The position numbers and the translations under genes were made by a program. Under the pieces are notes generated by a model that did no database searches, was not told the DNA's origin, and saw nothing but the letters and a program-made list of their open reading frames with translations. A stretch of 64,000 nucleotides of DNA, from the sequence record OR983333.1; one strand, 5' to 3'. This document shows, one piece after another, positions 1 through 64,000 of this stretch (positions are counted from its first letter, which is position 1; the number at the start of each line of letters is the position of its first letter). This DNA comes from Escherichia phage 1-6af.

Positions 1-885
1 GTAGGCTTGATGATGAATGCTGCACAGAACCGTCTCCGTATGGTATGTCGTAACATTGCTCACAATGGTATGGTTGAATTGATGCGTGGTATTTACAATC
101 TTATCAGAGAAAATGGTGAAGTTCCTATCGAGGTACAAACCCCTCGTGGTATGATTCAGGTAAATCCTAAACAATTACCAGCTCGTCACAACCTTCAAGT
201 TGTTGTAGCTATCTCTCCTAACGAGAAAGCAGAACGTGCACAGAAACTGATTAGCTTGAAACAGCTGATTGCAGCAGATGCACAGTTAGCACCTCTCTTT
301 GGTTTGGAGCAAGACCGTTACATGACTGCACAGATCTTTGAGTTGATGGGTATTAAGGACACTCATAAATACCTTCTGCCTCTGGAACAGTATCAGCCTC
401 CAGAACCTTCTCCGATGGAAATCCTCCAGCTCGAGATGACTAAAGCACAGGTTGAGAACGTACAGGCTTCTTCTCAGAAGATGATTGCTGATGCATTCGA
501 CCAACGTGAACGTACTACATTCGAACAGCAGAAAGCTGCGGATGAATTAAGTCTGCGTCAGGAAGAGTTGCAGTTCAAGCAAGAAAATGCAGCAGATGCA
601 ATGACTCTGGAAAACCGTAAAGAAGATAACAATGCTACTCTGGAACAAGCTAAGCACAAGTTAGCTCTTATGCAACAGCAGGTCCGTCAGTATGAATCTG
701 TACTGAAAGAATTGCAGATGGTTATGTCTCATCAGGTAGACCAAGAGAAGATTGTTCAGCAAGCTCGTGTTCAGGACAAAACTTTGGAACTCCAAAAGAA
801 AGAAGTTAATGTAACTAAGAAAGAGCAACAAGCTTCTCTCAAAGATTCACGGATTCCAGGCAAACGTCTTGGAAGTAAAAACTAA
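1..885 (+). CDS. portal (head-tail connector) protein, C-terminal part; gene starts upstream of window
   Basis: Frame open from nt 1; coiled-coil Q/E/K-rich C-terminus; sits immediately upstream of scaffold and capsid genes (T7-like order). Confidence 0.45.
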   Translation, partial: VGLMMNAAQNRLRMVCRNIAHNGMVELMRGIYNLIRENGEVPIEVQTPRGMIQVNPKQLPARHNLQVVVAISPNEKAERAQKLISLKQLIAADAQLAPLFGLEQDRYMTAQIFELMGIKDTHKYLLPLEQYQPPEPSPMEILQLEMTKAQVENVQASSQKMIADAFDQRERTTFEQQKAADELSLRQEELQFKQENAADAMTLENRKEDNNATLEQAKHKLALMQQQVRQYESVLKELQMVMSHQVDQEKIVQQARVQDKTLELQKKEVNVTKKEQQASLKDSRIPGKRLGSKN

Positions 886-894
886 GGACGTCGA

Positions 895-1131
895 ATGAAC
901 ATTAGACATCAATTTAATAAAGAGCACGCCGCCGCTTTGGCGGCTCTCAACCTTAACGGCAGTCTTGACGCAGCATTAGAGGCATTGAAAGAAAGACTCA
1001 TGACAGAGATAGTTCAAACAGAACCTCATGAGAATAAGAAACGCGAAGATTGTTATCAAAAGTATAAAATGGTTGGTAGCTTAAAAGAGGTCATAAAAGC
1101 TGCTATCAATAGTGCAGGAGATGTTTCATAA
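895..1131 (+). CDS. hypothetical small protein (78 aa)
   Basis: ORF between portal and scaffold genes, same strand, tight spacing. Confidence 0.35.
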   Translation: MNIRHQFNKEHAAALAALNLNGSLDAALEALKERLMTEIVQTEPHENKKREDCYQKYKMVGSLKEVIKAAINSAGDVS

Positions 1132-2207
1132 TGCCACAAGATAATTATATTGACCCGAACGATTTTAAATCTTTCCTCCAACTGGATGACCTGAAAGGTT
1201 CTTTCAAAGAAGAACTCGGTCGATTAGAATCTGAACAAGAACCAGAAGTGGACATTGACGATGAGTTCCCGGAAAAAGACGGTGACGATTTCGACTTTGA
1301 TACCGACCTTCTCGGTGAAAGCGATGAGCTTAAGTTCGAAGATGAAGATGGTTGGGAAGATCGTGAAGAGGAAGGCGAAGTCGAAGAAGATGAAGATGAA
1401 TCCTCTGAAGCAGAAGAACAAGAGGAAGAAGATTCAAGCGATGCAGAGTATGAAGATGATTCTGCTGACGGTGAAGGTGAAGTCTTTGATGTAGACTACG
1501 AAACCGTTATCACCCTTCCTGATGGACGTGAGATGACTATTGAAGAACTTTCTAATGGCTATCTTACTGGTGCTGATATGACAGAACGAGAGACTACTCT
1601 TCAGCGTCATATGGAAGCATTCGAGGAACGTGTAGTAGGTTTGAAGGATGTATTAGAACTAGCGTCTTTAGAAGCAGACCGAGTAATTGAAGATTATAAC
1701 GGTTTTGATTGGGACAAGCTTGCAGTAGAAGATCCTCAAGCATATGTTGAAAACAAACGTTTCCTAGAGAAGTACACAGCTCGCCGTCAACAGCTTGAAC
1801 AGGCTCAGGTCCGTATTAAGCAGGAAGCAGCAGCTAAAGAGCAGGAAGCTTTCCAAGCCAAGAGTATTGAATGTGTTAATATTCTGAAACGTGAGATTCC
1901 AAATTGGGATGAAAACTTATATCAAAACTTAATGCAATACGCAATTGACTTAGGTGCTACTGAAGAAGAAGTATTGAAGGAAAACCGTCCGTCTATTTTC
2001 CTAGCTCTCCATAAAGCATACCAATTTGATAAAGGTAAGCAACAGGTGATGGCTAAGATTAAACGTCCCGGTGCTCCACGCAAGGTTGTGAAGTCTGATG
2101 CTGCAAAGTCTCGCACTTCCAATAAGCCCGACAACGCTAAGGTTGCCAAGGCATTCGCAGAGGGTCGCGTTAGTCACGAAGACGCATTCAAATTCCTCGT
2201 AGATTAA
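1131..2207 (+). CDS. scaffolding protein (acidic)
   Basis: Extremely acidic D/E-rich N-terminal half, helical C-terminal half, directly upstream of capsid gene. Confidence 0.5.
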   Translation: MPQDNYIDPNDFKSFLQLDDLKGSFKEELGRLESEQEPEVDIDDEFPEKDGDDFDFDTDLLGESDELKFEDEDGWEDREEEGEVEEDEDESSEAEEQEEEDSSDAEYEDDSADGEGEVFDVDYETVITLPDGREMTIEELSNGYLTGADMTERETTLQRHMEAFEERVVGLKDVLELASLEADRVIEDYNGFDWDKLAVEDPQAYVENKRFLEKYTARRQQLEQAQVRIKQEAAAKEQEAFQAKSIECVNILKREIPNWDENLYQNLMQYAIDLGATEEEVLKENRPSIFLALHKAYQFDKGKQQVMAKIKRPGAPRKVVKSDAAKSRTSNKPDNAKVAKAFAEGRVSHEDAFKFLVD

Positions 2208-2248
2208 TCGACAAATTAAATTATTAATAGTATAGGAGCTAACATAAC

Positions 2249-3307
2249 ATGGCTAATCCAACTTTATTTGTATCGTATGACCAGAATGGTAAAAAACTTT
2301 CTTTTGCTAACTGGATTTCTGTTCTGTCCCCTCAGGATACCCCGTTCGTATCTATGACCGGTAAAGAGTCTATCAACCAGACTATCTTTAGCTGGCAGAC
2401 CGATGCACTGGCAAGCGTTGACGGTAATAACGCACACGTCGAAGGCTCTCGTGCTGAAGACGGCGAAATGAAACCGACCGTTATCAAATCTAACGTTACT
2501 CAGATTCTGCGTAAGGTTGTTCGTGTTTCTGATACTGCTAACACCACCGCTAACTACGGTCGTGGTCGTGAACTGATGTATCAGCTGGAGAAGAAAGGTA
2601 AAGAGATCAAGCGTGACCTCGAGAAAATCCTTCTGTCCGGTCAGGCTCGTACCGACGTTCTGGCTGACCAGTATCTGACTAACTCTGCAACTGATCCTGC
2701 TGTTGTTGGTCTGAATGACACCCATGCAGCTCGTAAGACTGGTGCATTCCAGTTCCTGTGTGCTCACGGTGGTTTGTCTGGTGGCGTTGTTGACAAGACT
2801 AAGAATGGTCCTGCTGACCCGGATACTGGTGCAGTAACTGTTAAAGTTGCACAGAATGCTTCTAACCCGACCACTAACATTGGTTTTGATGAAGCTGATA
2901 TCTTTGATATGACTCTGCAACTGTATACCGCTGGTTCTGAAGCAGATATCATCATGATTAACCCGGCTCATGCTAAGATCTTCGCTGGTCTGCAAGAAAA
3001 TACTCAGGGTTCACGTAAGCGTATCTTTGAGAACACCAAGCAGTTCATCTACGAAGTTAACAGCATCACTGACCCGCTGGGCCAAAGCTACAAAATCATC
3101 GTTAACCGTTGGATGCCTACCGATGCAGTTTACTTCTTCCGTAGCGCTGACTGGACTCAGATGGTTCTGCGTGCTCCGAAACGTACTGAACTGGCTAAAG
3201 ACGGTTCTTACGAGAAGTGGATGATTGAAATGGAAGTTGGTCTGCGTCACCGCAACCCGTATGCTTCCGGCGTTCTGTTCACTGCTGCGGGAAAGGTGGC
3301 GGCGTAA
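2249..3307 (+). CDS. major capsid protein
   Basis: 352 aa ORF after scaffold; strong RBS (taggag); highly biased codon use; followed by frameshift Ig extension and strong terminator. Confidence 0.7.
   Translation: MANPTLFVSYDQNGKKLSFANWISVLSPQDTPFVSMTGKESINQTIFSWQTDALASVDGNNAHVEGSRAEDGEMKPTVIKSNVTQILRKVVRVSDTANTTANYGRGRELMYQLEKKGKEIKRDLEKILLSGQARTDVLADQYLTNSATDPAVVGLNDTHAARKTGAFQFLCAHGGLSGGVVDKTKNGPADPDTGAVTVKVAQNASNPTTNIGFDEADIFDMTLQLYTAGSEADIIMINPAHAKIFAGLQENTQGSRKRIFENTKQFIYEVNSITDPLGQSYKIIVNRWMPTDAVYFFRSADWTQMVLRAPKRTELAKDGSYEKWMIEMEVGLRHRNPYASGVLFTAAGKVAA
3289..3295 (+). other. -1 programmed ribosomal frameshift slippery heptamer G_GGA_AAG
   Basis: X_XXY_YYZ heptamer in the capsid zero frame, 4 codons before the capsid stop; -1 frame stays open into the Ig-like ORF. 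Confidence 0.55.
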
Positions 3308-3831
3308 CAGTAGACAGTGTGACTGTTAGCCCTGCGTCTTTAGCAAGTCTAGAGACAGGGGCTACTCGGCAGTTCACTGCAAGCGCGGAGAAAAGTGATG
3401 GTTCTACCGAAACAACTGGCTTTACTTGGTCAGTGACAGGAGGTGGTTCTATCACTCAGTCGGGTTTGTATACTGCTCCGAGTGCGTCTCAATCCACTGA
3501 TGTATCCATTACTGCAACTTTAGAAGGTGTTTCTGGTACGGCAACCATTTCCGAAATTGTTGCTCCTGCTCCTACTATTGTAGCTAAGGGTCCAATTACG
3601 GGTAAAACTGGTGGTTCCTCCACTAATTTCACTACCATGTTTACTGTAACTAATTCTATTGCTGATGATTACACACTTGTTGTAACTCCCGCAGAAGCTG
3701 GTACAATAAGTGCTAATAATTCGTTAAAATTAGATGCTGCTGCAAGTGGCGAAGTTACTGTTCAAGCAAGTTTGACAGCCAACCCGTCTATCAATGCAAC
3801 ATGCACTTTTACTGGTGTAACACCTGCTTAA
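3295..3831 (+). CDS. Ig-like (Big_2-type) C-terminal extension of capsid, reached by -1 frameshift (capsid-Ig fusion)
   Basis: -1 frame has no stop from 3295 to 3831; no RBS before the GTG at 3319; Thr/Ser/Gly-rich beta-type domain with Ig-like pattern. Confidence 0.55.
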   Translation, partial: GGGVTVDSVTVSPASLASLETGATRQFTASAEKSDGSTETTGFTWSVTGGGSITQSGLYTAPSASQSTDVSITATLEGVSGTATISEIVAPAPTIVAKGPITGKTGGSSTNFTTMFTVTNSIADDYTLVVTPAEAGTISANNSLKLDAAASGEVTVQASLTANPSINATCTFTGVTPA

Positions 3832-3838
3832 AATCAGA

Positions 3839-3862
3839 CCCTGCCTTCGGGCGGGGTTTTTT
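3839..3862 (+). terminator. rho-independent terminator after capsid module
   Basis: ccctgcc-ttcg-ggcgggg hairpin followed by T6. Confidence 0.75.
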
Positions 3863-3890
3863 CGTTTTAAGACCTATACAAGCCAGTGTG

Positions 3891-3899
3891 TAATGTATA
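3891..3899 (+). promoter_or_regulatory. TAATGTATA promoter-like motif (preceded by TAAGACCTA, 14 nt spacer)
   Basis: Identical bipartite arrangement recurs at 20181-20211; located 34 nt upstream of the next start codon. Confidence 0.5.
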
Positions 3900-3932
3900 T
3901 TCTTTGTCTACATATAACAAGGAGGACAACCT

Positions 3933-4445
3933 ATGGCAATGCCAGATTTCAGAGAAGCTTTTACCTATGATCCAAATACAGGGCATCTTTTCTGGTCTAT
4001 GAGTAACATCTTTAATAAGCAGAAAGGACAACGTGCCGGGTGTATTGGCGACAGAGGTTATCGTAAAGTGACTTTTAAAAAGAAATCATATTTAGAGCAT
4101 AGGGTCATAGCTGAACTCTTTCTTCCTAAGGTAGAAGGGAAGGACTGTGTCAACCATAAGAATGGAATAAAAGACGATAACAGGATTGAGAATCTAGAGT
4201 GGTGTACTCAACAAGAAAATTGTACACATGCTTTTGAAACAGGCCTCTCAACACCTAGGAGTCTTGAGGATAACCCTAATTCCAAACTCACTAAAGAGCA
4301 AGTTCTCTTTTGTTTGGAGAACTACAAACCGAGAGATAGAGAGTTTGGAGCTAGAGCCTTAGCTAGAAAGTTTGGGGTCTCTAAAAGCACAATATCTCTC
4401 ATTACTAAAGGCGTAAACTGGAAGGAGGTTTATTATGATGCCTGA
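3933..4445 (+). CDS. HNH homing endonuclease (HNH_3-like with C-terminal HTH)
   Basis: YDPNTGHLFW...GYRKV...HRVIA...VNHKNG...DNRIENLEW motif pattern; free-standing between structural genes. Confidence 0.8.
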   Translation: MAMPDFREAFTYDPNTGHLFWSMSNIFNKQKGQRAGCIGDRGYRKVTFKKKSYLEHRVIAELFLPKVEGKDCVNHKNGIKDDNRIENLEWCTQQENCTHAFETGLSTPRSLEDNPNSKLTKEQVLFCLENYKPRDREFGARALARKFGVSKSTISLITKGVNWKEVYYDA

Positions 4446-5184
4446 CGTCCAATATCCCATCAATACCTATGGGTGGCTAAAGAAAGCCGTGGCCCTCTGG
4501 GCAGATAGGGACGATGACGAATTTGTTAATCAAATTCCAAACTTTATTAATTTTGCAGAGAAAGAGATTTATCGCAACTTACGTATCCCTCCTCTGGAAA
4601 AGGAAGTGTATCTGAGTATCAAGAATGGTATAGCATTCATCCCACCGGACTACTTGCAAGCTCAATGGATAATGAGAGCTAAAGATGGAGCAATATTCCA
4701 AGTAACTTCCCCAGAAGAGATAAGCTATCGTAAACAGCATGGCACAATTAACCCCTCTCACTGGAATAATCAACCTGTTAATTTTGCTCGTTTCGGAAGT
4801 CGTTTCTTGTTCTATCCACTGATTGATGCTGATACCCCTGTTTACCCTGAAGATGGAAGTCCTGCTATTCCAGCAGAGAACTCTGTAATTCTAAGCTATT
4901 ATGCAGATCCTCCGGAGTTTCACGCAGACGAAGATACTAGTGCAATACTTACGATTGCTCCAGAACTTCTTCTATACTTTACCCTTAGGCATGCATGTCT
5001 TTTTGTTCAGGATGATAACGGTGTTCAAAAATGGTCTGCGTTAGGTAAGGCTATTCTTGATGAGATGGTTGAGCAAGATAAGAAACAGGAGTACTCAGGT
5101 TCTCCTATTGCGATACCCAACAACATGACCAGACTTCAGAGTAGCCTGCCAGATATTTATGGAATACGTACCTCTAGAGTATAA
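4435..5184 (+). CDS. hypothetical virion protein (possible adaptor or tail tubular protein)
   Basis: Position in structural block; overlapping start with upstream gene. Confidence 0.3.
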   Translation: MMPDVQYPINTYGWLKKAVALWADRDDDEFVNQIPNFINFAEKEIYRNLRIPPLEKEVYLSIKNGIAFIPPDYLQAQWIMRAKDGAIFQVTSPEEISYRKQHGTINPSHWNNQPVNFARFGSRFLFYPLIDADTPVYPEDGSPAIPAENSVILSYYADPPEFHADEDTSAILTIAPELLLYFTLRHACLFVQDDNGVQKWSALGKAILDEMVEQDKKQEYSGSPIAIPNNMTRLQSSLPDIYGIRTSRV

Positions 5185-5193
5185 GGAGATTTT

Positions 5194-5742
5194 ATGATCA
5201 GTTACAACAACTCAGCACCTAATGCAGTTAATAATGTAGGTCAGTTTGGTGCTACAGAAGGCTCTATCGGTGCTTACAAATCAGCAGCTGAATACGCAGC
5301 TGATTCCAAGTATTGGGCGATGCTTTCTCAAAAGAACTACAACAGCATTGATGAAATTCTTAAGGAAGTAGAAAGACTCTATGCAGAAGGTAGTTTATTA
5401 AAAGAAGATATTGAACAACTCAAATTTGATTTTGAAAACCAAAACCAAATGCTTCTTGGTCTTATTCAGCAAACGGTCGAAGCTGTTGACAACACTAATA
5501 CTGCTATTGGCGAAGCTAATGCAGCAACAGATCGAGCCAACCAAGCAGTGCAAGATGTTCTTACTCAATTAGATAAGGTTTCTAATATGTCGGTTGTTGC
5601 CACAACCCTTCCTCCGGGAGCACCCGCAACTGGGAGTTTTGATAATAGTACAGGTGTTTTCTCCTTTGGTATCCCTGAAGGCCAGCCCGGTAAAGATGGG
5701 AGGATGGAACAGATGGTACAATCTCTGATATTGGGGATGTAG
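5194..5742 (+). CDS. tail fibre protein, N-terminal segment (frame-broken from downstream ORF)
   Basis: RBS aaggag; ends in the start of a Gly-X-Y collagen-like run that continues in the -1 frame. Confidence 0.45.
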   Translation: MISYNNSAPNAVNNVGQFGATEGSIGAYKSAAEYAADSKYWAMLSQKNYNSIDEILKEVERLYAEGSLLKEDIEQLKFDFENQNQMLLGLIQQTVEAVDNTNTAIGEANAATDRANQAVQDVLTQLDKVSNMSVVATTLPPGAPATGSFDNSTGVFSFGIPEGQPGKDGRMEQMVQSLILGM

Positions 5743-5780
5743 CTATAAGCACTCCTGTAGCTGATGATTATGGGTTCTTT

Positions 5781-8700
5781 GTGGACAAAGACAATGGTGG
5801 TTTGTATCGAACTCCAATGAGTGAGATTGCTAAGCTTGTTCCAGCAGTTGTTAGTTTCAATGGTCGTACTGGTCCTGTTATTCCGGCTGCTGGAGACTAC
5901 ACAGTAAGTCAAGTTACTGGCGCAGCTGCTTCTGGCGTTAACAACGATATTAACCAGATTCGTGGGTTGACTACTGCCCTATCTGTAGCTCAAGGTGGTA
6001 CGGGTGGTAAGACACCGTACGAAGCTAGAACCAACCTCCAGCTGGAAAGGTTCACCCAGAATGATGCTAACACTACTTCAATGAAAGCTGGTGGTGATGG
6101 AAGGATTCGTCTTACAGTTAGCAAGTCCGCTGAAGGCTCTGGGTGGGGTTGCTTTAATGACGACACTGGAGCATACATTCCTCTCGGAGTAGGTCAAGGT
6201 GGTACGGGGGCAACAACGGTGGTCAGTGCCAGAGAGAATCTCGGTGTCAACCGCGTAATACAAGGTGGTAGTTATAGCGATTTCCTTACAGCCAACGGTT
6301 CCAACCGCTTGCGTATCCAGGATAACGGTGCATGGGGCAGCAGCACTGGAACAGGTTGGATACCGTTAGGGGTTGGACAGGGTGGCACTGGGGCAACAAC
6401 AGCAGCTGGAGCTCGAGCTAACCTAAACTTGAATAGGTTTGGGGAAGTAGGTTCTGAGACTCAAGTGTTTTCTCCTAACGGTAGTAAGAAAATCATTATT
6501 ACTAATGACCGATGGGGAGCCTATGACATTGCTGCTTCCAAATACCTCCCTTTAGGTATTGATCAAGGTGGTACTGGGGCAAATACTGCTGATGCAGCGC
6601 GTATGTCTCTTGTTGCTGCTAAAAGTGGGGCTAACTCTGATATAACCTCAATGACTAACAAGGTTACTTTCACGCAGTCTCCAGTGATTCCTGATGCAGT
6701 AGCTAACAACGAACCAGTAGCTCTCGGTCAACTGTCTACTGAAACTGCATTACTTGAAACGAAGATTAACGAAGCTAAAGATGCTGCTGCTGCTGCTAAT
6801 ACTAATGCGGATAGTCGTGTACCAACAGCTCAGCTTTCTAATACGTCTAACGTAGCTCAAGGTGATGCACTAATTGGGGTCAAGGCTCCTTTCGCTGGCG
6901 CTGCGGCTCGTACTCAGCATGACATAAATGCACAATTCAGTAGCATTCTTGACTTTCTTGGTGATAAATACAACGGCACTACGGATGCTGCAAGTTCCTT
7001 TATTTCTGCCAACACACTTCTACCTAAAAGTCGTGAGATCATTGTTCCAAGCGGGACATACCTCCTCAATAGTAATGTAGAATGTTACGGTCGCCGTTTC
7101 GTATTTGAAGAACCAGTGACATTTACTGGTGCTGGTAAATTCTATGGTGCTATTGTAAATCGCATTATGTCGGATGGGACAACTAAAGTTTCCCAATGGG
7201 CTAAGCCAGGAACTACTGAGAGGATGACCACATCTGCTGTTTTCGGTGATAACGGAGTGACGTCAACCGGAATTCAGATTGGTGGGGCTGTGCCATATAA
7301 CGGTGCTGATGGTATTAGAATGTTTACCGATGGTAGTTCTGGGTGGTTAGGTGTTCGTGCATCTAAATGGCCTCACCCTACAGAAATGGCGATATATCCA
7401 AGTTCTAAATCCGGGTCATGTCAGACAATCTCAGGCAGCAATGCTGTAAAAATCCTGTCTGGTGCTAGCATTACATCTGAAGCGATCGGTAAACCTATTG
7501 CTATCTATGATGCACTTTATACTGTAGCATCCGTAACAGCAGATGGTTTTACTGTTAAAAATATCAATGGGTCACCTGTTACTTGGGGATCAAATGCAAC
7601 CCACTCGTACAGCTTGTGTTACTACCACGGCAGTGGTGTATGCAGTGTATCCGGCACTACTGTAACCCGCATTAGTGGTGATCCGTTTGTGATTCCCGAC
7701 GCATCAGTACCTCAGACAATGACTATTAATGGTGTCGACTACCGCGTAGTGGCTTTTACAGACCCTCAGCATGTTACCCTTAGTTCTGCTCCGGGGGATT
7801 CAGCATCAACAGAATATAAATTCTGGGGTACAGTTAACAACCTCAACAGTGCACTTCGGGTTCATCGTATCAATGATGCTGGCTTTGAGGAAAATATTAG
7901 TCTCATTGCCAATAATAGTGGATATTACGCATTGCACGCTGCTGCTAGTAACCCAGCGAATGAGCAGTATCCACTCTACATTGGATCTGGTTGGGAAGAT
8001 AACGGGCAGATGCGAAGAAGCATTATCTCCGCAGCCAATGGAGATGTAACCCTCGGTGGTAACTACGGGAACGGGCCGTTATATGTACCCTATAGCCAAA
8101 CCTCTAACCCACAAATCATGCTGGACAACAGGAATGGCAACGCCACCGTTACAGTCTCTGGTGGATCTACACCGGATGCGTCGTTAACTATTAAGTCTAA
8201 AGGTGCAGGTAAGGTTGTGTTCCACTCCGAGGTAGGTGTTAACGCCGCGATGTATCCATATATAGATAACATCTATTCGTGTGGTAAGTCTGGGAATAGG
8301 TGGTCACAGATATGGGCATCGAACGCTACTATCCAGACTTCTGATGGGACGACAAAAACCGAAGTTCAAGGATCCAATCTATCTACAGACTTTATTCTGG
8401 GCCTAAACCCTGTTTCTTACAAAAACATTGTTGGTGGGAATGTTGTAGAAGAGATTGAAGATGGTGTAGAGGAGATTGAACGTCAGGTGGTAGAAAAGGT
8501 TGTTTCAACTGAAGAAGTCCACGAACGTGTTGTTGATGGAGATGAAGTCTATTACGTCCGTAAGTTCGTTGACAAGGAAGTAGAGCGTCCAGTGTTCCAT
8601 GAGGTTGATCTGCGTGATGAGCTAGGTAATGTCATTGGAACAATCAAAACACCGTTGATGGAGAAAGTAACCGTTCCTAAAACTCGCCAAGTTATTACGG

Positions 8701-8903
8701 AAGTACCGGGTAAACGTACGCACTATGGATTCATCGCACAGGAAGTTAAGGATCTCGTAGACAAGTTGGGAATCTCCGACTTCGGTGGGTACGTTGAAGG
8801 TGAGGACGGTAAGCTTGGTCTTCGCTACGGTGAGTTCATCTCTCCGATAGTGTCTTGCTTGCAGGATATTATCAAGCGACTGGAACTGCTAGAGAAAAAA
8901 TAA
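5781..8903 (+). CDS. tail fibre protein with collagen-like/Gly-rich repeats and C-terminal intramolecular chaperone (peptidase S74-like) domain
   Basis: Four ~62 aa repeats containing GQGGTGATT; C-terminus GFIAQEVKDLV...YGEFISP...LE typical of S74 chaperone domains; frame open upstream from 5694. Confidence 0.65.
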   Translation: MDKDNGGLYRTPMSEIAKLVPAVVSFNGRTGPVIPAAGDYTVSQVTGAAASGVNNDINQIRGLTTALSVAQGGTGGKTPYEARTNLQLERFTQNDANTTSMKAGGDGRIRLTVSKSAEGSGWGCFNDDTGAYIPLGVGQGGTGATTVVSARENLGVNRVIQGGSYSDFLTANGSNRLRIQDNGAWGSSTGTGWIPLGVGQGGTGATTAAGARANLNLNRFGEVGSETQVFSPNGSKKIIITNDRWGAYDIAASKYLPLGIDQGGTGANTADAARMSLVAAKSGANSDITSMTNKVTFTQSPVIPDAVANNEPVALGQLSTETALLETKINEAKDAAAAANTNADSRVPTAQLSNTSNVAQGDALIGVKAPFAGAAARTQHDINAQFSSILDFLGDKYNGTTDAASSFISANTLLPKSREIIVPSGTYLLNSNVECYGRRFVFEEPVTFTGAGKFYGAIVNRIMSDGTTKVSQWAKPGTTERMTTSAVFGDNGVTSTGIQIGGAVPYNGADGIRMFTDGSSGWLGVRASKWPHPTEMAIYPSSKSGSCQTISGSNAVKILSGASITSEAIGKPIAIYDALYTVASVTADGFTVKNINGSPVTWGSNATHSYSLCYYHGSGVCSVSGTTVTRISGDPFVIPDASVPQTMTINGVDYRVVAFTDPQHVTLSSAPGDSASTEYKFWGTVNNLNSALRVHRINDAGFEENISLIANNSGYYALHAAASNPANEQYPLYIGSGWEDNGQMRRSIISAANGDVTLGGNYGNGPLYVPYSQTSNPQIMLDNRNGNATVTVSGGSTPDASLTIKSKGAGKVVFHSEVGVNAAMYPYIDNIYSCGKSGNRWSQIWASNATIQTSDGTTKTEVQGSNLSTDFILGLNPVSYKNIVGGNVVEEIEDGVEEIERQVVEKVVSTEEVHERVVDGDEVYYVRKFVDKEVERPVFHEVDLRDELGNVIGTIKTPLMEKVTVPKTRQVITEVPGKRTHYGFIAQEVKDLVDKLGISDFGGYVEGEDGKLGLRYGEFISPIVSCLQDIIKRLELLEKK

Positions 8904-8956
8904 GTGGTCACTGTTTTTCTTGTGCAGTTGATGCATCTTATAGCTAAATCTAATAA

Positions 8957-8974
8957 CCCTCTTCGGAGGGTTTT
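8957..8974 (+). terminator. rho-independent terminator
   Basis: ccctc-ttcg-gaggg hairpin followed by TTTT. Confidence 0.7.
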
Positions 8975-9043
8975 AGTAGTATTTAGGTGAGACAGATAAT
9001 GAATTCAATATGAATGAAAGGTTAATATATAGGAGACACTAAG

Positions 9044-9262
9044 ATGAAAATGATGAAACAAGCTGCATACGGTTTAGTTTGCTTAGGTGCTGGAGTTGTT
9101 GTATCAACAGCAGTTCCTGTTAATGCAGTCCACCCTTTAGTCACTACTCCTGCTCCAGTAGAGAAACTCAGTTCACAATGCAAGCAGCGAACCATTCAAA
9201 ACAACTTGGTTGTTATTTGCCCTGATGCTGAATCTAACGCTCTGAGAAAGATACTACCTTAA
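9044..9262 (+). CDS. small secreted or membrane protein (72 aa), possible lysis accessory
   Basis: N-terminal hydrophobic signal-like segment; immediately upstream of endolysin. Confidence 0.35.
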   Translation: MKMMKQAAYGLVCLGAGVVVSTAVPVNAVHPLVTTPAPVEKLSSQCKQRTIQNNLVVICPDAESNALRKILP

Positions 9263-9291
9263 TTTAAAGGGACCATGAAAGGAGGTTAGAA

Positions 9292-9783
9292 ATGGATAAC
9301 GTCGCATTGCCACCTGTACAACTAAACTTAAGCCCAGCTGGAATGGAATTCATCATGAAGCATGAGGGTATGAGAACCAAAGCTTATAAAGATTCCGCAG
9401 GCATCTGGACGATTTGTGTAGGGGCTACGCGCGATATGAATGGTTATCCGGTTAGGCAAGGATTAACATATTCTATAGAGGATTGTCTAGCTCTGCTAGA
9501 TAGAGACACACAAGACTCTGTTCGTGCTACTCAGAAGAACATAAAGGTTCCTTTGCTAGTTCATGAGTTCGATGCACTCACCTCTTTCAACTTCAATGTT
9601 GGTAGTGGGGCACTGAGCACATCTAAGCTAAGGAAAGTTATCAATGGAGAGGTTAAGGGTGATATATACTCAGAATTTCTACGTTGGGATAAAATTACGG
9701 TTAAGGGAGAGAAGCAGAGAAGTCAGGGTCTTCATAACAGAAGGGTTGCGGAAGCTGATCTTTATACCGAAGGTAAATATTAA
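9292..9783 (+). CDS. endolysin, GH24 (T4/lambda-type lysozyme)
   Basis: N-terminal FI.KHEG...AY.D..G.WTI.VG signature of GH24 lysozymes; RBS aaaggagg. Confidence 0.75.
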   Translation: MDNVALPPVQLNLSPAGMEFIMKHEGMRTKAYKDSAGIWTICVGATRDMNGYPVRQGLTYSIEDCLALLDRDTQDSVRATQKNIKVPLLVHEFDALTSFNFNVGSGALSTSKLRKVINGEVKGDIYSEFLRWDKITVKGEKQRSQGLHNRRVAEADLYTEGKY

Positions 9784-9795
9784 TGGAGGTTCCTT

Positions 9796-10599
9796 TTGGC
9801 TATTGAAACTAATGCGGTCGTGATTACCGACCTGAACCCGCTCTATCCTAGAGATAGGGATTATATCTACGAAGGGGCGGCCCAAATCCGCCTCATTAAA
9901 CAAACACTAAAGAACACATTCCCTAATGTAACTGAGCCAGTTGATATAGATTCCGACACCTTTAAGATCATGTCAGAGAAGCTCAAGTTTACTGGTGATG
10001 CAATGGATGTTGGCGGTCTTATGATTAAGAACGTTACTCCGGGAACTGGTGACAAGGATGTTGTTACTAAAGGCCAGATGGAAGCGTTCATGAACAACTG
10101 GATGGAGAATAAGCTTTATCGAATTGGTTCTTACTATATCACTGAAGAGGATATCAACCCCGGAGACTCTATCTCTCTTGGGTTTGGCTCTTGGTCTAAA
10201 GTTACTGGTGTTATCATGGGTACTGGTGTGGTCAACCCTGATGGTACAGTTCCTAATGCCTCTAGGGTTGAGTTTACATCTGGAGCTACTGGTGGTAGGA
10301 TTTTCAATACAGTCCAGACAGAGAACTTACCGTTGATAACTATTGATGGCTCTAGCTTCTCTGTTTCCAGTAACACCCATTCACACAATATCAACTTTGG
10401 TCGTGGGGATGCTAGTGGTCACAATAGTTCTCCTAACTGGTATAGTCCCGGTTCTGGGTTTACTCATAGAACAGAATCTGATACTCATACTCACACAATA
10501 TCTGGTTCTGTTAGTTTTGGACGTGATGACATATCTCGTCAACCTATTAACACTTTGCCACCATTCAGAGCGGCTCACATTTGGAGACGTATTAGCTAA
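9796..10599 (+). CDS. tail fibre or tail-associated protein (TTG start)
   Basis: RBS ggagg 6 nt before TTG; Gly/Ser/Thr-rich; His-rich C-terminal region. Confidence 0.4.
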   Translation: MAIETNAVVITDLNPLYPRDRDYIYEGAAQIRLIKQTLKNTFPNVTEPVDIDSDTFKIMSEKLKFTGDAMDVGGLMIKNVTPGTGDKDVVTKGQMEAFMNNWMENKLYRIGSYYITEEDINPGDSISLGFGSWSKVTGVIMGTGVVNPDGTVPNASRVEFTSGATGGRIFNTVQTENLPLITIDGSSFSVSSNTHSHNINFGRGDASGHNSSPNWYSPGSGFTHRTESDTHTHTISGSVSFGRDDISRQPINTLPPFRAAHIWRRIS

Positions 10600-10608
10600 G
10601 GAGGAATT

Positions 10609-13600
10609 ATGGCGTTGTATCCAATAAAATCACTCGGTGCTGTCGGTGTTATTGCTGACCAAGCACCTACTGATTTAGCTCCTAACGCTTTCACTAACGC
10701 TATAAACGCTCGATTTGTTGAGCAGAGAGTTTTTAAGACGGGGGGCAATGCCCCTCTTTCTTACGTAGATGAAGATAAGGATCTAACCCCATTATCTTTC
10801 ATATCTATGCCTTTCGATTACTATAGTGCAGGTAATAGCTTTCTTATTGTGGGAACCAATAAGAAGTTATATAAACTAACAGATGAAAGCTTAACTGATA
10901 TCAGCAGGAAAGTTGCTACGGTCACTAAAAAAGCTTCTGCTAATATCAAGATATACCCTGTAGTCTCTAGGATTACTCCTAAAGAGTCTACTATTTCTAT
11001 GAACTTCAACCAAACTAAATCTCTAGAAGTTACAATCTCTCCAGAAGATGCTAATAACCCTGAACTTGTTTGGAGTGTTAGTAACTCTTCTTACGGTCAG
11101 ATCACTGTAGACCCTACTGACTCTAAGAAAGCCTCTTTGACGTCTTTGAATAAAGAAGGTAATCTCGTAGTTACAGTTCAGACTAAAGATGAATCTGTAT
11201 CAGCTCAGATTGCTGTCAATATTATTGACGGAGACTCAGGTATTTTCTTGAGTCAGGATACTCTGACTGTCCGTAAAGGTGGAAATACTACCATAACTGC
11301 GGTGACTGGTAAAACTCCTGTAAGTTGGTCCACTACTAATGGCTCTATCATTTCTATAACACCTAATGCTAACACACTCACAGCAGTGCTTGTAGCTAAT
11401 GGAGAAGGGACAGCAACTGTTACAGCAGACAATGGAACAAAAACTGCATCATGTATTGTTAATGTAATCCCACAGATTGATAGTATTACTCTGAGTCAAA
11501 CAGATGTTACCATTAATAGAGGGGTTCAATATATTCTCACAGCTACAGTGTCTCCAACGAATGCTCCTAATAAAAATATAACATGGACTTCCTCTAACCC
11601 GAATATTGCTACAGTGTCTGGTACGAGCACAGAGGCTACCATCACTGCAATTACAGCTGGATTCACTGAGATTACTGCTACTACTCAAGAGGGCAACAGA
11701 ACCGCTGTCTGTACAGTTCGTGTAGATTTGGCTGGAAGGATGATGAGAACCTCTCTTATGGCTGAGTCTTCTACTGAACCAGATGCTCCAGAAGTGGTTG
11801 AGGATGTAGTAGTTCCTGAATCAGAAGAGGTTTTATATTTTGCATCACCCTCCTCTGGGATTGATACTACTGGAATGTCTGAAGGAAATAGCTTCTATGA
11901 TTATTCAAACGTTGATGACATGGAAGGTTTTGCAAGAGCCTCTCTTTTTGCCACTCCTTTAGACTCTGTAACATTAGATGTAGTTAGTGCTTCTCTTGAT
12001 GTAGGAGAGGAGATCGTTATTACAGCTACAGCGTCTCCAGAGGGTGACTACTCGTACTTATGGTCTGTAGACAAAACTGGCTATGTCTCAACTACTTCAG
12101 TAACTGGTAAATCTATTAAACTTACAGCTCTTCGCAAAGGTGAGATTAACATAACATGTTCTGTCAGCCAAATGACACAAAGGGATTATGACGCGTTTGA
12201 CGACTATCCTTGGTATCATGCTGTTATATCAAACTGTGCAGTTGCTACAACTCACTATGAAACACCACAAGTAAAAGAATTCGAATCTGAACATTTTACT
12301 GATCTTCCGGGGTGGGGAGAACAAACAGTGGTAGATAGTGATGGGAATCCTTCAGTTAAGAAGTTCAACTGGAAATGTGAAAGAGTTCGTTCTTTTAACA
12401 ACAGGCTCTTTGCCCTGAATATGAGGGAATCAAATGCTTCTGGCGTTACAACTAACTACCCACTTCGTCTTCGTTGGTCTAATTTTGCTAATGAGAACAA
12501 AGCTCCTACACTATGGGATGACTTTGCCTATGATCGTTTAGTAACATCTGACTTAGCTTCGAACATAGTTGGGCAGACTGAGGCTCTGGAAAATGGTTAT
12601 GCTGGTTACATTGATTTAGCAGACTCCAATGGCAGCTTGATTGATATCCTACCTCTTAAAGATTACTTGTTCGTTTACACGGAGTTTGAAACGTACATTG
12701 GTTCTCCGACTAATAACACGTATCAACCACTGATGTTCAAGAAACTCTTTAATGACTCTGGTATCCTTGCTCCTGAGTGTGCAGTTGAAGTAGAAGGTAG
12801 CCATTTCGTTGTTACTCAGAACGATGTGATCTTACATAACGGCGCAACTAAGAAGTCAATCGCTTCCAACCGTGTCAAGAACATGCTGATTAATGAGATC
12901 TGTCTGGTCAACCCGTTAGCTACCAGAGTTCACTTACATCAAGATAAAAAGGAGGTTTGGATTCTTTATGTAGGTCCGGGAGAGCCTAAGGAAAGTTATG
13001 CTTGTACTAAAGCTGCTGTATGGAATTACGAGTTTGATACTTGGTCTTTCCGTACTATCCCATATGCTCAGTGTATTGGTTTGGTTGATCCTCCTGTCCT
13101 TGAAAGGGGTCCAATTTGGGCTGACTTCCAAGAAATCACTTGGGATGACCCATCGATCAAAGAGCTTGTTTGGAGAAAGGATGCAACAAACTTCAGACAG
13201 AGGATTACGATAGTAGGTTCATTCTTGAGGGGATTCTACCAAGTGGATGTAGGCGCTCTTGACTATTTCTATGACAGATTAAATGATGCTGTTATAGAGA
13301 AGCCTCTGGAAATGAGGTTGGAGAGGACTGGTATAGATTTTGATAATGTGACGAATGAGTGGAATCAGAAGCATGTTAATAGATTCCGTCCTCAGACAAC
13401 TGGCTCAGGCACCTATACCTTTGAAGCTGGAGGTAGTCAATTCTCAAATGAATATGGACACCCACACACATCTAAGACTTATACAATCGGTGTTGACAGA
13501 CATGTCTCGGTGAGACTGAACCATCCATACCTTTTCTATAATGTTATAGATAATGATGTTAACAGTAATGCTGCTATCAATGGGTTAACGATAGAGTTTG

Positions 13601-13620
13601 CTGTTGGCGGACGGAGATAA
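10609..13620 (+). CDS. large tail protein with Ig-like (Big_2-type) domains
   Basis: 1003 aa; several ~80 aa Thr/Ser-rich Ig-like repeats; structural block. Confidence 0.5.
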   Translation: MALYPIKSLGAVGVIADQAPTDLAPNAFTNAINARFVEQRVFKTGGNAPLSYVDEDKDLTPLSFISMPFDYYSAGNSFLIVGTNKKLYKLTDESLTDISRKVATVTKKASANIKIYPVVSRITPKESTISMNFNQTKSLEVTISPEDANNPELVWSVSNSSYGQITVDPTDSKKASLTSLNKEGNLVVTVQTKDESVSAQIAVNIIDGDSGIFLSQDTLTVRKGGNTTITAVTGKTPVSWSTTNGSIISITPNANTLTAVLVANGEGTATVTADNGTKTASCIVNVIPQIDSITLSQTDVTINRGVQYILTATVSPTNAPNKNITWTSSNPNIATVSGTSTEATITAITAGFTEITATTQEGNRTAVCTVRVDLAGRMMRTSLMAESSTEPDAPEVVEDVVVPESEEVLYFASPSSGIDTTGMSEGNSFYDYSNVDDMEGFARASLFATPLDSVTLDVVSASLDVGEEIVITATASPEGDYSYLWSVDKTGYVSTTSVTGKSIKLTALRKGEINITCSVSQMTQRDYDAFDDYPWYHAVISNCAVATTHYETPQVKEFESEHFTDLPGWGEQTVVDSDGNPSVKKFNWKCERVRSFNNRLFALNMRESNASGVTTNYPLRLRWSNFANENKAPTLWDDFAYDRLVTSDLASNIVGQTEALENGYAGYIDLADSNGSLIDILPLKDYLFVYTEFETYIGSPTNNTYQPLMFKKLFNDSGILAPECAVEVEGSHFVVTQNDVILHNGATKKSIASNRVKNMLINEICLVNPLATRVHLHQDKKEVWILYVGPGEPKESYACTKAAVWNYEFDTWSFRTIPYAQCIGLVDPPVLERGPIWADFQEITWDDPSIKELVWRKDATNFRQRITIVGSFLRGFYQVDVGALDYFYDRLNDAVIEKPLEMRLERTGIDFDNVTNEWNQKHVNRFRPQTTGSGTYTFEAGGSQFSNEYGHPHTSKTYTIGVDRHVSVRLNHPYLFYNVIDNDVNSNAAINGLTIEFAVGGRR

Positions 13621-13625
13621 CAACA

Positions 13626-13653
13626 AGGGGCTTCGTGCCCCTTTTATTGTTTT
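13626..13653 (+). terminator. rho-independent terminator
   Basis: aggggc-ttcgt-gcccct hairpin followed by T-rich tract; lies inside the 5' extension of the predicted ORF 13598. Confidence 0.7.
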
Positions 13654-13663
13654 GGAGGAACTT

Positions 13664-14632
13664 ATGGGTGCAGGTGGTTTTCGTAAGAACACTGGTCGTA
13701 ATAACACCACACTCCCGTACAACGTTGGGTTTCTCAATAATGTACAGGACACAGAAACATATAACGTAGCCGTATATGACGAGCTACAGAAAGTTAGTAC
13801 AGCTACTAACCAAATGTTCCAAGCTATTGATGAGATTCACGATGAGATTGATGTTCGTATCAAAGCTCTTCATGCGATGAATCTACAATTTGATGAGCTT
13901 GAGAATAGAGTTACTACAGAGATAGAGACAGCTATTGCAGATATCCAAACTCAGATGGGGAACTTATCCACTGAAGATATTTGGGATAATTCTGTTCAAC
14001 CTCCTGTAAAATTAGAAAGCACTGTATCTGGCTTTAAAACTAGTATTGAAGGTAACACAACTAAGATTCAAACGGTAGAAGGGATTGTTAACGACCAAGG
14101 TCAAGAGATCGCTTTAGTTCAGACAGAGATTCAAAATATCAACGGAAGCCTTTCTCAGTATATGAAACTCTCTGAGTATGAAGCTACGTGGGGTGTTAAC
14201 TCTACAATCAACGGAAAATATGCTGGGGTCAAGCTAACTAACAACGGAACAAACAGTCAATTCCAAGTAACAGCTAACAAATTTATTGTTGGTGATGGCA
14301 GCTCCGGTAACACTCCTTTTGTTTTTGAAAACGGTAGAGCGAAGATGGAGTTTGCTGACATAAAGAATGTCAACATTACAACTGCTATGATTGCTGACGC
14401 TAGAATACAGTGGGCACAAATTGATAATGTCAACATCACAAACGCACAGATTCAGAGTTTGTCTGCTAATAAAATTACCGCTGGTTCTATGAGTGGTACA
14501 AACTGGAGATTGACTGTTGGTGGTGATTTTGTTATGGGTGGTACTGGTGGTTCTCAGCTATGGATGAATGGGAACAGGATAGATTTTTATGATGGAAGTG
14601 GTACACTCCGTATCAGAATAGGGAGTTGGTAA
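13664..14632 (+). CDS. virion protein (coiled-coil N-terminus), start revised to ATG 13664
   Basis: RBS ggagg upstream of ATG 13664, after the terminator hairpin; same frame as ORF 13598. Confidence 0.45.
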   Translation: MGAGGFRKNTGRNNTTLPYNVGFLNNVQDTETYNVAVYDELQKVSTATNQMFQAIDEIHDEIDVRIKALHAMNLQFDELENRVTTEIETAIADIQTQMGNLSTEDIWDNSVQPPVKLESTVSGFKTSIEGNTTKIQTVEGIVNDQGQEIALVQTEIQNINGSLSQYMKLSEYEATWGVNSTINGKYAGVKLTNNGTNSQFQVTANKFIVGDGSSGNTPFVFENGRAKMEFADIKNVNITTAMIADARIQWAQIDNVNITNAQIQSLSANKITAGSMSGTNWRLTVGGDFVMGGTGGSQLWMNGNRIDFYDGSGTLRIRIGSW

Positions 14633-14633
14633 T

Positions 14634-15668
14634 ATGGCATATGGAATATGGACAACGCCAGTTGGACCGGGACCAGCTTCTCCGGCTGAGATTTTTATTG
14701 ATAGTAATTCCACTTTCCCTCAATTCAAGAATAGGGTCAGTGGTAATTACAACTTTAATGGAGGTAGTAGAGATTTCCCTATTTCTGGATGGGATGGCTC
14801 AGGCCAAATTGTTGTAGTCCCAACCGGCTCTTTGTGTTGGCAATGGGAAGTCCCTCCTAACCTTGTCCCTGATGTGTATGTTGTAAATAACATAAGTATT
14901 GTGAATAACTCAACTTTTAGGGTTAGCATAAATATGAATCCCGGAAGTAACCCATTGTTTGACGTGGCTTTCAATGTATATCAAATATGGCCTAGAGCTA
15001 ATAGAAACTACGGGATAACCTTTTCAAACACAGCTGATTACTTCTCTATATCAGATGCTGGGGTTGTTGGTCAATGTATTTGGGCTTGGGAAGGAAACAT
15101 TAATGGTTCTATGCAAATACCAGCCATCAGTGGTTTTGATATGTCAAGAGCTTCTGTGTTTGCTAACTGGTCTGGAGGGCAAGGTTTACTGTACGATGCA
15201 GGGAGTCGTAATATCAGAGTTTATCAAAACAGAACATACGACAATGGAAACAACAACCAAACAGGTACAATCAACAATGTGAGAGTTGCAGTGTTCTGTG
15301 ATGGGGCTGGTGTTCCTACTCACAATGGTGGATTGAACATCTACTCACCTAATGGTTCTCAATGTGTATTCTCTACTTACAGAACACCTTTTATGGTTGA
15401 TCGCTTTATGGCTATGAGTGGAGGAGACACTGGACTATCCTATCCTATGATTCCTCTGACGAATGGGGCTGGTTCAATTAGAGGCCAAGCTGGTAGTTGG
15501 TATTTCCAACACGCAAGATCTCATATAATGAACGGGTCTTCTTTTGGCACAGGGTATGGTCGATATATGTTCCAGTGGAGTAGAAACTACGATATGGGTG
15601 GTGGTGGGGCTATCTCCCTTCAGGTTCCAGTACTAGATGCTAGGAAGATTTTTAGAAGCATACAATAA
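14634..15668 (+). CDS. virion protein (344 aa)
   Basis: Translationally coupled to upstream gene; Gly/Asn-rich. Confidence 0.4.
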   Translation: MAYGIWTTPVGPGPASPAEIFIDSNSTFPQFKNRVSGNYNFNGGSRDFPISGWDGSGQIVVVPTGSLCWQWEVPPNLVPDVYVVNNISIVNNSTFRVSINMNPGSNPLFDVAFNVYQIWPRANRNYGITFSNTADYFSISDAGVVGQCIWAWEGNINGSMQIPAISGFDMSRASVFANWSGGQGLLYDAGSRNIRVYQNRTYDNGNNNQTGTINNVRVAVFCDGAGVPTHNGGLNIYSPNGSQCVFSTYRTPFMVDRFMAMSGGDTGLSYPMIPLTNGAGSIRGQAGSWYFQHARSHIMNGSSFGTGYGRYMFQWSRNYDMGGGGAISLQVPVLDARKIFRSIQ

Positions 15669-15677
15669 GGAGAGCTT

Positions 15678-16460
15678 ATGGCAATTAGAATGGATATAGA
15701 AGAACTAGACCCGATGGTTCAACAGGCTTCAAAGAAGTATGGAATCCCAGCTGCTTTGATTCATGCTGTAATCCAAAGAGAGTCTAGCGGACGTCCTAAG
15801 GTGGCTTCCGGAACTGGTCCTGTCGGTTTGATGCAGATCAGTAAAGGGTTAGCCAAAGACTATGGTTACAAACTAGAAGATAGACTTGATCCAGCAAAGA
15901 ATATCGACATGGGTGCTCGTTACATCAGAGACAACCTGAAAGCTTTTAATGGTGACGTTAAGAAGGCAATGGTCGGTTACTCAGAGGGAACTGGTGGTGC
16001 TAAGCAGATGTTCGCTGGTAAGAAAGGATTTACCCCTCAGGCTCTAGATTCAATGAACAACAAACACTTTCTTCCTTTTTATGGTGATGCAGCTTCTCAG
16101 ATTGCTAACCCTGTTGGAGCTTTGCAAGCTGTTCAACCAGTCAATCAGTTTAGTCCTGACTTATTAGATAGAGAGAAGGCCGCACAAGCTCCGACTCAGG
16201 CAGAAATTGCTGCTTCTAAGACTGGTGCTTTAGGTGGCAATCCAGTAGAGTTTTACTCTGATGAAGCACAAGAAGGGGAAGATCAGAAGCCTCAACAGAA
16301 CTTTGGTAATGCAGTATTAGGGGTAGCTGCTATGCTTGCTGGTAAACCTCCTACTTCTCAAACAGTTCAGAGGGCAAGTGCACCACATGCGGCAGGTTCT
16401 CAGTACAGTCCACAAACACAAGCAGTGCTCAGACGTTTGGCTAGCATTGGTGTAAAGTAA
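15678..16460 (+). CDS. SLT-domain lytic transglycosylase (internal virion protein)
   Basis: AALIHAVIQRESSG...GLMQIS motif of lytic transglycosylases. Confidence 0.75.
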   Translation: MAIRMDIEELDPMVQQASKKYGIPAALIHAVIQRESSGRPKVASGTGPVGLMQISKGLAKDYGYKLEDRLDPAKNIDMGARYIRDNLKAFNGDVKKAMVGYSEGTGGAKQMFAGKKGFTPQALDSMNNKHFLPFYGDAASQIANPVGALQAVQPVNQFSPDLLDREKAAQAPTQAEIAASKTGALGGNPVEFYSDEAQEGEDQKPQQNFGNAVLGVAAMLAGKPPTSQTVQRASAPHAAGSQYSPQTQAVLRRLASIGVK

Positions 16461-16479
16461 TAATCTTTAAGGAGGACTT

Positions 16480-17532
16480 ATGTCTTTATTTGGAAAATCA
16501 GCTTCTAGCAAAATCACAGTGGCCCCTTCCTCTCAGGTTGATGCCCTGCTGAAGCAGATTGTTGCTAATGCTCAGAATATGCAGAACAACGATCCGGGAT
16601 TCATCTCCCAACAACTGGCTGGGTTTAATGGCAACCAACAAGGTGCTCTGAATAACTTAGCAGCTTCTACTACTCAGAAGCAATTGGCTGATATGTACAC
16701 ACCTCGTACACAGCAAGGGTTGGACCAATTAAACTCTCTTGCACAGCAGTATCAGAATATTGTCAACAGTGGTGGGGTTACAGCTGATGGTGTTAATAAT
16801 TTTAGCAAAGGTTTGAACAATTCAGCTTTAGCTCAAGCTACTAGCAAAGCAGCTTCCAACGTATCTCTCGGAAATGGTTCTGACTCAGGTTCTCTTCGTA
16901 GAGCTGCTGCTCAGGGTGCTGCTTTGAATGGTGCTAATACAAATCTATCTCGAACTATCAATGGAAAGAATATGGGAATTAATGCCCTTCAACAAGACCA
17001 AAACTTCCAGAGAGGCTTACTTGGTGCTCAGTTGGGGTTAGCTGGACAGAACCTTAATCTTGGTGCACAAGGTGTTCAGGCAACCCAACAAGCTATCCAG
17101 AATCAACTCTTGGCTGGTAATTTACAACAGCGACAAGATCAAGCTCAAGCTGACATTAATTGGCAGAATGCTATTGGCTCTAGGCAGTATGGGTGGAATC
17201 AGCTTAACAACCAGCTTAATGTATTAAACAGTGTAAGCCCAATGGCTGGGTACACAATTAAGAATGCCGCTCCGGGTATTAACACAGGACAGCAGATTCT
17301 CGGTGCTGGTATCACTGGATTAGGTATTGCAGGTCGTATGGGTGCTTTCTCTCCTAACCAACAGACTCAGAATGCTTGGAGTTCCTATAACAACTCAGGT
17401 GGGCAATCTGGAATGGCTGGTCCTATGATTGGAGGTTCTAATCTTTCTCAACAGAAAGGTCAGTCTAACTGGTTATCCACAGCAGGTAGTAATATCTTAG
17501 GTGGTGTCTTAGGGGCATTCGGAGCAAACTAA
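16480..17532 (+). CDS. Q/N/G-rich internal virion protein
   Basis: Low-complexity Gln/Asn/Gly-rich 350 aa ORF; paralogous to next gene. Confidence 0.45.
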   Translation: MSLFGKSASSKITVAPSSQVDALLKQIVANAQNMQNNDPGFISQQLAGFNGNQQGALNNLAASTTQKQLADMYTPRTQQGLDQLNSLAQQYQNIVNSGGVTADGVNNFSKGLNNSALAQATSKAASNVSLGNGSDSGSLRRAAAQGAALNGANTNLSRTINGKNMGINALQQDQNFQRGLLGAQLGLAGQNLNLGAQGVQATQQAIQNQLLAGNLQQRQDQAQADINWQNAIGSRQYGWNQLNNQLNVLNSVSPMAGYTIKNAAPGINTGQQILGAGITGLGIAGRMGAFSPNQQTQNAWSSYNNSGGQSGMAGPMIGGSNLSQQKGQSNWLSTAGSNILGGVLGAFGAN

Positions 17533-17544
17533 AGGAGATTTAAT

Positions 17545-18513
17545 ATGGCTTTATTTGGAGGAGGGAATAGTAAAACTACTTCCCAAATGATTCGCCCTGA
17601 ATACATTCAACAGTATATTGACCAGCTTAATAAGCAGATTGGTAATACCAGTTCAGGGGATTATGTTTATCGAGATAATGTAGGGTTTAATAACAACCAG
17701 ACGGAGGCACTTAATAACTTAGCACAATCTGGTGCTCTAGGAACTCTCTCACAGCAATATATGGATGCAGCAGGTCAAGGGTTAGGGTATCTGGATAATG
17801 CCTATAAAGGTTATCAGAGCCTCTCTGGACAAGGTGGGATTACTGGAGAACAGATCGGTGCTCTCGCTGGTCAACTGTATGATGACGATGCTGTGCAAGC
17901 AGCTATTACAGCTAATAATGAGCAGGTTCAACAGAACTTGGCACGTAATGCGCTTCCTCAGTTAGCTCAACAGTTTGCTGGTCAACAAGGCTCAGGTGCT
18001 CGTATGGCTAAGTCTTTTGCCCAAGGTGATGCTCTGAATCAGATGCAAGGGCAAGCAACAGACATTACCAATAGTGCCTATAACTCTGCTATTAGCCAAG
18101 CTGAAAGTATCCTCTCTGGTAATAGGCAGAATCAGGCAGCTGCTCTCTCAGGTCTTTCTAATATTGGTTCTAACCTTTCTAACCTAGGTCAACAGGGTGC
18201 TAATTTGTCTCAACAGCAAATGATGAATCAATGGAATGCAGGGTTGCAGCAACAACAGCAACAACAGAATGAATATGATAATGCCTACCAGAATGCTCAG
18301 AATGCAGCTAATTGGGGATGGCAGGATATCAACAACCAACTCGGTGCAGCAGGTGTACTTAACGGCGCTCTCGGACAAACTACAACTACTAAAACATCTG
18401 GTGGCAAAGGTGGTTTCCTTGGTGGAGCTATGAGTGGTGCAGCAGCAGGTTCTTCCTTTGGGCCTTGGGGTGCATTAGCTGGGGGTGTAATCGGTGGGTT
18501 GGCTAGTACTTAA
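17545..18513 (+). CDS. Q/N/G-rich internal virion protein (paralogue of 16480..17532)
   Basis: Shared M.LFG N-terminus, GFN.NQ..ALNNLA block and Gly-rich C-terminus. Confidence 0.45.
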   Translation: MALFGGGNSKTTSQMIRPEYIQQYIDQLNKQIGNTSSGDYVYRDNVGFNNNQTEALNNLAQSGALGTLSQQYMDAAGQGLGYLDNAYKGYQSLSGQGGITGEQIGALAGQLYDDDAVQAAITANNEQVQQNLARNALPQLAQQFAGQQGSGARMAKSFAQGDALNQMQGQATDITNSAYNSAISQAESILSGNRQNQAAALSGLSNIGSNLSNLGQQGANLSQQQMMNQWNAGLQQQQQQQNEYDNAYQNAQNAANWGWQDINNQLGAAGVLNGALGQTTTTKTSGGKGGFLGGAMSGAAAGSSFGPWGALAGGVIGGLAST

Positions 18514-18526
18514 TTAGGAGATAAAT

Positions 18527-20182
18527 ATGCAACAGACAACTTACGCTCAGGTTAGAAGTCGTGACCCGAGAAATACTTTCTATGGTGTTAATCCAGGAGC
18601 GGCTTCGGCCTCTCCTTATATGGCTAGACCGACTCAGACAGCAGACATTTCTATGTACCAACGTCCTGCTGTACCTTCATCTCTTGCGGGTCTTGTCTCT
18701 CAGGCAGAAGAAGATCAGAATGCTATGATTAATCCGGGATTCCAGCAACGTCTTATGGAACAGCAGAATCAAGGAACCCCTACCAGTCTTCAGGGTATTG
18801 ATATTGGAGCACCAGCCCCTGTAGCGGCTAATCCTAACCTATCCACTGATCAAGGTTTACAAGATGCAGGGCTTATGCCTAGTGACCCTCTTCCGGTAAC
18901 ACCTCCCCCTAAACCACTAGAAGCTGGTCCTATGGAGTTTACTCCTTCTCAGGTGGAACAGGCACAAGGTGTGATTAACACTCTTGCTCAAGGACAAGAC
19001 ACTGGTGATGGAATGGCTGCTGCTACTCGTGCTAAAGATCAGGAACGTGTTAACAATGATATCTTGCAAGTTGCTAAAGCTAAAGACCCTTCAGAAGCTT
19101 GGAACAAACTACAGAAAGAACCGTTCTATCAGAACTCTAGTTTCTACACAGGTTTGATGGGTGTAGGTCTTTCAATCATGTCAGGTAAGTCTCCTATCGA
19201 AGCTTTCCAGATTGGTCAGGGAATGGCTAATCAAGATGAGACTAAGAAGCAACTGGAAGCTAACCGTGATGCCCTGATTGAACAAGGTTTCTCTCAAGAC
19301 TCGATCGCAGCTGCTATTGCTAACGGAGACCCTTCTCTGCTGAAGATGAAAGCTGTAGACCCTGCTCAGAAAGAAGCGTTGTATGCTGCTCGTGAAGAAC
19401 GACAGAATGCTGAATGGGATAGACGTCAACAGATTCAAGAGCAGACTATGCGTGAGCGTGCTGAGGAAACTCGTCGAGCCGCTGAAGAAAGAGCTAATAT
19501 GAACTTTGAACGTCAGAAAGAGTTGATTGGGTATCGTGATAAAGTTAAGGCTGAACGTGCTGAACAAGCTGCTCAGAGTTTTAACTTTAACCCGAAAGAA
19601 GTTCGTCTTGCTCAGAATACAGCTGAAGGTACGGTTGCTAAGCAGTGGGCAGAGAAAGGTGGTCTGTTTAACCAGTCTAACAAAGACTTGGATTTGGCTG
19701 ATAAGGCTGTTAAGGATAAAGACTATCAGACAGCTCGTTCTGCTTACATGCAGGCTATCATGAACTCCGCAAGGGCTGAAATCGGTGCTACTCGTTCTCT
19801 TACCGAAGAAGATTTGGGGCACTTTGCAGAAGACCCATCAATCTTCATTCGTGTTGGCAACAAGTTTGCACTTAAATCTGGATGGCGTCCTACTGATTCT
19901 GCTCTTGCTTATGCTCGTAAGCAAGCTAACGTTGGTCACACCTCTGCAATGAAAGGTGTTGCTGATGCTAAGAGAGCTACGATTGAAGCTTACATCGGTT
20001 CTGGTATGGATAAGAAGAGAGCTACTGCATTGGTTAACCGTGCAATCCCTTCTGGCGGTTTCTACGATCCTCTAGGTGTTTTCTCTGAACAAGCGGAAGA
20101 AGCAGTTGGTGGTGCAGCAACCAATCCTAAGCTTAATGGTGCTTTATCAGCTGTCGAAGACACTAGCTGGTTCACGCAATAA
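18527..20182 (+). CDS. internal virion protein (551 aa)
   Basis: Position; Pro/Gln-rich N-terminus, charged helical C-terminus. Confidence 0.45.
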   Translation: MQQTTYAQVRSRDPRNTFYGVNPGAASASPYMARPTQTADISMYQRPAVPSSLAGLVSQAEEDQNAMINPGFQQRLMEQQNQGTPTSLQGIDIGAPAPVAANPNLSTDQGLQDAGLMPSDPLPVTPPPKPLEAGPMEFTPSQVEQAQGVINTLAQGQDTGDGMAAATRAKDQERVNNDILQVAKAKDPSEAWNKLQKEPFYQNSSFYTGLMGVGLSIMSGKSPIEAFQIGQGMANQDETKKQLEANRDALIEQGFSQDSIAAAIANGDPSLLKMKAVDPAQKEALYAAREERQNAEWDRRQQIQEQTMRERAEETRRAAEERANMNFERQKELIGYRDKVKAERAEQAAQSFNFNPKEVRLAQNTAEGTVAKQWAEKGGLFNQSNKDLDLADKAVKDKDYQTARSAYMQAIMNSARAEIGATRSLTEEDLGHFAEDPSIFIRVGNKFALKSGWRPTDSALAYARKQANVGHTSAMKGVADAKRATIEAYIGSGMDKKRATALVNRAIPSGGFYDPLGVFSEQAEEAVGGAATNPKLNGALSAVEDTSWFTQ

Positions 20183-20202
20183 GACCTAAGTCCTGCCTTC
20201 TA

Positions 20203-20211
20203 TAATGTATA
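20203..20211 (+). promoter_or_regulatory. TAATGTATA promoter-like motif (preceded by TAAGACCTA, 14 nt spacer)
   Basis: Same bipartite element as at 3869-3899; 39 nt upstream of ATG 20250. Confidence 0.5.
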
Positions 20212-20249
20212 TAGGGGGTAGGACATTTTTATTTATAAAAGGAGACGTT

Positions 20250-23200
20250 ATGGCTAACATTAAACCGTGGGAAGAAGCTTCCAAAGCTCCTGCGTATCTG
20301 AATGCCTCTCCGGAGCAACAAGCTCAAATGAGAGAACAATATAAGGCAGCAGGTGGCTCTATTCCTGAGGAACAACCAGTAGCACAACCACAACAAGAAG
20401 AACGTGGTGCTATAGGTGAGTTTGCTCAAGGTGTGTCAAATGCTCTTCAATCTGGTGGTGCAAATATTGCAGCTAGTGCTGCTAAAGGTATTGGTGGTTT
20501 AGTTGAGATTGGTGAGAATCTAGCTGGAGCACAAACTAGTTATGGTAAGCGTATCCAAGAGAACTCTCAGAACCTTCTGAAAGAACGTATGGATAAGATT
20601 GAGGATGGGATTGGTAAAACTGTTGGTCAGTATGCTGGCGTTGCTGGTGATATTGGTATGACTGTTGCTAACCCATTGGCTGCTGCTGCTATCATCGCAG
20701 GTCGTGAGACAGGTCGTGCATATGCAGACCAAACCCCTGAAGAGGGAGAAGATAAATCTATTCTAGATGCGGCCTTAGTTGGTGGTGCTAACTATGCGGC
20801 TCAGAGAATTCTTCCGGGCGCTGTTGGTACAGCTGAGTCCACACTTGGACGTATCGGTCAGAACGTTGCTAGTAACGCAGTGGCTGGTGCTAAAGGTGGC
20901 GCTCTTGTAGGTGCTGCTGAAGCTCAGAACAAGCATGGAGATGATACAACCTTTGCTAATGTATTAGAGGGTGCTATCGAAGAAGGTGCTATGGGTGCTG
21001 CATTTGGTGGTGCAGTTGGTGGGGTTCATGGTTTGATTAGCCGTCCAGACTCTGCTGTCTTCAAGAATACTCCAGAGTATGCGAAGACTGATATTGCTGC
21101 TGATGACGAACTAATTCGCAGTGCTAAGAATATTGATGAATTGAAAGAAGCCTACTCTAAAGCTGAAACTGCTAACGCTGCTTCTGCTCTGAATCTTCTG
21201 GATGAGAATGGATTCCGTATTACAGATGCTGTTGCTGTAGATTCTCCTGCTGCTCAGCGTATCCTCAATACTGACCAAGCTCGCGCTGAGAAAGCTGCTT
21301 CCGTTCAGAAAGAACATTCCAACATTCCGGGCCTTAACCCTTTAGCTTCTCCTGCTAAAACTCGTGGTAAAGCATTCGCTGATAACGAGCACAACCAGAA
21401 GCAGGCTGTTGCTATGAAGGATGCAATGGCTGATTATACCAAAGACAACACGAAAGCTCTTACAGATGTTCTAGATAATCTAGACCGTGAATTAACATCT
21501 CTCCGAGCTTCTGGTGATTTTACTGGTAGTCCGATTGATATTAAGAATCGTACACAAGCTGACCGTGATTTCATTGATGCTTACAAGACTTTCTACAATG
21601 AAGCAAATCGATTCAAAGCTCGTGATGGTGAAGACTTTAATAACTTTGTAGAGAAAGCTGCTGAACTACAGAAGATGGCTGATAATGTTTCTCCAGAGAT
21701 GAAGAAAGCTATCGGTGGGTTGAAGAAACTGAAAGGTATGCCTGAAGGTTTTAATCCTATCCAAGATGCTTACACTCTGAACAATACAGCTAAGTTCATG
21801 AGCAATCAAGACCGTGGTTGGACTTCCCTGACTGATGATGGATTCCGTGAGGCTTCTTCACCTAGTCTGGTAATGAATACTCTCGGTGCTGCTAAGTATG
21901 CTCTGAATCGCTTCTCTTCTCAGCGTGCTCGCTCTCAACGTGTTAAGCAACAAGAATCTAACAGTGAAGCTATCCGCTCTCTTGCTCGTGGTGATTTGGA
22001 AGTTGCTCGTGCTAAATCTACTGCTGATGAAGCTCGTGCTAAGATGGAAGAAGAACCAGTTGTTGATGACATTAAATTTAAGACGCAAAATGACGTGGAA
22101 ACCGAACCGGTTCGGGAGTCTTCTTCTAGTACTGTGACAGAAGAAAATCCTCCTTCTTCTGCTCCTCAAGAAACTCCTCTTACAGCTCGTGATTTAGTTG
22201 CTCAAAGACGTGCTATCCGTCAGGCTGAACAGCGTCGTGCTGAAGAAGAGGCGTTGGCTGCTCAAGAAGCTCCGGTCGAACAAGCTCCACAGGCTGAACC
22301 TCTCCCTGCTCGCAACCCTTTAGAGGAGCGTCGTGCAATGGAACAGCAACGTGCTCAAGAAGAGGCCGCACAAGCTCCAGAACCAACCGTAGAGGAACCA
22401 ACAGTCAAAGCTGAGCCATTACCTGCCCGTGCTCCTAAAGCTCCTAAGGAGGCTGTACAGGATGTTAAACCGGCAAGTGGTGTAGAACGTTTAGCTGCTA
22501 TGTCTAGTGCTGCCCGTCAGGCTACTAAAGATCGTGCAGAACGTTTTGCTCGTTCTCTGTACTCTAAGGCTGCTAAGGCTAAAGCTACCGCTGAAAACTT
22601 CTTGGCTTATAAAGGTGATCCTAAGGAATTGATGCGTCGTATTCGTCAGGAAGACAATGCTATCAACACTGAACGTCATGAAGAAATGGCTCGTAACCAG
22701 CTGGCTTCACAGCAAGGTATTGCTACTGCTAAGAACAACACTGTACGAACTAATTTTGCTGAATGGGTTAAGGAACGTGGTCTGCCAGAAGACATTGCTA
22801 CTAAGGCATTACGTGCTGAAGAGAAAGGTTTAGGTGGGAACGTTACTAACTTGGATAGTCTGAAACGTCGTGCTGAAAGGTTGTATCAGAAGCAGCGTGA
22901 AGATGAGTTTGATAGATTGTATCAACAAGCTCTAGAAGAGAACAAAGCTTTCGATAATAAGAATGCTCCTAAACTGGTTGACCAGAAGAAAGAGCTTCAG
23001 TCTGAGATTGATGCTTTGATTGATTCAGAACCTTTACGTCCTGCTCAGAAAGATGCTATGCGCAAGTTGATGAATGACTTTGTAGATGGAAAGTTTAAAT
23101 CTTCAGAGAAAGCTGGTAGGGAAGAGGCTTTGGAAGTTGGTCAGATGAAGGATATTTGGGATGGGTTTATTAACACCTATAACAGAGAAGTGAATGCCTT

Positions 23201-24671
23201 CAACAAAGCCAACAAGAACTCTCAATACGAAGCTGCTGCTAAGCATTTACAGGCTCGTGAAGAACGTCTTGCTACCCTCAGGAAAAAGGCTCAGGCTCGT
23301 TCGGATGCTAAAGCTGCTGTTGAGAATGAACGTAAAACCCTAGAGGCTATTGCAGCTCAGAAGAGTGAGATTGAGAAGATGATGGAAGGTTTACCTAAAC
23401 CTGTTCGTGAGGCTCAGGAATCTCGTACATTGAAACAGTTGGCTGCTCACCACGATAAGAACTCTCCGGTTCCTCCAGAGAAGTTCCGTAGTTATATTGA
23501 ACGTATTCACAACGCCGAGTCAGATTACCTTGATCGTCAGCGTCGTTTAACTGATGCAGAGGAAGATGCTCGTCAGGCTAAGTGGAATAAGATGTATGAG
23601 CAAGCGGAAGAGATGAACCGTAAGTTTGATGTGGACAAGAGAGTTAAGCGCAGTGAAGAGCTTAAAGCGGCCCAAGAGCGAGAGAATGACCTTATGGCAG
23701 TACAACGTCAACGTGATGACATTCATCGCCGTCTGATGCGTACTATGGAAGATAAGGGCATATCTAGAGAGGATGCTGAAGCGTTTGCTGGTTCCTACAT
23801 GGATAACCGTTATGCACTTCTCGAGAAGCCTATGACTCCAACTGAACATCAGAATGCTCGCTCTCGTATTGAGGCTGATGTTGAGAAGTTCGCTAAGAAG
23901 TACGAATCAATGACTCCTATCGAGAAAGAGATTGTTAAGGTTACTGGGGATACTGAAGGTAAGCTTGATAACTTGGATGCTGATACTAGGAAGGCTATTG
24001 AGGAGGCTCAGAAGGTTGACTCTGATATTAAGAAACTGCAAGAGGAAGAGTTGGAGATGGAGAAGATTCGTTCTGCTCTGCCTGACGATGAAAGATCTCA
24101 AGCAAATTCTGATATCTTGGAAAGCATTAAACAACAGGAAGAGGTCTTTGCTGATAAAGTAGAGAAAGCTTTCTTGAGTGGTAAAAGCTTGGATGAGTTG
24201 GCTAGTGTGGCTGAAGTTTTAGACAGGGTTCATGGTGCAGATAAGGCTGGTAACAACCGTCGCTTTGTACGTGCATTGCAGACTGCTGCTGAAAACAAGA
24301 AGAAGTATGGTGATAATCCAGTAGCTTGGTTTAGTGCTGATGATTATTCTGCTATTGCTAAACTTGGTGCTTCTTCCGCAGGTGGTAACAAATCCAGAGC
24401 ACTGGAGAAGATCTTTGGTTCTACAGCTGAACAGGCTAAGAGTAAGTTGCTTGGTAGGGATGATGTAGCGAAGATGAGACGTGTAATTGAAGAGAACCCT
24501 GATATTAAGATTCCTTCTTACAAGACAACGAACCGTACTGAGTACTTGAAGTTCTTGGAGAAGTTTAATGACGAAGGGAAGCCGAAGATTAAACGTGGCT
24601 CATTGTCAGAGAAGCTTGAACGCAGTAAGCGTCAATCGAGACTCCGTGTAAGAGTTCGACCTAAGGAGTGA
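20250..24671 (+). CDS. very large internal virion / ejection protein (1474 aa), start revised to ATG 20250
   Basis: RBS aaaggaga before ATG 20250; Gly/Ala-rich N-terminal region then long charged coiled-coil. Confidence 0.55.
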   Translation: MANIKPWEEASKAPAYLNASPEQQAQMREQYKAAGGSIPEEQPVAQPQQEERGAIGEFAQGVSNALQSGGANIAASAAKGIGGLVEIGENLAGAQTSYGKRIQENSQNLLKERMDKIEDGIGKTVGQYAGVAGDIGMTVANPLAAAAIIAGRETGRAYADQTPEEGEDKSILDAALVGGANYAAQRILPGAVGTAESTLGRIGQNVASNAVAGAKGGALVGAAEAQNKHGDDTTFANVLEGAIEEGAMGAAFGGAVGGVHGLISRPDSAVFKNTPEYAKTDIAADDELIRSAKNIDELKEAYSKAETANAASALNLLDENGFRITDAVAVDSPAAQRILNTDQARAEKAASVQKEHSNIPGLNPLASPAKTRGKAFADNEHNQKQAVAMKDAMADYTKDNTKALTDVLDNLDRELTSLRASGDFTGSPIDIKNRTQADRDFIDAYKTFYNEANRFKARDGEDFNNFVEKAAELQKMADNVSPEMKKAIGGLKKLKGMPEGFNPIQDAYTLNNTAKFMSNQDRGWTSLTDDGFREASSPSLVMNTLGAAKYALNRFSSQRARSQRVKQQESNSEAIRSLARGDLEVARAKSTADEARAKMEEEPVVDDIKFKTQNDVETEPVRESSSSTVTEENPPSSAPQETPLTARDLVAQRRAIRQAEQRRAEEEALAAQEAPVEQAPQAEPLPARNPLEERRAMEQQRAQEEAAQAPEPTVEEPTVKAEPLPARAPKAPKEAVQDVKPASGVERLAAMSSAARQATKDRAERFARSLYSKAAKAKATAENFLAYKGDPKELMRRIRQEDNAINTERHEEMARNQLASQQGIATAKNNTVRTNFAEWVKERGLPEDIATKALRAEEKGLGGNVTNLDSLKRRAERLYQKQREDEFDRLYQQALEENKAFDNKNAPKLVDQKKELQSEIDALIDSEPLRPAQKDAMRKLMNDFVDGKFKSSEKAGREEALEVGQMKDIWDGFINTYNREVNAFNKANKNSQYEAAAKHLQAREERLATLRKKAQARSDAKAAVENERKTLEAIAAQKSEIEKMMEGLPKPVREAQESRTLKQLAAHHDKNSPVPPEKFRSYIERIHNAESDYLDRQRRLTDAEEDARQAKWNKMYEQAEEMNRKFDVDKRVKRSEELKAAQERENDLMAVQRQRDDIHRRLMRTMEDKGISREDAEAFAGSYMDNRYALLEKPMTPTEHQNARSRIEADVEKFAKKYESMTPIEKEIVKVTGDTEGKLDNLDADTRKAIEEAQKVDSDIKKLQEEELEMEKIRSALPDDERSQANSDILESIKQQEEVFADKVEKAFLSGKSLDELASVAEVLDRVHGADKAGNNRRFVRALQTAAENKKKYGDNPVAWFSADDYSAIAKLGASSAGGNKSRALEKIFGSTAEQAKSKLLGRDDVAKMRRVIEENPDIKIPSYKTTNRTEYLKFLEKFNDEGKPKIKRGSLSEKLERSKRQSRLRVRVRPKE

Positions 24672-24680
24672 TAAAAGAAA

Positions 24681-24719
24681 AGCCCTCAAGGAGAAATCCA
24701 AGAGGGCTTTATTTGTTTC
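24681..24719. terminator. candidate bidirectional terminator at convergence of + and - blocks
   Basis: agccctc / gagggct stem with 14-nt loop; T-rich on both strands; weaker hairpin than the others. Confidence 0.4.
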
Positions 24720-24865
24720 TAAGTTTTAAAAACCATCAAATTCGTCATACATCCCAATTCTCTTCAGAAGTCTGGATGTTCATCTTCAAAGCATCCTGAG
24801 ATGCCTCCGTAGAACCAATCTGATTTACTACCAAGAATAACAACTTCTTCATTCATATAACCCCC

Positions 24866-25026
24866 TAGATTGTGTTTATAAAATTAATAAGCTTCTCTTC
24901 ACTTTCATCAAAAGCTTTTCCAGCTGCTTCCATCTCCCAAGTGTCGGCGTTGTTGATAAAACTCTGAGCTTCTAATAGGTCGTGGATTAAGTCGAAGAGT
25001 TTATTTTTATCTGCTTGTGTGATCAT
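24866..25026 (-). CDS. hypothetical small protein (~53 aa)
   Basis: Short ORF with RBS-like aggaa, below ORF-track cutoff. Confidence 0.2.
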
Positions 25027-25037
25027 GTCAGTTCCTA

Positions 25038-25262
25038 GATTAAATCGTAATACTGAATAATATCAGAGAGTTTGAACTCTCGAATCTCATCTTTCTCTAC
25101 ATCTATTGCTGTCATAATCCAACAAGGTTTGCCACCGTTATGAAAACGGGAGCTAGCAACGGAGGTTCGGAGTGGAATAACGGACCGGTCAGCAACCTCG
25201 CCTCTCCAATTGCGATAGCGAAAGCGAAGCACTTGTTGCGTAGATTTTTGATCATCACTCAT
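25038..25262 (-). CDS. hypothetical protein (75 aa, internal start of ORF 25035..25397)
   Basis: Internal ATG chosen to avoid long overlap with upstream gene. Confidence 0.3.
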
Positions 25263-25656
25263 TTCCTTTTTTGAATTGTTTTCTTGCATCATTCTCTTCT
25301 TTTGTTTTAATCTTATGACAAGGGTCTTTACATAGAACCTGAAAACCTTCTTTCTCACACAGAGCACGAGAGATGATTTCATCCCAAGTTGCTTCATGAT
25401 CTAAGGGAACTATAGGCTCTATGTGGTCAATAGCCATATCCTTTACAGGGTGGTCAGAACCACACATGGCACATTTAAAGTGCATTGCCAGTCTTCCTGT
25501 CTTCGGATTAATCTTCTGCTCTGTCTTGGCGTCTGCTAGTGCATCGAACATGGGCTTCCACTTTCTAGTCAGAGAACGAATCCCTGACTTGATGAAAGAG
25601 TTGTAACGAGCTTCAGTCCACATTCCACTACAGCGAGTCTTCTCAGACTTCGCCAT
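25255..25656 (-). CDS. HNH-family nuclease (endonuclease VII-like), possible junction resolvase
   Basis: CAMCG...IDHIEPI...C..CH zinc/HNH pattern. Confidence 0.45.
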   Translation of the reverse strand: MAKSEKTRCSGMWTEARYNSFIKSGIRSLTRKWKPMFDALADAKTEQKINPKTGRLAMHFKCAMCGSDHPVKDMAIDHIEPIVPLDHEATWDEIISRALCEKEGFQVLCKDPCHKIKTKEENDARKQFKKGNE

Positions 25657-25835
25657 AATCAGCTTCTTCCCAAACTCGTTTGTTTACACGATGACTCACT
25701 TTGCCCTCACGAGGAATACGACCAGTTCGCTGATCAAACAGTTGATGTTTAATCTTTTGATCTTTACGAGATTCACGATTGGATGAGTTTTCATCATATG
25801 AACGATAATCAAATTTACCCATTATAATATCCTTA

Positions 25836-26678
25836 TTACCAAGATTTATCTAACCATGTCCAGTCGAACAGGTCTTCCGGAGCCTGACCAACAAAGAGCA
25901 GCCGAGCATTCTCAAGCATCTTCTCTTCATCTTCAGTATCGAACTTCTTATAGTATTCCATTCGTACTATATGATACATGGTCCACTTATCTGTAACACC
26001 AGCCAACAATTTAGCTGCTGCCTTCTTCCCTATTCCTTGACGTCGAAGCTGAAGCTTACCGCCCCACATAACTTCTTTACGTTCCCCACATCCGGGGATA
26101 TTATCCGTACCATCTCCAATCAACATTTGATAGAAGAAGTTTTGCCATGAGACTAAATCGGATACATAGTGAGGAGGAACTTCTTTCTGTCTTTCTCCAC
26201 AAGCCCAGCGATAATGCCATCCGGGAGTTATCAACAAATCCTTGTCTCTAGTACAGATGATAGTATTCTTATCCCTACGTTGTCTTTCAGCTAGTGCATC
26301 ATCAGCTTCTCTCCCAAAGACCTCAATGTATTCGTACTTGGCTTTAATGTAATCACCAACGTTTTGCCAGTGAAAAGGTCTTTCTCCGGGAGGTCTGTTT
26401 GCCTTGTAGTCTTGCTGCTTAGCAACATCAAAACGGAAGTTACCGCCTTCGCTGAAGTAGAACACAACCTTACTGCAACCTGAGCGAGCAATGATTGTAT
26501 CTATCTTGTACTGAAGTCGTTCAATCATGAAATTGTAATCAACTGGAACACGTCCTGTGTCAAGAAAGGGATGCTCCTGAGTAAGAGCACCCACTTCATA
26601 TCGAAGAACGTCAGCATCCACTATAGCAACTTCAGGGAGCTTAACTTCTTCCATAAATATCATCCTGAGCTTGAGCAA
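25836..26678 (-). CDS. 5'-3' exonuclease / flap endonuclease
   Basis: H3TH-like GIGKKAAAKLL motif; sits with T7-like replication genes. Confidence 0.55.
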   Translation of the reverse strand: MLKLRMIFMEEVKLPEVAIVDADVLRYEVGALTQEHPFLDTGRVPVDYNFMIERLQYKIDTIIARSGCSKVVFYFSEGGNFRFDVAKQQDYKANRPPGERPFHWQNVGDYIKAKYEYIEVFGREADDALAERQRRDKNTIICTRDKDLLITPGWHYRWACGERQKEVPPHYVSDLVSWQNFFYQMLIGDGTDNIPGCGERKEVMWGGKLQLRRQGIGKKAAAKLLAGVTDKWTMYHIVRMEYYKKFDTEDEEKMLENARLLFVGQAPEDLFDWTWLDKSW

Positions 26679-27530
26679 TAATCCAATCTAGATCTGAGAC
26701 TGCTGATTCGATGGTTGAGTCATTAAACAGTAGATATGTTTTTCTCTGTTCGCCTTCAATATATGAACGAGAGTCTCCATCAAAAGAGCAACCATCTCTA
26801 AGAACTTGGACAACTTGGACATGGAAATTCTTTTCTAGTTCTCGTACCTCTGCATCAAAACCTCCGTCAGTAAACACGACAATATCATCCTGACCTAGCC
26901 CTTCTTGTTTGATACTTTTTACAGCAAGATTCCCCATATGATTGTTGCCAAACATAGGTTTTAAGAAGTCTTCACTTGTAGAAATCATCAAATCTCTTAC
27001 AGACTTCCCTCCCCATTCTGGTCTATGTTTTTCTTTCCATTCACGATCTTCATAGCGTGCTAGAAAATTTTCTAGAGGTATTCCTAGTGCAGCAGCAGCT
27101 ACTCTGTACATTGGCTCCTTGAAGGATTTGGTTGAATATCCGTGGTGGTATGAATGGGCATTGACCCAAGCATTGGCTATCGTATCTTTACCACAACCCG
27201 GAGGCCCATTAAGAATTACTACTAAAGGCTTATAGTGGGAATCTCCCACCATATTGGTCAGTGCTGGATTGCCTTGAGATTCCATTTCTAATTGCTCCGT
27301 GTGGTCATGTGAGTAATCTACTGGAGAAGTTTTGTTACCAGTAACTTTAGGTAAAATCGCTCTAGTTGTTTCTACGTATCTACCGCCATCAACATTGATT
27401 TGAAACTCTACAAGTTCATTCTGTAATTCATACCCTGATAAGTTGGATAGCTCCTCCAACTCATCTCTGACGAAATTTAAATGTTTGATTTTAATTGCAA
27501 GAGCTTTCTTTAAAGCTTTTACCTCTTCAT

Positions 27531-27540
<10 letters not shown>
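26641..27540 (-). CDS. P-loop nucleotide/nucleoside kinase-like protein
   Basis: Walker A ILNGPPGCGKDT; specificity unknown. Confidence 0.45.
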
Positions 27541-29026
<1,486 letters not shown>

Positions 29027-29027
<1 letters not shown>

Positions 29028-29287
29028 TATTTTATTCCACGTTCTTTCAGAGCTTCTAACAATCCATTGTGATTGGCAGCACATTCTGTGTACTGGTCCT
29101 GATACCACTCCAATGTAGTGGCTAGTGCTTTTCCTTGAGCACTCTCTAAAAGAGGTAGGTCAACCCTACATTCAGCTTTTAGGTTTGTTGGTAAGGGCAT
29201 TGATTGCCTGCTGTTGTCGCTCATTGAACAAGCTGACATACTCATCACTAGCGCAGACATTATAAAAAACTGGTTTAGTTTTCTCAT
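29027..29287 (-). CDS. o-spanin (Rz1-like outer-membrane lipoprotein)
   Basis: Signal peptide with lipobox-like MSAC, Pro-rich mature region; overlaps i-spanin gene in another frame. Confidence 0.5.
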
Positions 29288-29522
29288 AATGCATCTCTTT
29301 ATAAACGGTTTCCGTGTTCTTCTTCCAGTTAGATAAACCGGTAAGAACTCTCTGAGCAACTTCATCAGCTGCTCTATTTCTTTCAATCTCTAACTCTTGT
29401 TGATGTTTCTCTTTATCCAGATTACTACTGTCTGTTTGGTACTCGTTAAACTTCATACCACCAAAGAACACAAGAGCTGAGAAAACGATAAACCCTAAGT
29501 TATCACTTAATGTGTTTTGCAT
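29172..29522 (-). CDS. i-spanin (Rz-like)
   Basis: N-terminal TM segment then charged coiled-coil; start revised to ATG 29522 after terminator. Confidence 0.5.
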   Translation of the reverse strand: MQNTLSDNLGFIVFSALVFFGGMKFNEYQTDSSNLDKEKHQQELEIERNRAADEVAQRVLTGLSNWKKNTETVYKEMHYEKTKPVFYNVCASDEYVSLFNERQQQAINALTNKPKS

Positions 29523-29534
29523 GTTGTCTCCAAC

Positions 29535-29558
29535 GAAAAAAGCCACCCGGAGGTGGCT
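29535..29558 (-). terminator. rho-independent terminator (minus strand)
   Basis: agccacc-tccg-ggtggct hairpin followed by T6 on minus strand. Confidence 0.6.
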
Positions 29559-29580
29559 AAGCTATAACAAGGAGAGTTAT

Positions 29581-29994
29581 TTATATGAATTTCTGCATAC
29601 CTTTGATACGAGGGTTATCATCACCAACTCTCGATTTACAGTAAGCGATAAAAGATTCAGTATTGAGGTTATCTTTTTGGGAACCCCACTGAAGGTTGTC
29701 TGCTCTATTGTTGCTCGGATTATCATCCAGATGCATAACAACAGCGTTAGGAAAAGGTTTATCACCGTGAAAAGTCTCACACACTAAGATATGAATCCTT
29801 TTCTTAAACTTTCTTTTCTTGTTTACAAACACCATTCTTCCATCTTTCTCTCTATATCCGCTATATGGTTTTCCTACGAAAAGCCTAACTCCACCATTAT
29901 TCATTATGGCTGTGAAAGGCTTAATCTTAACTCTACCAAAAGATGATACGGAAAGGAAATCATAATAGGGATGATCTTTCCAGACTTCTTCCAC
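29581..29994 (-). CDS. HNH homing endonuclease
   Basis: HGDKPFPNAVVMHLDDNPSNNRADNLQWGSQKDN HNH_3-type motif. Confidence 0.7.
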   Translation of the reverse strand: MEEVWKDHPYYDFLSVSSFGRVKIKPFTAIMNNGGVRLFVGKPYSGYREKDGRMVFVNKKRKFKKRIHILVCETFHGDKPFPNAVVMHLDDNPSNNRADNLQWGSQKDNLNTESFIAYCKSRVGDDNPRIKGMQKFI

Positions 29995-30003
29995 TATTTA
30001 TCC

Positions 30004-30750
30004 TCAAAATGGGCTATCGTTGTCGTCTTCATAAGTAGAAGCAGGCTCTTTATCAATCGTAGGGATTGAAGGAGTAGCTTCTTTCTGATCTGTTTCAGAA
30101 GCACGAGTAATTTCACGACCAGCCAGAGGCATGTTCTTAGCGTCATTAGCTTGAGTAAGCAGGTTGCGCTGGAACGGGAACATCAGTTGATAGGATGCTA
30201 CGTTCTCATCGGTTTCAGCATACGGTTCGAAGAATACCAGAGGACTACGAGCTTCACCAACTGCTGCACGATATTTGGTTGGGATTGGAGAAATGGTCTT
30301 GATGGAGTTTTTAACTTCACCAGCTTTGTTAGTGTAAGAGTTAACCAGAATGTTAACAGGCTGACCTAACAGAACATCCTTGAACCAAGACAGATCACCT
30401 TTCAGTGCTTGAATACTTGGGTCAATCATCTTGCAAAGATCAAGAATACCAGAGTTCTTAGCTCGTGGGTTTACATCATAGCTCTTGAACTGGCAAGCCG
30501 GACGTGGTTCTAATGCCTTACCATCGGAATCTTTACCAGTAGCATCAACACCAATCAGCTCGAAAGCTAAATCCATACGGAAAGCCGGATTCTTAGGAGT
30601 TACTGCTTTGGTCTTCGGGTCAATCCAAGGGTCACGATTGTGAACACCCAAACCTACTACACGAACGATACGTGCTTCGTACTCACCATCAGGGATTACA
30701 TCGTAGTTGGATTTACGGGAAGAAGTTGCGATAGTTGGAATCATAGACAT
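30004..30750 (-). CDS. single-stranded DNA-binding protein (T7 gp2.5-like)
   Basis: Acidic C-terminal tail ending ...YEDDNDSPF with terminal Phe; in replication block; large upstream promoter region. Confidence 0.5.
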   Translation of the reverse strand: MSMIPTIATSSRKSNYDVIPDGEYEARIVRVVGLGVHNRDPWIDPKTKAVTPKNPAFRMDLAFELIGVDATGKDSDGKALEPRPACQFKSYDVNPRAKNSGILDLCKMIDPSIQALKGDLSWFKDVLLGQPVNILVNSYTNKAGEVKNSIKTISPIPTKYRAAVGEARSPLVFFEPYAETDENVASYQLMFPFQRNLLTQANDAKNMPLAGREITRASETDQKEATPSIPTIDKEPASTYEDDNDSPF

Positions 30751-30809
30751 ATTTTAATTTCCTTATTTAATTTGAAAGATTGTTGCTCTCTTTGAGCGGT
30801 TATGTATAG

Positions 30810-30818
30810 TATACATTA
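30810..30818 (-). promoter_or_regulatory. TAATGTATA promoter-like motif (minus strand), part of palindrome ATGTATAgTATACAT
   Basis: Revcomp of tatacatta; ~60 nt upstream of SSB gene start. Confidence 0.45.
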
Positions 30819-30881
30819 CGCTTATACCGATAAGAGTACTATATAATATAAGTATCTTTGGTAGTAGATATAACACACTAG

Positions 30882-30890
30882 TAATGTATA
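30882..30890 (+). promoter_or_regulatory. TAATGTATA motif on plus strand with no downstream ORF
   Basis: Exact 9-mer; faces a 280-bp AT-rich ORF-free stretch. Confidence 0.3.
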
Positions 30891-31296
30891 TATTGTATAG
30901 CTGATAAAGTTATTGCAGGCTTGTATATTGGGCAATTCACAGAATCCCTTGCAAGTACCGAAGGGCAGGAGCCACCTGCGAGATAAAAATAGAGAATTAA
31001 GGAATCCTTGATTTAGGTTGTAGGGACTCCTAGGGACTTTGATTCTCTATTTAAAAGAATATTAATTACTTATTACCTAAATAATTAACTAACTTACTTA
31101 AACCAAATTCAAGAACAATAGATAAAAAGATTATTCCTAAGAAAGCTAAAAAGTAAAGGATATAAGTTACCATTCAAGTAAACCTTTAAAGTTAGATTGT
31201 TCTACTATCCTCTGATAGTGAAGATTAGAATCAGCTTGTTTCTTTAACATCTCATTATATTGATCTCTGATAGAGTCTTTATAAACTACAGGTTCT

Positions 31297-31800
31297 TTAA
31301 ATAATGAGATCTTGTTCTTTTCTTCTTTCATCGAAAACCTTCCTAATCTCTTGCAGAGAAACAGCTTTATAATTAATTTGCTCCATTGATGTACAGAAAT
31401 ATCTCCAATCATCAATTACATGATTATGGGTATGAGCATAAATATTAAACTTCCCTCTCATTTCATCAGTGTGAATAGGAATATGAGTTACCCAAAACTC
31501 TTTATATTTATAATCACCAGAGATTCTACGGAAGACTTTCATCATATCAGGGAGAAGTTCTAACCTGTCATGGTTCCCTAAGACTAGATGCTTCTCTCCT
31601 TTTACTTCAGCGATGATATCAAGGGCATACTTTTCAAACACCCAATCACCGGTAAAGAATATTTTGTCTCGCTTAGTTACATGATCAAATGCAGCTAGAA
31701 TTGCTTTGTCATGTTCTTCGATGGTTTTAAATTGCTTACGAAAACTACAGATGTTGCGATGACCTAAGTGACCATCTCCTGCAAAATAAACTTCAGCCAT
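31297..31800 (-). CDS. calcineurin-like metallophosphoesterase
   Basis: GDGHLGH, GDW, GNHD, HTH motif series. Confidence 0.6.
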   Translation of the reverse strand: MAEVYFAGDGHLGHRNICSFRKQFKTIEEHDKAILAAFDHVTKRDKIFFTGDWVFEKYALDIIAEVKGEKHLVLGNHDRLELLPDMMKVFRRISGDYKYKEFWVTHIPIHTDEMRGKFNIYAHTHNHVIDDWRYFCTSMEQINYKAVSLQEIRKVFDERRKEQDLII

Positions 31801-31809
31801 AAAGACCTC

Positions 31810-32025
31810 TTAGATAGTACACCCATCACAAGTTAAGTCACCTAGCAGGGATAGGGAAAGTAATCTGGATTGCTCATCACTATATAGTTGATCAATCTCT
31901 TCTTTAAGTTTTGCCAACTCAATGAAATTGATAAGTTGACCATGTTCGAGACAGTCTGTTTTTAGTATAAATAAAACTTCAGCGTCTGTTGAATCTTCAC
32001 TTGAATATTTATCAATGTATTCCAT
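31810..32025 (-). CDS. hypothetical protein (71 aa)
   Basis: ORF in leftward operon. Confidence 0.3.
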   Translation of the reverse strand: MEYIDKYSSEDSTDAEVLFILKTDCLEHGQLINFIELAKLKEEIDQLYSDEQSRLLSLSLLGDLTCDGCTI

Positions 32026-32180
32026 TTTTACTCCTATTAATTATGACCAAGATTTAGCTTTTACTTCGACGTATGTTTTAACTTCACCTTTCAAGACTTC
32101 CTGAGAAGCAATTGCACTTTCCTCAGAGTGATGTACAACGGTGATCTCTTTCTTTCCAATCTTATAAGTGTGAATCCAAA

Positions 32181-32381
32181 TCATACTTCTTCCTCATATT
32201 CCCAATTTCTTTCATAATATCCAGAGTTGTAGTTTAGGGCGCACTTCTCAGCCTCTTCTATGTCGTCAGTGTTTAGGATATTTACCCACCCTCCAACTTC
32301 ATCAAAACCTTCTTCTTCTTCGTTAAACCATACACTATACTTTTTCATCGAGAAGTTCTTCCCCAATCTTTTACATAGCAT
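32181..32381 (-). CDS. hypothetical protein (66 aa)
   Basis: ORF in leftward operon. Confidence 0.3.
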   Translation of the reverse strand: MLCKRLGKNFSMKKYSVWFNEEEEGFDEVGGWVNILNTDDIEEAEKCALNYNSGYYERNWEYEEEV

Positions 32382-32517
32382 CGACCGTTAACCCACTTTG
32401 TCTCTGACTTAAACTCTTGAGACAATCTCACTTCACAGTCTTCTCTACTGGCATCTCCTCCGATATCAATCAGATACAGGAATAGAGCTATACCTAAAGC
32501 CCAAAGAATTATCTTCT

Positions 32518-32910
32518 TCATCGAATCACCAAAGGCTCTTCAGAGTACACAGGAGCGGCTATTTCTACAGGAGGTGCTGCCCTAAGGTCATTAAGTCTTA
32601 CACCCTTCAGCATCCCATCTAGGTGGTCCTTTTGGGGGATTCCAACAGGGAAGTCGTCAATCCAGATATCTACAAAGAAACCTAGCTGCCGACATACCTC
32701 ATCCTTCTGTACACCATTGCAAAAGATGATAGGAATTTGCAAACACTCTGCATCAATCTTAATGTCGTGATTATCATACCCATTAGGCTCTGCAAAGCGA
32801 TAAGTTACAAAACGTACATCATAACCTTTGGCTTGCATTAATGCCACCACAGAGCGCCACAGCTTTTTATCTGAGGTGTAAGTGTCATCGTAATCTAAAC
32901 CAATATTCAT
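32518..32910 (-). CDS. HAD-superfamily phosphatase-like protein
   Basis: N-terminal IGLDYDDT (DxDxT) motif. Confidence 0.4.
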   Translation of the reverse strand: MNIGLDYDDTYTSDKKLWRSVVALMQAKGYDVRFVTYRFAEPNGYDNHDIKIDAECLQIPIIFCNGVQKDEVCRQLGFFVDIWIDDFPVGIPQKDHLDGMLKGVRLNDLRAAPPVEIAAPVYSEEPLVIR

Positions 32911-32920
32911 ATCTAAATCC

Positions 32921-32950
32921 TTTAGACAAGAAAAGCCGCCCGAAGGCAGC
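32921..32950 (-). terminator. rho-independent terminator (minus strand)
   Basis: gctgcc-ttcg-ggcggc hairpin plus U-run on minus strand; same hairpin sequence as capsid terminator. Confidence 0.6.
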
Positions 32951-32957
32951 TTCTTAT

Positions 32958-33155
32958 TTAACTGTTCACTTTAGCTTCAAGTGTTTCATTTTCAATACTC
33001 AAGTCAATCACTACACCAGTAAGCTCAACGACTGCTTGGCGAAGGGCATCTTTACCCATAGAGTGTACTTGAGATAAGAAGAAAGCTTTACCTTCTTCAG
33101 TGGATATGGTTTCTTTCAGTTCAGTTGCAGTCATTCTTTTTCTCTCTCTTTCCAT
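32958..33155 (-). CDS. hypothetical protein (65 aa)
   Basis: ORF in leftward operon. Confidence 0.3.
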   Translation of the reverse strand: MERERKRMTATELKETISTEEGKAFFLSQVHSMGKDALRQAVVELTGVVIDLSIENETLEAKVNS

Positions 33156-33311
33156 AATTCAGCCAGTTCTAAATAATATTGTGCTTCATCAGCACGTCCT
33201 TGTTCACTACAGATGGCGCTTTGACGATAACACCAATCCGATGGCATCTCTTCCACTTCAATCTCCTTGTTACGAACCAATCAATAAGAATAGTTCATTC
33301 GTCTTATTTAT

Positions 33312-33503
33312 TCACTCTGCCAATGCAGGTATCTCTAATCTCTTAATTGTGAATGCTTTGTCTGGAAACTTTCGAACTAGCTCCGCTGCTTTGCTAATTG
33401 CTAAGTTCTCTGTTTCAAAGATACAGAATTGACTATTCAGCGCGGTAATAGTGGAGCCACCACTGAAGATGGCCCAAGATTTATAATAATCACGAACACT
33501 CAT
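33312..33503 (-). CDS. hypothetical protein (63 aa)
   Basis: ORF immediately downstream of polymerase exon 2. Confidence 0.3.
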   Translation of the reverse strand: MSVRDYYKSWAIFSGGSTITALNSQFCIFETENLAISKAAELVRKFPDKAFTIKRLEIPALAE

Positions 33504-33511
33504 AACCCACC

Positions 33512-33664
33512 TTAGTGCGTATGCATCCAGTTAAGTCCAATCTGACAATCAGATGCCAGAGGACATTCCATGTTCAAGTACTCACCAGCTTTCTTAACGC
33601 AAAGCTCAGTGTGCTCTTTGAGTTTCTGTACATCGTTACGATTAACTGAGAACTGGCCCTCATC
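33512..33664 (-). CDS. DNA polymerase (family A, T7 gp5-like) exon 2: DEGQF...GLNWMHTH
   Basis: Encodes the D-E of the HDE motif and a T7-like C-terminus (..NW...H); preceded by in-frame TAA; not in ORF track (<60 aa). Confidence 0.6.
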   Translation of the reverse strand, partial: DEGQFSVNRNDVQKLKEHTELCVKKAGEYLNMECPLASDCQIGLNWMHTH

Positions 33665-34271
33665 CATTTATGTTATTCCCAAATTACTTCGGGTATCGGA
33701 CTATATCATAACAGCATAGCTAATTTGCTGTTGTTGGCGCTTCGAGGGTTTCCCTGTTAACCCCCTACTCCCGCAGGATAGTCTCTACACTTTCCACTTT
33801 CGAATCCATCTACAAGCGATTCCAAAGCTCACACCAAACCTTTCTGCAAGAGCAACACCAGTGCATTCATTGTTAAGCCAGAACTCTTTAGCAGCATTCT
33901 GTCTTTCTCTGTTTCTGCCAGTGTTTGACTCGATAGCATGTGCACTACCTTCTAAGATTTCTAGATGGTCAGTATTGCAACAAGCTCTATTCTTGCATTT
34001 ATGGTTAACTTCATAACCGTCAGGGATGTTTCCAAATTTCTCTTCCATGACGTATCTGTGATACATGACCCATTTGCCATTTATCATTTTTCGAAAGTAA
34101 CCATCTTTATTTAGTTTGTGTGAGATAGGGATGATACATCCTGTGCTAGTTGTTTCTAGCACTAGATCTTTCTTAGCCATATCACCTCCTAATAGCTTAG
34201 CTCGGTATTGCCCTCAACTTAATGGTCGGGTTTCACCGAGTTCACCAACTTTTACATGCACAATGAAGTTT
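33665..34271 (-). mobile_element. putative group I intron in DNA polymerase gene
   Basis: 607 nt splitting the catalytic motif MH|DE; exon 1 ends in U, intron ends in G; contains HNH ORF. Confidence 0.5.
33785..34180 (-). CDS. intron-encoded HNH endonuclease
   Basis: VNHKCKNRACCNTDHLE zinc-HNH motif; lies within the polymerase gene interruption. Confidence 0.75.
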   Translation of the reverse strand: MAKKDLVLETTSTGCIIPISHKLNKDGYFRKMINGKWVMYHRYVMEEKFGNIPDGYEVNHKCKNRACCNTDHLEILEGSAHAIESNTGRNRERQNAAKEFWLNNECTGVALAERFGVSFGIACRWIRKWKV

Positions 34272-35963
34272 ATGCATATCAATTACCTTAGCACAACGAA
34301 CCCCATCCCTCTCAATCCACTTGTTAAGGAACATCATAGCATATTTCATAACAACAGCACCAGCACATTGCAGGAGTGTGTTAAGGGCTTTATGAACCAT
34401 AACTTTACCAGTGGCATCTCGTCTCATTGTAATCTTACGACCATCAACACCAATCAAGTATCCTTGAGCAGCCTTTTCTGTCATACGATCAATGAGGATT
34501 GCAATACATGGGTTCTCTGCCAAGAAACGTGCTCGCATCACTGAACCTTCGTCAGCCCCACCACCTACAATTGAACCAAGCTTAGCATCGCCAGCACCGT
34601 AGTTGAATGCATAGATAAACGTTTTAGCGTTGTCACGAGTAGGAAGACCAGCAAGTTTCTGGTTGTGGGAGTGGATATCACCTTCAAGGAGAATATCACG
34701 ATACATAATAGCAGAAGCTAAACCACGTTCTGCCAGAGCTTTCTTAGCTGGGTTGTTCTCTTCAATTGCCTCAGCAAGCATATCCCTACACTCTTTAATG
34801 AGGTAGTGAGCGAGCATACGAAGTTCAAGCCCAGAACCATCATACCCTAAGAATACTTCTTTACCAGCGGGTATGTAATATTTGTAAGCACCTACAGGTT
34901 TGTCTTTCTTCCCCGGTTTACCTTTCTCATAAATTACGTTAGTACCTTTTCGTATATAACAACCATCAGGAACAACGTTAGTAATAACGAAAGGACGAGA
35001 ATGATCACTGTCTGAGTTATAGTCAGACTCAAACAAACTGCGACACTCGTGACCAAACAAACCACGGGAGGGAATATTAACCACGATACGATGTTTGAAT
35101 CGAAAAGTCGGCGTAGCGCAGCTGTTAGCTTCTGCCGAAAGTTTACCATCTTCGCGTTCCTTTGCTATGAGTCCACTGATAAGACCTAGCCTGTGAGCCG
35201 CTACAACGCGTCTCTTAAGCAAACTTCCGACACTCCCTAGCTCACCCCCTAACCCTTCTTCAAGAGTCTCCTCGAGGTTTGTAGGAGCTGTAGGCCACTT
35301 GTTTGAAGTGGCTAGTGCTTTCTTAATCTCATCAAACGTTACAGGATTACGTCGATTCGGGTTTAATCCCAAACCAAACACGTAAGCCTTCATATAGTTC
35401 TTAGTTTTAAACCTAAAATGCTTTTCTAAGAACTTCTTAATATCAGCGTCAACCATCTCGGCTGTCTGCTTCTGCTTAGCATTTCCTCGCATCCAAGCAG
35501 TATACCATGCTTGGTATGTTCCATACTTTCTCATATCTTTCTTAATTTCGAAAGTATTCCAAGGCTTCTTAGATACGTTAAACTCTGGAGGAAGAAAGCC
35601 CTCATCCATAAGAGCTTCTTTAACTCGTGCATCTTTCGATGGGTCAAAGTCTACGTATTCGACACAGGTGAAAGCTCCACCAATGTCTTCTCTCTTCAGC
35701 CCAACTCTATCACAATAGGCTTGAGGCCACTTCTGCAAAGCTCCAGACTTCTTAAACGGCTTCATATAAGTAGAGCCATCTAATCTCATCTTAGGTAAGA
35801 GAGGAATCAACTCTCTGTCAATATTAACAATAATCTCTTTAAGGAGGTGAACATACCACCGAGCATTTCTTCGGTTGAAACTCACTCCGTGCTTTGCTTG
35901 CTTAGAGATTATATCAGCGACAGTCATCTCTGTCAAAAATGGAAGAGCGTCCGGGTTGCTCAC
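34272..35963 (-). CDS. DNA polymerase polymerase-domain (T7 gp5-like) exon 1
   Basis: DGSGLELR, GDIHSHN, LPTRDNAKTFIY, YGAGD, ALNTLLQCAG blocks match the T7 DNA polymerase palm/fingers. Confidence 0.8.
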
Positions 35964-35979
35964 TTTATACTCCTTTAAA

Positions 35980-36402
35980 TTATTGGTAAAGTAAATCTGT
36001 AAATGCTTGGTTATCTTCTACTACATTCAACATGGTGGCTTCATCACTATAAGCCCTAACCGTCCCGTTGACAACTGTCCAAGGAGGAGGTGGAGGTGGT
36101 GCATGGTTAGCCCTAGCTTCACGAGGTTGCTCTCGTACTAAATGAGCCACAACCCTTTGGTTAGCGACTTCTTCTCTTTCTCGGATAGCTCTTTGGATGT
36201 AAGCCAGCTTCATACCCCAAGCTTCTTCAAACTCTTGAGGGTGTTTATCACTGATAACCACATATTGACGTTCAGGAATACCAGATCGAATCTCCGATAA
36301 TAATTCATGGAACAGATCTAGTTCGTGCTCAGTGAGATTCATTTCGATATCATCCCACTTAAGAACTAAGAAACGGTTTTGGTGTCTAGCTGGTAATGGC
36401 AT
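35980..36402 (-). CDS. hypothetical protein (140 aa, poly-Pro segment)
   Basis: ORF; PPPPPPW tract. Confidence 0.35.
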   Translation of the reverse strand: MPLPARHQNRFLVLKWDDIEMNLTEHELDLFHELLSEIRSGIPERQYVVISDKHPQEFEEAWGMKLAYIQRAIREREEVANQRVVAHLVREQPREARANHAPPPPPPWTVVNGTVRAYSDEATMLNVVEDNQAFTDLLYQ

Positions 36403-36405
36403 AAC

Positions 36406-36681
36406 TCAACCTTTTGGGAATGGCATTAAAGATTCCATAGCAGATTTAATTTCGTTATTGATTCGTGAGTCACGATAAGAGATAAACTTACCTTTGCTAT
36501 CACGTAACATCACATTAGTTCTGGCTGTTAAATGAGGGAGTAATGTAATACTGGTTGGGATAGTATCAATCCCTACAGAACATCTGTCAATAGTTTTGCT
36601 TTCAGTTAACAAATAAGACCAAGTCTGCTCTGGATGGTTGGGGTATGTGTCTCGAATCTGTACCATAGCTAACTTATTCAT
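36406..36681 (-). CDS. hypothetical protein, PFPKG-tail family (paralogue A)
   Basis: C-terminus RTNVMLRDSKGKFISY...PFPKG shared with adjacent gene. Confidence 0.4.
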   Translation of the reverse strand: MNKLAMVQIRDTYPNHPEQTWSYLLTESKTIDRCSVGIDTIPTSITLLPHLTARTNVMLRDSKGKFISYRDSRINNEIKSAMESLMPFPKG

Positions 36682-36682
36682 G

Positions 36683-36940
36683 TTAAACTCCTTTAGGGAA
36701 TGGGATGAGGTTTTCTACTGCAACACGATATTCTTTCTCTACATCTTTATTCTTATAAGAAATGAATTTCCCATCAGCCCCACGGAGGATTACATTAGTA
36801 CGAGCTGTTTTTGGATTATGACCAATCTGGTTTGCAATTAGGCTGATGTTGTGTTTGACATCATGGTTATTAGTGAATTTCCACTTAGCCAGACGGTTAG
36901 TCCAAACATCAATGATAGTTACGGTTTTTACAATAGACAT
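36683..36940 (-). CDS. hypothetical protein, PFPKG-tail family (paralogue B)
   Basis: C-terminus RTNVILRGADGKFISY...PFPKG. Confidence 0.4.
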   Translation of the reverse strand: MSIVKTVTIIDVWTNRLAKWKFTNNHDVKHNISLIANQIGHNPKTARTNVILRGADGKFISYKNKDVEKEYRVAVENLIPFPKGV

Positions 36941-36965
36941 AATTATTACCTAAGAAGTTTAATTT

Positions 36966-37003
36966 GGTTTATATAAAAGAAAAGGCCACCCAAGTGGGCA
37001 GCC
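36966..37003 (-). terminator. rho-independent terminator (minus strand)
   Basis: ggctgccc-actt-gggtggcc hairpin plus U-rich tract on minus strand. Confidence 0.5.
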
Positions 37004-37021
37004 TATTGTACTAGAACTGGA

Positions 37022-37207
37022 TTACTCTTCGATGACATTTAATAACAACTTCTGACGGACAACTCTTCTCACATATCTATGCTCTTTTTTAATACCGAGA
37101 GCACGCTGTCGAACTGAACGCCTGTTTTTGTATTTGTCACACGGATATTTGTCATGACCGGGGCAGCAATTTCCAGGGTTGATAAAATTGATAATTTCTC
37201 TCTTCAT
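37022..37207 (-). CDS. hypothetical small basic protein (61 aa)
   Basis: ORF between two terminator hairpins. Confidence 0.3.
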   Translation of the reverse strand: MKREIINFINPGNCCPGHDKYPCDKYKNRRSVRQRALGIKKEHRYVRRVVRQKLLLNVIEE

Positions 37208-37214
37208 CTAATTG

Positions 37215-37248
37215 CCCTTTAATGAAAAGGCCACCCATTTGGGTAGCC
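37215..37248 (-). terminator. rho-independent terminator (minus strand)
   Basis: ggctaccc-aaat-gggtggcc hairpin plus U-run on minus strand. Confidence 0.5.
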
Positions 37249-37253
37249 TCATG

Positions 37254-37571
37254 TTATGATGAGCTTAAAGCTCCTTTGCGTGCTCCAGCTGCTTTTCCAG
37301 CTCGATCACCACTTTTGCCGCCGTTTGAACGGTTTGAGCTGACTGATTCAACACGTAAGTTGCTTGACGCATTAGAACCTCCAGACTTGACAGCTCGTTT
37401 GTGTCCAACGTCTTTACCTCTGACAGCAGCTTTTCCATCGCGCTTTTCAACGATGCGACGTGCACGGTGGCGCTGAGCATCTCCGCTCTTGCTCCCAATT
37501 CCCGTTTCACCGCGCTTGATCGCAGTCCTTCTTTCTTGTGCATAATCTCTTTTTCCTACATGATCTGCCAT
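37254..37571 (-). CDS. highly basic Gly/Ser/Arg/Lys-rich protein (105 aa)
   Basis: Perfect RBS aggaga 6 nt before ATG 37571; overlaps two other open frames. Confidence 0.4.
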   Translation of the reverse strand: MADHVGKRDYAQERRTAIKRGETGIGSKSGDAQRHRARRIVEKRDGKAAVRGKDVGHKRAVKSGGSNASSNLRVESVSSNRSNGGKSGDRAGKAAGARKGALSSS

Positions 37572-37900
37572 TAGATTTCTCCTGATTCTCTTTGATTAAA
37601 GGTGTGGATGGCGTGGCAATTAGCACACAATATCCTGCACTTCCTCATCTCTTCTTTTACTTGAGATAAAGATCTGGTGTGCCCTTTGGAGAGTTCGAAT
37701 GACTTAGTTAATGGATTTAAATGATCAAACTGAAGAGCAGATGCGTGGCCCTTAAAGCCACACTCAGAGCATCCATAGAATGTTTTAACTCTACGAATAA
37801 AAGCTAGTTGCCTAACTCTTCTTCTCTCGTTATCTGCCTTTCTCTTATCTCTATTTCCTGGGTCGGCCCATCTACACGAGTCATTGCAAAACCTCTGCAT
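37571..37900 (-). CDS. HNH endonuclease
   Basis: CSECGF...QFDHLNP...CANCH motif. Confidence 0.6.
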   Translation of the reverse strand: MQRFCNDSCRWADPGNRDKRKADNERRRVRQLAFIRRVKTFYGCSECGFKGHASALQFDHLNPLTKSFELSKGHTRSLSQVKEEMRKCRILCANCHAIHTFNQRESGEI

Positions 37901-38194
37901 TATATACTTCGTTACAAATGGTACCTTACAGGTTTCACATTCCTTGTGGTAGGTTGCTATTTGGACCTCCTACTCAGTGTAAATAAAACCCTCTTCTATC
38001 ATTGACTTTTGAGTACTAATCACTCCACCCTCCCGGTGGTTCAAAATTTTCTTGAACATCCAGAACCTCTACATCATCACTCAGGTAGGTACTCTTGCCA
38101 AAACCTAAAAGCCAGCGAGCTTTATCAATATCTTTATAAAAATTAAGAGCTGCACTACCATCATAACACTCACGAACTATAATACCGATTTTCA

Positions 38195-38935
38195 TTAACT
38201 GTTTACCTTTTCCATTGCTTTAACAATCGCCTTACAGAAACCAGAACGAACAATATCATCTGACTCACCGTCTACAATCTCAGCGAACTCATACAGATCA
38301 TGTTCATCAATAAAATTAGTAGCCCAAGTTAGGCCACTCTCACGACCACGCATATCATGCTGGTTAGTATCACCCATGCAGAACAGCTGAGAGGTTTCTC
38401 CCAATCGAGTCATGATTGAGAAGGCTTCATCTTTAGTGGTGTTCTGGAACTCATCAACAATAACAATAGCATCATTGAAAGAACGACCACGGAGATATTC
38501 CAGAGGTACAAATTCAATGTTACCATTTCCGATTTGGCATTCATAGAATCCCTTACCGTATCGCTGAGTAATAACATCAATGATAGGCATCAGGTAGGGT
38601 TCAAACTTCTCGCGCATTCCTCCCGGAAGTAACCCAAGAGAGTTACCCATGCCGACCGAAGGGCGACTCAGAATGATCTTCTGAATCTTACCGCTTTTCA
38701 GTGCATCAATAACCGTGGAAGTGATTACAAAGGTCTTACCACAGCCCGCAGGAGCATCTGTGAACACAACTTGTTTAGTCTTGATAGCATTGAGTAGCTC
38801 AGACTGAAACTGGTTCTGAGGGACTACAGGCTTTGCTAAAACCACCTCTTCATACTCTCGCTTACCTTTACGAGTAACAAGTGCTTCTCGACGAAGGTCT
38901 TTCCGTGATTCTTTCCGTGATTGACGACGACTCAT
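38195..38935 (-). CDS. phoH: PhoH-like ATPase
   Basis: Walker A DAPAGCGKT and VIVDEFQN Walker B in PhoH-like arrangement. Confidence 0.75.
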   Translation of the reverse strand: MSRRQSRKESRKDLRREALVTRKGKREYEEVVLAKPVVPQNQFQSELLNAIKTKQVVFTDAPAGCGKTFVITSTVIDALKSGKIQKIILSRPSVGMGNSLGLLPGGMREKFEPYLMPIIDVITQRYGKGFYECQIGNGNIEFVPLEYLRGRSFNDAIVIVDEFQNTTKDEAFSIMTRLGETSQLFCMGDTNQHDMRGRESGLTWATNFIDEHDLYEFAEIVDGESDDIVRSGFCKAIVKAMEKVNS

Positions 38936-39117
38936 TTACGCTCTCCAATTTCTTCGTAATGACACTCAGTAGTTAAGCAGTCTTTACAGATTGCTGTATA
39001 AACCCTGACGTTAGTAAATCGTTTGTTCTTCCCTTTGGTTGGAGAGCCTTTGGCAAGCTCTCTGATAACCTTGTTACTTAAATGAAGGTTTGTTCCTTCA
39101 CATTTAGAGCACTTCAT
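38932..39117 (-). CDS. zinc-ribbon small protein
   Basis: CSKCEG...CKDC pairs of Cys. Confidence 0.4.
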   Translation of the reverse strand: MKCSKCEGTNLHLSNKVIRELAKGSPTKGKNKRFTNVRVYTAICKDCLTTECHYEEIGERK

Positions 39118-39125
39118 TGTTTACC

Positions 39126-39371
39126 TCAGAAATTATAAGGGTCATAATCAAGAGAATCAAACCCATAATCTGAGCTATTAAGGTATCGGCGCTTTAATCC
39201 GAAATCTTCGTAGTGAGGTTTTCCAGGAACAGTTTTGCCTTTGGTTATGTTCGTTACTTGACTAGAAGAGAAAAGGTGAACCCCTTCAGAAGTCCTAGCA
39301 GAAGATTTTTCTCCTTTCTTAACCACTTTTCCTTTTTTGGCCCATCCTTCGAATGTTCTATATTGCATCAA
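39126..39371 (-). CDS. hypothetical protein (81 aa)
   Basis: ORF in leftward operon. Confidence 0.3.
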   Translation of the reverse strand: MMQYRTFEGWAKKGKVVKKGEKSSARTSEGVHLFSSSQVTNITKGKTVPGKPHYEDFGLKRRYLNSSDYGFDSLDYDPYNF

Positions 39372-39377
39372 AACTCC

Positions 39378-39578
39378 TTACCACAATGTCCATTCAGTAA
39401 GGGACCACAGAGAGTCCCCTATGTGGGTGTTGTCATGTCGGATGAGATCTTTGATTTTATCAACATCAGTCAAGTGAGTTACATTCAAGATATCCTCAAC
39501 ATCTGGAACATGTTTGAATATGGCAACAATGTTATTACCATCATCAGAAAACTCCTCAAGCACATAAACTACACTCAT
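39378..39578 (-). CDS. hypothetical acidic protein (66 aa)
   Basis: ORF in leftward operon. Confidence 0.3.
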   Translation of the reverse strand: MSVVYVLEEFSDDGNNIVAIFKHVPDVEDILNVTHLTDVDKIKDLIRHDNTHIGDSLWSLTEWTLW

Positions 39579-39898
39579 GCGACATTAGCCTCTTTATGAA
39601 GTCTATAAATAGCTGTCGCCATGCAAGCAACAGCCTCGTTGTGTGGGAGGTGCATCCCTGTAGAACCATCCCAATCTTTGAACTCACTGTCAAAGACTCC
39701 GGTAGGCTCTGGATACAGAGCTTGCAGCTCCACTAGATCGTTAGCAACTTGTTGCCATTTATCGTCAGACCAGATAGGGTCATCCAACCAGTAATACAAA
39801 TAGGAATGGATGATCAATTGCCTTCTGTGCCGATTAATTACTTCAGCGGGACTTATCTCACTTCCATTTGAAGTCCTAAATGTATTACTGTCAATCAT
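39575..39898 (-). CDS. hypothetical protein; weak resemblance to NAD-dependent DNA ligase N-terminal Ia domain
   Basis: HSYLYY..DDP.WSD...W..L...L..LYPE pattern; tentative. Confidence 0.25.
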   Translation of the reverse strand: MIDSNTFRTSNGSEISPAEVINRHRRQLIIHSYLYYWLDDPIWSDDKWQQVANDLVELQALYPEPTGVFDSEFKDWDGSTGMHLPHNEAVACMATAIYRLHKEANVA

Positions 39899-40101
39899 TA
39901 CGAAAATTCCCGTTCTGTTAAAGAGTGCTGAACTTCATTATCCGGAGACCAAACCTTTTCTCCATTTACCAATTTCTTAGCATCTTCATCTGAAGCACAA
40001 TCTAAAGCAGGATTATCAGGTGTTGGCTTCTTTGGAAATCTTTTCCAAGTCCAAAAATATCCGTCATCGTCTTGGCAACCAAGAGTCCACAAAGTTTTCA
40101 T
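39898..40101 (-). CDS. hypothetical protein (67 aa)
   Basis: ORF in leftward operon. Confidence 0.3.
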   Translation of the reverse strand: MKTLWTLGCQDDDGYFWTWKRFPKKPTPDNPALDCASDEDAKKLVNGEKVWSPDNEVQHSLTEREFS

Positions 40102-40116
40102 TTCACAACCTTAAAT

Positions 40117-40359
40117 TTAAATGTTGTTGGGTGAGAATAATTCCACACAGTCAAGCATGTAGTAGGAGTAACCAAAGGGTTTGGCTGTTAAGTTGGAAAC
40201 CATTTTATCAAAAAGGGATTGAGAAACATCCTCTTCTACTCCAACATCCTCAAGCTGCTGCTTTGTAGGATAGTCAGTGAAAGAGCAAAGAATTTCTGTA
40301 TCCTCTCCTCTGTCTGCATCCTCAACACGACTCAGAATCCAAATATTCTTCCTAACCAT
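40117..40359 (-). CDS. hypothetical acidic protein (80 aa)
   Basis: ORF in leftward operon. Confidence 0.3.
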   Translation of the reverse strand: MVRKNIWILSRVEDADRGEDTEILCSFTDYPTKQQLEDVGVEEDVSQSLFDKMVSNLTAKPFGYSYYMLDCVELFSPNNI

Positions 40360-40360
40360 T

Positions 40361-41017
40361 TTAATTCTCCAAAGTTTTCTTCAGAGCTGCCCACGAGATT
40401 GGGTAGAGCTTAGCCATCTCTTCATCTACGGATTTAGCAAACACTCGAACTTCATATTGAGCGTGAGAGGATAGTCGCTGACGGCACAACTCAAACCAGC
40501 CATACAAAGAACCAGTCCACACCCACTCAGTGATCATCCCCTGAGGAAGAACAAATCGAGCTTGCTCTGGTGCAATAAATTCAATCAACTTATCATATGC
40601 TGCTAAAGAAGCTTCATATGCATCATTAATCAACATTAATGCTTCAGCTCGCTCTCCGTCGATGAGTTGAATCCCTGAACCTGCATGGAGGTCCGAAGGT
40701 CTCGCAAAAATCTCTTTAGGGATGAAGACTTCAACTGCTCCATCTTTATACCGCCGGGACATTTCGTTCCACGAGAATCCAACCTGATGCTTTCCCAGCT
40801 GTCTCGCAATTGCGATAGGTGCTTTGCATCGGAAACTGACTTGCGGGTGTCGGAATGGAGTACAGTGTTTTTCCCGTGCAAGGAAGTTGATAAGTTTTGT
40901 GTCTCTCTCATTTAAGTCACCTTCTCGAACAACACCGAAAGATACTCTAGCTGCATTGACTACAGATTTGTCACTTCCCATAGCTTCGATTAATGTTGCT
41001 TGTAGTTGTTCATTCAT
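40361..41017 (-). CDS. thyX: flavin-dependent thymidylate synthase (ThyX-like)
   Basis: ARVSFGV...LINFLAREKHCTPFRH ... NEMSRRY blocks typical of ThyX. Confidence 0.6.
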   Translation of the reverse strand: MNEQLQATLIEAMGSDKSVVNAARVSFGVVREGDLNERDTKLINFLAREKHCTPFRHPQVSFRCKAPIAIARQLGKHQVGFSWNEMSRRYKDGAVEVFIPKEIFARPSDLHAGSGIQLIDGERAEALMLINDAYEASLAAYDKLIEFIAPEQARFVLPQGMITEWVWTGSLYGWFELCRQRLSSHAQYEVRVFAKSVDEEMAKLYPISWAALKKTLEN

Positions 41018-41032
41018 CCGTGAATATCCTTA

Positions 41033-41308
41033 TTATTTATTGCTCAGGGCTGTATCCAAAAAAGCTTTCAGGTTTGCTTCAGTCTGCATACCAGAGAGGC
41101 TGTAGTGTGCACCACTGTTACGGTCAGGCACAACGAAAGCAGGGATGCTTCGTACACCATACTTAACAGCTTGCTCACGACCATCACCTTCAAGGATGTT
41201 AATCTCTTCCACTTCTACATCAAACTCCTTAACAACCTTCTCAAAGGTAGGAGCCATTGCTTTACATGGAGCACACTGATCACTATAAAACTTAATTACT
41301 TTAGACAT
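41033..41308 (-). CDS. thioredoxin
   Basis: CAPC active site in thioredoxin-length protein. Confidence 0.75.
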   Translation of the reverse strand: MSKVIKFYSDQCAPCKAMAPTFEKVVKEFDVEVEEINILEGDGREQAVKYGVRSIPAFVVPDRNSGAHYSLSGMQTEANLKAFLDTALSNK

Positions 41309-41316
41309 GTAAATCC

Positions 41317-41496
41317 TTATGCAGTCAGGAGGTGAAGCAGGAATGGGATAACAACAGCTATGATAACCATGATGGTTGATGCTGTTTGAATCTCACCTTT
41401 CTTATCAGGGGTTTCTTCAATAAGCTTCCCAGAAGCCCAATAAATACCACCACCAATAAAGATAGCCCAAATACCCCATACGATTGCTGATAACAT
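41317..41496 (-). CDS. small two-TM membrane protein (59 aa), holin-like
   Basis: Two hydrophobic segments; not in ORF track (<60 aa). Confidence 0.3.
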   Translation of the reverse strand: MLSAIVWGIWAIFIGGGIYWASGKLIEETPDKKGEIQTASTIMVIIAVVIPFLLHLLTA

Positions 41497-41556
41497 ATAT
41501 CTATATCCTTATAAATAAGTTCGCCCCACCTCGGGTTAGGAGACAGGGCGGAGGTT

Positions 41557-42159
41557 TTAGTAAGACACATCACCACTTGAATGGGACATGTTGCTCTTGA
41601 CGAAGTAGCAATACTTGCCAAGACCTTCATTAATTTCTTGAAGCATACTCTGATCGACAGGGTAGGTGGCTAAATCACCATCAAACTCATCCATCTTCTC
41701 AATAATACACATCAAGGTCATGCACATATCAGAGAGCATACCGTCCATGTCTAGATCAGCATTACCCTCTGAGAACCAAGCATGAGAGAGGTAGTTAGCT
41801 GCTGTAGCATCCACTTTAACACAGTGGTAACGCATACGTTCAGCAATACGATCTCCTACCTGTCGTGCGTAATCTTCCAGCTCATCAAACATACCATGAA
41901 CACCTTGAAATCCTGCACCAGAGACGTTCCAGTGGTAGTTTTTAGCTTTGATATGCAAGAGTTCCATGTTAGCTTGTAAGCAGCTCAGGATGTGTTCTAG
42001 GCTGTTTCCACTAATCATACCCTGCATTGTTTCAAGGCGAGAGATTGATAGGTCGGACCGGTCTAACATGCTATAACTGTCACGACCGATCTCAGGTAAA
42101 TCAAAAACATTCTTATGCATTTGGGTTTTCTCCATCCAGTTCAACTGAGTTAGCAACAT
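41557..42159 (-). CDS. Dps/ferritin-like protein
   Basis: LQANMELLHIKAKNYHWNVSG..F...H..FDE pattern as in Dps ferroxidase region. Confidence 0.5.
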   Translation of the reverse strand: MLLTQLNWMEKTQMHKNVFDLPEIGRDSYSMLDRSDLSISRLETMQGMISGNSLEHILSCLQANMELLHIKAKNYHWNVSGAGFQGVHGMFDELEDYARQVGDRIAERMRYHCVKVDATAANYLSHAWFSEGNADLDMDGMLSDMCMTLMCIIEKMDEFDGDLATYPVDQSMLQEINEGLGKYCYFVKSNMSHSSGDVSY

Positions 42160-42442
42160 TACGTGCGATATTATCCATTACCTGCTGAGTAATTACGATG
42201 CAGTTCTGTGGGTCTACTGACTTAGAACGCCCCATTTCAGGGTCATACACCTTAACTCGCTTAGCAGTTGAACCTGTAACCTGAAGAACCTTCAACAGAT
42301 ATCCCTGATTACCAATAGACCAAGCAACAACATCACGATTCTTGATAAAGCGACCAAGCATATCACGATGATAAAACTGTTGCATCACCTTGGATTTTGT
42401 AATCTCTTCAGTGGGCGGGGCCACTTTACTCAAATCTAACAT
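42113..42442 (-). CDS. hypothetical protein (109 aa)
   Basis: ORF with promoter-like motif 40 nt upstream. Confidence 0.3.
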   Translation of the reverse strand: MLDLSKVAPPTEEITKSKVMQQFYHRDMLGRFIKNRDVVAWSIGNQGYLLKVLQVTGSTAKRVKVYDPEMGRSKSVDPQNCIVITQQVMDNIARNVANSVELDGENPNA

Positions 42443-42481
42443 AACTCTCTCCTGTAAAATACAAATTCTTGTTGTACTCTA

Positions 42482-42490
42482 TATACATTT
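42482..42490 (-). promoter_or_regulatory. AAATGTATA promoter-like motif variant (minus strand)
   Basis: One mismatch to TAATGTATA; 40 nt upstream of gene start 42442. Confidence 0.35.
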
Positions 42491-42514
42491 GAGAGTTACC
42501 ATATCTACTACCAA

Positions 42515-42724
42515 TCAGTAATAAATTACTTTAGACATAAAAGAACCCGAGTTAGGGTCTTCGTACCAGCGATGAATGTCAGCACTTTTAACTGTTCCAA
42601 TTAAAGTTTTCATCTTCTTCTTAGCAATACGAGCATCTTTACGGGTGTCAAATAATTTGATATTATCTTTACCTAGATGGTGTCCATCTTCCCAAACAAC
42701 ACGAACAGCCCATATCTTTTTCAT
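42515..42724 (-). CDS. hypothetical small protein, W-x5-W family (paralogue)
   Basis: MKKIWAVRVVW...TRKDAR..KKKM shared with adjacent gene. Confidence 0.35.
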   Translation of the reverse strand: MKKIWAVRVVWEDGHHLGKDNIKLFDTRKDARIAKKKMKTLIGTVKSADIHRWYEDPNSGSFMSKVIYY

Positions 42725-42918
42725 TAGTAATGTACCTTTCCGCTGATATAAACACGACCAGAGGAATACTCTCTGGCCTTATGAATGCTAATACTCTTAG
42801 TTAAGTCCATATTGAACATAGACTTTTTAAACTCTCGAGCTTGTTGGCGGGTAGGTAGTGCAGTCATAGTCATACCACCTGATGCCCACTTAATCTTCGC
42901 TAACCAGAATTGTCTCAT
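42724..42918 (-). CDS. hypothetical small protein, W-x5-W family (paralogue)
   Basis: MRQFWLAKIKW...TRQQAR..KKSM. Confidence 0.35.
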   Translation of the reverse strand: MRQFWLAKIKWASGGMTMTALPTRQQAREFKKSMFNMDLTKSISIHKAREYSSGRVYISGKVHY

Positions 42919-42971
42919 TTATCTTTCATCCACATTAAAGGAGAGATGAAGTCTACTTCTCATAGACTTCG

Positions 42972-43442
42972 CTAGGAGTTTTGCCTCTTCAAGAGTTTTA
43001 CTCCATACACAGACTCACGTTTACCATCTTTTTGAACAGATACACAGAACGTCCCGCCCTTCTCTTGGTAGACATTCTTAACTCCTAGCTTGTTATCAAC
43101 CCTTGTCTTAGCATTCTGACTGTTCTCAGAGTGAGAGCACTTTCTCAGGTTAGTTTCTTCTAGGTTTTCTCTGTTACCATCGGCATGATCTATTTGATAT
43201 TCATCCGATAAATCCTCACCAGTATAAAGAACAAAAAGAATCCTATGATTATGGACACGAACTCCTCCTAAGGGAATTTGATAATACCCATCTTTTGTGA
43301 GCTTGCCATCAGGTTTACCTACTATATCATTAGCAAACTTACTAGGCTTCCTTTTCCAAGAAAGCCCTGAAGGGGATGACATGTCTATATTAAAGAGATC
43401 AACTACTTCATCATAGCATATCAGCATGATTTGTTCCACCAA
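42972..43442 (-). CDS. HNH homing endonuclease
   Basis: GVRVHNHRILF...QIDHADGNRENLEETNLRKCSHSEN HNH_3-type motif. Confidence 0.7.
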   Translation of the reverse strand: MVEQIMLICYDEVVDLFNIDMSSPSGLSWKRKPSKFANDIVGKPDGKLTKDGYYQIPLGGVRVHNHRILFVLYTGEDLSDEYQIDHADGNRENLEETNLRKCSHSENSQNAKTRVDNKLGVKNVYQEKGGTFCVSVQKDGKRESVYGVKLLKRQNS

Positions 43443-43965
43443 AAGCTTTTGTTGGCCCTTGTTGGTTATTGTATGAACCTTTAGTTGCGTAGCTATCCTC
43501 TTCCGAGGATGAGTGTTTAAAGAATTCCATCTGACCGATACGCATTCCCGGCTTGATCAGCAGAGAGTGGTGCTGTAGGACGTTCTTGAATTCCATAGTT
43601 AACTGACTGCCATGCCAACCACCGTCAGCATGACCAGCGTGCATGTGCTCTAAGAAGCAACGACCGACAGTAGATCGTAGCATGAAGTCACAGCTAATGT
43701 TGTCTGGAAGGTTGAATGTCTCCACTGTATGAGCTAAGAAACACTCACCCGGTTTGATCACCAACCCTTCCTCTGGAATCATAACCTCATTGAAATTAGG
43801 GGATTCTTTAGCAGAGATATCAACAACCCCATTAGCTGCACCTTCCATCAGAACACGATCTCCAATACGAACATCAATGCTGGAGGAATTAACAGCTGAG
43901 TGTGGTGCATCAATAACACCATCATCAATTAATTTATGTAACTCTGGGCTTCCTAGTAAACTCAT
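43411..43965 (-). CDS. dcd: dCTP deaminase (dUTPase superfamily)
   Basis: N-terminal ...IDVRIGD and C-terminal G.QLTMEF.N....L.KPGMRIGQMEF as in Dcd. Confidence 0.7.
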   Translation of the reverse strand: MSLLGSPELHKLIDDGVIDAPHSAVNSSSIDVRIGDRVLMEGAANGVVDISAKESPNFNEVMIPEEGLVIKPGECFLAHTVETFNLPDNISCDFMLRSTVGRCFLEHMHAGHADGGWHGSQLTMEFKNVLQHHSLLIKPGMRIGQMEFFKHSSSEEDSYATKGSYNNQQGPTKAFGGTNHADML

Positions 43966-43974
43966 TCTTATTCC

Positions 43975-45288
43975 TTAGTTATTTGTTTCCATGTCAAAAG
44001 AGATTCCACGACCCGCTTCATCGGCAAACCGAACTGTACGGGTTTGAGGTTCTAATACTTCAGGGTTGTTGGCAATAAAGCGATCAGCGAGATTATCTAC
44101 CACATCTTGGGCCACACCTTCATCAGTCCACACAGCCCTAACAGGTGCGTTGATATCACCAACAGCAAAACCCTGACCAGAGAACTGGTGACGGCTAACA
44201 GTCAAGCCGTTTGATCGACCACGAGAAGGACTAGACATCCATTGCTCCATAGAATCACTTGTAATACCAAGAGCTTCTTCAAAAGATGTTCTACGAGAAG
44301 AGCTTAGATTTCGTGCTTCATTTGCTCGACGTCTTGTAGGGGCTACAAACACCCCTTCAATTGCATTGTGTCGGTTAGGTTCGTCTTCTCTACCAAGCAG
44401 ATCACCACCTGTATTAGTTGTTAAATTTGTCAACCCTTCAGACCAATACGCATGAATCTGACCGGAACCGTGAAGACTAGACATAATCTGAATCTCTTCA
44501 TAAGGGATTCCAAAAAATCGACTCATGTCTCGGTTAACACAATATAGAGCACTTGTTGTATCCTCAATAAGAGCAACCTGACCTATTTCATTAACAAGAT
44601 GACTGACTGGCTGAGGTGTAGGAAGGTATCGAGTTTGGGCCATATATTGATATGCAACAGATGGGGCTGAGAATCTTAACACTTGTGAATTAGGCCACTT
44701 TTTGTGAACGTATCTGATTTCACGACTAGAAACAACCACAGGGCAAGGGGCGGTCATAGCTAAATACCCATGAGGGGTCATGAATAAGTTGTCAAGAGTC
44801 ATCGCACCACGGCACATCATAGGAAAGTTATCCAATACCTCTTCGATAGAAGTAGGATAATTAAACATGAATTGGATACGAACCCCATTCCACTGAAACT
44901 CAATAATATCAGTGAATGTTAATTGAGAACCCCCAGCATAGGATTCGTTTGTAGCTTCAGCAAGAAGAGATGAATACTCAATATCTTGAGACTCAAGCCA
45001 CTCTTTAACGTTACTTTCAACTTCTCGTCCGAGATCTTGCCACTGCTCATGACGGATGAAAGTATTTCGAGTTCTTGGGGCCTGTCCTCTGACAATAAAG
45101 ATATCAATGTCATGCGGAGCTGTGTTATTAAGCACAGCATCACGAATAGCCCCACCAGTGATGATAGGACAAATACAGTCTGGAATCAAGTTGTTGTTAA
45201 TCAGCTGTTCAATGAAGTGACGACCAACAGTGATATCCGGTTGTTGAGCAACCTTATCTTCAATTCGGTTAATCGGGATAACAATCAT
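43975..45288 (-). CDS. CCA-adding/poly(A)-polymerase-type nucleotidyltransferase with long C-terminal extension
   Basis: ITGGAIRDAVL...HDIDIFI head-domain signature; start taken at ATG 45288 abutting exo gene stop. Confidence 0.5.
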   Translation of the reverse strand: MIVIPINRIEDKVAQQPDITVGRHFIEQLINNNLIPDCICPIITGGAIRDAVLNNTAPHDIDIFIVRGQAPRTRNTFIRHEQWQDLGREVESNVKEWLESQDIEYSSLLAEATNESYAGGSQLTFTDIIEFQWNGVRIQFMFNYPTSIEEVLDNFPMMCRGAMTLDNLFMTPHGYLAMTAPCPVVVSSREIRYVHKKWPNSQVLRFSAPSVAYQYMAQTRYLPTPQPVSHLVNEIGQVALIEDTTSALYCVNRDMSRFFGIPYEEIQIMSSLHGSGQIHAYWSEGLTNLTTNTGGDLLGREDEPNRHNAIEGVFVAPTRRRANEARNLSSSRRTSFEEALGITSDSMEQWMSSPSRGRSNGLTVSRHQFSGQGFAVGDINAPVRAVWTDEGVAQDVVDNLADRFIANNPEVLEPQTRTVRFADEAGRGISFDMETNN

Positions 45289-45289
45289 T

Positions 45290-45847
45290 TTACATTTTCC
45301 AATATAATGAAGGTGGGTCGTAAGGGTCAAATCCTGTGATTTCACACAAGAAAAGATAAACCTTAACAGTTAAGTTAACGTCCTGTTCACAATAAGTAAA
45401 CATATCTTCAGTGAAAGCATCCCATGCTTCCTCTTGCTCACCATAATCGCCCTTAAGTTCTCCTAAGAACTCACCCCACTGCTTCAAACCATGACCCCTT
45501 GGGCCACGTCTAGGGTCGCCTTTCGGATACTCAGGACTGTCACCAATACGGTCAGGTTTAAGATATCGACTAAGACATAAAGTGTCAAAGACGTTAAAAT
45601 TATATTTAATCAAAGAGGGATACATCTTCTTCAGAGCAGGTAAGTCGAAGTCAATAATATTATGACCCACGAGCACATCTGCTTCTGTCAGTTTACGAAT
45701 CCCGTCTTCGATTTGGTGAGGCCGATAGCCCCACCTTTCACCAGTTTCAACATCGAAGATATAAATACACCATACTTTAGTTATGTCATCGTACAGTGCA
45801 TTACTCTCGATATCGAATGCAAACACTTTCTTCTTTTTCTTTACCAC
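45290..45847 (-). CDS. DNA polymerase 3'-5' exonuclease domain (T7 gp5 N-terminal-like), separate gene
   Basis: [44 protein letters not shown] blocks align to T7 gp5 residues 1-190. Confidence 0.75.
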
Positions 45848-47631
45848 GGTGAAGCTCCATCTGCTTGGTTGACGAGAGAAGCTGCATCCTCTCCATTAGT
45901 TAAAACGAATGGATTATCTTCATCAACTTCAAAGTCTTCCCTCTCTACAAGTCTACCGGTTTCACTGATATACTTAGTATAACAGACACCTGTCTGACCG
46001 TAGTTGCGTTCTTTCAGTAATCGAATGACTGAGAGGTTCTTAGCTAAGCCGTCAGCTTGCTTGTCACGCTCAAAACCAATGATACACTGACACCAACGCA
46101 TAAGAGAACGAGAGCCAGTGAACTGCACTTCACGTACCTGTCCACCTTCTTCATGAGGAGCACCACCTGCCGGAGCATTAAGGTGAGATAACACGAAAGC
46201 GGTAAAGTCTAGTTCTTTACACATACCAGCAAGCTCGGAAGCAATCTTACTGATTTCAGTGTTAATCTCTGAAGGGGTTAAATGAGACACCAGAGCGGTA
46301 ATGTTATCAAGGATGATGAACTTACACTGGTTTTCAACTACCCAGAAACGAATACACTGTTTAATGTCTTCCCACTCATTCTGTCCGAAGTTGTCATACA
46401 AGAAGAATTTGTCTGCATAACGAAGTGCTTCATTACGCAAATCCTCCTCATCATATTCAACATCGGGTCGGTGGAAAGGAATTGATGCTGACTTACCAGC
46501 AATGTTCTTAACAGACATGCCTACCTTCTCTTCCAAGAAGAAGCCACCTCCATTAAAACCATGCTCTAAGCACAGATGAGCAACCAGCTCGTGAGCAATG
46601 AGTGTTTTACCACTACCAACCCCACCACCAATTGCTACCACCTCTCCCCATCGAATACCGAAGGTCATCTCATTCAGAGTCTTCCACGGATATGGGATAC
46701 CCCACTCCGCTTTCTTCAGAGCATCATCAAGGCAATCAAAGATTGTTACAGCTCCAGCAGGAGATTCCCGCTTTGCTGAATACTTGAGAATGTTGAATAA
46801 CTCTTGACCACGACCAGACAGAAGCATATCATTCGCATCCTTAATCTCTTTCTCCACACCGTTGTATGGGAAGGTTCCTTTAGGGATACGAGCAAACTTG
46901 ACATGAGGGAATAAAGAACGACCTTTTGTTAAAGCTATCTCACCTGCATCATCGTTGTCCATGCAGAGCACAACCTCCTCAAAACCATTTACGAAGTCTC
47001 GATTACGAGACAACACAGAAGAGATTGAACCTGCACCGAACGGTAAAGAAACACAGGCTGGTTTAATGTTTGTTGCATTTGTAAAAGCTGTAAGGACATG
47101 GAAACCAGACATACAAGATAGCGGGTCTTCAAAAATGAAGAGCTTCTTGTTGTACACATCTCCACGTTGAGCTTGTGCCATACCAAATAAATCTGCTTCT
47201 TTCACACTGCCGACATAATAAAACTTCTTATTATCTAGCAGCTTAACCTCGTAACCAACAATGTTTCCATCACGTTCGCGAGGAAAGAAGTAGCTGTCTG
47301 GAGTCTGACCGTCAGTTTGACTGAGGCCAATACGACACTCAAAACGCTCTGATACAGCTTTTGGGATTAAACGTCGAGTAAGCTCTCCCTGAGGAAGCTC
47401 TAAGCAATCATCTAAGACTTCTCTCAACTCTTCAGGGGATAACTCTTTTCTCTCGTTTGGAGTAGGTGTAGTGCCCTTTTCGAACACTTCGTAATTCCCA
47501 CAACGGTTACAACTTCCCCACTCCTCACCTGTCTCTTCGTTACGGAAGAGAATCATGTGGTTGTGGGTTTTATCACGACCATGAGAGATACATTCCTTAC
47601 AACCTGTGTCTCCCAAAATGATCTTTGACAT
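45841..47631 (-). CDS. primase-helicase (T7 gp4-like)
   Basis: N-terminal Cys4 zinc finger, TOPRIM-like region, Walker [10 protein letters not shown]. Confidence 0.8.
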
Positions 47632-47657
47632 GCTCTTCCTCCTTGGAATCCTTGAGC

Positions 47658-47861
47658 TTAGTAGAACGAACGAATTTCATCCCACACTTGTTCCTGTTCT
47701 TTCCTATAAAAAGAAAGTTGGGTCTTGAACATCTCCACTGATGATTCAAAGTTTTTGGTTTGTGCAGCTTCAACGAAACGTTCATGTCGGTTGATTTTGC
47801 ACCGTAGCATTAAATACTTGGCTTCAAGTCTCCGAAGAGCCTGCCTTTTCTCAAGATTCAC
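47658..47861 (-). CDS. hypothetical protein (67 aa)
   Basis: ORF. Confidence 0.3.
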   Translation of the reverse strand: MNLEKRQALRRLEAKYLMLRCKINRHERFVEAAQTKNFESSVEMFKTQLSFYRKEQEQVWDEIRSFY

Positions 47862-48270
47862 TTTTCAGATACTCTGACCAGTCGCCAGATTCAACCAGAA
47901 CGTCTTGTTCTTCGTCGATGTGATAAATCCAAGCGATAACAGTTTCACCTGAGTCCATCTTAACAGCAATCTGAGTACGCTGATAGAAGCTGTCTTCAGG
48001 GCTATGTTTGTTGTAACCTTCCAGACGGTCATACGGACCTTCCAGACCTGCTTTGTCAGTAGCAAACACTTCTACACGAACAGGCTTATTATTATTGCTG
48101 TGTGTGAGAGAGATGCTTGGGAAGTAGGAACCACCATAACGGAACAGATCGAAGTTGTCTTCAGTCCAACCTTCACCAATTGACTTAGCACCAGCTCGGT
48201 CATTAACTAAATAGTTAGCTTGACCACGACGAAGAGAACCATAAGTTGCTACGTAAATTACTTCTGACAT
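47851..48270 (-). CDS. AIG2-like / gamma-glutamyl cyclotransferase-like protein
   Basis: N-terminal VATYGSLRRG (YGSL) motif and size. Confidence 0.5.
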   Translation of the reverse strand: MSEVIYVATYGSLRRGQANYLVNDRAGAKSIGEGWTEDNFDLFRYGGSYFPSISLTHSNNNKPVRVEVFATDKAGLEGPYDRLEGYNKHSPEDSFYQRTQIAVKMDSGETVIAWIYHIDEEQDVLVESGDWSEYLKSES

Positions 48271-48339
48271 TATCTATACCTTTGTTGGTTTGTTTAGTTT
48301 ATCCGAACTAGCCTCCTCTTTCGAAGAGGCTAAAGCAGA

Positions 48340-48525
48340 TTACTCTGTAATAAAGATTTTGATTACGCCACAGATCGCTGCACTTTCAAACACTGCAATA
48401 GCTTCACTTCCTTGAAAGAAGGCCACTTTGCCATCAGTGAAGTTAAACATATCAGCATCGAGGTCCATAGCTCGCATTTCACCAGCTGCATTGGTATCTT
48501 TAAACAGAACTTTATACTTATTCAC
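48340..48525 (-). CDS. hypothetical protein (61 aa)
   Basis: ORF in cassette. Confidence 0.3.
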   Translation of the reverse strand: MNKYKVLFKDTNAAGEMRAMDLDADMFNFTDGKVAFFQGSEAIAVFESAAICGVIKIFITE

Positions 48526-48770
48526 AGATAGGTCACTCCTTTGTCTTGTTGTGCTTCAGTGATGATACGTTCTACACATTCCATAGAATACTTATCACCA
48601 CGTTTCAGGAAAGTTACAATTGCAGAGAATTGATTACCAATCATTCGCTGATTAGTAATACCCCACTCCTCACACAATTTACGCAACTCTTTACGAGAGC
48701 CTACAATAAGAGGCTCTTTTTGTTCTATCATTCCATTTTGTACTAGATCTTCCAATGAAAACATATCCAT
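48522..48770 (-). CDS. hypothetical protein (82 aa)
   Basis: ORF in cassette. Confidence 0.3.
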   Translation of the reverse strand: MDMFSLEDLVQNGMIEQKEPLIVGSRKELRKLCEEWGITNQRMIGNQFSAIVTFLKRGDKYSMECVERIITEAQQDKGVTYL

Positions 48771-48776
48771 ATATCC

Positions 48777-49973
48777 TTAGTAGTTTACAACAGTGCCATC
48801 ATTCAGGGTAATGCTATTAATCTGCAACACACGACCAAGCTGACGATCACTAATTGGAGCATTCCAGCCAGAGCGGTAGAAGTTACGACCGCAGAAGAAA
48901 ACAATTACGTTACTTGCTACAGTTGAACCGTTTTCAGGATGCTTGATGTTAGCGATGTAATAACCACGACGCAGATTACGACGGGTGATCGGGGTGATCT
49001 CTAACCCTTGCTCTTCAACTTGCATCGTTTCAGGAACAGGTTCCGAAGATTCTTCAGCAACTGGCTCAGCTGTTAATGCAAAGTTCTCATCATCTGCTGA
49101 TTCAGCAAATTCTTCTTCCGCTTCTTCAACAGGCAGTTGGTAAGCAACACGATAGTCAGGTTCAACACCAGAGAAGCTCTTAACAAACTCAACGATATTG
49201 TGAGTGTAAGTCTCCAGAGTTGTACCAGTCAGTCCCGGAGCTGTATTTACTTCCAGAACCCAAGCGTTATTCCCTTTACTAATCAGATCAACAGCACCGA
49301 AGTTTAAGCCCAGAGCAGATACAGCTTTGTGAGCTTGAATCAGAACTTGATCAGGAGGAGCTTCAGTGAATGCGTTAGAATAAACCCAACCAGTGTGATG
49401 GTTACGAATATCTTCACGGTAGCTTTCCAGTTCACGATATCCATTACGACGAATCTTCTTCTGAACGTAAGTGATAACACCTTCAAACACATGAACACGC
49501 CATTCACGACGTGGGCCTTGAATACCTTTCGTATACAGAGGAGCACTTGCAACACCTTCTCCCGGAAGACGAACGGTGATACCTTCACCAGAGTGACCAG
49601 TTAAGGTTGCACGTTCATAAACAATTTCGGTTCGGTTCCAGTTCAGAGCTAATTCGTGATCGATAGTGTATTCAACAGTCTTAACTTCAGCCAAACGCAA
49701 TGCGTTGAACGCTGCAATCTTGTTAGCCGCTCGGTTCAGAGCTTCAACAGGGTTCAATACGGTTGCACCACCAAAGAAAGAAGCATCATAACGGCGGTTG
49801 CCATAGTTTACAACAATATCACCAGCTCGAGAACGATAACGAGAGCCTTCTGATACCAAAGACATTACGTTAGCATTTAAGCGGAGTTCCTGAATCTTAG
49901 TATTAATTGCAGAAGTAAGTTCACGAACTGAATCGGAAGGGCCATAAGGAAGAACACGGATACGAGTAGTCAT
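48777..49973 (-). CDS. ATP-grasp ligase
   Basis: C-terminal WVLEVNTAPGLTG (EVN..PG) hallmark. Confidence 0.6.
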   Translation of the reverse strand: MTTRIRVLPYGPSDSVRELTSAINTKIQELRLNANVMSLVSEGSRYRSRAGDIVVNYGNRRYDASFFGGATVLNPVEALNRAANKIAAFNALRLAEVKTVEYTIDHELALNWNRTEIVYERATLTGHSGEGITVRLPGEGVASAPLYTKGIQGPRREWRVHVFEGVITYVQKKIRRNGYRELESYREDIRNHHTGWVYSNAFTEAPPDQVLIQAHKAVSALGLNFGAVDLISKGNNAWVLEVNTAPGLTGTTLETYTHNIVEFVKSFSGVEPDYRVAYQLPVEEAEEEFAESADDENFALTAEPVAEESSEPVPETMQVEEQGLEITPITRRNLRRGYYIANIKHPENGSTVASNVIVFFCGRNFYRSGWNAPISDRQLGRVLQINSITLNDGTVVNY

Positions 49974-49975
49974 TG

Positions 49976-50200
49976 TTAGATACCTTTAAGTTTAAGAATT
50001 TCGTTACGAGTTTTTTGAATCTGAGCTTCAATTTCGAAGTAGTCGTTGAACGCATCGTTCTCTACTTCATCGGATGGTGCATCAATCAGACCGAAAGCGA
50101 ACGGATACAGCTTTCGCTGCTCCGTTACTAATTCGATATGAACTCCCATATAATACTGTAGGAGAGTGATCTTTGGTTTCTTAGGAACCAGATTTGACAT
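49976..50200 (-). CDS. hypothetical protein (74 aa)
   Basis: ORF in cassette. Confidence 0.3.
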   Translation of the reverse strand: MSNLVPKKPKITLLQYYMGVHIELVTEQRKLYPFAFGLIDAPSDEVENDAFNDYFEIEAQIQKTRNEILKLKGI

Positions 50201-50414
50201 GAGGTTCTACCTTAATGCCTTTGATTTTTACATAATCAGCAAGCACGTTGTTGATCACCGTTGGGAAAGGAACCTCAACCTGTGTTTCAAGTACTTGACC
50301 AATACCAGCTTGCATCCACTTTTGGATTGCACGAAGGTTATCACATCCTGTGCTCGTCATCGGGATACGTCGAGTAGTTACAACGTTATCCAGCATCATC
50401 TTACGAATTTCCAT
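50181..50414 (-). CDS. hypothetical protein (77 aa)
   Basis: ORF in cassette. Confidence 0.3.
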   Translation of the reverse strand: MEIRKMMLDNVVTTRRIPMTSTGCDNLRAIQKWMQAGIGQVLETQVEVPFPTVINNVLADYVKIKGIKVEPHVKSGS

Positions 50415-50416
50415 AC

Positions 50417-52443
50417 TTAACCTCTATTCAATGAACATTTAGGAGAATTACAATAAACTTGATTCATAGAACCAAGCGTACAACTTTCAGCATCGCGCCA
50501 CGGAATCTGCTTAAAACACTCTGAGCAGTATCCAAGGGTTGACCACATGGCTTTGGTGAAGTCAGTGCTTCGGTTTCCGTCGAAGCTGACAACAGTTTTG
50601 CGGAGAGTTGTTCGTGATTCAGGAAACACACCTGCTTTCTCAGCAGGTTCCTCCTTTTTTGGCTTAGTTGAGATTGCAAAAATACTGTTGCTACGTTTCT
50701 CAACATAAGCATCAACAACATCCTCCAGAGTGATGCCTGTCTGTTTCGCTGAGGAAGGTAATACAGTCATACGACCAATCATATCTTCAGTTACACGTAA
50801 AGCAAACTCAGGACGACGGGCGTTTGTTGTATCTGTTGCTTTAATCCATACATAACCATCTTTGATCGTAGCATTAGATACTTTCTTCTTTACCTCTACA
50901 GCGCAGGCTTTACAGATATCTTCACCGCGAAGACGACTAAGTTCATCATCGAACTCATTCTCTGTTTTAACTTCACCACAGATTTCACAAACACCAATAG
51001 GAGTCTCCTCCTCTTCTTCCTCTTTAGGTTTAGTCAAACCTTCCAGACATTCAGGATGCCAGTAGCACTGATATGCGAAGACTGCTTTAGGTGCATCCTT
51101 CCAATCAATGTGTTTGTCACAACCACCACAATCACCATGAGAATGTGCTTCCCAGAATTTACGAGTGATAGTAACGCCATTCTTGTTGACGAAACTATCA
51201 TTCATGTCAAAAGGGATATCATCATCAAAGTCAGCAGTAGTAGACTCAGGCTCCTTTTTCTCCAGAGATGGGTCAACAAAACGACCTGCTGTGATCACTA
51301 AGCGAACCATAGCATTAACTTCGGAGATACAGGATACTGTCCCACGGTAAACAATTTTAGGGTCTTTCAGGGCATCCTGATAAGCCTTAATATCTACGTT
51401 ATGGACATCACCTTCGATATACTCTTGAGATTTCTCATCGTAGATATAACCAATCATCTTACCACGAGAAGGAACAGCACCAGCAGTTGCATAAGGAACA
51501 AACTCATGCGGAGTGATTTCCACAGTCATATCGCGGCGAATATCAATGTTTCGATCACTTGCGATTTTGTTTTGACTTACCACTGCGTTTCTTCGACGAA
51601 CATCTGCCGCTGTCACTCCCGGCTTCGTGTCGTAGGGATTGCTTGTACTGCTTTTTGAGGAACTTTGATAGTTGCTTTGGCTGTAGTTGTTCGAGTAATA
51701 ACTGCCCCAACGATTGGCTACCGTAAAAACCGGAAGCTCGTGGGCGACCTCTTCAACCAGAGTCATGCCGTTGTTTGACATATCAAAGATATACTCTGTA
51801 CCAACTTTACATTCAAAATGCTCGTCAATACGGTTCTTATGAGACTTAGAACGCTTCAGAATCCACATCAACATATCTTCTTCAGAAGCACCAAACCAAT
51901 CTCTGTTACAACGTGCGAGGTGGAAAGGACGCTCTTCGTTACGAATGATATGAAGGCGGTTATCAGAAGCATCATGCCAGATTAAGGTGAAAGCACCATC
52001 CAGCTTTTGAATAGTCTCTGCTGCACCGATAGTGTTAATAGAGTGGCAGATGTTCTCGCTGTCTACCTCGAAGCTTTTGCTGTCAGGTAACAGATCTTGG
52101 TCCATCAAGGTTCCATTATGAACCAGAGTGATGTTACCATGTTGGAAAGGATGGGCGTTCTTGGCGTTAACTGCACCTTTCGTTGCATGACGACTGTGAC
52201 CAACAATCCATGAAGGTGCTACAGTGTAAGCTGTTTCACCAGTGGTGTGCTTCTTGTACTCATCTTGTAGGATGAATGCGAAAGAAGGAAGAGCTTCTTT
52301 ATAAGTGAAGACTTCCTTAGTGCTTTTACGCTGACCAAAGATACCGGAGGAATGTTGTCCTCGGAATACTCCAGCATAAAAGAGTTGGTTGAATACGTCT
52401 AAATCAGTGCTTGACAGATTACCGCCAGCTAATACGATGCCAC
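50417..52443 (-). CDS. class-II (Ntn) glutamine amidotransferase-like protein with C-terminal zinc-ribbon region; frame-broken N-terminus
   Basis: CGIVLAGG ... RGQHSSGIF ... AHPF.HGNITLVHNGTL resembles PurF/AsnB N-terminal domain; needs frame change near 52376-52381 and has no canonical start at Cys codon. Confidence 0.5.
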
Positions 52444-52526
52444 AAATTTTCTAATCCACCTGAAGGGTAAACCCTTTCATCTAATTAACCTTTAAATTGT
52501 GCCCCTTTGTCAGAGGCACCCATTGA

Positions 52527-53630
52527 TTACAGCGCTTGTTCTAACTGATTTTCCAGATGGTCTGGAATGTACCCTGTGATATTGCTATCACTGTGACCTG
52601 ACTCACGTAGTAAGTCAAAAATAGCACGGATACGTTGTTCTGGAGCGTGTCTTACTTGAGATAGGTCTGCTGTACGAAGCATAACCAAAATCTCTTGATA
52701 CAAGTTGTTAGCGTTCCCTCGGACATAACCAAGGAATCCATAGAAGTCTGACATAAGACGCAAGTCAACAAGAACATCTCCGTTGGAGTTGGTTCGACGT
52801 AAACGAATACGACCAGACTGTTCTACTTCATGAGAACGACAATACAAAACATCACGGGCCATACAATAACCTGAATGCAAATCCGATTCATCCAGATTGT
52901 AATCCAGAGGAAGGTAAGGAAGCATTGGGGCAAATCGTACAGTATTTAAATGCTCAACAAACTGATCGTTGCTCATATCTGCGTTATCTAAAGCCAGCTT
53001 CTTCAGCATCAAGAAGCGGTTAACCAGATTGAGAAGTTGACCACGTTTCCACTTAGGCTCGCTGATACGGAACTCAATCGAACCGTATTGGGCAAGTGGC
53101 AGAAGGTTCAGGGATGTATACTTATCCCATGAACGAACCAGACGGTTGAAGAACTCTTCACCATCGTAGTTAAATGCGTCAGAGGCATTCATTACCTGTG
53201 CTTGTACCACTGCAAACGCAGGGCAGAAATTGCTACGGTAACGATGGTAGCCTGAGCACTTGAACAACATCTTTTCGTAGAAGGTCCAAGCGAGAATGGT
53301 TTTCTTGAGGATATTACTATCAGCATCCCTCATATCCATATGAACGTGAGTAGAGCAACGCCAAGTCCCCTCGGCGTGCGATTCAGCTACTGCTTCACTC
53401 AGGTTGTTGATAGCGTCTAACAACTCCTGTCCGTTGTAAGGTCGTGAACATACCATTTCACAACCATTACGCAGGGAACCATCCTCTGTACAATCCCACA
53501 TATCTGCTTCGATATGATCGGAACCTTCGAGTTCAAGTTCAATACCGACACCGCACTGAAGTGCAATTGAACTATGCGCCTCAGTTAAACGTCCTTCTCG
53601 ATATCCAAAAGTTTGCGCTACAGTTGTCAT
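52527..53630 (-). CDS. amidoligase-like (glutamine synthetase-like) protein
   Basis: GVGIELELEG G.E.E-type motif; gene neighbourhood with GATase and AIG2 genes. Confidence 0.4.
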   Translation of the reverse strand: MTTVAQTFGYREGRLTEAHSSIALQCGVGIELELEGSDHIEADMWDCTEDGSLRNGCEMVCSRPYNGQELLDAINNLSEAVAESHAEGTWRCSTHVHMDMRDADSNILKKTILAWTFYEKMLFKCSGYHRYRSNFCPAFAVVQAQVMNASDAFNYDGEEFFNRLVRSWDKYTSLNLLPLAQYGSIEFRISEPKWKRGQLLNLVNRFLMLKKLALDNADMSNDQFVEHLNTVRFAPMLPYLPLDYNLDESDLHSGYCMARDVLYCRSHEVEQSGRIRLRRTNSNGDVLVDLRLMSDFYGFLGYVRGNANNLYQEILVMLRTADLSQVRHAPEQRIRAIFDLLRESGHSDSNITGYIPDHLENQLEQAL

Positions 53631-54244
53631 AACGAATCCACCAACGTAATATTATAATTGCTAAGGTTTTCAGAGATGTGATGAAAATGCTCCAGAAGTC
53701 GCATCGGTTGCTGACCGTAAGAGTCACGAGGTGCTTCCAGATCTACTTGTCCTACCAGTGCACCTTTATAATGCACCTTACCATCCGTAGGGTTGATGTA
53801 AATGTAACGAGTAACCAATCCATCAAATTCAGGATTGAACAGACTGTAAACCATTTCACCAGAGATCGAACGACCAATCCCAGGAGCGTTTCGAATCTTG
53901 TTACCCATCAAACCCTTCGCTCTCTGACGAACAGGGTTGATGTGAGTCCAGCTTACAGTGTTACCGTTATGGAACAGATAACCAACATCAGGCGATTCAA
54001 GAATCAAGGTTGGGTCGAACACTGGAATATTCATCGTAGTGTTTCGAAGATTCCCTTGCTCATTCTTGTACCACTGCTCTACAACAAAGTACAAAGCCTG
54101 TTCTGCTTCGTGAGAGAAGTCATCGCTGCGGAAGTTACCGCTCTGCTCAACACCAATCACAAAACACGGAAGGTTGATATTGCCTGCCCGTTTAGCAATC
54201 CATGTACCATTATAGTAATGAGAAAAATCAGCTACTAAGCTCAC
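53627..54244 (-). CDS. hypothetical protein (205 aa)
   Basis: Translationally coupled in cassette. Confidence 0.35.
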   Translation of the reverse strand: MSLVADFSHYYNGTWIAKRAGNINLPCFVIGVEQSGNFRSDDFSHEAEQALYFVVEQWYKNEQGNLRNTTMNIPVFDPTLILESPDVGYLFHNGNTVSWTHINPVRQRAKGLMGNKIRNAPGIGRSISGEMVYSLFNPEFDGLVTRYIYINPTDGKVHYKGALVGQVDLEAPRDSYGQQPMRLLEHFHHISENLSNYNITLVDSL

Positions 54245-54253
54245 GATAACCTC

Positions 54254-55060
54254 TTATGCTACCTGAAGGAGTTTGATCTGCTGGTCAGCTTCTTTAACGT
54301 TGTTCCCGTTAATGATTTCATGAAGCTTCTCAATCGGAAGGCGAGAGTGCAATGCCATCAGAGTGGACATATCACACTGCTGAACAACCTTGTCAACCTG
54401 ATCGTAAACAAACTTACGGTTTTCACGATCACTAATCCAGAAGTTAGACAGAGAGCGGTATTCAATACCATAGTCTTTATAACGGATTGCAGATGCTTTA
54501 CCGTAGAGTTCTTTACGGCGAGTATCTTTGTCCATAATTACTGCTGGGAGAGACAGGAAGTAGTCACACAGCACACCAAGCATCATCTGAGTTTGCAAAG
54601 TGATATCCAAAGCACCAACTACACCAAGATGTACGTGACCACCGGCAGTACGAAGCCCCTTATTCTGGGAAGTCGGGGATGGGTTCTTCTGACCAGTGAA
54701 GGCGTTGAAATCAGGAGTGCACCCGAAGATGAACGCTGATTCATTAAAGGTCTTCATCTCTTCTTCAGTGAAGATGTGAGAGCTAACACCAGGAGCTGTT
54801 TCCATGTCCAGTTTGTTCAGGACATTATTGGTGAGATCAATACCACGTTGCATGTTATCGTTAAACGCTTCAAAACCGCTCTGTGGGTCAATATCAAACT
54901 CAGCCAATACGTTGTCCTCTTGGAGACGAACATCCTTAGCCAGAGCGATCTTATCGTCCTTAGAGCAGCCTAATAAACCGGCTACAGAAGTGATGATACC
55001 ATTGCTAGTACGAACAAACATTTCAGGGTCAGAGCCGATAAGGAATTTGCGCTTAGTCAT
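54254..55060 (-). CDS. hypothetical protein (268 aa)
   Basis: ORF in cassette. Confidence 0.35.
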   Translation of the reverse strand: MTKRKFLIGSDPEMFVRTSNGIITSVAGLLGCSKDDKIALAKDVRLQEDNVLAEFDIDPQSGFEAFNDNMQRGIDLTNNVLNKLDMETAPGVSSHIFTEEEMKTFNESAFIFGCTPDFNAFTGQKNPSPTSQNKGLRTAGGHVHLGVVGALDITLQTQMMLGVLCDYFLSLPAVIMDKDTRRKELYGKASAIRYKDYGIEYRSLSNFWISDRENRKFVYDQVDKVVQQCDMSTLMALHSRLPIEKLHEIINGNNVKEADQQIKLLQVA

Positions 55061-56024
55061 TGTAATACTCCACTAGTTCAGAAAAGAGAGATGAGATTGT
55101 GTTACCAACTTCTTCAAGAGTAAGACCGGAATCTGCTCCAGTTCTCTGAATCAGTCGGGCTGTAAAGTTTTGTACTGTAATGTTTCCCAACTTGTCATCT
55201 ATTGTTTCACGTTTGTGACCATAACAGTTGGACCAGAGTCTTAACCACTCTGACATTGTTTCATACTCGTCTGGGTCTTGATCTTTAGCACGAGCAAATC
55301 TTCGTAAGGCATCTTGGTTATGGTTACGAACATAACCATGCCCGTTGTCGCCAACACCGAAGGGGTTTTGAACCCATACTTGTTTCGTGTATTCATCAGA
55401 GTCAACAACCAAAGGAAGGAATGCTGCTGCTGACATATTGTTGTTAATAACAATAGAGGTGCTCTCGCTACTCCCATTGGCTCTTCCTCGTTGAGACCAT
55501 CCACCGAAGAAGTCACGACCCAACCCAGCTAACACTAGAGCGATGCCGATGCGTTTACGCTTAAGCCACTCTTCCCTGTCTTCAATTCCTTCTGCTAGGA
55601 AATCCATTCCACGATACTGCCCTTCCAGAATGCTACGGAAGAGCATGAGTCCTGTGAAGATCTGATCTGCTGGATGCTCACGAAGGTTGACAGCAACACT
55701 ATTCGCTGAAGTGATCGTAAATACGTCACGATAGCAAGACATGGAGTTCATAATGTCTGCTGTTTCAACCAAATTCTTTTCAATATCAGATGTAACATGA
55801 CCATGAAAAGAGTGAGTCCAGTAATTCAACATCTCCAGTTGCAAGTTGATATCACGGTTGAAGCGACGATAGCGCCCTTCTTCCGTGATAACTTCACCAT
55901 TAATGTCATTTACACACTGGCCTTGCATGTAGTTGTGGATACCGAAGCACCCACGACCTAAGAACTTCTGTTCCCCTAAATCCTGTTGAAGATTCTGAGG
56001 TACGATCGTTGTGGAGATTGACAT
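55053..56024 (-). CDS. hypothetical protein (323 aa)
   Basis: ORF in cassette. Confidence 0.35.
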   Translation of the reverse strand: MSISTTIVPQNLQQDLGEQKFLGRGCFGIHNYMQGQCVNDINGEVITEEGRYRRFNRDINLQLEMLNYWTHSFHGHVTSDIEKNLVETADIMNSMSCYRDVFTITSANSVAVNLREHPADQIFTGLMLFRSILEGQYRGMDFLAEGIEDREEWLKRKRIGIALVLAGLGRDFFGGWSQRGRANGSSESTSIVINNNMSAAAFLPLVVDSDEYTKQVWVQNPFGVGDNGHGYVRNHNQDALRRFARAKDQDPDEYETMSEWLRLWSNCYGHKRETIDDKLGNITVQNFTARLIQRTGADSGLTLEEVGNTISSLFSELVEYYND

Positions 56025-56034
56025 AACTAACCTT

Positions 56035-57234
56035 TTATTTTCCTAAAAATAATCCGCTCATAACACCATCCCACTCAGAGGATGGAATCACTGAATACTC
56101 CGAACTTTGGTCCAGAGTTCCACTACTAAATCGCTGAACAATGTTGTAGATGTTGAACAGGTCTTTAGCCTCGGCACGAATGCCATATACTAATTTATTT
56201 GCTGTTCTTTCATCTTTAGAGACACGACGAGCAAAGTTAACCAAAAGGTTATCACATTTCAGGATTTCTGATTCACTCTCTACTAGATCGGGGTGCATTA
56301 CTGGCAAGAACATTGAGTTGTTAACTCGCAATTCTGCTGTTTCGTCGTTCTCATAATGAATCCACTTAAAGTCTTCATCACGGAAGTGACCGCATCCATC
56401 TCTGTATGACTGTTGACGCCAAGGCACTTGAAATGCTTCAGCGTATTTATCAGCCATACCAACTGTAAATAGCGACGCTGGGAAGATACAAGCATCCCAA
56501 TCATTACCAACCAGAGTTGCTTTCGTTTCACCCAAGAGGTTAGTGTAAGTGCTAACCATTCGTGAGTAAACATAAGCCTGAAGGATTGTCCAGCCTTCAA
56601 CCAACCATTTGTGGAGGAAGGTTTCAACTTGACTCTCTTCATCTTCACAATAGAAGGTTCGATCTAACATCAAATAGAATAGACAACGATCAGCAGGAAC
56701 ATTTTCAGTTGCTACCCCCATAAAACCTTTATCGTGCCAGCGTAAACAGGAGGGACGATCTTTGTCCACAAATGCTTCCATAGCTTCCAGTACAGCACGA
56801 GGTGTGGTTCGATGTTCAGGGTTTTTGTCGTTCCAACGTTCAATGTTATTCTTAGGGGGCGTGTCTTCATCTTCATACGAACACCAACTTAAAGCTTCAG
56901 CTACATGCTTTTCATCACGCCAACTTCTAAAGCCTAACATCTTCATATGAGTTCCAGAGTTCCAGATATGCTTGATTTTACACATATCCATCTCTCGGCT
57001 TAACAGGAACTCTTCCCCATCAGCACTACGAACGTTAGATTCTTCATGCCACACTCGAACGTGCATATTCCATCCATGAGTTGCCTCATACATGTTAGGG
57101 TCGAAGTAGTCATCATATTCTTCGTCGTCTTCATCAACGCCACCATTATAGTTGCGAAGCTGAAGGAACCCATAACAAGGAGGACTAACCGTTAAAACAT
57201 TACCTTCAGTATCTTCTAATGTTACTGGAAACAT
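56035..57234 (-). CDS. hypothetical protein (399 aa)
   Basis: ORF in cassette. Confidence 0.35.
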   Translation of the reverse strand: MFPVTLEDTEGNVLTVSPPCYGFLQLRNYNGGVDEDDEEYDDYFDPNMYEATHGWNMHVRVWHEESNVRSADGEEFLLSREMDMCKIKHIWNSGTHMKMLGFRSWRDEKHVAEALSWCSYEDEDTPPKNNIERWNDKNPEHRTTPRAVLEAMEAFVDKDRPSCLRWHDKGFMGVATENVPADRCLFYLMLDRTFYCEDEESQVETFLHKWLVEGWTILQAYVYSRMVSTYTNLLGETKATLVGNDWDACIFPASLFTVGMADKYAEAFQVPWRQQSYRDGCGHFRDEDFKWIHYENDETAELRVNNSMFLPVMHPDLVESESEILKCDNLLVNFARRVSKDERTANKLVYGIRAEAKDLFNIYNIVQRFSSGTLDQSSEYSVIPSSEWDGVMSGLFLGK

Positions 57235-57245
57235 TATACCAACCT

Positions 57246-57608
57246 CTATTGGTTTTTAATTAACTCAATCGACTTACGGATATAAAGAATATCTCGGAAG
57301 TTTCGATAGTTGTTCATAAATTGATGCTTCTGGAACTCAGCTTCTTCCAGAGCTTTCTTTGCTTCTGCGTAGTTTTTACGGGCAAGATGTACAACCCGCT
57401 CTGGTAACACGTTTGCACGATGGATTAGATACTTATGAGCTTTCATGTTACTTTGCTCACGAGCAATCTTACCTTTAGCAACCTTGATACCATTTGCAAT
57501 CCAAGCAAGTTCTTGCTCAAGCTCATCGTTGGACATTCCACCGAGGTTTGATGCAACCTTGTTCAGAGTTTCAATATTAACGTTGCCCTTGATGGGACGT
57601 GTATTCAT
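57246..57608 (-). CDS. hypothetical protein (120 aa)
   Basis: ORF. Confidence 0.35.
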   Translation of the reverse strand: MNTRPIKGNVNIETLNKVASNLGGMSNDELEQELAWIANGIKVAKGKIAREQSNMKAHKYLIHRANVLPERVVHLARKNYAEAKKALEEAEFQKHQFMNNYRNFRDILYIRKSIELIKNQ

Positions 57609-57609
57609 A

Positions 57610-57762
57610 CTTACTCCTGTTGTTTACACTCGTCAATAACCCACTGATAAGTGGATTGCCCAGAAAAGAAACACTGAATAAATCCAGATGTTCTCTGCGT
57701 TACCAGTGCTAGTGCACAAATCACTACCGCTGCTGCTAGCAGTTTTAAATCTAATTTAGACA
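57610..57762 (-). CDS. small membrane protein (50 aa)
   Basis: RBS gagga; hydrophobic N-terminal segment; below ORF-track cutoff. Confidence 0.3.
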
Positions 57763-57780
57763 TATTTCCTCTCGTTGAAT

Positions 57781-57807
57781 TTAAAAAAGGACTCTCCGAA
57801 AAGAGTC
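57781..57807 (-). terminator. rho-independent terminator (minus strand)
   Basis: gactct-tttcgg-agagtc hairpin followed by T6 on minus strand. Confidence 0.55.
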
Positions 57808-57989
57808 AAGCTTTAAATACAAAAAGATATTACCCAATATCTGTGGATAACCTGCTCTTAAAATATCTATCCGACGGATGTTCGAGGAATGTTCCTCTCC
57901 CTAGCATCGGCCCCATACGGGAAATATATTAAGATTAGGTTAGTTGAGTCAGAATAACTCACATAGCCCTCCGAAGAAGGCTATAGGTG

Positions 57990-58223
57990 TTACTCGCCTT
58001 TCTTAGCACGGTCTTTGGCAGTCTTGCCAGTGCGGATGCGGTGTGAAACGTTAACCAGAGTGCCACCTTCAACTACAGTAACGCTCTTGTTTTTAGCCAG
58101 ATCAAACACAGTCTTCTCTGTGCCGCCCAAGCGAATTTGCTTAGGCTCACTGAAGGTTTGGGTTGATTTAGATTGGAACTGGAATGGTTGACGGATTGCA
58201 TCAATTGCGCTTACTTTAGACAT
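57990..58223 (-). CDS. hypothetical protein (77 aa)
   Basis: ORF. Confidence 0.3.
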   Translation of the reverse strand: MSKVSAIDAIRQPFQFQSKSTQTFSEPKQIRLGGTEKTVFDLAKNKSVTVVEGGTLVNVSHRIRTGKTAKDRAKKGE

Positions 58224-58457
58224 AGGGGAAATTCCTTAAAAAGTCATGGCTGCGTAGAGGGAATTCCCTACGCAAATTGGGCCGCCCACAGAGAGGCGTC
58301 ATAGTACTAAAAGGAGGAGAGAAGAAGGCTTATTTAGCTACCTTTTTCTGTCCATTTACGAACCAGATAATTGAACCATCAGGCTGTCGTTGACCGAAGC
58401 CTTTCTGGTTAATCATATCGTCATAAGAATATGCTTTACGTCTCATTTGTTTTCCTA

Positions 58458-58670
58458 TTAACAGGCGTAGTTACTTAGATACACATGCCGATCTCTCAGC
58501 ACCTCACCAAGAAAAGATTTGTAATCTTCTGTTATGTCAGAATAAAACTTCTCTTTAGCTTCTTCCTCAGACACTTTCCACAACTTAGAAAGTTGGTTGA
58601 ACAATACTTCCTCAGAGGAGAACAGTAGGTATGCATTCTGGATGAGTATATCTTTCTCTTCTTGAGTCAT
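58458..58670 (-). CDS. hypothetical protein (70 aa)
   Basis: ORF in tight array. Confidence 0.3.
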   Translation of the reverse strand: MTQEEKDILIQNAYLLFSSEEVLFNQLSKLWKVSEEEAKEKFYSDITEDYKSFLGEVLRDRHVYLSNYAC

Positions 58671-58677
58671 AGATCAC

Positions 58678-58926
58678 CTATGAAGTTAAAATAATCTCAG
58701 CCTTAATAAACTTCTCACCAACAACCATATCTCCAGACACAGGACGAACTTCTCCAGTTCCTAAGTTAACAGCTCCAGCAGGTTGACAACCTATGCTCTT
58801 AGCTGTCAGCATGTAAATCTTTTGAAGATGGCACTCTTGGAGAGTGAACACATCTGACATGTTTAGATCTTTAACACGGAGGACTGTTTCCTCTTTGCTC
58901 TTAACTTTAATATGAATAGTGCTCAT
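58678..58926 (-). CDS. small protein, ~80 aa paralogue family member
   Basis: Shares ..DVF...Y...AGAVNLGTGEV pattern with 58929, 59174, 60715 genes. Confidence 0.35.
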   Translation of the reverse strand: MSTIHIKVKSKEETVLRVKDLNMSDVFTLQECHLQKIYMLTAKSIGCQPAGAVNLGTGEVRPVSGDMVVGEKFIKAEIILTS

Positions 58927-58928
58927 AA

Positions 58929-59174
58929 TTACTCCTGAACCACTGACATACGAATCATTTCAACCTGAGTATCACTTTTCATAACACCCAGAACACCAGT
59001 CATAAGATTAACTGTAGTAATCCAACCTTCTTCGACAGAGATCTTATTGGATACATTGGTAACTCGCATATAATACTGAGGCGATGCTAAACCTTGTTGG
59101 ATTACGAAAGGGTTTCCGGGAATAATTGTATCCAGTGAAACAGTTTTATCTTTAATCTTGGGAAGGATCTTCAT
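58929..59174 (-). CDS. small protein, ~80 aa paralogue family member
   Basis: MKI..K..KT..L.TIIPGNPF ... ITTVNLMTG pattern. Confidence 0.35.
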   Translation of the reverse strand: MKILPKIKDKTVSLDTIIPGNPFVIQQGLASPQYYMRVTNVSNKISVEEGWITTVNLMTGVLGVMKSDTQVEMIRMSVVQE

Positions 59175-59422
59175 TATGTGTTATCCACCAAAAGTTCTGC
59201 TGACACAGGAACAACTCGGCACCAGATAGAAGGTGCTGTTACGTTACCATCGGATAAACGAAGGGTAATTGCTCGATCAGAGTTAACGGTTACATTAGGA
59301 CTTTCAGACACAGACCCTTTAACATAGAGAGTAGCACTCTCAGGGAATTTAAATACTGCTCCGCTGGGAAGGGAGTTGATATCAACCGTGGTCACTTCTT
59401 CTTTCTTGTGAGTAATCTTCAT
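59174..59422 (-). CDS. small protein, ~80 aa paralogue family member
   Basis: MKI..K...T...SLPSGAVF ... ITLRLSDGNV pattern. Confidence 0.35.
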   Translation of the reverse strand: MKITHKKEEVTTVDINSLPSGAVFKFPESATLYVKGSVSESPNVTVNSDRAITLRLSDGNVTAPSIWCRVVPVSAELLVDNT

Positions 59423-59430
59423 ATTGATTC

Positions 59431-59742
59431 CTATTTAAGTTTGAGGCTAATATTAAGGTGCATACATGCCCTGTTCTGTACAGCAGCATAGCTTCTACCG
59501 AGCATGTCAGCCATTCTCTGAATAGACATGAACCCAGCATTACGGATAAGGAACTGGTCTTCTTCTTCAGACCATTTAACTCGGATTGAAGCTCTTGATA
59601 TTCCGAATTTAGTGCAAGCTGTATTAACTGCATTCTCCGTTACATTCATAATCTGAGCAACTTCTTTAACCGAGTACTCTTTGATTAGTCTCCGAAGATT
59701 TTCAATCTGCATCGGAGTCCATATAGTTCTTCGTGCTTTCAT
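59431..59742 (-). CDS. DNA-binding protein with two HTH-like repeats (putative transcription regulator)
   Basis: Two W/E-L...S..E.A repeats; first gene after tRNA-like element. Confidence 0.4.
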   Translation of the reverse strand: MKARRTIWTPMQIENLRRLIKEYSVKEVAQIMNVTENAVNTACTKFGISRASIRVKWSEEEDQFLIRNAGFMSIQRMADMLGRSYAAVQNRACMHLNISLKLK

Positions 59743-59770
59743 ACATCCTCCAATTAGATATTATTCGATT

Positions 59771-64000: not shown

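What the first reader, a model, noticed from the sequence alone, without database searches (positions are those of the whole stretch)
33512..34274. DNA polymerase gene interrupted inside the HDE catalytic motif by a 607-nt intron-like element carrying an HNH endonuclease
The T7-like polymerase ORF ends ...AKVIDMH then 9 unrelated codons and a stop. The missing conserved C-terminus (DEGQF...GLNWMHTH, matching T7 gp5 ...WVHDEIQV...GPNWAICH) resumes 607 nt downstream in the same strand, preceded by an in-frame TAA. Joining ...VIDMH to DEGQF... restores the invariant HDE motif. The 5' exon ends in U and the insert ends in G, as expected for group I introns, and the insert contains a complete HNH ORF (33785..34180). 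Self-splicing group I introns with HNH ORFs at DNA polymerase genes are known in T7-like phages and SPO1.
Basis: partly seen in the sequence, partly recalled or inferred. Interest (0 to 1): 0.65.

Follow-up and report, generated by a model that had tools for sequence, protein, structure and literature searches.

The report
Self-splicing intron in phage DNA polymerase
The DNA polymerase gene of this phiEco32-like (Kuravirus) coliphage is interrupted by a 607-nt mobile group I intron carrying its own homing endonuclease, the same intron family already shown to self-splice in T7-like phages, so it is a real but ordinary feature.

Summary
On the minus strand, the family A DNA polymerase ORF is broken after ...VIDMH (His codon 34274..34272). 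It resumes with DEGQF... at 33664, and the insert is 33665..34271 (607 nt). Related Kuravirus phages without the insert read ...ATGCAT|GATGAG... contiguously and are exactly 607 nt shorter. The insert is a subgroup IA2 group I intron. It has the P1 U·G pair, a 7-bp P10, P3–P9 with P7.1/P7.2 joined by GUA, the R and S core sequences and a terminal G. In an alignment of 13 related introns, 98% of cells pair, against 35–43% in shifted controls, and 16 pairs show compensatory changes. Rfam's group I model matches only below threshold (26 bits against 50), in line with the 396-nt HNH ORF that lies between the two halves of the core. That ORF is 60% identical, without gaps, to I-TslI of the phage ΦI polymerase intron. 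A paper I read reports the ΦI and W31 introns as group I introns at this same H|DE site. The ribozyme parts are 96–100% identical among Kuravirus-group phages whose flanking exons are only 64–88% identical. About 10 of 97 related records carry the intron. Verdict: new member of a known kind, and low interest. Splicing and endonuclease activity are inferred, not shown.

The parts
34272..35963 (-). Exon 1 of the family A DNA polymerase gene. It ends with the His codon CAU at 34274..34272. If the RNA is not spliced, the reading frame runs on for 9 codons to a stop at 34242.
   Evidence: ORF list. Pfam DNA_pol_A, E=1.4e-13. The intron-less allele is contiguous at this point.
33665..34271 (-). Group I intron, subgroup IA2, 607 nt. 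It runs from AAACUU... to ...AAAUG, with the terminal G at 33665.
   Evidence: It is precisely absent from intron-less Kuravirus alleles. Rfam Intron_gpI gives partial matches. Covariation supports the structure. It is homologous to the T7-like polymerase introns.
34256..34277 (-). P1. Exon bases AUGCAU (34277..34272) pair with the internal guide sequence GUGCAU (34261..34256), with a U·G pair at the splice site. The helix is extended by AA/UU inside the intron.
   Evidence: Read from the sequence. It is recovered by the MFE fold. U·G is present in 13 of 13 relatives, and the outermost pair covaries G-C to A-U between exon and guide.
34262..34268 (-). The P10 strand of the guide sequence, CUUCAUU. 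It pairs with the first 7 nt of exon 2, GAUGAGG (33664..33658).
   Evidence: Sequence. About 91% of cells pair across relatives, with compensatory changes, for example Vp_R1 GAC paired with G.
34199..34249 (-). The 5' half of the core. It contains P3 5' GUUGGUG (34249..34243), P4 UCGGUG/UACCGA (34239..34234 with 34207..34202), P5 and P5a (34230..34225 with 34218..34211), and P6 5' GCU (34201..34199).
   Evidence: Rfam alignment of the 5' half. MFE fold. Covariation: P3 has 5 covarying pairs, P5 has 2 and P6 has 1.
33785..34180 (-). HNH homing endonuclease ORF, 131 aa. It sits in the P6a loop, and its last codons form the 3' strands of P6a (GUGG, 33797..33794) and P6 (AGU, 33791..33789). A Shine-Dalgarno sequence AGGAGG lies at 34190..34185.
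   Evidence: Pfam HNH_3. PHROG 6254 HNH endonuclease, E=2e-41. 60% identical to I-TslI of phage PhiI. The His and Asn residues of the motif are invariant. 26 synonymous against 3 non-synonymous codon differences versus PE006.
33665..33784 (-). The 3' half of the core. In order: P7 5' GACUA (33783..33779); P7.1 UCC-UGCG-GGA (33778..33769); the GUA linker (33768..33766); P7.2 GGGGGUU/AACCCUC (33765..33744); P3 3' CGCCAAC (33739..33733); P8 AACAGCA/UGCUGUU (33732..33710); J8/7 and P7 3' AUGAUA-UAGUC (33709..33699); P9 CCCGAA-GUAA-UUUGGG (33693..33678); terminal G at 33665.
   Evidence: Rfam Intron_gpI, 26.2 bits, with AGACUA and GAUAUAGUC matched to the consensus. MFE fold. Covariation in P8 and P9. 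100% identical to PE006, although the ORF between the two halves differs at 30 positions.
33512..33664 (-). Exon 2 of the DNA polymerase gene. It begins GAU GAG (the Asp and Glu of the HDE motif), encodes 50 codons, and has its stop codon at 33514..33512.
   Evidence: It aligns to the C-terminal end of T7 DNA polymerase.

Best explanation
This is a mobile, self-splicing group I intron of subgroup IA2, inserted between the His and Asp codons of the catalytic HDE motif (motif C) of the family A DNA polymerase gene of a Kuravirus coliphage.

Inferred mechanism. The polymerase gene is transcribed through the intron. The intron RNA folds into P1-P10. An external guanosine attacks after the exon's last U, which is held in a U·G pair with the guide sequence GUGCAU. 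P10 (CUUCAUU with GAUGAGG) then positions exon 2, and the freed exon 1 attacks after the terminal G. This ligates ...AUG CAU|GAU GAG... and restores an mRNA for a 614-aa polymerase.

The 131-aa HNH protein encoded in the P6a loop is most likely a site-specific homing endonuclease. In mixed infections it would cut or nick intron-less polymerase alleles near ...TGCAT|GATGAG..., so that repair copies the intron in.

Shown here: the exact insertion, the conserved and covarying RNA structure, homology to the PhiI-type polymerase intron and its I-TslI protein, purifying selection on the ribozyme and the ORF, and the patchy distribution. Inferred: that splicing occurs in this phage, and that the endonuclease is active and drives homing.
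For: 1. Intron-less relatives are contiguous and exactly 607 nt shorter at this point.
2. The sequence shows a U·G pair at the 5' splice site, a terminal G, and a 6-bp P1 plus a 7-bp P10 that use adjacent parts of one guide sequence.
3. Rfam Intron_gpI matches both halves. The 3' half scores 26.2 bits (E=2e-4 in the 1-kb search, 0.014 for the whole window) and matches the consensus AGACUA and GAUAUAGUC. It is the only such hit in 64 kb.
4. Covariation was counted on 13 ORF-less introns from Kuravirus, Suseptimavirus, T7-like, Vibrio, Edwardsiella and Klebsiella phages. Of the cells, 98.3% pair, against 35-43% when partners are slid. Sixteen of 51 pairs have changes on both sides. None of 500 shuffles reach the observed covariation score.
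5. MFE folding independently recovers P1, P4, P5, P7.1, P7.2, P8 and P9.
6. The P7.1/P7.2 pair joined by GUA and the absence of P2 match the IA2 criteria quoted in PMC3428280.
7. The insertion site is the same as in the T7-like phage introns..GCAU|GAUGAR... PMC3428280 gives this as E. coli Pol I site 881 for PhiI and W31.
8. The HNH protein is 60% identical to I-TslI of phage PhiI over all 131 residues with no gaps.
9. The ribozyme segments are 96-100% identical among Kuravirus-group introns, while the ORF is 79-92% and the flanking exons 64-88% identical. ORF differences are mostly synonymous.
10. Only about 10 of 97 related phage records carry the intron. PAS59 combines SU7-like exons with a window-like intron.
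11. The unspliced exon 1 product would lack the Asp and Glu of motif C, yet intron-bearing phages are viable isolates.
Against: The Rfam group I model does not reach its gathering score (26.2 against 50 bits) and is silent in the default scan. My reading is that the ORF separating the two halves of the core lowers the score.

No RNA data were available, so splicing in this phage is not demonstrated.

P7.2 differs from the T7-like version and is invariant among the Kuravirus copies, so it has no covariation support of its own.

Exon 2 happens to start right after an AUG (33667..33665). Separate translation of a 51-aa C-terminal peptide therefore cannot be excluded from sequence alone.

The HNH protein has no detectable sequence relative with a solved structure, and I could not read any paper that tests I-TslI activity.
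Confidence: 0.93

Rival explanations
1. A split gene without splicing. In this reading a free-standing homing endonuclease gene has fractured the polymerase gene. The polymerase would be made as two polypeptides, 573 aa and 51 aa, that assemble non-covalently.
For: The exon 2 ORF begins with its own AUG (33667..33665), immediately before the Asp codon. GenBank annotators of SU7, ECBP2 and PE006 list two separate polymerase CDSs, and for SU7 even a ribosome-binding site.
Against: The non-coding flanks of the ORF form a covarying group I fold. They are more conserved (96-100%) than either the ORF or the exons, which a mere intergenic spacer would not explain. The AUG is absent in the homologous T7-like, Vibrio and Klebsiella RCIP0053 introns, which end ...AAAG or ...AUAG. 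The break falls inside the catalytic His-Asp-Glu triplet and would leave 9 foreign residues on fragment 1. The upstream GGGA sits in the P9 stem.
Confidence: 0.04
2. A decayed intron. The element descends from a group I intron but no longer splices efficiently, or its endonuclease is inactive. It would persist only as a vertically inherited relic.
For: Activity was not tested. P7.2 is shorter than in the T7-like relatives and has no covariation support. The Rfam score is low.
Against: The DNA polymerase is presumably essential, and the intron-bearing phages are viable isolates. All core helices are intact in this copy. There are zero substitutions in 211 ribozyme positions versus PE006, against 30 in the ORF. 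The ORF is under purifying selection, with 26 synonymous and 3 non-synonymous codon differences, and the HNH residues are invariant. The mosaic PAS59 arrangement points to recent movement.
Confidence: 0.03

Closest known systems
Group IA2 introns in the DNA polymerase genes (gene 5) of the T7-like phages PhiI and W31, which encode the HNH protein I-TslI (Bonocora & Shub 2004, as described in PMC3428280). The same intron is annotated as a joined CDS in phages 13a and K1F.
   Same: The insertion point is the same, between His and Asp of the HDE motif (Pol I site 881), with ..GCAU|GAUGAR.. at the junction. The architecture is the same: no P2, P7.1 and P7.2 linked by GUA, and a 131-aa HNH ORF that starts in P6a and ends just before P7. 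DNA identity is 65-69% and HNH identity is 54-60%, with equal length and no gaps.
   Different: The host is a Kuravirus (Gordonclarkvirinae). Its polymerase is only about 27% identical to that of 13a and lacks the exonuclease domain (PMC9965538). The guide sequence is re-tuned to the local exon (AUGCAU/GUGCAU instead of GUGCAU/GUGCAC). P5 carries a 9-nt extension, P8 is longer (7 bp), and P7.2 is shorter. Splicing has not been tested for this copy.
[quoted passage not shown] It is not annotated as an intron in the record.
   Same: It has the closest HNH outside the Kuravirus group (65%) and 69% DNA identity, at the same H|DE site. Its polymerase is also the closest host gene (48% identity).
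   Different: The stems of P3, P8 and P9 differ but stay paired through compensatory changes. The 3' tail after P9 is longer, and exon 2 starts GAC.
The polymerase-gene introns of SPO1, SP82 and Bastille (I-HmuI, I-HmuII, I-BasI) and of cyanophage Pf-WMP3 (I-PfoP3I).
   Same: These are also group IA2 introns with HNH endonuclease ORFs in family A DNA polymerase genes of phages. PMC3428280 reports self-splicing for the Pf-WMP3 intron, and PMC11878797 for the SPO1 and Bastille introns.
   Different: The insertion site is different (Pol I position 674, fingers subdomain). The endonucleases are larger, with the HNH motif placed differently. I-HmuI, whose structure I recall as solved, did not turn up in the PDB sequence search with the window's HNH protein, nor did any other chain.

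Membership tests
Group I intron | The 5' exon ends in U, which forms a U·G wobble with an internal guide sequence (P1). | tested here: met
   AUGCAU (34277..34272) pairs with GUGCAU (34261..34256). U·G is present in 13 of 13 relatives, and the outer pair covaries between exon and guide.
Group I intron | The last intron nucleotide is G, and a P10 pairing forms between the guide sequence and the start of the 3' exon. | tested here: met
   The intron ends ...AAAUG at 33665. CUUCAUU pairs with GAUGAGG over 7 bp. About 91% of P10 cells pair across relatives, with 2 covarying pairs.
Group I intron | A conserved catalytic core made of P3-P9, including the P3/P7 pseudoknot. | tested here: met
   All helices are present. 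98.3% of cells pair, against 35-43% in slid controls, and 16 pairs have changes on both sides. P4 and P7 never vary, so they add no covariation evidence.
Group I intron | A match to the curated covariance model (Rfam RF00028) at its gathering score. | tested here: not met
   The score is 26.2 bits against a gathering score of 50 (E=2e-4 in 1 kb, 0.014 in 64 kb). The 5' half scores 11 bits separately. The ORF of more than 400 nt in P6a separates the two halves, which I take to be the reason for the low score. The consensus R and S elements are matched.
Group I intron | Precise absence from homologous alleles, and restoration of the reading frame on removal. | tested here: met
   Ptacy1479 and many other Kuravirus records are exactly 607 nt shorter and contiguous. 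The joined product aligns with T7 DNA polymerase to its C-terminus.
Group I intron | Guanosine-dependent self-splicing of the RNA. | not testable with these tools
   This needs in vitro transcription or RT-PCR. PMC3428280 cites Bonocora & Shub 2004, whose title calls the homologous PhiI and W31 introns self-splicing; I could not read that paper.
Subgroup IA2 | Extra helices P7.1 and P7.2 between P7 and P3', linked by G-U-A (the criterion as quoted in PMC3428280). | tested here: met
   UCC-UGCG-GGA, then GUA, then GGGGGUU...AACCCUC, at 33778..33744. P7.1 and P7.2 are recovered by MFE folding. P7.2 has no covariation support within the Kuravirus copies.
HNH homing endonuclease (I-TslI-like, intron-encoded) | An HNH (His-Me finger) catalytic domain with conserved His and Asn residues. 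| tested here: met
   Pfam HNH_3, 45.2 bits against a cut-off of 24.8. H60, N69, H72 and H81, and C62 and C67, are invariant in 7 homologues from 4 phage groups.
HNH homing endonuclease (I-TslI-like, intron-encoded) | Homology to a named intron endonuclease at the same site. | tested here: met
   60% identity and 76% positives over 131 of 131 residues to I-TslI (AAV53690, phage PhiI), E=1e-63.
HNH homing endonuclease (I-TslI-like, intron-encoded) | Site-specific cleavage or nicking of the intron-less allele, and intron homing in mixed infection. | not testable with these tools
   Only indirect signs are available: the intron is present in about 10 of 97 related records, and PAS59 shows an exon/intron mosaic.

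The most novel reading that the evidence does not exclude
Probability: 0.6. Interest if true: 0.35.

Novelty: new member of a known kind. Interest (0 to 1): 0.22.

Why it matters
Three practical points follow.

First, the polymerase of these Kuravirus phages should be annotated as one joined CDS of 614 aa. At present it appears as "DNA polymerase / homing endonuclease / DNA polymerase" or as hypothetical proteins. The closest records, 1-6bf and FH3, list only hypothetical proteins.

Second, the known host range of the PhiI/W31-type polymerase intron extends from T7-like phages to C3-morphotype Kuravirus phages and a Vibrio phage. This illustrates lateral spread through a universally conserved catalytic motif.

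Third, intron-plus and intron-minus Kuravirus isolates exist side by side. That gives a convenient pair for homing or competition experiments in therapeutic-phage candidates.

None of this changes current understanding of group I introns.

Tried and rejected
- The default Rfam scan of the whole window (gathering thresholds) found no intron. Only the permissive scans did.
- A PDB sequence search with the HNH protein found nothing, even at E up to 1.
- I could not obtain Bonocora & Shub 2004 by DOI or by PMC id. What I say about PhiI and W31 rests on PMC3428280, on the reference entry in PMC11878797, and on sequence comparison with I-TslI.
- I considered a local hairpin that would sequester the HNH start codon (AGCUAU...AUGGCU). 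It is not the MFE structure in the window copy, and the folds are no better than shuffled sequence (z between +0.5 and -1.4). I dropped it as unsupported.
- An intein was rejected, because the insert has in-frame stops and the HNH ORF has its own Shine-Dalgarno sequence and start codon.
- The sigma-70 and terminator scans found nothing distinctive inside the intron.
- MAFFT did not place P8 or P7.2 in register between the Kuravirus and T7-like copies. Only the two outer P8 pairs were counted, and P7.2 was left out of the covariation count.
- Literature searches for an intron in Kuravirus, phiEco32-like phages, SU7, ECBP2 or Vp_R1 found no description. The library is incomplete, so this is absence of evidence only.
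Full report
**1. What is in the sequence**

All genes in this part of the window are on the minus strand. The ORF 34242..35963(-) is a family A DNA polymerase (Pfam DNA_pol_A, E=1.4e-13). It ends ...RCAKVIDMH, followed by nine unrelated codons (KLHCACKSW) and a stop. Downstream lie a 131-aa ORF at 33785..34180(-) with an HNH_3 domain (E=7e-12) and a 51-codon ORF at 33512..33667(-) reading M-DEGQFSVNRN...GLNWMHTH, preceded by an in-frame TAA.

The His codon is 34274..34272 and the Asp codon is 33664..33662, so the intervening sequence is 33665..34271, exactly 607 nt. Joining the two parts gives a 614-aa protein. It aligns with T7 DNA polymerase right to the last residue (E=4e-33), with MHDEGQ opposite VHDEIQ and GLNWMHTH opposite GPNWAICH.

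**2. Origin of the window, and a natural deletion control**

The region is 99.9% and 99.4% identical to Escherichia phages 1-6bf and FH3. It belongs to the phiEco32-like group (Kuravirus, Gordonclarkvirinae). Of 97 related phage records, only about 10 cover the whole query (7 phages: 1-6bf, FH3, PE006, pEC-N1203-2Af.1, PAS59, ECBP2, SU7). The intron-less records listed match in two pieces, and the full-length ones span 2094 nt, which is 2701 minus 607.

In phage Ptacy1479 the polymerase CDS is uninterrupted. It reads ...AAGGTAATTGATATGCAT|GATGAGGGCCAA..., encoding ...AKVIDMHDEGQFSVNRN.... The bases on either side of each boundary differ, so the insertion point is unambiguous. The insert is therefore a discrete, optional element, not a frameshift, an assembly error or a diverged stretch of coding sequence.

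**3. The RNA**

The sequence shows the group I hallmarks directly:
- The exon ends in U, which pairs with the G of the guide sequence. P1 is AUGCAU (34277..34272) with GUGCAU (34261..34256).
- The adjacent guide bases CUUCAUU (34268..34262) pair with the first seven bases of exon 2, GAUGAGG. This is P10.
- The intron ends in G (33665).

The core can be read off as follows:

| Helix | Sequence |
|---|---|
| P3 | GUUGGUG / CGCCAAC |
| P4 | UCGGUG / UACCGA |
| P5 (+P5a) | CCC(GAC) / (GUU)GAGGG |
| P6 | GCU / AGU |
| P6a | CUAU / GUGG |
| P7 | GACUA / UAGUC |
| P7.1 | UCC-UGCG-GGA |
| linker | GUA |
| P7.2 | GGGGGUU / AACCCUC |
| P8 | AACAGCA / UGCUGUU |
| P9 | CCCGAA-GUAA-UUUGGG |

Minimum-free-energy folding of the two non-coding segments, done without any constraint, recovers P1, P4, P5, P7.1, P7.2, P8 and P9. 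The absence of P2, together with P7.1 and P7.2 joined by G-U-A, is the criterion for subgroup IA2 quoted in PMC3428280.

Rfam's Intron_gpI model does not reach its gathering score. It finds nothing in the default scan. In the permissive scan the 3' half scores 26.2 bits (E=2e-4 in 1 kb, 0.014 for the whole 64 kb), with the consensus AGACUA and GAUAUAGUC elements matched. The 5' half scores 11 bits separately. It is the only Intron_gpI hit in the window. I attribute the low score to the ORF of more than 400 nt in P6a, which separates the two halves of the model. I could not test this, because the tool does not accept an ORF-deleted construct.

**4. Comparative test of the structure**

A sensitive DNA search with the 607 nt found related inserts at 65-69% identity. 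They lie in the DNA polymerase genes of many T7-like phages (13a, K1F, VSG32, LNA7, Ro45lw and others), of Vibrio phage Vp_R1, and of Edwardsiella and Klebsiella phages. In sixteen fetched loci the element sits at the same place...GCAU|intron...G|GA(U/C)GA(R). GenBank already annotates the 13a, K1F, JeanTinguely and MeretOppenheim polymerases as joined CDSs.

I removed the ORFs, aligned 13 distinct sequences (A1) and counted 51 proposed pairs:
- 98.3% of cells form standard pairs, against 35-43% when the 3' partners are slid by 1-3 columns.
- Sixteen pairs have changes on both sides.
- None of 500 shuffles reaches the observed covariation score, percentage paired, or count of pairs changed on both sides; one of the five measures, the number of further pair types, is no higher than in the shuffles (28 observed against a mean of 28.0).
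- P3 has five covarying pairs, P9 three, P5 two, and P6, P6a and P8 one each.
- P4, P7 and P7.1 never vary, so they say nothing either way.

Two covariations link intron and exon. The outer P1 pair is G-C where the exon codon is GUG (the T7-like, Edwardsiella and Klebsiella copies) and A-U where it is AUG (Kuravirus and Vp_R1). In Vp_R1 the exon 2 codon GAC is matched by a G in the P10 strand. The guide sequence has thus been tuned to each host gene.

There are caveats. The 13 sequences are related, the structure was derived from these same sequences, and P8 and P7.2 could not be put fully in register.

**5. Selection and mobility**

Within the Kuravirus group the ribozyme segments are 96-100% identical. 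The HNH ORF is 79-92% identical and the flanking exons are 64-88% identical (window against SU7, ECBP2 and PAS59). Against PE006, all 30 differences in the 607 nt fall inside the ORF and none in the 211 ribozyme positions. Of the 29 codons that differ, 26 are synonymous. Both the RNA and the protein are therefore under purifying selection.

PAS59 has SU7-like exons (93-100% identity, including the 50 nt on each side of the intron). Its intron ORF, however, is closer to the window type (87.6% against 78.0%). The intron and its host gene thus have different histories.

Across families, the polymerases are only 26-27% identical (13a, K1F) or 48% identical (Vp_R1) to the window's polymerase. Beyond an 11-nt TGCAT|GAYGAG core, the flanking DNA is only 30-58% identical to the window's, lowest for the T7-like copies. 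The HNH proteins, by contrast, are 54-65% identical. This is the pattern expected for a homing element that targets a highly conserved catalytic motif.

**6. The protein**

The 131-aa ORF matches Pfam HNH_3 and PHROG 6254 "HNH endonuclease". I-TslI of phage PhiI (AAV53690) falls in the same 90% cluster as the 13a and VSG32 intron ORFs. It is 60% identical to the window protein over all 131 residues, with no gaps (E=1e-63). The His, Asn and Cys residues of the motif are invariant in seven homologues. The ORF has a strong Shine-Dalgarno sequence (AGGAGG, 34190..34185). Its last codons supply the 3' strands of P6a and P6, and its stop codon abuts P7. No sequence relative with a solved structure was found.

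**7. Comparison with what is known**

According to PMC3428280, the first group I introns in T7-like enteric phages were described in 2004 in the DNA polymerase genes of PhiI and W31. They are subgroup IA2, the endonuclease ORF is inserted in P6a, and they sit at E. coli Pol I position 881, which is the His of the HDE motif. Their self-splicing rests on the title of Bonocora & Shub 2004, as listed in PMC11878797. The SPO1, SP82, Bastille and Pf-WMP3 introns sit at position 674, and the phiL7 intron at 676.

The window's element is a diverged member of the PhiI/W31 lineage in a different phage family. It differs in five ways:
- the guide sequence is re-tuned to the local exon;
- P5 carries a 9-nt extension;
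- P8 is longer;
- P7.2 is shorter;
- the host polymerase lacks the exonuclease domain, which is encoded separately in this group (PMC9965538).

I found no paper that mentions an intron in Kuravirus or phiEco32-like phages. GenBank records either list three separate CDSs or only hypothetical proteins.

**8. Rival explanations**

A split gene, translated as two peptides after invasion by a free-standing endonuclease gene, is suggested only by the AUG that happens to precede exon 2 in the Kuravirus copies. That AUG is absent in the T7-like, Vibrio and Klebsiella RCIP0053 homologues. This rival also does not explain a covarying, highly conserved RNA fold. I give it about 4%.

A decayed, non-functional relic is unlikely, because the phages are viable and the selection pattern argues against it. 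I give it about 3%.

An intein is excluded by the in-frame stops.

**9. Verdict**

This is a group IA2 self-splicing intron with an I-TslI-like HNH homing endonuclease, at the H|DE site of a Kuravirus DNA polymerase gene. It is a new member of a known kind. Its interest is low: it corrects annotation and gives a tidy example of cross-family spread of an intron. Splicing and endonuclease activity remain inferred, and the decisive experiments are listed separately.

Noticed in passing
window 35908..35936 (-): A perfect sigma-70 consensus promoter (TTGACA, 17-nt spacer, TATAAT, with an upstream TG; 12 of 12 matches) lies inside the first 60 nt of the polymerase ORF. A 12-of-12 match is rare by chance. 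It might drive transcription that starts inside the annotated ORF, or it might mean that the real start codon lies further downstream.
   Followed up: no
window 42972..43442 (-): A second HNH_3 endonuclease ORF (156 aa, E=1.7e-9) overlaps the 3' end of the dCTP deaminase-like ORF 43411..43965. The region is fully present in only 9 of 68 related phage records. It looks like a sporadic free-standing homing endonuclease gene. No group I signal lies nearby.
   Followed up: partly
window 37571..37900 (-): A third, weaker HNH ORF (109 aa, PF01844 at 21.0 bits, just under the 21.4 cut-off) lies downstream of the PhoH-like gene. This stretch is present in only 2 of 98 related records. Another record (YF01) annotates an HNH homing endonuclease at its partial (37%) match to this stretch.
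   Followed up: partly
window 61499..61577 (-): Rfam calls a tRNA here at 29.7 bits, just above the gathering score of 29, with a 20-nt insertion in the variable region. ARAGORN finds no tRNA anywhere in the window. Kuravirus phages are reported to carry one tRNA (PMC9965538), so this may be an atypical tRNA.
   Followed up: partly
L008 (Escherichia phage PAS59) 1..1407: This locus is a mosaic. Its polymerase exons are 93-100% identical to SU7, but its intron ORF is closer to the window type (87.6%) than to SU7 (78.0%). No co-conversion tract is visible in the 50 nt next to the intron.
   Followed up: partly
L015 (Edwardsiella phage DT115P1) and L017 (Klebsiella phage RCIP0053), just 3' of P1: These copies of the same polymerase intron carry an extra hairpin, ACGUCGAGUAAUUGACGU, between P1 and P3. 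It occupies the position of a P2 element and is absent from the Kuravirus, T7-like and Vibrio copies.
   Followed up: no
window 36406..36681 and 36683..36940 (-): Two adjacent small ORFs (91 and 85 aa) share a C-terminal pattern...ARTNV.LR...GKFISY.......PFPKG. They look like a tandem duplication of unknown function, just upstream of the polymerase operon.
   Followed up: no
Hits H87-H90 (Rhizobium phage RHph_N3_13, Aeromonas phages phiA047 and PhAER-3, Salmonella phage PVP-SE1): The 5' core of the intron (query positions about 17-77, covering P3 to P6) matches at 80-83% identity. In PVP-SE1 the match lies under a primase/helicase gene; in the other three no annotated feature is listed under it. 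A related ribozyme core may therefore occur in genes other than the polymerase.
   Followed up: no

Follow-up and report, generated by a model that had tools for sequence, protein, structure and literature searches.

A phage-specific nucleotidyltransferase in the replication operon of Escherichia phage 1-6af appears remotely related to the anti-Gabija protein Gad2

A nucleotidyltransferase (NTase) gene encoded in Escherichia phage 1-6af (OR983333.1; the window analyzed here comprises 64,000 nucleotides) is a core gene and forms part of the replication operon, together with the genes for a primase/helicase, a polymerase exonuclease subunit, and a dCTP deaminase. Its product is a phage-specific member of the polymerase-beta superfamily whose fold most resembles that of the head in class II CCA/poly(A) enzymes. 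As judged from sequence comparisons, it appears to be a very divergent relative of the CCA-adding fold rather than a real tRNA CCA-adding enzyme, and by profile comparison its nearest relatives appear to be the small phrog_1614 NTases of the Autographiviridae and Gad2. The four genes of the conserved block are as follows:

45841..47631, (-) strand: primase/helicase, first gene of the block (phiEco32 ortholog annotation; DnaB_C Pfam match in distant contigs)
45290..45847, (-) strand: T7-type DNA polymerase 3'-5' exonuclease subunit, upstream of the NTase (phrog_403, phrog_38876)
43975..45288, (-) strand: NTase, 437 aa plus stop (ORF list; ortholog of phiEco32 gp73 [phi32_73] and SU10 gp74)
43411..43965, (-) strand: dCTP deaminase, downstream of the NTase (phrog_1663)

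The open reading frame reported in the preliminary description is real: it lies on the (-) strand, ends at 43975, and encodes 437 aa, and the GGAIRD and DIDIF motifs can be read directly from the sequence. The mechanical ORF opens at a GTG at position 45345; the start is the conserved ATG at 45288, and orthologs all begin with MI.IP. At the DNA level, the gene is 100% identical to that of phage FH3, and the protein is ~90% identical to the phiEco32 ortholog and matches phrog_12715, the Kuravirus nucleotidyltransferase, over its full length (E value, 1.9e-248; residues 1-437 on profile positions 1-457). The gene is not a discovery. By 2014 it had been annotated as an NTase or as a "class II CCA-adding enzyme domain," an annotation that goes back to the phiEco32 and SU10 genome papers. 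In 2025, the BASEL paper flagged the NTase beside replication genes (PMC11990801). Experimental work on the phiEco32 gp73-type NTase family did not turn up in literature searches.

The genes of the operon are closely packed. The exonuclease stop lies 1 nt from the NTase ATG (junction, ...AAAATGTAAAATGATT), the dCTP deaminase gene begins 9 nt past the NTase stop, and promoter-like and terminator-like matches within the interval were no more frequent than in shuffled sequence. The order of exonuclease subunit, NTase, and dCTP deaminase is kept in every relative examined, down to ~25% identity. Linkage to a T7-type polymerase, which extends to the phrog_1614 genes described below, has outlasted deep divergence and changes in gene order. 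Gene neighborhood in small phage genomes suggests function without proving it.

An exhaustive search of 1.84 billion proteins yielded 31 representatives of the NTase family, with lengths of 89 to 482 aa; word-indexed homolog searches recovered close relatives only, and the distant members come from the exhaustive search. The family is confined to phage genomes and phage-sized contigs, and no fusion of exonuclease to NTase or of NTase to polymerase was seen among the 31 representatives. Residue invariance, as given below, refers to 25 family representatives.

The presence of the deaminase gene bears on one proposed role. Resistance to restriction-modification systems is unusually strong in the Gordonclarkvirinae. 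Pointing to it and to the conserved dCTP deaminase and NTase beside the replication genes, the BASEL authors suggested a covalent DNA modification pathway in which the two enzymes would take part (PMC11990801). The synteny of the two genes was confirmed here. Supply of dTTP, however, suffices to explain the deaminase, because the phage encodes ThyX (window positions 40361-41017; Thy1 matches were found in distant contigs, too). In addition, phrog_1614 relatives of the NTase occur in phages that have no adjacent deaminase. We know of no DNA hypermodification pathway with a class II-type NTase and consider a modification role very unlikely. DNA containing dU in place of T, as the purpose of the deaminase, was likewise judged unnecessary, since ThyX is present.

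The features of the NTase domain are as follows:

44674..45288, (-) strand: conserved NTase domain, residues 1-205, a class II-like head with the first neck-like helix (exhaustive search, AF2)
45139..45156, (-) strand: GGAIRD, residues 45-50, part 1 of motif A (sequence; G45, G46, R49, and D50 invariant)
45097..45111, (-) strand: DIDIF, residues 60-64, with the motif A catalytic aspartates D60 and D62 (sequence; D60, D62, and F64 invariant)
44866..44877, (-) strand: I-Q-F-M strand, residues 138-141 (Q139 invariant; Q139 and M141 conserved family-wide)
44692..44724, (-) strand: R189-E-I-R-Y193-V-H-K-K197-W-P199 helix (position 190 always acidic; Y193 and K197 invariant)

In the exhaustive search, matches to distant relatives were limited to the NTase domain, which extends to about residue 210 and has an AF2 pLDDT of mostly 80 to 95. 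Thirteen residues (G45, G46, R49, D50, D60, D62, F64, Y117, I128, Q139, P156, Y193, and K197) are invariant in the 25 representatives, and the helix at residues 188-197 is present in the AF2 model. The domain is acidic, with a median pI of 4.8. For the third carboxylate, HMMER and hhalign place I103-E104-YSSLL opposite the IEVTTFR and HEEYALAR segments of the hEhTTFR strand; the window protein has E104, and the position is acidic in only 16 of the 25 representatives. In the MAFFT alignment, the Q139 strand is set opposite an invariant Asp of the phrog_1614 proteins. Canonical two-metal polymerization is therefore not assured.

The remainder of the protein comprises four segments:

44476..44673, (-) strand: helical subdomain, residues 206-271 (AF2 pLDDT, 77-91; helices at 209-220, 247-259, and 263-270)
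44389..44475, (-) strand: last helix and W282-S-E-G-L motif, residues 272-300 (identity of 0.97 within the genus at 281-300)
44095..44388, (-) strand: lineage-specific tail, residues 301-398 (AF2 pLDDT, 23-40)
43975..44094, (-) strand: C-terminal segment, residues 399-437 plus stop, with a weakly predicted helix and hairpin (pLDDT, 43-63)

Three parts can be distinguished in the protein: the conserved enzyme domain (~210 aa), the helical subdomain (~70 aa), and a tail of ~150 aa that evolves fast and is modeled by AF2 with very low confidence. The C-terminal extension, first put at ~300 aa, is about half that length: conservation reaches residue ~210, helices continue to ~271-285, and residues ~286-437 are lineage specific. 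Nor does it look like a novel folded domain, since AF2 models the tail as mostly unstructured (pLDDT of <50 at 272-398, 413-423, and 430-437 and of 50-63 between those stretches). The helical subdomain is also modeled confidently in the Bas89-type ortholog, whose tail is unrelated in sequence and again has a pLDDT of <50. A W-[ST]-x-G-L motif is found at a constant distance in 12 members of the family, where 2.5 would be expected from shuffled tails, and in the P0047 model the W-S-E-G-L region closes the folded core. Residues 301-398 are probably disordered, judging from the models; no similarity to them was found outside Kuravirus, including by exhaustive search, their identity within the genus is lower, and an indel hot spot follows residue 398. 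Residues 399-437 are conserved within Kuravirus only (P0053). A basic tail that binds RNA, as in poly(A) polymerase I (PAP I), was rejected because most members have an acidic or neutral tail.

The spacing of the genes would also suit a protein without catalytic activity that serves the split T7-type DNA polymerase as a scaffold or accessory subunit. The exonuclease subunit ends 1 nt before the NTase starts, the position aligned with the canonical third carboxylate is not conserved, and the low-confidence tail might act as a tether. The invariance of G45, G46, R49, D50, D60, D62, Y193, and K197 among members that are 25 to 40% identical is, however, difficult to account for unless the protein binds nucleotide or metal, and the chance that the protein is a dead scaffold appears very slim indeed.

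The preliminary description had assigned the protein to the CCA-adding/poly(A) polymerase type of NTase, and of this assignment the class II polymerase-beta-type head stands. Among solved structures, those of CCA-adding enzymes and E. coli PAP I come closest (PDB 3aql, 3h37, 1ou5, and 1miv), and the class II motif A, GGxxRD plus DxD, is present (GGAIRD at 45-50 and D60-I-D62). The further hallmarks of the class did not follow. The PF01743 (PolyA_pol head) match scores 19.1 bits (E value, 0.0018) against a gathering cutoff of 23, and 17 of the 25 family members match the model at an E value of ≤0.1, with 15.4 to 20.6 bits, below the cutoff, among the scores listed. Motif B, RRD(F/L)TIN, is absent, the corresponding segment being L-D-N-F-P156-M-M-C-R-G with an invariant Pro. 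Motif D, EDxxR, is absent as well. The sole candidate counterpart is the R189-to-P199 helix, which, going by the alignment of Gad2 with Cca/PcnB, may take the place of motif D with a different sequence; the acidic residue would then be retained and the position of the templating Arg be held by the invariant Tyr. The tRNA/RNA-binding neck, body, and tail domains of class II enzymes were not found in the window protein. When the family profile was compared by hhalign with single E. coli Cca, with PcnB, or with a two-sequence profile, only motif A was aligned (14%, 5%, and 25%), and a single-protein sequence search of PDB gave only noise. Further features that set the window protein apart from class II enzymes are an inserted long helix (residues 80-100), its acidity, its restriction to phages, and its location in a DNA replication operon. 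The stand-alone CCA-enzyme head protein NP_344798.1 of Streptococcus pneumoniae (PDB 2la3) resembles it at the fold level only; that protein is bacterial, of unassigned function, and without replication context, unlike the window NTase. The "CCA-adding enzyme" label on phiEco32 gp73-type proteins is not to be trusted.

Two tRNA-related activities had been suggested for the enzyme, and neither found support. Action on tRNA-like elements at 59.8 and 61.5 kb is not supported by the window itself, over which ARAGORN found no tRNA: a permissive Rfam scan of 59.0-62.5 kb returned nothing at 59.8 kb, and the element at 61.5 kb (61499-61577) is only marginally tRNA-like, lacking a D-arm and an encoded CCA. 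Repair of tRNA 3' ends is unlikely given that the canonical tRNA-Arg of phiEco32 carries its own encoded CCA, that related NTases occur in phages devoid of tRNA genes, such as phiAS7, and that the NTase is fixed in the replication operon. The last three points weigh against the broader idea of a tRNA/RNA 3'-end enzyme that repairs or adds CCA, matures a phage tRNA-like RNA, or adds decay-promoting poly(A)-like tails, as do the acidity of the protein, the lack of motif B, motif D, and a tRNA-holding body and tail, and the PF01743 score below the cutoff. The nearest solved structures, the class II motif A, and the element at 61499-61577 with no encoded CCA speak for it. So does the toxicity in E. 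coli reported for Gp22 of phage fHe-Kpn01 (PMC7291057), a protein of 182 aa likened by size and position alone to the phrog_1614 member SU503_19 in the closest relative of that phage. Overproduced PAP I is toxic, too. Taken together, we regard an RNA 3'-end function as unlikely.

The relationship with the phrog_1614 NTases is seen in several comparisons. hmmscan matched phrog_1614 to residues 42-156 of the window protein (E value, 1.6e-7), hhalign matched it to the NTase family over 164 columns (91.8%; E value, 7.4e-7), and BFVD fold matches were found too. Members such as phiAS7 gp03, SU503_19, Ahp1 gp19, and PM16 gp16 are homologous across the whole ~200-aa enzyme domain and, like the window NTase, are acidic and adjoin a T7-type DNA polymerase gene. 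In eight of the nine contexts examined, spanning Melnykvirinae, Slopekvirinae, Molineuxvirinae, and Maculvirus, the phrog_1614 gene is located 0 to 2 genes from the polymerase gene, the ninth context being cut by the record end; it occurs on either side of the polymerase gene and often overlaps it. Unlike the window NTase, these proteins are only 180 to 200 aa long and have neither the helical subdomain nor the tail. They carry an invariant Asp in an hDhLh strand and FDCNxN, in contrast to Gln139 and FPxxC (F155-P156) of the window family by MAFFT, a stretch over which the hhalign register is uncertain.

For the second relative, Gad2, anti-Gabija activity has been verified and an NTase domain predicted (10.1101/2023.05.01.538930), and the kinship of the window NTase to it appears remote. 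A precomputed PF26128 "Gad2" match, marked weak, accompanies most of the 44 Kuravirus clusters and is not listed for the Bas89-type and distant members. HMM scores of Gad2 on the window family are weak (7 to 27 bits). With hhalign, the match to nine Gad2 homologs covered 103 columns (92.0%; E value, 6.6e-7), and the alignment brings together GG, DxD, IQxM with IQLI (in the window protein, the I-Q-F-M strand), and FPxxC with FDFTvC. Both groups share GG, DxD-F, IQ(L/F)(I/M), and F[DP]xx[CV]xG motifs, while Gad2 has GGxITS where the window family has GGAVRD. Gad2 of SPbeta-like phages is, like the window NTase, a phage-encoded protein of ~400 aa in which the N-terminal enzyme domain is conserved and the C-terminal part variable. 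The loci differ, Gad2 being encoded among accessory anti-defense genes or hypothetical genes in large myoviruses and the window NTase being a core gene of the replication operon. Escherichia phage 24-2-1, which encodes a true Gad2 homolog on a 79.5-kb record, was considered as a Kuravirus and rejected; the record is a partial Vequintavirinae scaffold. The remote link to Gad2 lends some support to an anti-defense role, which had been the fallback idea in the preliminary description. NCBIfam and PADLOC gave no match for the window protein, and identity with a known defense system NTase (CD-NTase or AbiEii/MenT type) is therefore not supported.

With these comparisons in hand, we tentatively propose that the NTase may couple nucleotidyl transfer to replication and in this way protect phage DNA from host nucleases. 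An NTP or dNTP would be bound through GGAIRD, D60/D62, and the R/E..Y..KK helix, and the enzyme, acting beside the split T7-type polymerase and not as a tRNA CCA-adding enzyme, would pass the nucleotide to a 3'-OH at the genome ends or on replication intermediates of phage DNA. The DNA ends on which end-sensing nuclease-helicase defenses (Gabija-type and RecBCD) act would thereby be hidden or altered, and the tail would tether the enzyme to a partner protein. Gabija has been described as a DNA end-sensing system (PMC12904381). Counted in favor of the proposal are the identity and fold of the protein, its conserved N-domain, the synteny, the phrog_1614 and Gad2 relations, and the restriction resistance of the Gordonclarkvirinae. 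Counted against it are the remoteness of the Gad2 link (7 to 27 bits, with a weak Pfam match), the acidity of the protein (N-domain median pI, 4.8), which is unusual in a nucleic acid end binder, and the invariant Gln139 and the nonconserved position aligned with the third carboxylate, which leave canonical two-metal polymerization unassured. Anti-defense genes are, moreover, usually accessory, whereas the NTase is a core gene, and, to our knowledge, the characterized class II enzymes all act on RNA and none on DNA.

Two further readings were weighed. The NTase might instead make a small molecule derived from nucleotides (a dinucleotide or a modified (d)NTP, for example) as a metabolic feed or as a decoy or inhibitor of nucleotide-sensing defenses, possibly in the manner of Gad2 as well. 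Class II enzymes, however, clearly outscore cyclic nucleotide and alarmone synthases, PADLOC and NCBIfam matches are lacking, and a partner effector or receptor gene is not evident in the operon, which makes a small-molecule product decidedly unlikely. A host takeover toxin that adds nucleotides to host tRNA acceptor ends and blocks translation, in the manner of MenT, would agree with the toxicity of fHe-Kpn01 Gp22 in E. coli and of SPbetaL7 Gad2 on expression (10.1101/2023.05.01.538930). No sequence relation to MenT/AbiEii was detected by PADLOC, the phage requires host translation throughout infection, and the replication operon placement would be left unexplained; such a toxin has only a slim chance of being the answer.

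Among the points added here is that a small phage family joins Gad2, the anti-Gabija protein, and the polymerase-adjacent small NTases of T7-like phages. On a wider reading than the DNA-end proposal, and a decidedly doubtful one, a Gad2-like NTase would be built into the phiEco32-like replication machinery, with the same role for the small relatives in hundreds of T7-like Autographiviridae, and would nucleotidylate DNA ends or intermediates or make a nucleotide product at the fork, thereby hiding replicating linear phage DNA from host nucleases of the end-sensing and restriction types. If true, such a Gad2-like replication NTase would account for the restriction resistance of the Gordonclarkvirinae and show how Gad2 beats Gabija. 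Phages Bas86 to Bas93 propagate on E. coli K-12 once its expression of the O16 O antigen has been restored. If the polymerase linkage reflects function, tractable phages would offer a direct route to the role of Gad2-type enzymes and to the restriction resistance of the Gordonclarkvirinae, and the function of the NTase would be relevant to the choice and engineering of therapeutic coliphages.

The window gives a 100% match to Escherichia phage FH3 in the region compared and one of ~94% to phiEco32-like Kuravirus phages (Gordonclarkvirinae). The FH3 record ends meet at about window position 60780, and the window-to-FH3 coordinate offset on one side of this junction differs by 124 nt from that on the other; the window either spans the record ends, with the terminal redundancy collapsed, or derives from a near-identical genome such as that of phage 1-6af. 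The nucleotidyltransferase (NTase) gene picked out in the preliminary description is real, and its annotation already existed: phiEco32 gp73 is the ortholog and is annotated "nucleotidyltransferase," and PHROGs holds a dedicated family, phrog_12715 (full-length match; E value, 1.9e-248). The start is the ATG at 45288, and the MI.IP beginning is common to every ortholog; the mechanical open reading frame opens further out, with a GTG at 45345. The gene and its product are laid out as follows.

Window 43975-45288, minus strand: NTase open reading frame, 437 aa
NTase residues 45-50: GGAIRD
NTase residues 60-64: DIDIF
NTase residues up to about 210: conserved enzyme domain
NTase residues 206-271: helical subdomain, confidently modelled
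NTase after residue 271: further helix with a conserved W282-S-E-G-L motif
NTase from about residue 290: lineage-specific sequence

Taken alone, the nucleotidyltransferase signature of the window protein is borderline, with a Pfam PolyA_pol head match over residues 43 to 119 (E value, 0.0018) that scores 19.1 bits and so falls short of the cut-off (23). The weak match was repeated in 17 of 25 diverse family members, and a family-profile search of the PDB ranked CCA-adding enzymes first (E value, 0.0015); the head fold is therefore real, as first described, with scores that are low by the standard of true family members and an aligned stretch of only 160 to 184 residues. Residues G45, G46, R49, D50, D60, D62, F64, Y117, I128, Q139, P156, Y193, and K197 are invariant in the family alignment, and the NTase has the conserved nucleotide- and metal-binding site of class II enzymes, i.e., CCA-adding enzymes and poly(A) polymerases. 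Only 31 relatives, most of them 274 to 320 aa in length and all matching via residues 1 to about 210, came out of an exhaustive HMMER search through 1.84 billion representatives; the family is phage only.

The family departs from class II enzymes outside motif A, which alone aligns in a profile comparison with Escherichia coli Cca and PcnB. In place of the class II motif B (RRDFTIN) there is an F-P-x-x-C segment with an invariant proline, the sole candidate for motif D (EDxxR) is a helix reading R-[DE]-x-x-Y-x-x-K-K-[WYF]-P, and the body and tail domains of class II enzymes are absent. The residue that aligns with the class II third carboxylate, E104, is acidic in only 16 of the 25 representatives. 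That the NTase is an inactive scaffold is the least probable reading considered here. With these hallmarks missing, the original interpretation of a CCA-adding or tRNA-repairing enzyme is weak.

The tRNA-like elements proposed as substrates fared little better. ARAGORN found no tRNA in the window, and an Rfam scan found nothing at 59.8 kb. At 61.5 kb there is one marginal Rfam tRNA match (61499-61577, minus strand; 29.7 bits; cut-off, 29), an element that lacks a D-arm and that ARAGORN does not detect. An acceptor stem, an anticodon arm (loop CUUCUAA; anticodon UCU, Arg), and a T-arm are present, with 4 nt in place of the D-arm and a variable-region insertion of 20 nt (..AGUAAUUGGAGUA..) that looks like a displaced D-arm. 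No CCA is encoded in this element, which is common only to phages 1-6bf and Bas93 and partly to Bas94; the same site in phiEco32 holds a canonical tRNA-Arg(TCT) that encodes its own CCA, and phiAS7 has a related NTase yet no tRNA gene. Nothing in these results links the NTase to tRNAs, and we regard RNA or tRNA tailing or repair as doubtful.

Of the approximately 300 C-terminal residues thought to be novel, those to about 210 belong to the conserved enzyme domain and 206 to 271 to the helical subdomain; only the sequence from about residue 290 is lineage specific. The AF2 pLDDT of residues 281 to 400 is 23 to 40, and in a second model, of a Bas89-type ortholog, ~289 folded residues are followed by 137 with a pLDDT of <50. 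Within Kuravirus, identity is 0.78 in the tail versus 0.92 in the enzyme domain, with indels concentrated just after residue 398, and orthologs of the two other genera have no tail similarity to the window protein. The tail, which is acidic rather than basic, is probably disordered according to these models, alignment depth for tails being shallow, and the supposed extension is mostly tail with a very-low-confidence model. In 12 family members a motif of the W282-S-E-G-L type stands at a constant distance, versus 2.5 expected from shuffled tails. Among distant family members, many of the short ones (270 to 290 aa) have a C-terminal [TS]-L (e.g., ETL, NTL, HTL, and NSL; alignment members P0069 to P0093), and longer ones carry W-[ST]-x-G-L at an equivalent distance from the catalytic domain (window residues 282 to 286; nt 44431-44445), which could represent a docking motif conserved at the end of the ancestral protein.

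The NTase is tightly operon linked to a split T7-type DNA polymerase. Its ATG follows the stop of the 3'-5' exonuclease subunit by 1 nt, and its own stop is followed after 9 nt by the ATG of dCTP deaminase; promoter-like and terminator-like matches in the interval showed no excess over shuffled sequence. The block of primase/helicase, exonuclease subunit, NTase, and dCTP deaminase is identical in order in phiEco32, in Bas89 and Bas87, which represent other Gordonclarkvirinae lineages, in one more Kuravirus contig, and in two metagenomic contigs (87 to 101 kb) whose NTases are only ~25% identical to that of the window. A role of the NTase in DNA hypermodification seems quite improbable.

The exonuclease subunit (185 aa) occupies window 45290-45847 (minus strand), and the polymerase domain has its own gene ~8 kb off (gp53 at 16991-18835 of the phiEco32 sequence L001). 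The phage also encodes a thioredoxin (window 41033-41308); T7 polymerase uses thioredoxin as its processivity factor. An HNH homing-endonuclease open reading frame (window 42972-43442, minus strand) overlaps the dCTP deaminase gene at the 3' end of the latter. It is probably a mobile element inserted into the replication operon, because phiEco32 and most Kuravirus genomes lack it, their DNA match starting only at window 43949. Directly upstream of the block lies a cluster of amidoligase, COOH-NH2 ligase, glutamine amidotransferase, and gamma-glutamyl cyclotransferase genes (L001 1-6438, phiEco32 gp77 to gp86; window counterpart upstream of about 47850), kept even in distant metagenomic contigs (GATase_6 and GGACT matches in L004 and L005). 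This cluster is another candidate for Gordonclarkvirinae restriction resistance.

Matches to the NTase in a viral structure library were small proteins (186 to 215 aa) of T7-like phages, which constitute phrog_1614. The window NTase is remotely homologous to these polymerase-adjacent NTases (E value, 1.6e-7; family profile-profile comparison, 91.8% over 164 columns). They lie 0 to 2 genes from the DNA polymerase in 8 of the 9 genomes inspected, the ninth locus being cut by the record end: upstream of it and after DNA ligase in Melnykvirinae, immediately downstream in Slopekvirinae, and one or two genes downstream in Molineuxvirinae and Maculvirus. Gp22 of Klebsiella phage fHe-Kpn01, which we equate with the phrog_1614 member SU503_19 from its size and its position, is toxic in E. 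coli (PMC7291057). That the window NTase is a host-takeover toxin is very improbable.

For most Kuravirus clusters, the precomputed Pfam assignment is PF26128 "Gad2," marked weak. Gad2 is the second anti-Gabija protein of SPbeta-like phages, with 400 aa and a predicted nucleotidyltransferase domain (10.1101/2023.05.01.538930), and was still without a known mechanism in 2026 (PMC12904381). The window NTase is remotely homologous to Gad2: profile comparison of its family with nine Gad2 homologs from the supplement of that first report gave 92.0% (E value, 6.6e-7; 103 columns), aligning the GG, the DxD, the IQxM strand, and the F[PD]xxC segment. The similarity is remote at the sequence level, and a Gad2 HMM built here scored only 7 to 27 bits. 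Gad2 also aligns with the head and neck of Cca/PcnB (75%, 174 columns); therefore, all belong to one class II-like assemblage.

We infer that the NTase performs nucleotidyl transfer connected with phage DNA replication. It could act on DNA 3' ends or replication intermediates, which would shield the DNA from end-sensing host nucleases (Gabija type, RecBCD). Such protection is the reading that we favour, tentatively; it agrees with the link to Gad2, with the neighbouring polymerase and ligase genes, and with Gordonclarkvirinae restriction resistance, which is so far unexplained. Against it, RNA is, to our knowledge, the substrate of all characterised class II enzymes, the protein is acidic, the residue aligned with the canonical third carboxylate is not conserved throughout the family, and anti-defence genes are rarely core genes. 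Synthesis of a small-molecule product by the NTase is unlikely. The BASEL authors single out the NTase beside replication genes (PMC11990801). What keeps its interest is a small NTase family, as yet uncharacterised, that is built into the replication operon and has a link to Gad2.

Follow-up and report, generated by a model that had tools for sequence, protein, structure and literature searches.

The exonuclease and polymerase domains of a family A DNA polymerase are encoded by separate genes, roughly 9 kb apart, in the stretch of DNA analysed here, 64,000 nt of Escherichia phage 1-6af (OR983333.1; hereafter the window). This split, which an earlier note on the same DNA had proposed, is real, is ordinary for the clade to which the phage belongs and was already known. 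As a discovery it matters little, since it has been published for phiEco32-like and LUZ24-like phages and is annotated in GenBank. The present analysis corrects the anatomy, in that the polymerase gene starts with GTG, about 24 genes intervene and motif C is broken a third time by a homing group I intron; it also recognises the family of this intron as one shared with gene 5 of T7-like phages and estimates the size of the loop that resembles the thioredoxin-binding domain (TBD) of T7 gp5. We think it likely that a Kuravirus-like coliphage replicates its DNA with this enzyme, a T7-type family A DNA polymerase whose polypeptides are translated separately.

The window comes from a Kuravirus-like (phiEco32 group, Gordonclarkvirinae) E. 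coli podophage. The 15-kb region around the exonuclease and polymerase genes is 99.5% identical to Escherichia phage FH3 and 80-98% identical to about 100 other phiEco32-like coliphages. All genes across 25-64 kb are carried on the minus strand, and every window feature described below lies on that strand. The cumulative GC skew peaks at ~24-26 kb, where plus-strand structural genes give way to minus-strand genes for replication and metabolism.

The 3'-5' proofreading exonuclease subunit is a 185-aa protein (45290..45847) with a GTG start and its own stop codon. In a Pfam search its ORF matched DNA_pol_A_exo1 (PF01612) with 35.4 bits (E 1.2e-8), above the cut-off of 23.6 bits for that family, and among solved structures its best relatives are chains of T7 gp5 (E 2e-12 over residues 3-178). 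The alignment covers all three exonuclease blocks, namely Exo I (DIE), Exo II (HNxxxxD) and Exo III (YxxxD), so that the resemblance to the T7 exonuclease domain claimed in the earlier note is borne out, by profile search as well. Across ~39 stand-alone homologues with identities down to ~32%, residues D12, E14, N63, D68 and D156 never vary, and Y152 is conserved in nearly all. The protein thus carries a 3'-5' exonuclease domain with the Exo I-III carboxylates on a separate polypeptide, and the invariance of its catalytic residues over such distances indicates an active-looking exonuclease rather than a remnant.

Directly upstream of the exonuclease gene lies a T7 gp4-like primase-helicase gene (45841..47631) with matches to DnaB_C and Toprim_2. 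Its stop codon and the GTG of the exonuclease gene share 7 nt (GTGGTAA), an overlap which suggests that translation of the exonuclease may be coupled to that of the primase-helicase. Further upstream, a cluster at 50417..55060 encodes a glutamine amidotransferase, an amidoligase and a phiEco32-type COOH-NH2 ligase, and this cluster is also conserved upstream of the helicase gene in two distant relatives, the contigs L006 and L007.

The polymerase subunit is encoded in two exons. Exon 1 (34272..35963) holds codons 1-564, beginning with GTG and ending with the His codon of motif C, and exon 2 (33512..33664) holds the last 50 codons (DEGQF...WMHTH) and the stop codon; the spliced product is a 614-aa protein comprising thumb, palm and fingers. 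The earlier note had placed an ATG at 35963. The position is correct but the codon is GTG, preceded at a distance of 6 nt by the Shine-Dalgarno sequence AAGGAG (35970..35975), a predicted strong ribosome-binding site that would give the subunit its own translation initiation. At the nucleotide level, exon 1 is 98% identical to nt 1-1691 of the uninterrupted polymerase gene of phage ES17 (window positions 35963..34273) and exon 2 is 95% identical to nt 1693-1845 of the same gene (33664..33512). Just downstream of exon 2, at 33312..33503, lies a gene for a small protein of the T4 Y13H family (PF25744, E 7.8e-22).

Several comparisons place the subunit in family A. The ORF that begins at 35963 matched PF00476 with 51 bits (cut-off 34.3) and aligned to T7 gp5 with an E value of 1e-29, and exon 2 aligns to the C-terminus of T7 gp5, including HDE and the terminal His. 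By hhalign, residues 4-614 of the spliced protein correspond to residues 206-704 of T7-type gp5; because the exonuclease subunit corresponds to T7 gp5 residues ~3-200, the break lies at the boundary between the exonuclease and polymerase domains. An AlphaFold2 model of a 98%-identical polymerase has a mean pLDDT of 89.6, and a Foldseek search with this model returned T7 gp5 as the top match (E 5e-27). Motifs A (D..LE.R), B (R...K...Y..YG) and C (HDE) of family A are all present, the last being whole only once the intron is taken out, and their residues D375, E380, R382, R443, K447, Y451, Y455, H564, D565 and E566 are invariant among 40 homologues. The window enzyme does not have the canonical architecture of exonuclease and polymerase on one polypeptide and matches instead a known split variant of the family. 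Relative to T7 gp5, polymerase residues ~137-222 (~35298..35555) and ~316-369 (~34857..35018) form lineage-specific insertions, both confidently modelled, with helices at 137-218 and strands at 325-364.

The identification of the ORF at 34242..35963 as the polymerase domain, made in the earlier note, was right as to family but took exon 1 for the complete gene and missed an intron of 607 nt. This 573-aa ORF ends '...VIDMHKLHCACKSW' and runs out inside motif C, because the intron (33665..34271) interrupts the gene between the His and Asp codons of that motif (H|DE). The exon 1 ORF alone therefore lacks two catalytic residues of motif C, its Asp and its Glu, and the polymerase as a whole lies in three coding segments, namely the exonuclease gene, exon 1 and exon 2. 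The 607 bases are precisely missing from the polymerase gene of ES17. Wholly inside them is a 131-aa ORF (33785..34180) for an HNH homing endonuclease, with the HNH motif of PF13392 (HNH_3, E 7e-12). Predicted splicing would yield CAU|GAU GAG, that is ...VIDMH|DEGQF..., which restores HDE together with a C-terminus alignable to that of T7 gp5. For an active polymerase, the mRNA would have to self-splice to regain both.

We examined whether the insert has the structure of a group I intron. The Rfam model Intron_gpI (RF00028) aligned to the P7, P8 and P9 region of the insert with 26.2 bits (E 7.5e-4), which is below the gathering score of 50 bits. This low score stems from the position of the HNH ORF in the P6 region, with the 5' part of the core (the P3-P5 strands) upstream of the ORF. 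The Rfam alignment puts the intron's 5' half within the HNH ORF; we rejected this placement because P3, P4 and P5 pair and co-vary upstream of it. Since a MAFFT alignment of mini-introns from which the ORF had been removed misaligned P7.1/P3' between the Kuravirus and T7-like copies, the helices were checked directly by script. P1 is formed by the end of the 5' exon (AUGCAU) and intron GUGCAU, its last pair being a U-G at the splice site, and the intron ends with a G at position 33665. P3 (GUUGGUG/CGCCAAC), P4 (CUCGGU/ACCGAG), P5 and P7 (GACUA/UAGUC) pair in the window, and these four helices of the group I catalytic core pair in all five copies scored. P3 occurs in three fully compensated forms (GUUGGUG/CGCCAAC, UCUGGUG/CGCCAGA and CUCAUUG/CGGUGAG), and compensatory changes in both P1 and P3 are found across the Kuravirus, Vp_R1 and T7-like copies.

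The same intron is present in phages FH3, 1-6bf, PE006, PAS59, ECBP2 and SU7 but is missing from most Kuravirus genomes, including phiEco32, ES17 and YF01, in which the polymerase gene is uninterrupted. Homologous introns with 65-69% identity occur in Vibrio phage Vp_R1 and in many T7-like phages, and an ORF of 131-132 aa stands at the same place in all copies. In gene 5 of phage 13a the homologous intron interrupts the same codon position (WVH|DEIQV), and RefSeq gives the gene as a joined CDS; the homologous element is likewise annotated by a joined CDS in JeanTinguely and Bas102. In FH3 and 1-6bf, by contrast, both polymerase pieces and the intron ORF, like the exonuclease gene, are labelled 'hypothetical protein'. 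The gene 5 group I intron of T7-like phages was reportedly described for phiI/W31 by Bonocora and Shub in 2004. Compared with such gene 5 introns (e.g. that of 13a), the window intron has 65-68% nucleotide identity over 83-98% of its length, the same 131-aa HNH ORF, an insertion point that likewise follows the His codon of HDE, and the same P1-P9 core, but it resides in the gene for a polymerase-only subunit, in a lineage of phages unrelated to these. Exon and internal guide sequence have changed together, AUGCAU/GUGCAU in the window corresponding to GUGCAU/GUGCAC in 13a. One intron family at the same polymerase codon in unrelated lineages (Kuravirus-like, Vp_R1 and T7-like) amounts to homing to a conserved catalytic motif.

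A different group I intron, without an ORF, interrupts polymerase motif B in other relatives (KTFIYAFN|YGAGD; Rfam 102 bits), as in a Kuravirus-like metagenome contig (L017, 4354..4617). This second intron explains many polymerase proteins of 437-460 aa that appear 'truncated' in databases (P0079-P0082, P0145 and others). The motif B site is uninterrupted in the window.

The polymerase start at 35963 lies 9,326 bp downstream of the exonuclease stop. The interval was thought in the earlier note to hold about fourteen genes, but the number is about 24, as judged from the 24 annotated CDS in the near-identical FH3 and 25 in ES17. Among the genes named there, the dCTP deaminase, the ferritin/Dps-like protein, Thy1/ThyX and the thioredoxin were confirmed, whereas the nucleotidyltransferase (43975..45345), which directly follows the exonuclease gene, has only a weak match to the PolyA_pol head domain (E 0.0019), below the cut-off. 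The mechanically called start of this last ORF (GTG at 45345) overlaps the exonuclease gene; in relatives the protein has 437 aa and begins with an ATG within a few bases of the exonuclease stop. Other genes of the interval encode PhoH, a stand-alone ligase Ia domain and two free-standing HNH endonucleases. The ligase protein (39575..39898) is a 107-aa NAD+-binding Ia domain of DNA ligase (PF22745, E 3.8e-35) and may be a further enzyme that phages of this group encode in pieces. The HNH genes (42972..43442 and 37571..37900) differ in presence and position among FH3, ES17 and Bas90 and hence look like mobile elements that help to reshuffle the interval.

Both the split and its conservation in related phages, which the earlier note had proposed to check, are well documented. 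In a search of 5.8 billion proteins, all 65 clusters of exonuclease homologues were stand-alone proteins of 101-247 aa, and the exonuclease ORF carries the GenBank label 'DNA polymerase exonuclease subunit' in Bas90 and 7-11. Polymerase-only homologues of 545-615 aa reach as far as Pseudomonas phages of the LUZ24 type, which carry them under the name 'DNA polymerase part II'. Relatives with both domains fused are confined to Autographiviridae and to identities of ~41% or less. Neither subunit has a paralogue in the window, nor does the window contain a fused copy or a second polymerase, and the complete genomes of FH3 and 1-6bf likewise have no fused polymerase and one location each for the exonuclease and polymerase genes; a full-length polymerase gene elsewhere, which would have spoken against the split, was thus found neither in the window nor in complete close relatives. 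In L006 and L007, two of the distant relatives, the exonuclease gene directly follows that for the primase-helicase, and in a third, L003, a single small ORF comes between the two; none of these three contigs has a polymerase gene in the 3-10 kb after the exonuclease gene. An assembly artefact and a pseudogene were both rejected on the basis of gene anatomy and conservation in ~100 genomes.

How might two such polypeptides function as one enzyme? In E. coli Pol III, the polymerase (alpha) and the proofreading exonuclease (epsilon) are separate polypeptides that act together, although that polymerase belongs to family C and that exonuclease is of the DnaQ type, so Pol III offers an analogy only. 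We infer that the exonuclease and polymerase subunits of the window would re-associate non-covalently into a gp5-like enzyme, by analogy with the AlphaFold model published for the split polymerase of S-SBP1 (PMC10201439). Alternatively, the 185-aa protein might be a free-standing nuclease that is not stably bound to the polymerase and that proofreads in trans or works elsewhere, for instance in recombination or in degrading DNA, which would leave the polymerase effectively exo-minus. Such independence would suit two genes that lie 9 kb apart with separate translation signals, the exonuclease gene being linked to the helicase and not to the polymerase gene in all relatives examined. However, the helicase linkage simply reflects the ancestral gp4-gp5 order, and it is the exonuclease domain of T7 gp5 that is the closest solved relative of the protein, with the break falling exactly at the domain boundary. 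Moreover, for another split T7-like PolA an AF2 complex has been published that superimposes on a fused enzyme, and PolAs are said to need their exonuclease domain for stability (PMC10201439). It is unlikely that the exonuclease acts as an independent nuclease. Far more remote still is the idea that the two halves are joined post-translationally by a split intein or that the exonuclease ORF is a decaying remnant. Genes 'fractured' by split inteins do occur among phage replication functions (PMC2677866), but here the exonuclease fold fills its ORF and the polymerase aligns to gp5 from residue 4, so that intein halves would have no space, and the Pfam search of window ORFs matched no intein family or intein fragment. 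A remnant, for its part, would not have kept catalytic residues invariant across ~39 homologues. The anatomy of the two genes refutes both versions. Most simply, the ancestral gp4-gp5 gene order would have been broken exactly at the exonuclease/polymerase domain boundary, and the ~24 genes now in the gap, many of them for nucleotide metabolism, would have accumulated there afterwards.

Whether the thioredoxin encoded in this gap is a further component of the enzyme is a separate question. The phage protein (41033..41308) has 91 aa, a CAPC active site and a clear match to PF00085 (E 2e-13), and is a candidate processivity factor. It aligns to residues 24-107 of E. coli TrxA, including TrxA chains solved in complex with T7 gp5, and is without the first ~20 residues of TrxA. 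In T7 gp5, the TBD is a 76-aa insertion at the tip of the thumb (T7 residues 262-338). At the corresponding position by hhalign against T7-type gp5, the window polymerase has a thumb segment of ~54 aa (residues ~57-110; 35634..35795), which is ~22 aa shorter than the 76 aa of T7. A phmmer alignment of polymerase residues 64-135 to T7 residues 296-363 showed that the second half of this segment is alignable, partly to T7 296-338, and the segment is modelled with strands at 59-66 and 98-104 and a helix at 78-87. It is possible that the phage thioredoxin binds this shortened, TBD-like thumb loop. The holoenzyme would then be T7-like but made of three polypeptides, with the N-terminally truncated phage thioredoxin clamping a half-length TBD-like loop, and the polymerase insertions at ~137-222 and 316-369 might make up for the loss of the covalent link between exonuclease and polymerase. 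If this is true, the phage supplies its processivity factor itself and does not recruit the TrxA of its host. A coupling of the phage thioredoxin with the polymerase that improves processivity was proposed in 2021 (PMC7881722).

The phage thioredoxin may, on the other hand, be unrelated to the polymerase and belong to a cassette for nucleotide metabolism and redox functions (ThyX, dCTP deaminase and a Dps-like protein), any thioredoxin-dependent processivity coming from host TrxA as in T7. The gene lies between those for ThyX and the ferritin-like protein, and the TBD-like loop is shortened relative to T7. In an organism tally by tblastn, thioredoxin homologues were restricted to Kuravirus, 7-11, Privateer and GAP52-type phages, and the LUZ24-type Pseudomonas phages, which have the same split polymerase and the same conserved thumb segment, were missing from it. 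In the S-SBP1-type split polymerase, AF2 failed to dock host thioredoxin (PMC10201439). Against a purely metabolic role, however, no ribonucleotide reductase was found among window ORFs of at least 200 aa, so the classic client of a phage thioredoxin is not evident, and all C3-type podophages examined in PMC7881722 have both thioredoxin and polymerase. That part of the T7 TBD sequence can be aligned in the window polymerase also speaks for a connection. We give the metabolic explanation about an even chance. Taken together, the thioredoxin itself, the TBD-like loop, the phage distribution and the ribonucleotide reductase evidence make a thioredoxin-polymerase partnership plausible, yet the three-polypeptide holoenzyme remains a tentative proposal that we think somewhat doubtful. 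A literature search, which was not aimed at biochemical studies, returned no biochemical test of the exonuclease-polymerase complex or of a processivity role for the thioredoxin.

A further exonuclease function may be encoded elsewhere in the window. The ORF at 25836..26678 matched PF02739 with 29.8 bits, below the cut-off of 34.3, and is a candidate for a separate 5'-3' exonuclease in the role of T7 gp6 or FEN; it corresponds to the separate 5'-3' exonuclease of the phage group described in PMC9965538.

Both the exonuclease/polymerase split and the idea that a phage thioredoxin confers processivity have already been published. The polymerase was reported in 2023 to be separate from the 3'-5' and 5'-3' exonucleases in all Kuravirus-like phages and in 7-11, Privateer, Vp_R1 and BUCT695 (PMC9965538). 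Separate exonuclease and polymerase genes across the LUZ24-like group had been described and compared with phiEco32 in 2012 (PMC3517423), a paper that also reports an intron in the LUZ24 polymerase gene and through which the phiEco32 separation can be traced to a publication of 2008. The Kuravirus-like phages phiEco32, YF01, ES17, SU10 and Bas90 share with the window the same two genes, their order and the split, with polymerase subunits 98-99.8% and exonuclease subunits 97-99.5% identical, but most of them have an uninterrupted polymerase gene whereas the window has the motif C intron. The LUZ24/PaP3/tf-like Pseudomonas phages ('DNA polymerase part I / part II') have a polymerase-only subunit that is 39-42% identical to that of the window, but their genomes are smaller (~45 kb) and their polymerase subunits shorter (~545 aa).

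The S-SBP1-like cyanophages provide another split T7-like PolA (Czernecki et al. 2023, PMC10201439). As in the window, this enzyme (cluster 5) is divided at the domain boundary and has a shortened TBD, and the AF2 complex predicts that association of the parts is kept. The two S-SBP1 genes, however, are adjacent and result from a recent 1-nt frameshift, whereas the window genes are separated by 9.3 kb and ~24 genes, and the window type of split is shared by homologues down to ~34% identity, which indicates that it is old. T7 gp5 with its bound thioredoxin is the closest solved structure for both window subunits. The two systems have in common a gp4-like helicase upstream, a polymerase segment at the position of the TBD and the residues T7 Tyr526 and Tyr530, which correspond to Y451 and Y455 of the window polymerase. 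They differ in that T7 gp5 is a single chain of 704 aa with host thioredoxin and a 76-aa TBD, whereas the window encodes two chains, a TBD-like loop of ~54 aa, extra insertions in the polymerase and a 91-aa thioredoxin of its own.

What the first reader, a model, noticed from the sequence alone, without database searches (positions are those of the whole stretch)
47851..57234. 9.4 kb phage cassette: AIG2/GGCT + ATP-grasp + Ntn-type amidotransferase + amidoligase-like + four large unknown proteins
Thirteen co-directional, tightly packed leftward genes have no replication, virion or lysis role. Recognisable motifs are YGSL (AIG2/GGCT-like, 47851..48270), EVN..PG (ATP-grasp, 48777..49973), an N-terminal CGI nucleophile with a PurF-like Ntn domain plus C-terminal zinc ribbons (50417..52443), and a G.E.E glutamine-synthetase-like amidoligase (52527..53630). 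Four proteins of 205-399 aa (53627..57234) have no motif I can recognise. This gene neighbourhood resembles the computationally predicted amide-bond-forming systems (amidoligase with GATase-like thiol peptidase or AIG2 cyclotransferase), whose product and target are, as far as I know, undefined. Two hypotheses: (a) synthesis or removal of a gamma-glutamyl/peptide tag on a phage or host protein; (b) post-replicative hypermodification of DNA bases, given ThyX, dCTP deaminase and a P-loop kinase elsewhere in the window. The physical grouping is seen in sequence; the function is inference.
Basis: partly seen in the sequence, partly recalled or inferred. Interest (0 to 1): 0.85.

Follow-up and report, generated by a model that had tools for sequence, protein, structure and literature searches.

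The report
Conserved phage amide-ligase gene cassette
This is the phiEco32/Kuravirus copy of a gene cassette (three ATP-dependent amide ligases, a glutamine amidotransferase, a gamma-glutamyl cyclotransferase and several phage-only proteins) that was catalogued years ago and is widespread in podoviruses, but whose product and target have never been tested; I found that it carries a copy of the host SSB protein's docking peptide, which points towards the DNA-replication machinery rather than the cell wall.

Summary
The cassette is real. Profile searches confirm GGACT/AIG2, a RimK/Ddl-like ATP-grasp, a class-II glutamine amidotransferase (GATase) and Amidoligase_2. Three details need correcting. 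There are 12 genes in the interval, not 13. The GATase starts at an ATT codon (52447). One of the four "unknowns" is PF14395, the "phiEco32-like COOH-NH2 ligase type 2".

The window is a Kuravirus, 95-99% identical to FH3, SU10 and phiEco32, so this is the prototype of a system already described computationally (Iyer 2009; Hardies 2013). Duhaime 2017 calls it a "peptidoglycan modification cassette". I found no experimental test.

New here:
- Across 54 phage lineages the core is GATase, two ligases, an SH3-like adaptor and the ATP-grasp, often with GGACT and a K-like protein, usually beside primase/helicase or polymerase genes.
- The 323- and 399-aa proteins look like diverged paralogs of a phage-only family; the 399-aa model matches no solved fold.
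- The GATase linker contains DFDDDIPF, the E. coli SSB C-terminal tip. The motif recurs in other lineages.

Best reading (about 0.3): an early multi-enzyme machine that builds, amidates and trims glutamate-derived amide adducts on a target in the replication/repair machinery. Relatives' DNA is cut by ordinary restriction enzymes, which argues against global DNA hypermodification. Function remains inference.

The parts
47658..47861 (-). 67-aa conserved small ORF (N); overlaps the GGACT gene by 11 nt and lies between the cassette and the primase/helicase gene (45841-47631)
   Evidence: homologs in the same position in L004, L005 and L012-L017
47851..48270 (-). gamma-glutamyl(amine) cyclotransferase, AIG2/GGACT family (A, 139 aa); YGSL motif and RLEGY glutamate present
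   Evidence: Pfam PF06094 3.4e-17, 63.6 bits against cut-off 22.8; PHROG 2520 1e-44; detected in the SU10 proteome
48340..48525 (-). 61-aa ORF (B), lineage-specific; its C-terminal Glu is not conserved
48522..48770 (-). 82-aa conserved ORF (C) directly after the ATP-grasp gene; function unknown
   Evidence: no Pfam hit
48777..49973 (-). ATP-grasp ligase (D, 398 aa), RimK/MptN/Ddl-like at superfamily level (EVNTAPG motif), followed by an acidic linker and an ~80-aa C-terminal domain of unknown function
   Evidence: PHROG 2599 1.4e-184 and PHROG 20552 for aa 317-398. Pfam RimK/Ddl_C hits below gathering. NCBIfam MptN 2.6e-8 and rimK_fam 6.6e-7, both far below cut-off. PDB sequence search finds Ddl and alpha-L-glutamate ligase at E 1e-3 to 1e-2. 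Detected in the SU10 proteome.
49976..50200 (-). 74-aa conserved ORF (E)
50181..50414 (-). 77-aa DUF7195 protein (F); found directly after the GATase gene in Gordonclarkvirinae, Grimontviridae, the Aeromonas phage and Bruynoghevirus
   Evidence: Pfam PF23825 4.7e-17; the PAA2 homolog scores 1.3e-18
50417..52447 (-). Class-II (Ntn) glutamine amidotransferase (G, 676 aa). ATT start, then Cys. GATase domain about 51743-52447, then a middle domain, an acidic linker and three Cys4-type zinc-ribbon-like modules (51047-51130, 50903-50989, 50435-50527).
   Evidence: Pfam GATase_6 1.7e-14. NCBIfam GlmS/PurF/AsnB/EgtC N-domains only. The glutamine-site residues R85, N110-G111 and D128 are invariant in 9 diverse homologs. 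No known domain in the C-terminal half. Coordinates checked.
51209..51232 (-). DFDDDIPF, identical to the last 8 residues of E. coli SSB (the SSB-Ct docking peptide). Here it is internal, sits in an acidic linker, and is followed by Asp.
   Evidence: It is the only such site in the window. Conserved in L004, L005, L008 and L012-L019. A loose form of the motif gives 20 hits against 3.7 expected in 1,476 ORFs, 11 of them in GATases. SSB-Ct literature.
52451..52480 (-). 9-codon upstream ORF (MKGFTLQVD*) ending 3 nt before the ATT start; a Shine-Dalgarno-like AGGTGG lies inside it
   Evidence: conserved in SU10 and FH3 and L012-L015, L017
52527..53630 (-). Amidoligase_2 carboxylate-amine ligase (H, 367 aa), glutamine-synthetase/GCS2 fold; GIELELEG and HVH motifs
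   Evidence: Pfam PF12224 5.3e-8, 33.5 bits against 22; PHROG 7469 1.4e-158; homologs in 301 phage records
53627..54244 (-). 205-aa adaptor-like protein (I). SH3/Tudor-like beta-barrels plus a highly conserved, low-confidence basic loop (aa 83-118, 53891-53998: ESPDVGY...NPVRQRAKGLMGNKIR). Always encoded between the two GS-fold ligases.
54254..55060 (-). COOH-NH2 ligase type 2 (J, 268 aa), GCS2-like; the most conserved cassette protein
   Evidence: Pfam PF14395 2.3e-8, 34 bits against 25; PHROG 3815 3e-118; 48-50% identical to the GAP52 and Privateer homologs
55053..56024 (-). 323-aa protein (K) of a phage-only family; N-terminal CFGxxN motif, conserved PADxxFTGLMxxR
   Evidence: No Pfam, PDB or PADLOC hit. 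17 homolog clusters. hhalign to the Grimontviridae tandem proteins gives 70% probability, E 4e-5. Positional homologs of ~300 aa with a CF[GA] motif occur in environmental cassettes.
56035..57234 (-). 399-aa protein (L), probable diverged paralog of K; conserved Cys/His/Asp/Arg positions; confident model with no solved-fold match
57246..57608 (-). 120-aa conserved ORF (M) upstream of L; travels with the cassette in Gordonclarkvirinae-like phages
   Evidence: PHROG 11370; homologs in L004, L005 and L012-L018; probably the 13.9-kDa SU10 gp91 seen by mass spectrometry

Best explanation
The cassette is the Kuravirus version of an ancient, early-expressed podovirus module. I think it most likely works as one multi-enzyme assembly that makes and edits glutamate-derived amide bonds.

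Proposed roles:
- The two glutamine-synthetase-fold ligases (H and J) activate carboxylates with ATP and join them to amines, giving gamma-glutamyl-type bonds.
- The RimK-like ATP-grasp (D) adds a further amino acid, probably glutamate.
- The Ntn amidotransferase (G) either feeds ammonia from glutamine to amidate an activated carboxylate, or hydrolyses a gamma-glutamyl amide.
- The GGACT enzyme (A) removes gamma-glutamyl groups as 5-oxoproline.
- The SH3-like protein I and the K/L proteins hold or process the substrate.

The assembly is tethered, through a copy of the SSB C-terminal peptide in the GATase linker, to a protein that normally binds the SSB tail. Candidates are the phage primase/helicase or polymerase, or a host SSB-interacting protein. 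The target would therefore be a macromolecule of the replication/repair machinery, most probably a protein amino or carboxyl group, and not the cell wall.

Shown: family memberships, intact catalytic motifs, conservation and gene order, the SSB-tail motif and its recurrence. Inferred: complex formation, the order of steps, glutamate as the building block, docking on the replisome, and the identity of the target.
For: 1. Enzyme families and intact active-site motifs. G keeps Cys1 and the Arg, Asn-Gly and Asp residues that bind a free gamma-glutamyl moiety. GGACT likewise needs a free alpha-amino gamma-glutamyl substrate (established enzymology of the GGCT/GGACT and Ntn-GATase families). D's best matches are alpha-L-glutamate ligases (MptN, RimK). 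Three environmental variants add a Peptidase_C26 gamma-glutamyl hydrolase-type gene.
2. The genes behave as one unit: overlapping or abutting reading frames, and the same order across Gordonclarkvirinae, Grimontviridae, Aeromonas, Pseudomonas and environmental phages. All ~97 Gordonclarkvirinae records retain it, including the reduced 68-69 kb genomes.
3. Signs of a macromolecular target: the non-enzymatic SH3/Tudor-like protein I with a conserved flexible basic loop, DUF7195, three zinc-ribbon-like modules on G, and an extra domain on D.
4. The SSB-tail mimic. DFDDDIPF in G is identical to the E. coli SSB tip. It is conserved while its flanks vary. It recurs in GATases of 8 of 54 lineages, at a different place in the Aeromonas phage GATase, and as the true C-terminus (..DEDIPF*..NDDIPF*..FDDKIPF*) of a small protein coupled to the ATP-grasp gene in Grimontviridae. 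The loose motif gives 20 hits against 3.7 expected.
5. Primase/helicase or DNA-polymerase genes lie within 10 kb in 45 of 54 lineages, and directly downstream in the window. No SSB gene was recognised in the window, so host SSB is probably used.
6. The proteins are made: ATP-grasp, GATase, GGACT and two others were detected by mass spectrometry in SU10 lysate and classed as early products.
Against: - No substrate is identified, and no experiment exists.
- Characterised members of all five enzyme families mostly act on small molecules.
- GGACT is known for free gamma-glutamyl-amines, not protein-bound ones.
- In the window the SSB-like peptide is internal, whereas known SSB-Ct pockets use the terminal carboxylate. 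The conserved following Asp/Glu may or may not substitute for it.
- The motif is absent from most lineages (46 of 54) and from Bruynoghevirus, so docking cannot be essential to the core chemistry.
- Zinc ribbons are missing from the short environmental GATases.
- Proximity to replication genes may only reflect inherited genome architecture.
- The published hypothesis (peptidoglycan) is not excluded by anything I could compute.
Confidence: 0.3

Rival explanations
1. Published hypothesis: a 'peptidoglycan modification cassette'. The three ligases rebuild the unusual bonds of the murein stem peptide (gamma-D-Glu, mDAP, D-Ala-D-Ala). The GATase amidates it and GGACT trims it. This alters the wall after infection, for instance to exclude superinfecting phages or to tune lysis.
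For: Proposed by Iyer 2009 and Hardies 2013, as summarised. D's closest solved and Pfam relatives include D-Ala-D-Ala ligases. Glutamine-dependent amidation of murein carboxylates is established chemistry (MurT/GatD; the AsnB-type LtsA; own knowledge). The target would be universal, which fits the wide host range. An endolysin gene lies about 1 kb upstream of the cassette in GAP52, Privateer and 7-11.
Against: No Mur-ligase, UDP-sugar-binding, membrane or export feature was found in any cassette protein. The SSB-tail motif, the zinc-ribbon modules and the position next to replication genes have no role in this model. The idea has never been tested. In Kuravirus the cassette is not next to lysis genes.
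Confidence: 0.2
2. A soluble-metabolite pathway (auxiliary metabolism). The enzymes make or recycle a small glutamate- or glutamine-derived compound that supports DNA synthesis, such as a gamma-glutamyl-polyamine, a cofactor polyglutamate tail or a nucleotide-pool intermediate. The pathway may be organised as a metabolon tethered to the replisome.
For: The characterised relatives act on small molecules: GCS2/GS, MptN/CofF/RimK, EgtC, PuuD-type C26 and GGACT (own knowledge). Five to seven enzymes in series look like a pathway. Neighbouring genes are RNR, ThyX, dCTP deaminase, a MazG-like gene and polymerase. A tethered metabolon would also explain the SSB-tail motif, by analogy with the T4 dNTP-synthetase complex (own knowledge).
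Against: The universal SH3-like adaptor with a basic loop, DUF7195 and the K/L proteins are not typical of metabolic pathways. No candidate metabolite accounts for all the enzymes. There are no transporters or recognisable cofactor-binding domains.
Confidence: 0.2
3. Covalent DNA (or dNTP) hypermodification. The ligases attach an amino-acid-derived group to bases during or after replication, which would explain the broad resistance of Gordonclarkvirinae to restriction-modification systems.
For: [quoted passage not shown] The cassette is universal in the subfamily. The SSB-tail motif, the zinc-ribbon modules and the adjacency to the replisome genes fit an enzyme working at the fork.
Against: Virion DNA of phage tf, which has the complete cassette, is cut by RsaI, HpaI, EcoRV, SmaI and HaeIII, was cloned, and was Sanger-sequenced directly. 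Delta (PaP3 species) DNA is cut by BamHI. No kinase, glycosylase, TGT/DpdA, hydroxymethylase or pyrophosphorylase-like domain was found in the cassette. Unmodified DNA offers no carboxylate and only poor amine nucleophiles for these ligases (own knowledge). The BASEL authors themselves point to other genes.
Confidence: 0.12

Closest known systems
phiEco32-type amidoligase / GAT-II / ATP-grasp / AIG2 phage system (Iyer et al. 2009; Hardies et al. 2013; 'peptidoglycan modification cassette' in Duhaime et al. 2017)
   Same: It is this system. The window is 95-99% identical to phiEco32, SU10 and FH3. The same Pfam families are present (PF14395 is named after phiEco32; PF12224, PF13522, PF06094). 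The seven-gene core and its distribution (7-11, tf, LUZ24, PaP3, RIO-1) also match.
   Different: Nothing structural differs. What I add is the K/L paralog family with no solved-fold match, the SH3-like adaptor, the recurrent SSB-tail motif, the ATT start, and restriction-digest evidence from relatives. The published functional label is an untested hypothesis.
RimK / ribosomal protein S6 (and MptN, CofF, LysX) alpha-L-glutamate ligases
   Same: ATP-grasp with an EVNxxPG-type motif. These give the best family-level matches. In Grimontviridae the gene is translationally coupled to a small acidic-tailed protein, reminiscent of RimK-S6 or LysX-LysW.
   Different: Scores are far below the family cut-offs (33 bits against 350; 29 against 143). 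There is an extra C-terminal domain. No conserved C-terminal Glu acceptor protein exists in Kuravirus.
EgtA/EgtC, PuuA/PuuD and BtrJ/BtrG 'gamma-glutamyl on, gamma-glutamyl off' pathways
   Same: All combine a GS/GCS2-fold or ATP-grasp gamma-glutamyl ligase with a GATase-fold amidohydrolase and/or a GGCT-fold cyclotransferase that later removes the group. G gives weak EgtC hits (2.5e-4; 5.7e-7 for PAA2). C26 genes occur in some variants. The tf GGCT is annotated as BtrG-like.
   Different: No carrier protein, PLP enzyme, methyltransferase or oxygenase accompanies the set. The substrate is unknown. The resemblance is in logic, not orthology.
Pup ligase PafA / deamidase Dop (GS-fold protein tagging)
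   Same: GS-fold carboxylate-amine ligases that form a gamma-glutamyl-lysine isopeptide on proteins. This is the precedent for a protein target (own knowledge).
   Different: No Pup-like small protein with a conserved C-terminal Gln or Glu, and no proteasome link. H and J belong to other GS-fold families.
MurT/GatD and AsnB-type (LtsA/AsnB1) peptidoglycan amidation
   Same: A glutamine amidotransferase paired with an ATP-dependent ligase that converts a carboxylate to a carboxamide.
   Different: MurT is a Mur-ligase and GatD a class-I GATase. Here the ligases have the GS fold, the GATase is class II, and it carries zinc-ribbon modules and an SSB-tail motif.
E. coli SSB C-terminal tip (SSB-Ct, MDFDDDIPF) and its interaction network
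   Same: Eight identical residues, DFDDDIPF, in an acidic and apparently unstructured linker.
   Different: In Kuravirus the motif is internal and followed by Asp, so it lacks the terminal carboxylate used by known SSB-Ct pockets. It is terminal only in the Grimontviridae small proteins.

Membership tests
phiEco32-type phage amidoligase cassette (Iyer 2009 / Hardies 2013) | Co-directional cluster holding GAT-II, Amidoligase_2, COOH-NH2 ligase type 2, ATP-grasp and AIG2/GGCT genes | tested here: met
   All five found by Pfam/PHROG in 47851-55060; near-identical to phiEco32 itself
phiEco32-type phage amidoligase cassette (Iyer 2009 / Hardies 2013) | Conserved as a unit across unrelated-host podoviruses | tested here: met
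   Of 54 lineages (GATase clustered at 70% identity): J 52, H 52, D 50, I at least 40, A 33. Same order in GAP52, Privateer, 7-11, APT65, PAA2 and tf.
phiEco32-type phage amidoligase cassette (Iyer 2009 / Hardies 2013) | Acts on peptidoglycan stem peptides (the published functional claim) | not testable with these tools
   No murein-related domain detected. Requires muropeptide analysis.
Class-II (Ntn) glutamine amidotransferase | Nucleophile Cys as the first residue after the initiator | tested here: met
   ATT-TGT at 52447-52442. Homologs have ATG, TTG or ATT directly before Cys.
Class-II (Ntn) glutamine amidotransferase | Conserved Arg, Asn-Gly and Asp of the glutamine site | tested here: met
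   R85, N110-G111 and D128 invariant in the 9-sequence alignment A5; GATase_6 at 54.4 bits against 27
Class-II (Ntn) glutamine amidotransferase | Fused acceptor domain of a known type (GlmS SIS, PurF PRTase, AsnB synthetase) | tested here: not met
   Only the N-domain aligns to GlmS, PurF, AsnB and EgtC. The C-terminal 440 aa has no Pfam or PDB match. The database label 'GlmS' is therefore unsupported.
RimK-family alpha-L-glutamate ligase | Scores above the family thresholds | tested here: not met
   RimK 16.9 bits against 21; rimK_fam 29 against 143; MptN 33 against 350. This is ATP-grasp superfamily membership only. The label 'S6 glutaminyl transferase' is a PHROG name, not a tested function.
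GGACT / AIG2-like gamma-glutamyl cyclotransferase | Family profile above threshold, with the YGSL motif and the catalytic Glu | tested here: met
   63.6 bits against 22.8; YGSLRRG and RLEGY seen in the sequence
GS/GCS2-fold carboxylate-amine ligases (PF12224, PF14395) | Family profiles above gathering score | tested here: met
   H 33.5 bits against 22; J 34 against 25; the PAA2 homologs likewise
Known phage DNA-hypermodification pathways (5-hmdU-derived, 7-deazaguanine, Mom, Z-base) | Presence of the hallmark enzymes: 5-HMUDK kinase, aGPT-Pplase, dUMP/dCMP hydroxymethylase, DpdA/QueC, PurZ, Mom | tested here: not met
   None detected among the cassette proteins. The window has ThyX and dCTP deaminase only. 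The rest of the window was not scanned exhaustively.
Known phage DNA-hypermodification pathways | Virion DNA refractory to type II restriction enzymes | tested here: inconclusive
   Relatives with the cassette are cut normally in vitro. Kuraviruses resist RM in vivo. No in-vitro data for Kuravirus were found.
Carrier-protein tagging systems (Pup/PafA, LysW/LysX) | Small protein with a conserved C-terminal Glu or Gln encoded next to the ligase | tested here: not met
   The 61-aa ORF ends in Glu, but its homologs end in ..KPQ and ..PES. The other small ORFs have unrelated ends.
SSB-Ct docking peptide | Acidic D-D-D-I-P-F sequence | tested here: met
   DFDDDIPF at 51209-51232; matches the SSB-Ct of the literature
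SSB-Ct docking peptide | Terminal Phe with a free alpha-carboxylate | tested here: not met
   Internal in the window and followed by D414. Met only in the Grimontviridae small proteins.

The most novel reading that the evidence does not exclude
The seven-gene 'peptidoglycan modification cassette' is misnamed. On this reading it is a replisome-docked protein- or DNA-modifying machine. It is recruited by a mimic of the SSB C-terminal tail to SSB-tail-binding replication or repair proteins. There it installs and trims glutamyl or amide adducts, using a new enzyme fold (the K/L family), to take over or protect phage DNA replication. This would possibly underlie the unexplained pan-RM resistance of Gordonclarkvirinae.
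Probability: 0.15. Interest if true: 0.9.

Novelty: already known. Interest (0 to 1): 0.55.

Why it matters
The cassette is one of the most widespread uncharacterised multi-enzyme modules in lytic podoviruses. It occurs in E. coli, Salmonella, Proteus, Cronobacter, Aeromonas and Pseudomonas phages, including therapy candidates, and in many marine phages. It has carried an untested 'cell-wall modification' label for more than a decade.

If it acts at the replication or repair machinery, that would reveal a new kind of host takeover or genome protection based on amide ligation, and give a function to a protein family with no solved-fold match. It might also explain why Kuraviruses ignore restriction systems.

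The SSB-tail motif gives a concrete, cheap experimental handle: pull-downs, peptide competition and point mutants.

Tried and rejected
1. LysW- or Pup-like carrier idea. The 61-aa ORF ends in Glu, but this is not conserved in homologs. Rejected.
2. Frameshift or pseudogene in the GATase. This was suggested by the 563-aa ORF from the ORF listing. Alignment with SU10 and FH3 shows no indel; the gene simply starts at ATT.
3. K and L as obvious paralogs by sequence. Direct hhalign is not significant (probability 0.1%). The link holds only transitively through the Grimontviridae tandem proteins (40-70% probability, pairwise E 1e-4 to 4e-5) and through Foldseek.
5. Domain fusions for the L family. 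An exhaustive HMM search found only 23 clusters, all stand-alone.
6. Defence or anti-defence similarity. No PADLOC hits.
7. Link to the nicks of tf-like phages. The motif TACTRTGMC is not enriched in the window (2 found against 1.96 expected).
8. Promoter and terminator scan. Nothing above background except a terminator-like hairpin at 57790-57807, upstream of the block.
9. Known domains in the C-terminal parts of G, D and H. None found.
10. Papers not held in the library: Iyer 2009, Savalia 2008 and Hardies 2013. Their content is cited only through papers that summarise them.

Full report
**Identity of the window**

The interval 47851-57234 matches 98 phage records. It is 99.0% identical to Escherichia phage FH3 and about 95% identical to SU10, ES17, Bas90 and Bas91. 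Its proteins are 95-99% identical to those of phiEco32. The window is therefore a Kuravirus (Gordonclarkvirinae), a C3-morphotype E. coli podophage.

The cassette lies in the leftward early/middle block. It sits directly upstream of the primase/helicase gene (45841-47631), the DNA-polymerase exonuclease subunit, a CCA-enzyme-like nucleotidyltransferase and dCTP deaminase.

**Check of the observation**

The interval holds twelve minus-strand ORFs. Gaps run from -20 to +11 nt, except for 69 nt after the GGACT gene and 79 nt between the amidoligase and GATase genes.

| Gene | Family | Score |
|---|---|---|
| 47851-48270 | GGACT PF06094 | 63.6 bits, cut-off 22.8 |
| GATase | GATase_6 PF13522 | 54.4 bits, cut-off 27 |
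| 52527-53630 | Amidoligase_2 PF12224 | 33.5 bits, cut-off 22 |
| 48777-49973 | ATP-grasp | Recognisable only at superfamily level: Pfam RimK/Ddl_C below gathering, NCBIfam MptN/RimK far below cut-off, PHROG 2599 at 1e-184 |

Three corrections are needed.

- The 268-aa protein at 54254-55060 is PF14395, 'Phage phiEco32-like COOH.NH2 ligase-type 2' (34 bits against 25). The cassette therefore has three ligases and three large unknowns.
- The GATase gene is 50417-52447. Its only possible start is ATT, directly before the Ntn nucleophile Cys. A Shine-Dalgarno-like AGGTGG lies 8 nt upstream, and a 9-codon upstream ORF ends 3 nt before it. RefSeq annotates the same 2031-nt gene in SU10.
- Two conserved small ORFs flank the interval, at 47658-47861 and 57246-57608, and travel with the cassette.

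**What is already known**

Pfam names a family after this cassette. Papers citing Iyer et al. 2009 say the amidoligase and GATase were proposed to modify the cell wall and block superinfection in phiEco32.

Duhaime et al. [quoted passage not shown] They list it as conserved in RIO-1, phiEco32, 7-11, PA11, tf, MR299-2, LUZ24, PaP3 and CW02, citing Hardies et al. 2013.

I found no experimental test in the held library. The primary papers were not held. SU10 proteomics detected the ATP-grasp, GATase, GGACT and two further cassette-region proteins, and classed them as early products.

**Extent and core of the module**

In two metagenomic phages where the 399-aa protein is only 35-39% identical, all genes keep their order. 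That order is: 120-aa ORF, L, K, J, I, H, G, DUF7195, 74-aa ORF, ATP-grasp, 80-aa ORF, further small ORFs, GGACT, 68-aa ORF, primase/helicase.

The following phages have two tandem ~300-aa proteins, then J, I, H, G, a DUF7195-like gene and D:
- Grimontviridae: GAP52, Privateer and 7-11
- Aeromonas phage APT65
- Pseudomonas Bruynoghevirus PAA2
- Pseudomonas Krylovvirus tf

GGACT (A) follows close behind in APT65, PAA2 and tf, where a primase/helicase gene comes next. In 7-11 a GGACT-like gene lies about 4 kb further on, in Privateer (L021) an HMM-labelled copy lies further downstream, and none is annotated in the GAP52 stretch.

A scan of IMG/VR with a GATase alignment returned 80 loci. I labelled them with family HMMs and clustered them at 70% GATase identity, which gave 54 lineages:

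| Component | Lineages (of 54) |
|---|---|
| J | 52 |
| H | 52 |
| D | 50 |
| I | at least 40 (an unlabelled ~200-aa ORF sits in its place in others) |
| A | 33 |
| Primase/helicase or polymerase/exonuclease within 10 kb | 45 |

Many also have a ~300-aa ORF upstream with an N-terminal CF[GA]xxN motif like K's. Three add a Peptidase_C26 gene. This independently recovers the published seven-gene core. It also shows that the Kuravirus version is an expanded form.

**The unknown proteins**

hhalign gives the following:
- The two Grimontviridae proteins to each other: 97.5% probability.
- K to them: 70% probability, E 4e-5.
- L to them: 57% probability, E 1e-4.
- Environmental K-like proteins to them: 40% probability, E 3e-4.
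- K against L directly: not significant.

I conclude, with moderate support, that K and L are diverged paralogs of one phage-only family. They share conserved Cys, His, Asp and Arg positions. An exhaustive HMM search finds only 23 L-type clusters among 1.84 billion proteins, with no fusions.

**The SSB-tail motif**

Residues 406-413 of the GATase (51209-51232) read DFDDDIPF, followed by Asp. The stretch lies in an acidic linker between the middle domain and three zinc-ribbon-like modules. This is the C-terminal tip of E. coli SSB, the peptide through which SSB recruits its partner proteins.

Evidence that the motif is functional:
- It is the only such site in the window.
- It is conserved in diverged Gordonclarkvirinae-like GATases while the flanks vary.
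- It appears at a different position in the Aeromonas phage GATase, as DFDNIPFD.
- In Grimontviridae it is absent from the GATase but forms the true C-terminus (..DEDIPF*..NDDIPF*..FDDKIPF*) of a small protein whose gene overlaps the end of the ATP-grasp gene.
- Across 1,476 ORFs of the 80 loci, a loose form of the motif occurs 20 times against 3.7 expected. Eleven hits are in GATases, three in the Grimontviridae-type small proteins, and two in probable phage SSBs.
- It occurs in GATases of 8 of the 54 lineages.

No SSB gene was recognised in the window, so the phage probably uses host SSB. I infer that the cassette proteins dock on something that binds the SSB tail.

The main caveat is that the motif is internal here, whereas known pockets use the terminal carboxylate. 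It is also absent from most lineages.

**Mechanism**

The conserved residues of G bind a free gamma-glutamyl moiety, either glutamine or an N5-substituted glutamine (family knowledge). GGACT and the C26 enzymes act on the same class of compound. H and J belong to the fold that activates carboxylates as acyl phosphates. D is nearest to the alpha-L-glutamate ligases.

The consistent theme is ATP-dependent formation, amidation and removal of glutamate-derived amide bonds. The adaptor-like proteins, the zinc-ribbon modules and the SSB-tail motif suggest a macromolecular target in the replication or repair sphere. I favour a protein target, at about 0.3.

Rivals:
- **Peptidoglycan hypothesis (published), 0.2.** Supported by the Ddl-like hits and by the endolysin gene nearby in Grimontviridae. 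It leaves the SSB motif unexplained.
- **Soluble-metabolite pathway, possibly a tethered metabolon, 0.2.**
- **DNA hypermodification, 0.12.** The BASEL study reports unexplained RM resistance in this subfamily. Against this, tf carries the complete cassette, yet its virion DNA is cut by five type II enzymes and was Sanger-sequenced directly. Delta DNA is cut by BamHI. No hallmark DNA-modification enzyme was detected in the cassette.

**Verdict**

The cassette is already in the literature, so it is not a discovery as an entity.

It remains an open functional problem. The SSB-tail mimic, the K/L family without a solved-fold match, and the recurrent ATT start are, as far as the held literature shows, new and testable clues. 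Interest: 0.55.

Noticed in passing
window 52445-52447 (ATT) and 52451-52480 (uORF), minus strand; also L012-L015, L017, L045, L059, L060, L067, L068, L070: The GATase gene starts with the rare codon ATT directly before the catalytic Cys. It is preceded by AGGTGG and by a 9-codon upstream ORF that ends 3 nt earlier. ATT starts recur in 11 of 73 homologous phage GATases from several unrelated lineages (60 ATG, 1 TTG), which suggests selected low or IF3-sensitive translation. ORF finders that require ATG/GTG/TTG truncate the protein to 563 aa, as in the FH3 and original SU10 annotations.
   Followed up: partly
L060 6601-7347, L079 9261-10013, L087 2207-2965: Three environmental versions of the cassette carry an extra Peptidase_C26 (PuuD / gamma-glutamyl hydrolase-type, class-I GATase fold) gene next to the class-II GATase (Pfam 1e-19 to 1e-21). 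This fits gamma-glutamyl chemistry.
   Followed up: partly
L006 13804-14049, L007 14277-14558, L009 14047-14304: In Grimontviridae, a small protein (81-93 aa) whose gene overlaps the 3' end of the ATP-grasp gene ends in an SSB-like tail (DEDIPF, NDDIPF, FDDKIPF). The 7-11 and APT65 amidoligases also have long acidic C-terminal tails (…DEEDDEDTANF*, …EEDWEDEDPLDA*).
   Followed up: partly
window 43975-45345 and 43411-43965: A 456-aa nucleotidyltransferase with a weak PolyA_pol/CCA-enzyme head domain sits next to dCTP deaminase. The BASEL authors suggest this pair, rather than the cassette, might underlie a DNA modification. Not examined further.
   Followed up: no
window 41557-42159: The ORF annotated 'DNA binding protein' in relatives looks Dps/ferritin-like from its sequence and from the SU10 paper's note. 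No SSB gene was recognised among the replication-region ORFs I scanned.
   Followed up: partly
L004 1646-4143, L005 1456-3940, L006 1-492, L009 1-1684, L010 1-1769: Larger relatives carry PRPP-synthetase-like plus NAMPT (NAD salvage), TerC/TerD and NUDIX genes a few kb upstream of the cassette. The Kuravirus window lacks these.
   Followed up: no
L092 9585-9956 (tf_26); L011 10361-10738: In tf, a ~125-aa ORF annotated as MazG-like NTP pyrophosphohydrolase sits between GGACT and primase/helicase. PAA2 has an ORF of similar size in the same position (no Pfam hit). In Kuravirus the position is taken by the unrelated 67-aa ORF.
   Followed up: no
L004 14699-15109; UFV-P2 ORF24 (literature): HNH homing-endonuclease genes are inserted between the amidoligase and GATase genes in two unrelated phages. 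This is the same intergenic gap that is 79 nt long and holds the uORF in the window.
   Followed up: no
window 48271-48339 vs L001 6422-6631: SU10, Bas91 and others have an extra 69-aa ORF between the GGACT gene and the 61-aa ORF. It is absent from the window and from FH3, which accounts for the two-piece DNA matches.
   Followed up: no
window 57790-57807, minus strand: A terminator-like hairpin (GACTCTTTTCGGAGAGTC followed by a T-run) lies in the 226-nt gap upstream of the 50-aa and 120-aa ORFs that precede the cassette. It may mark the start of the transcription unit.
   Followed up: no
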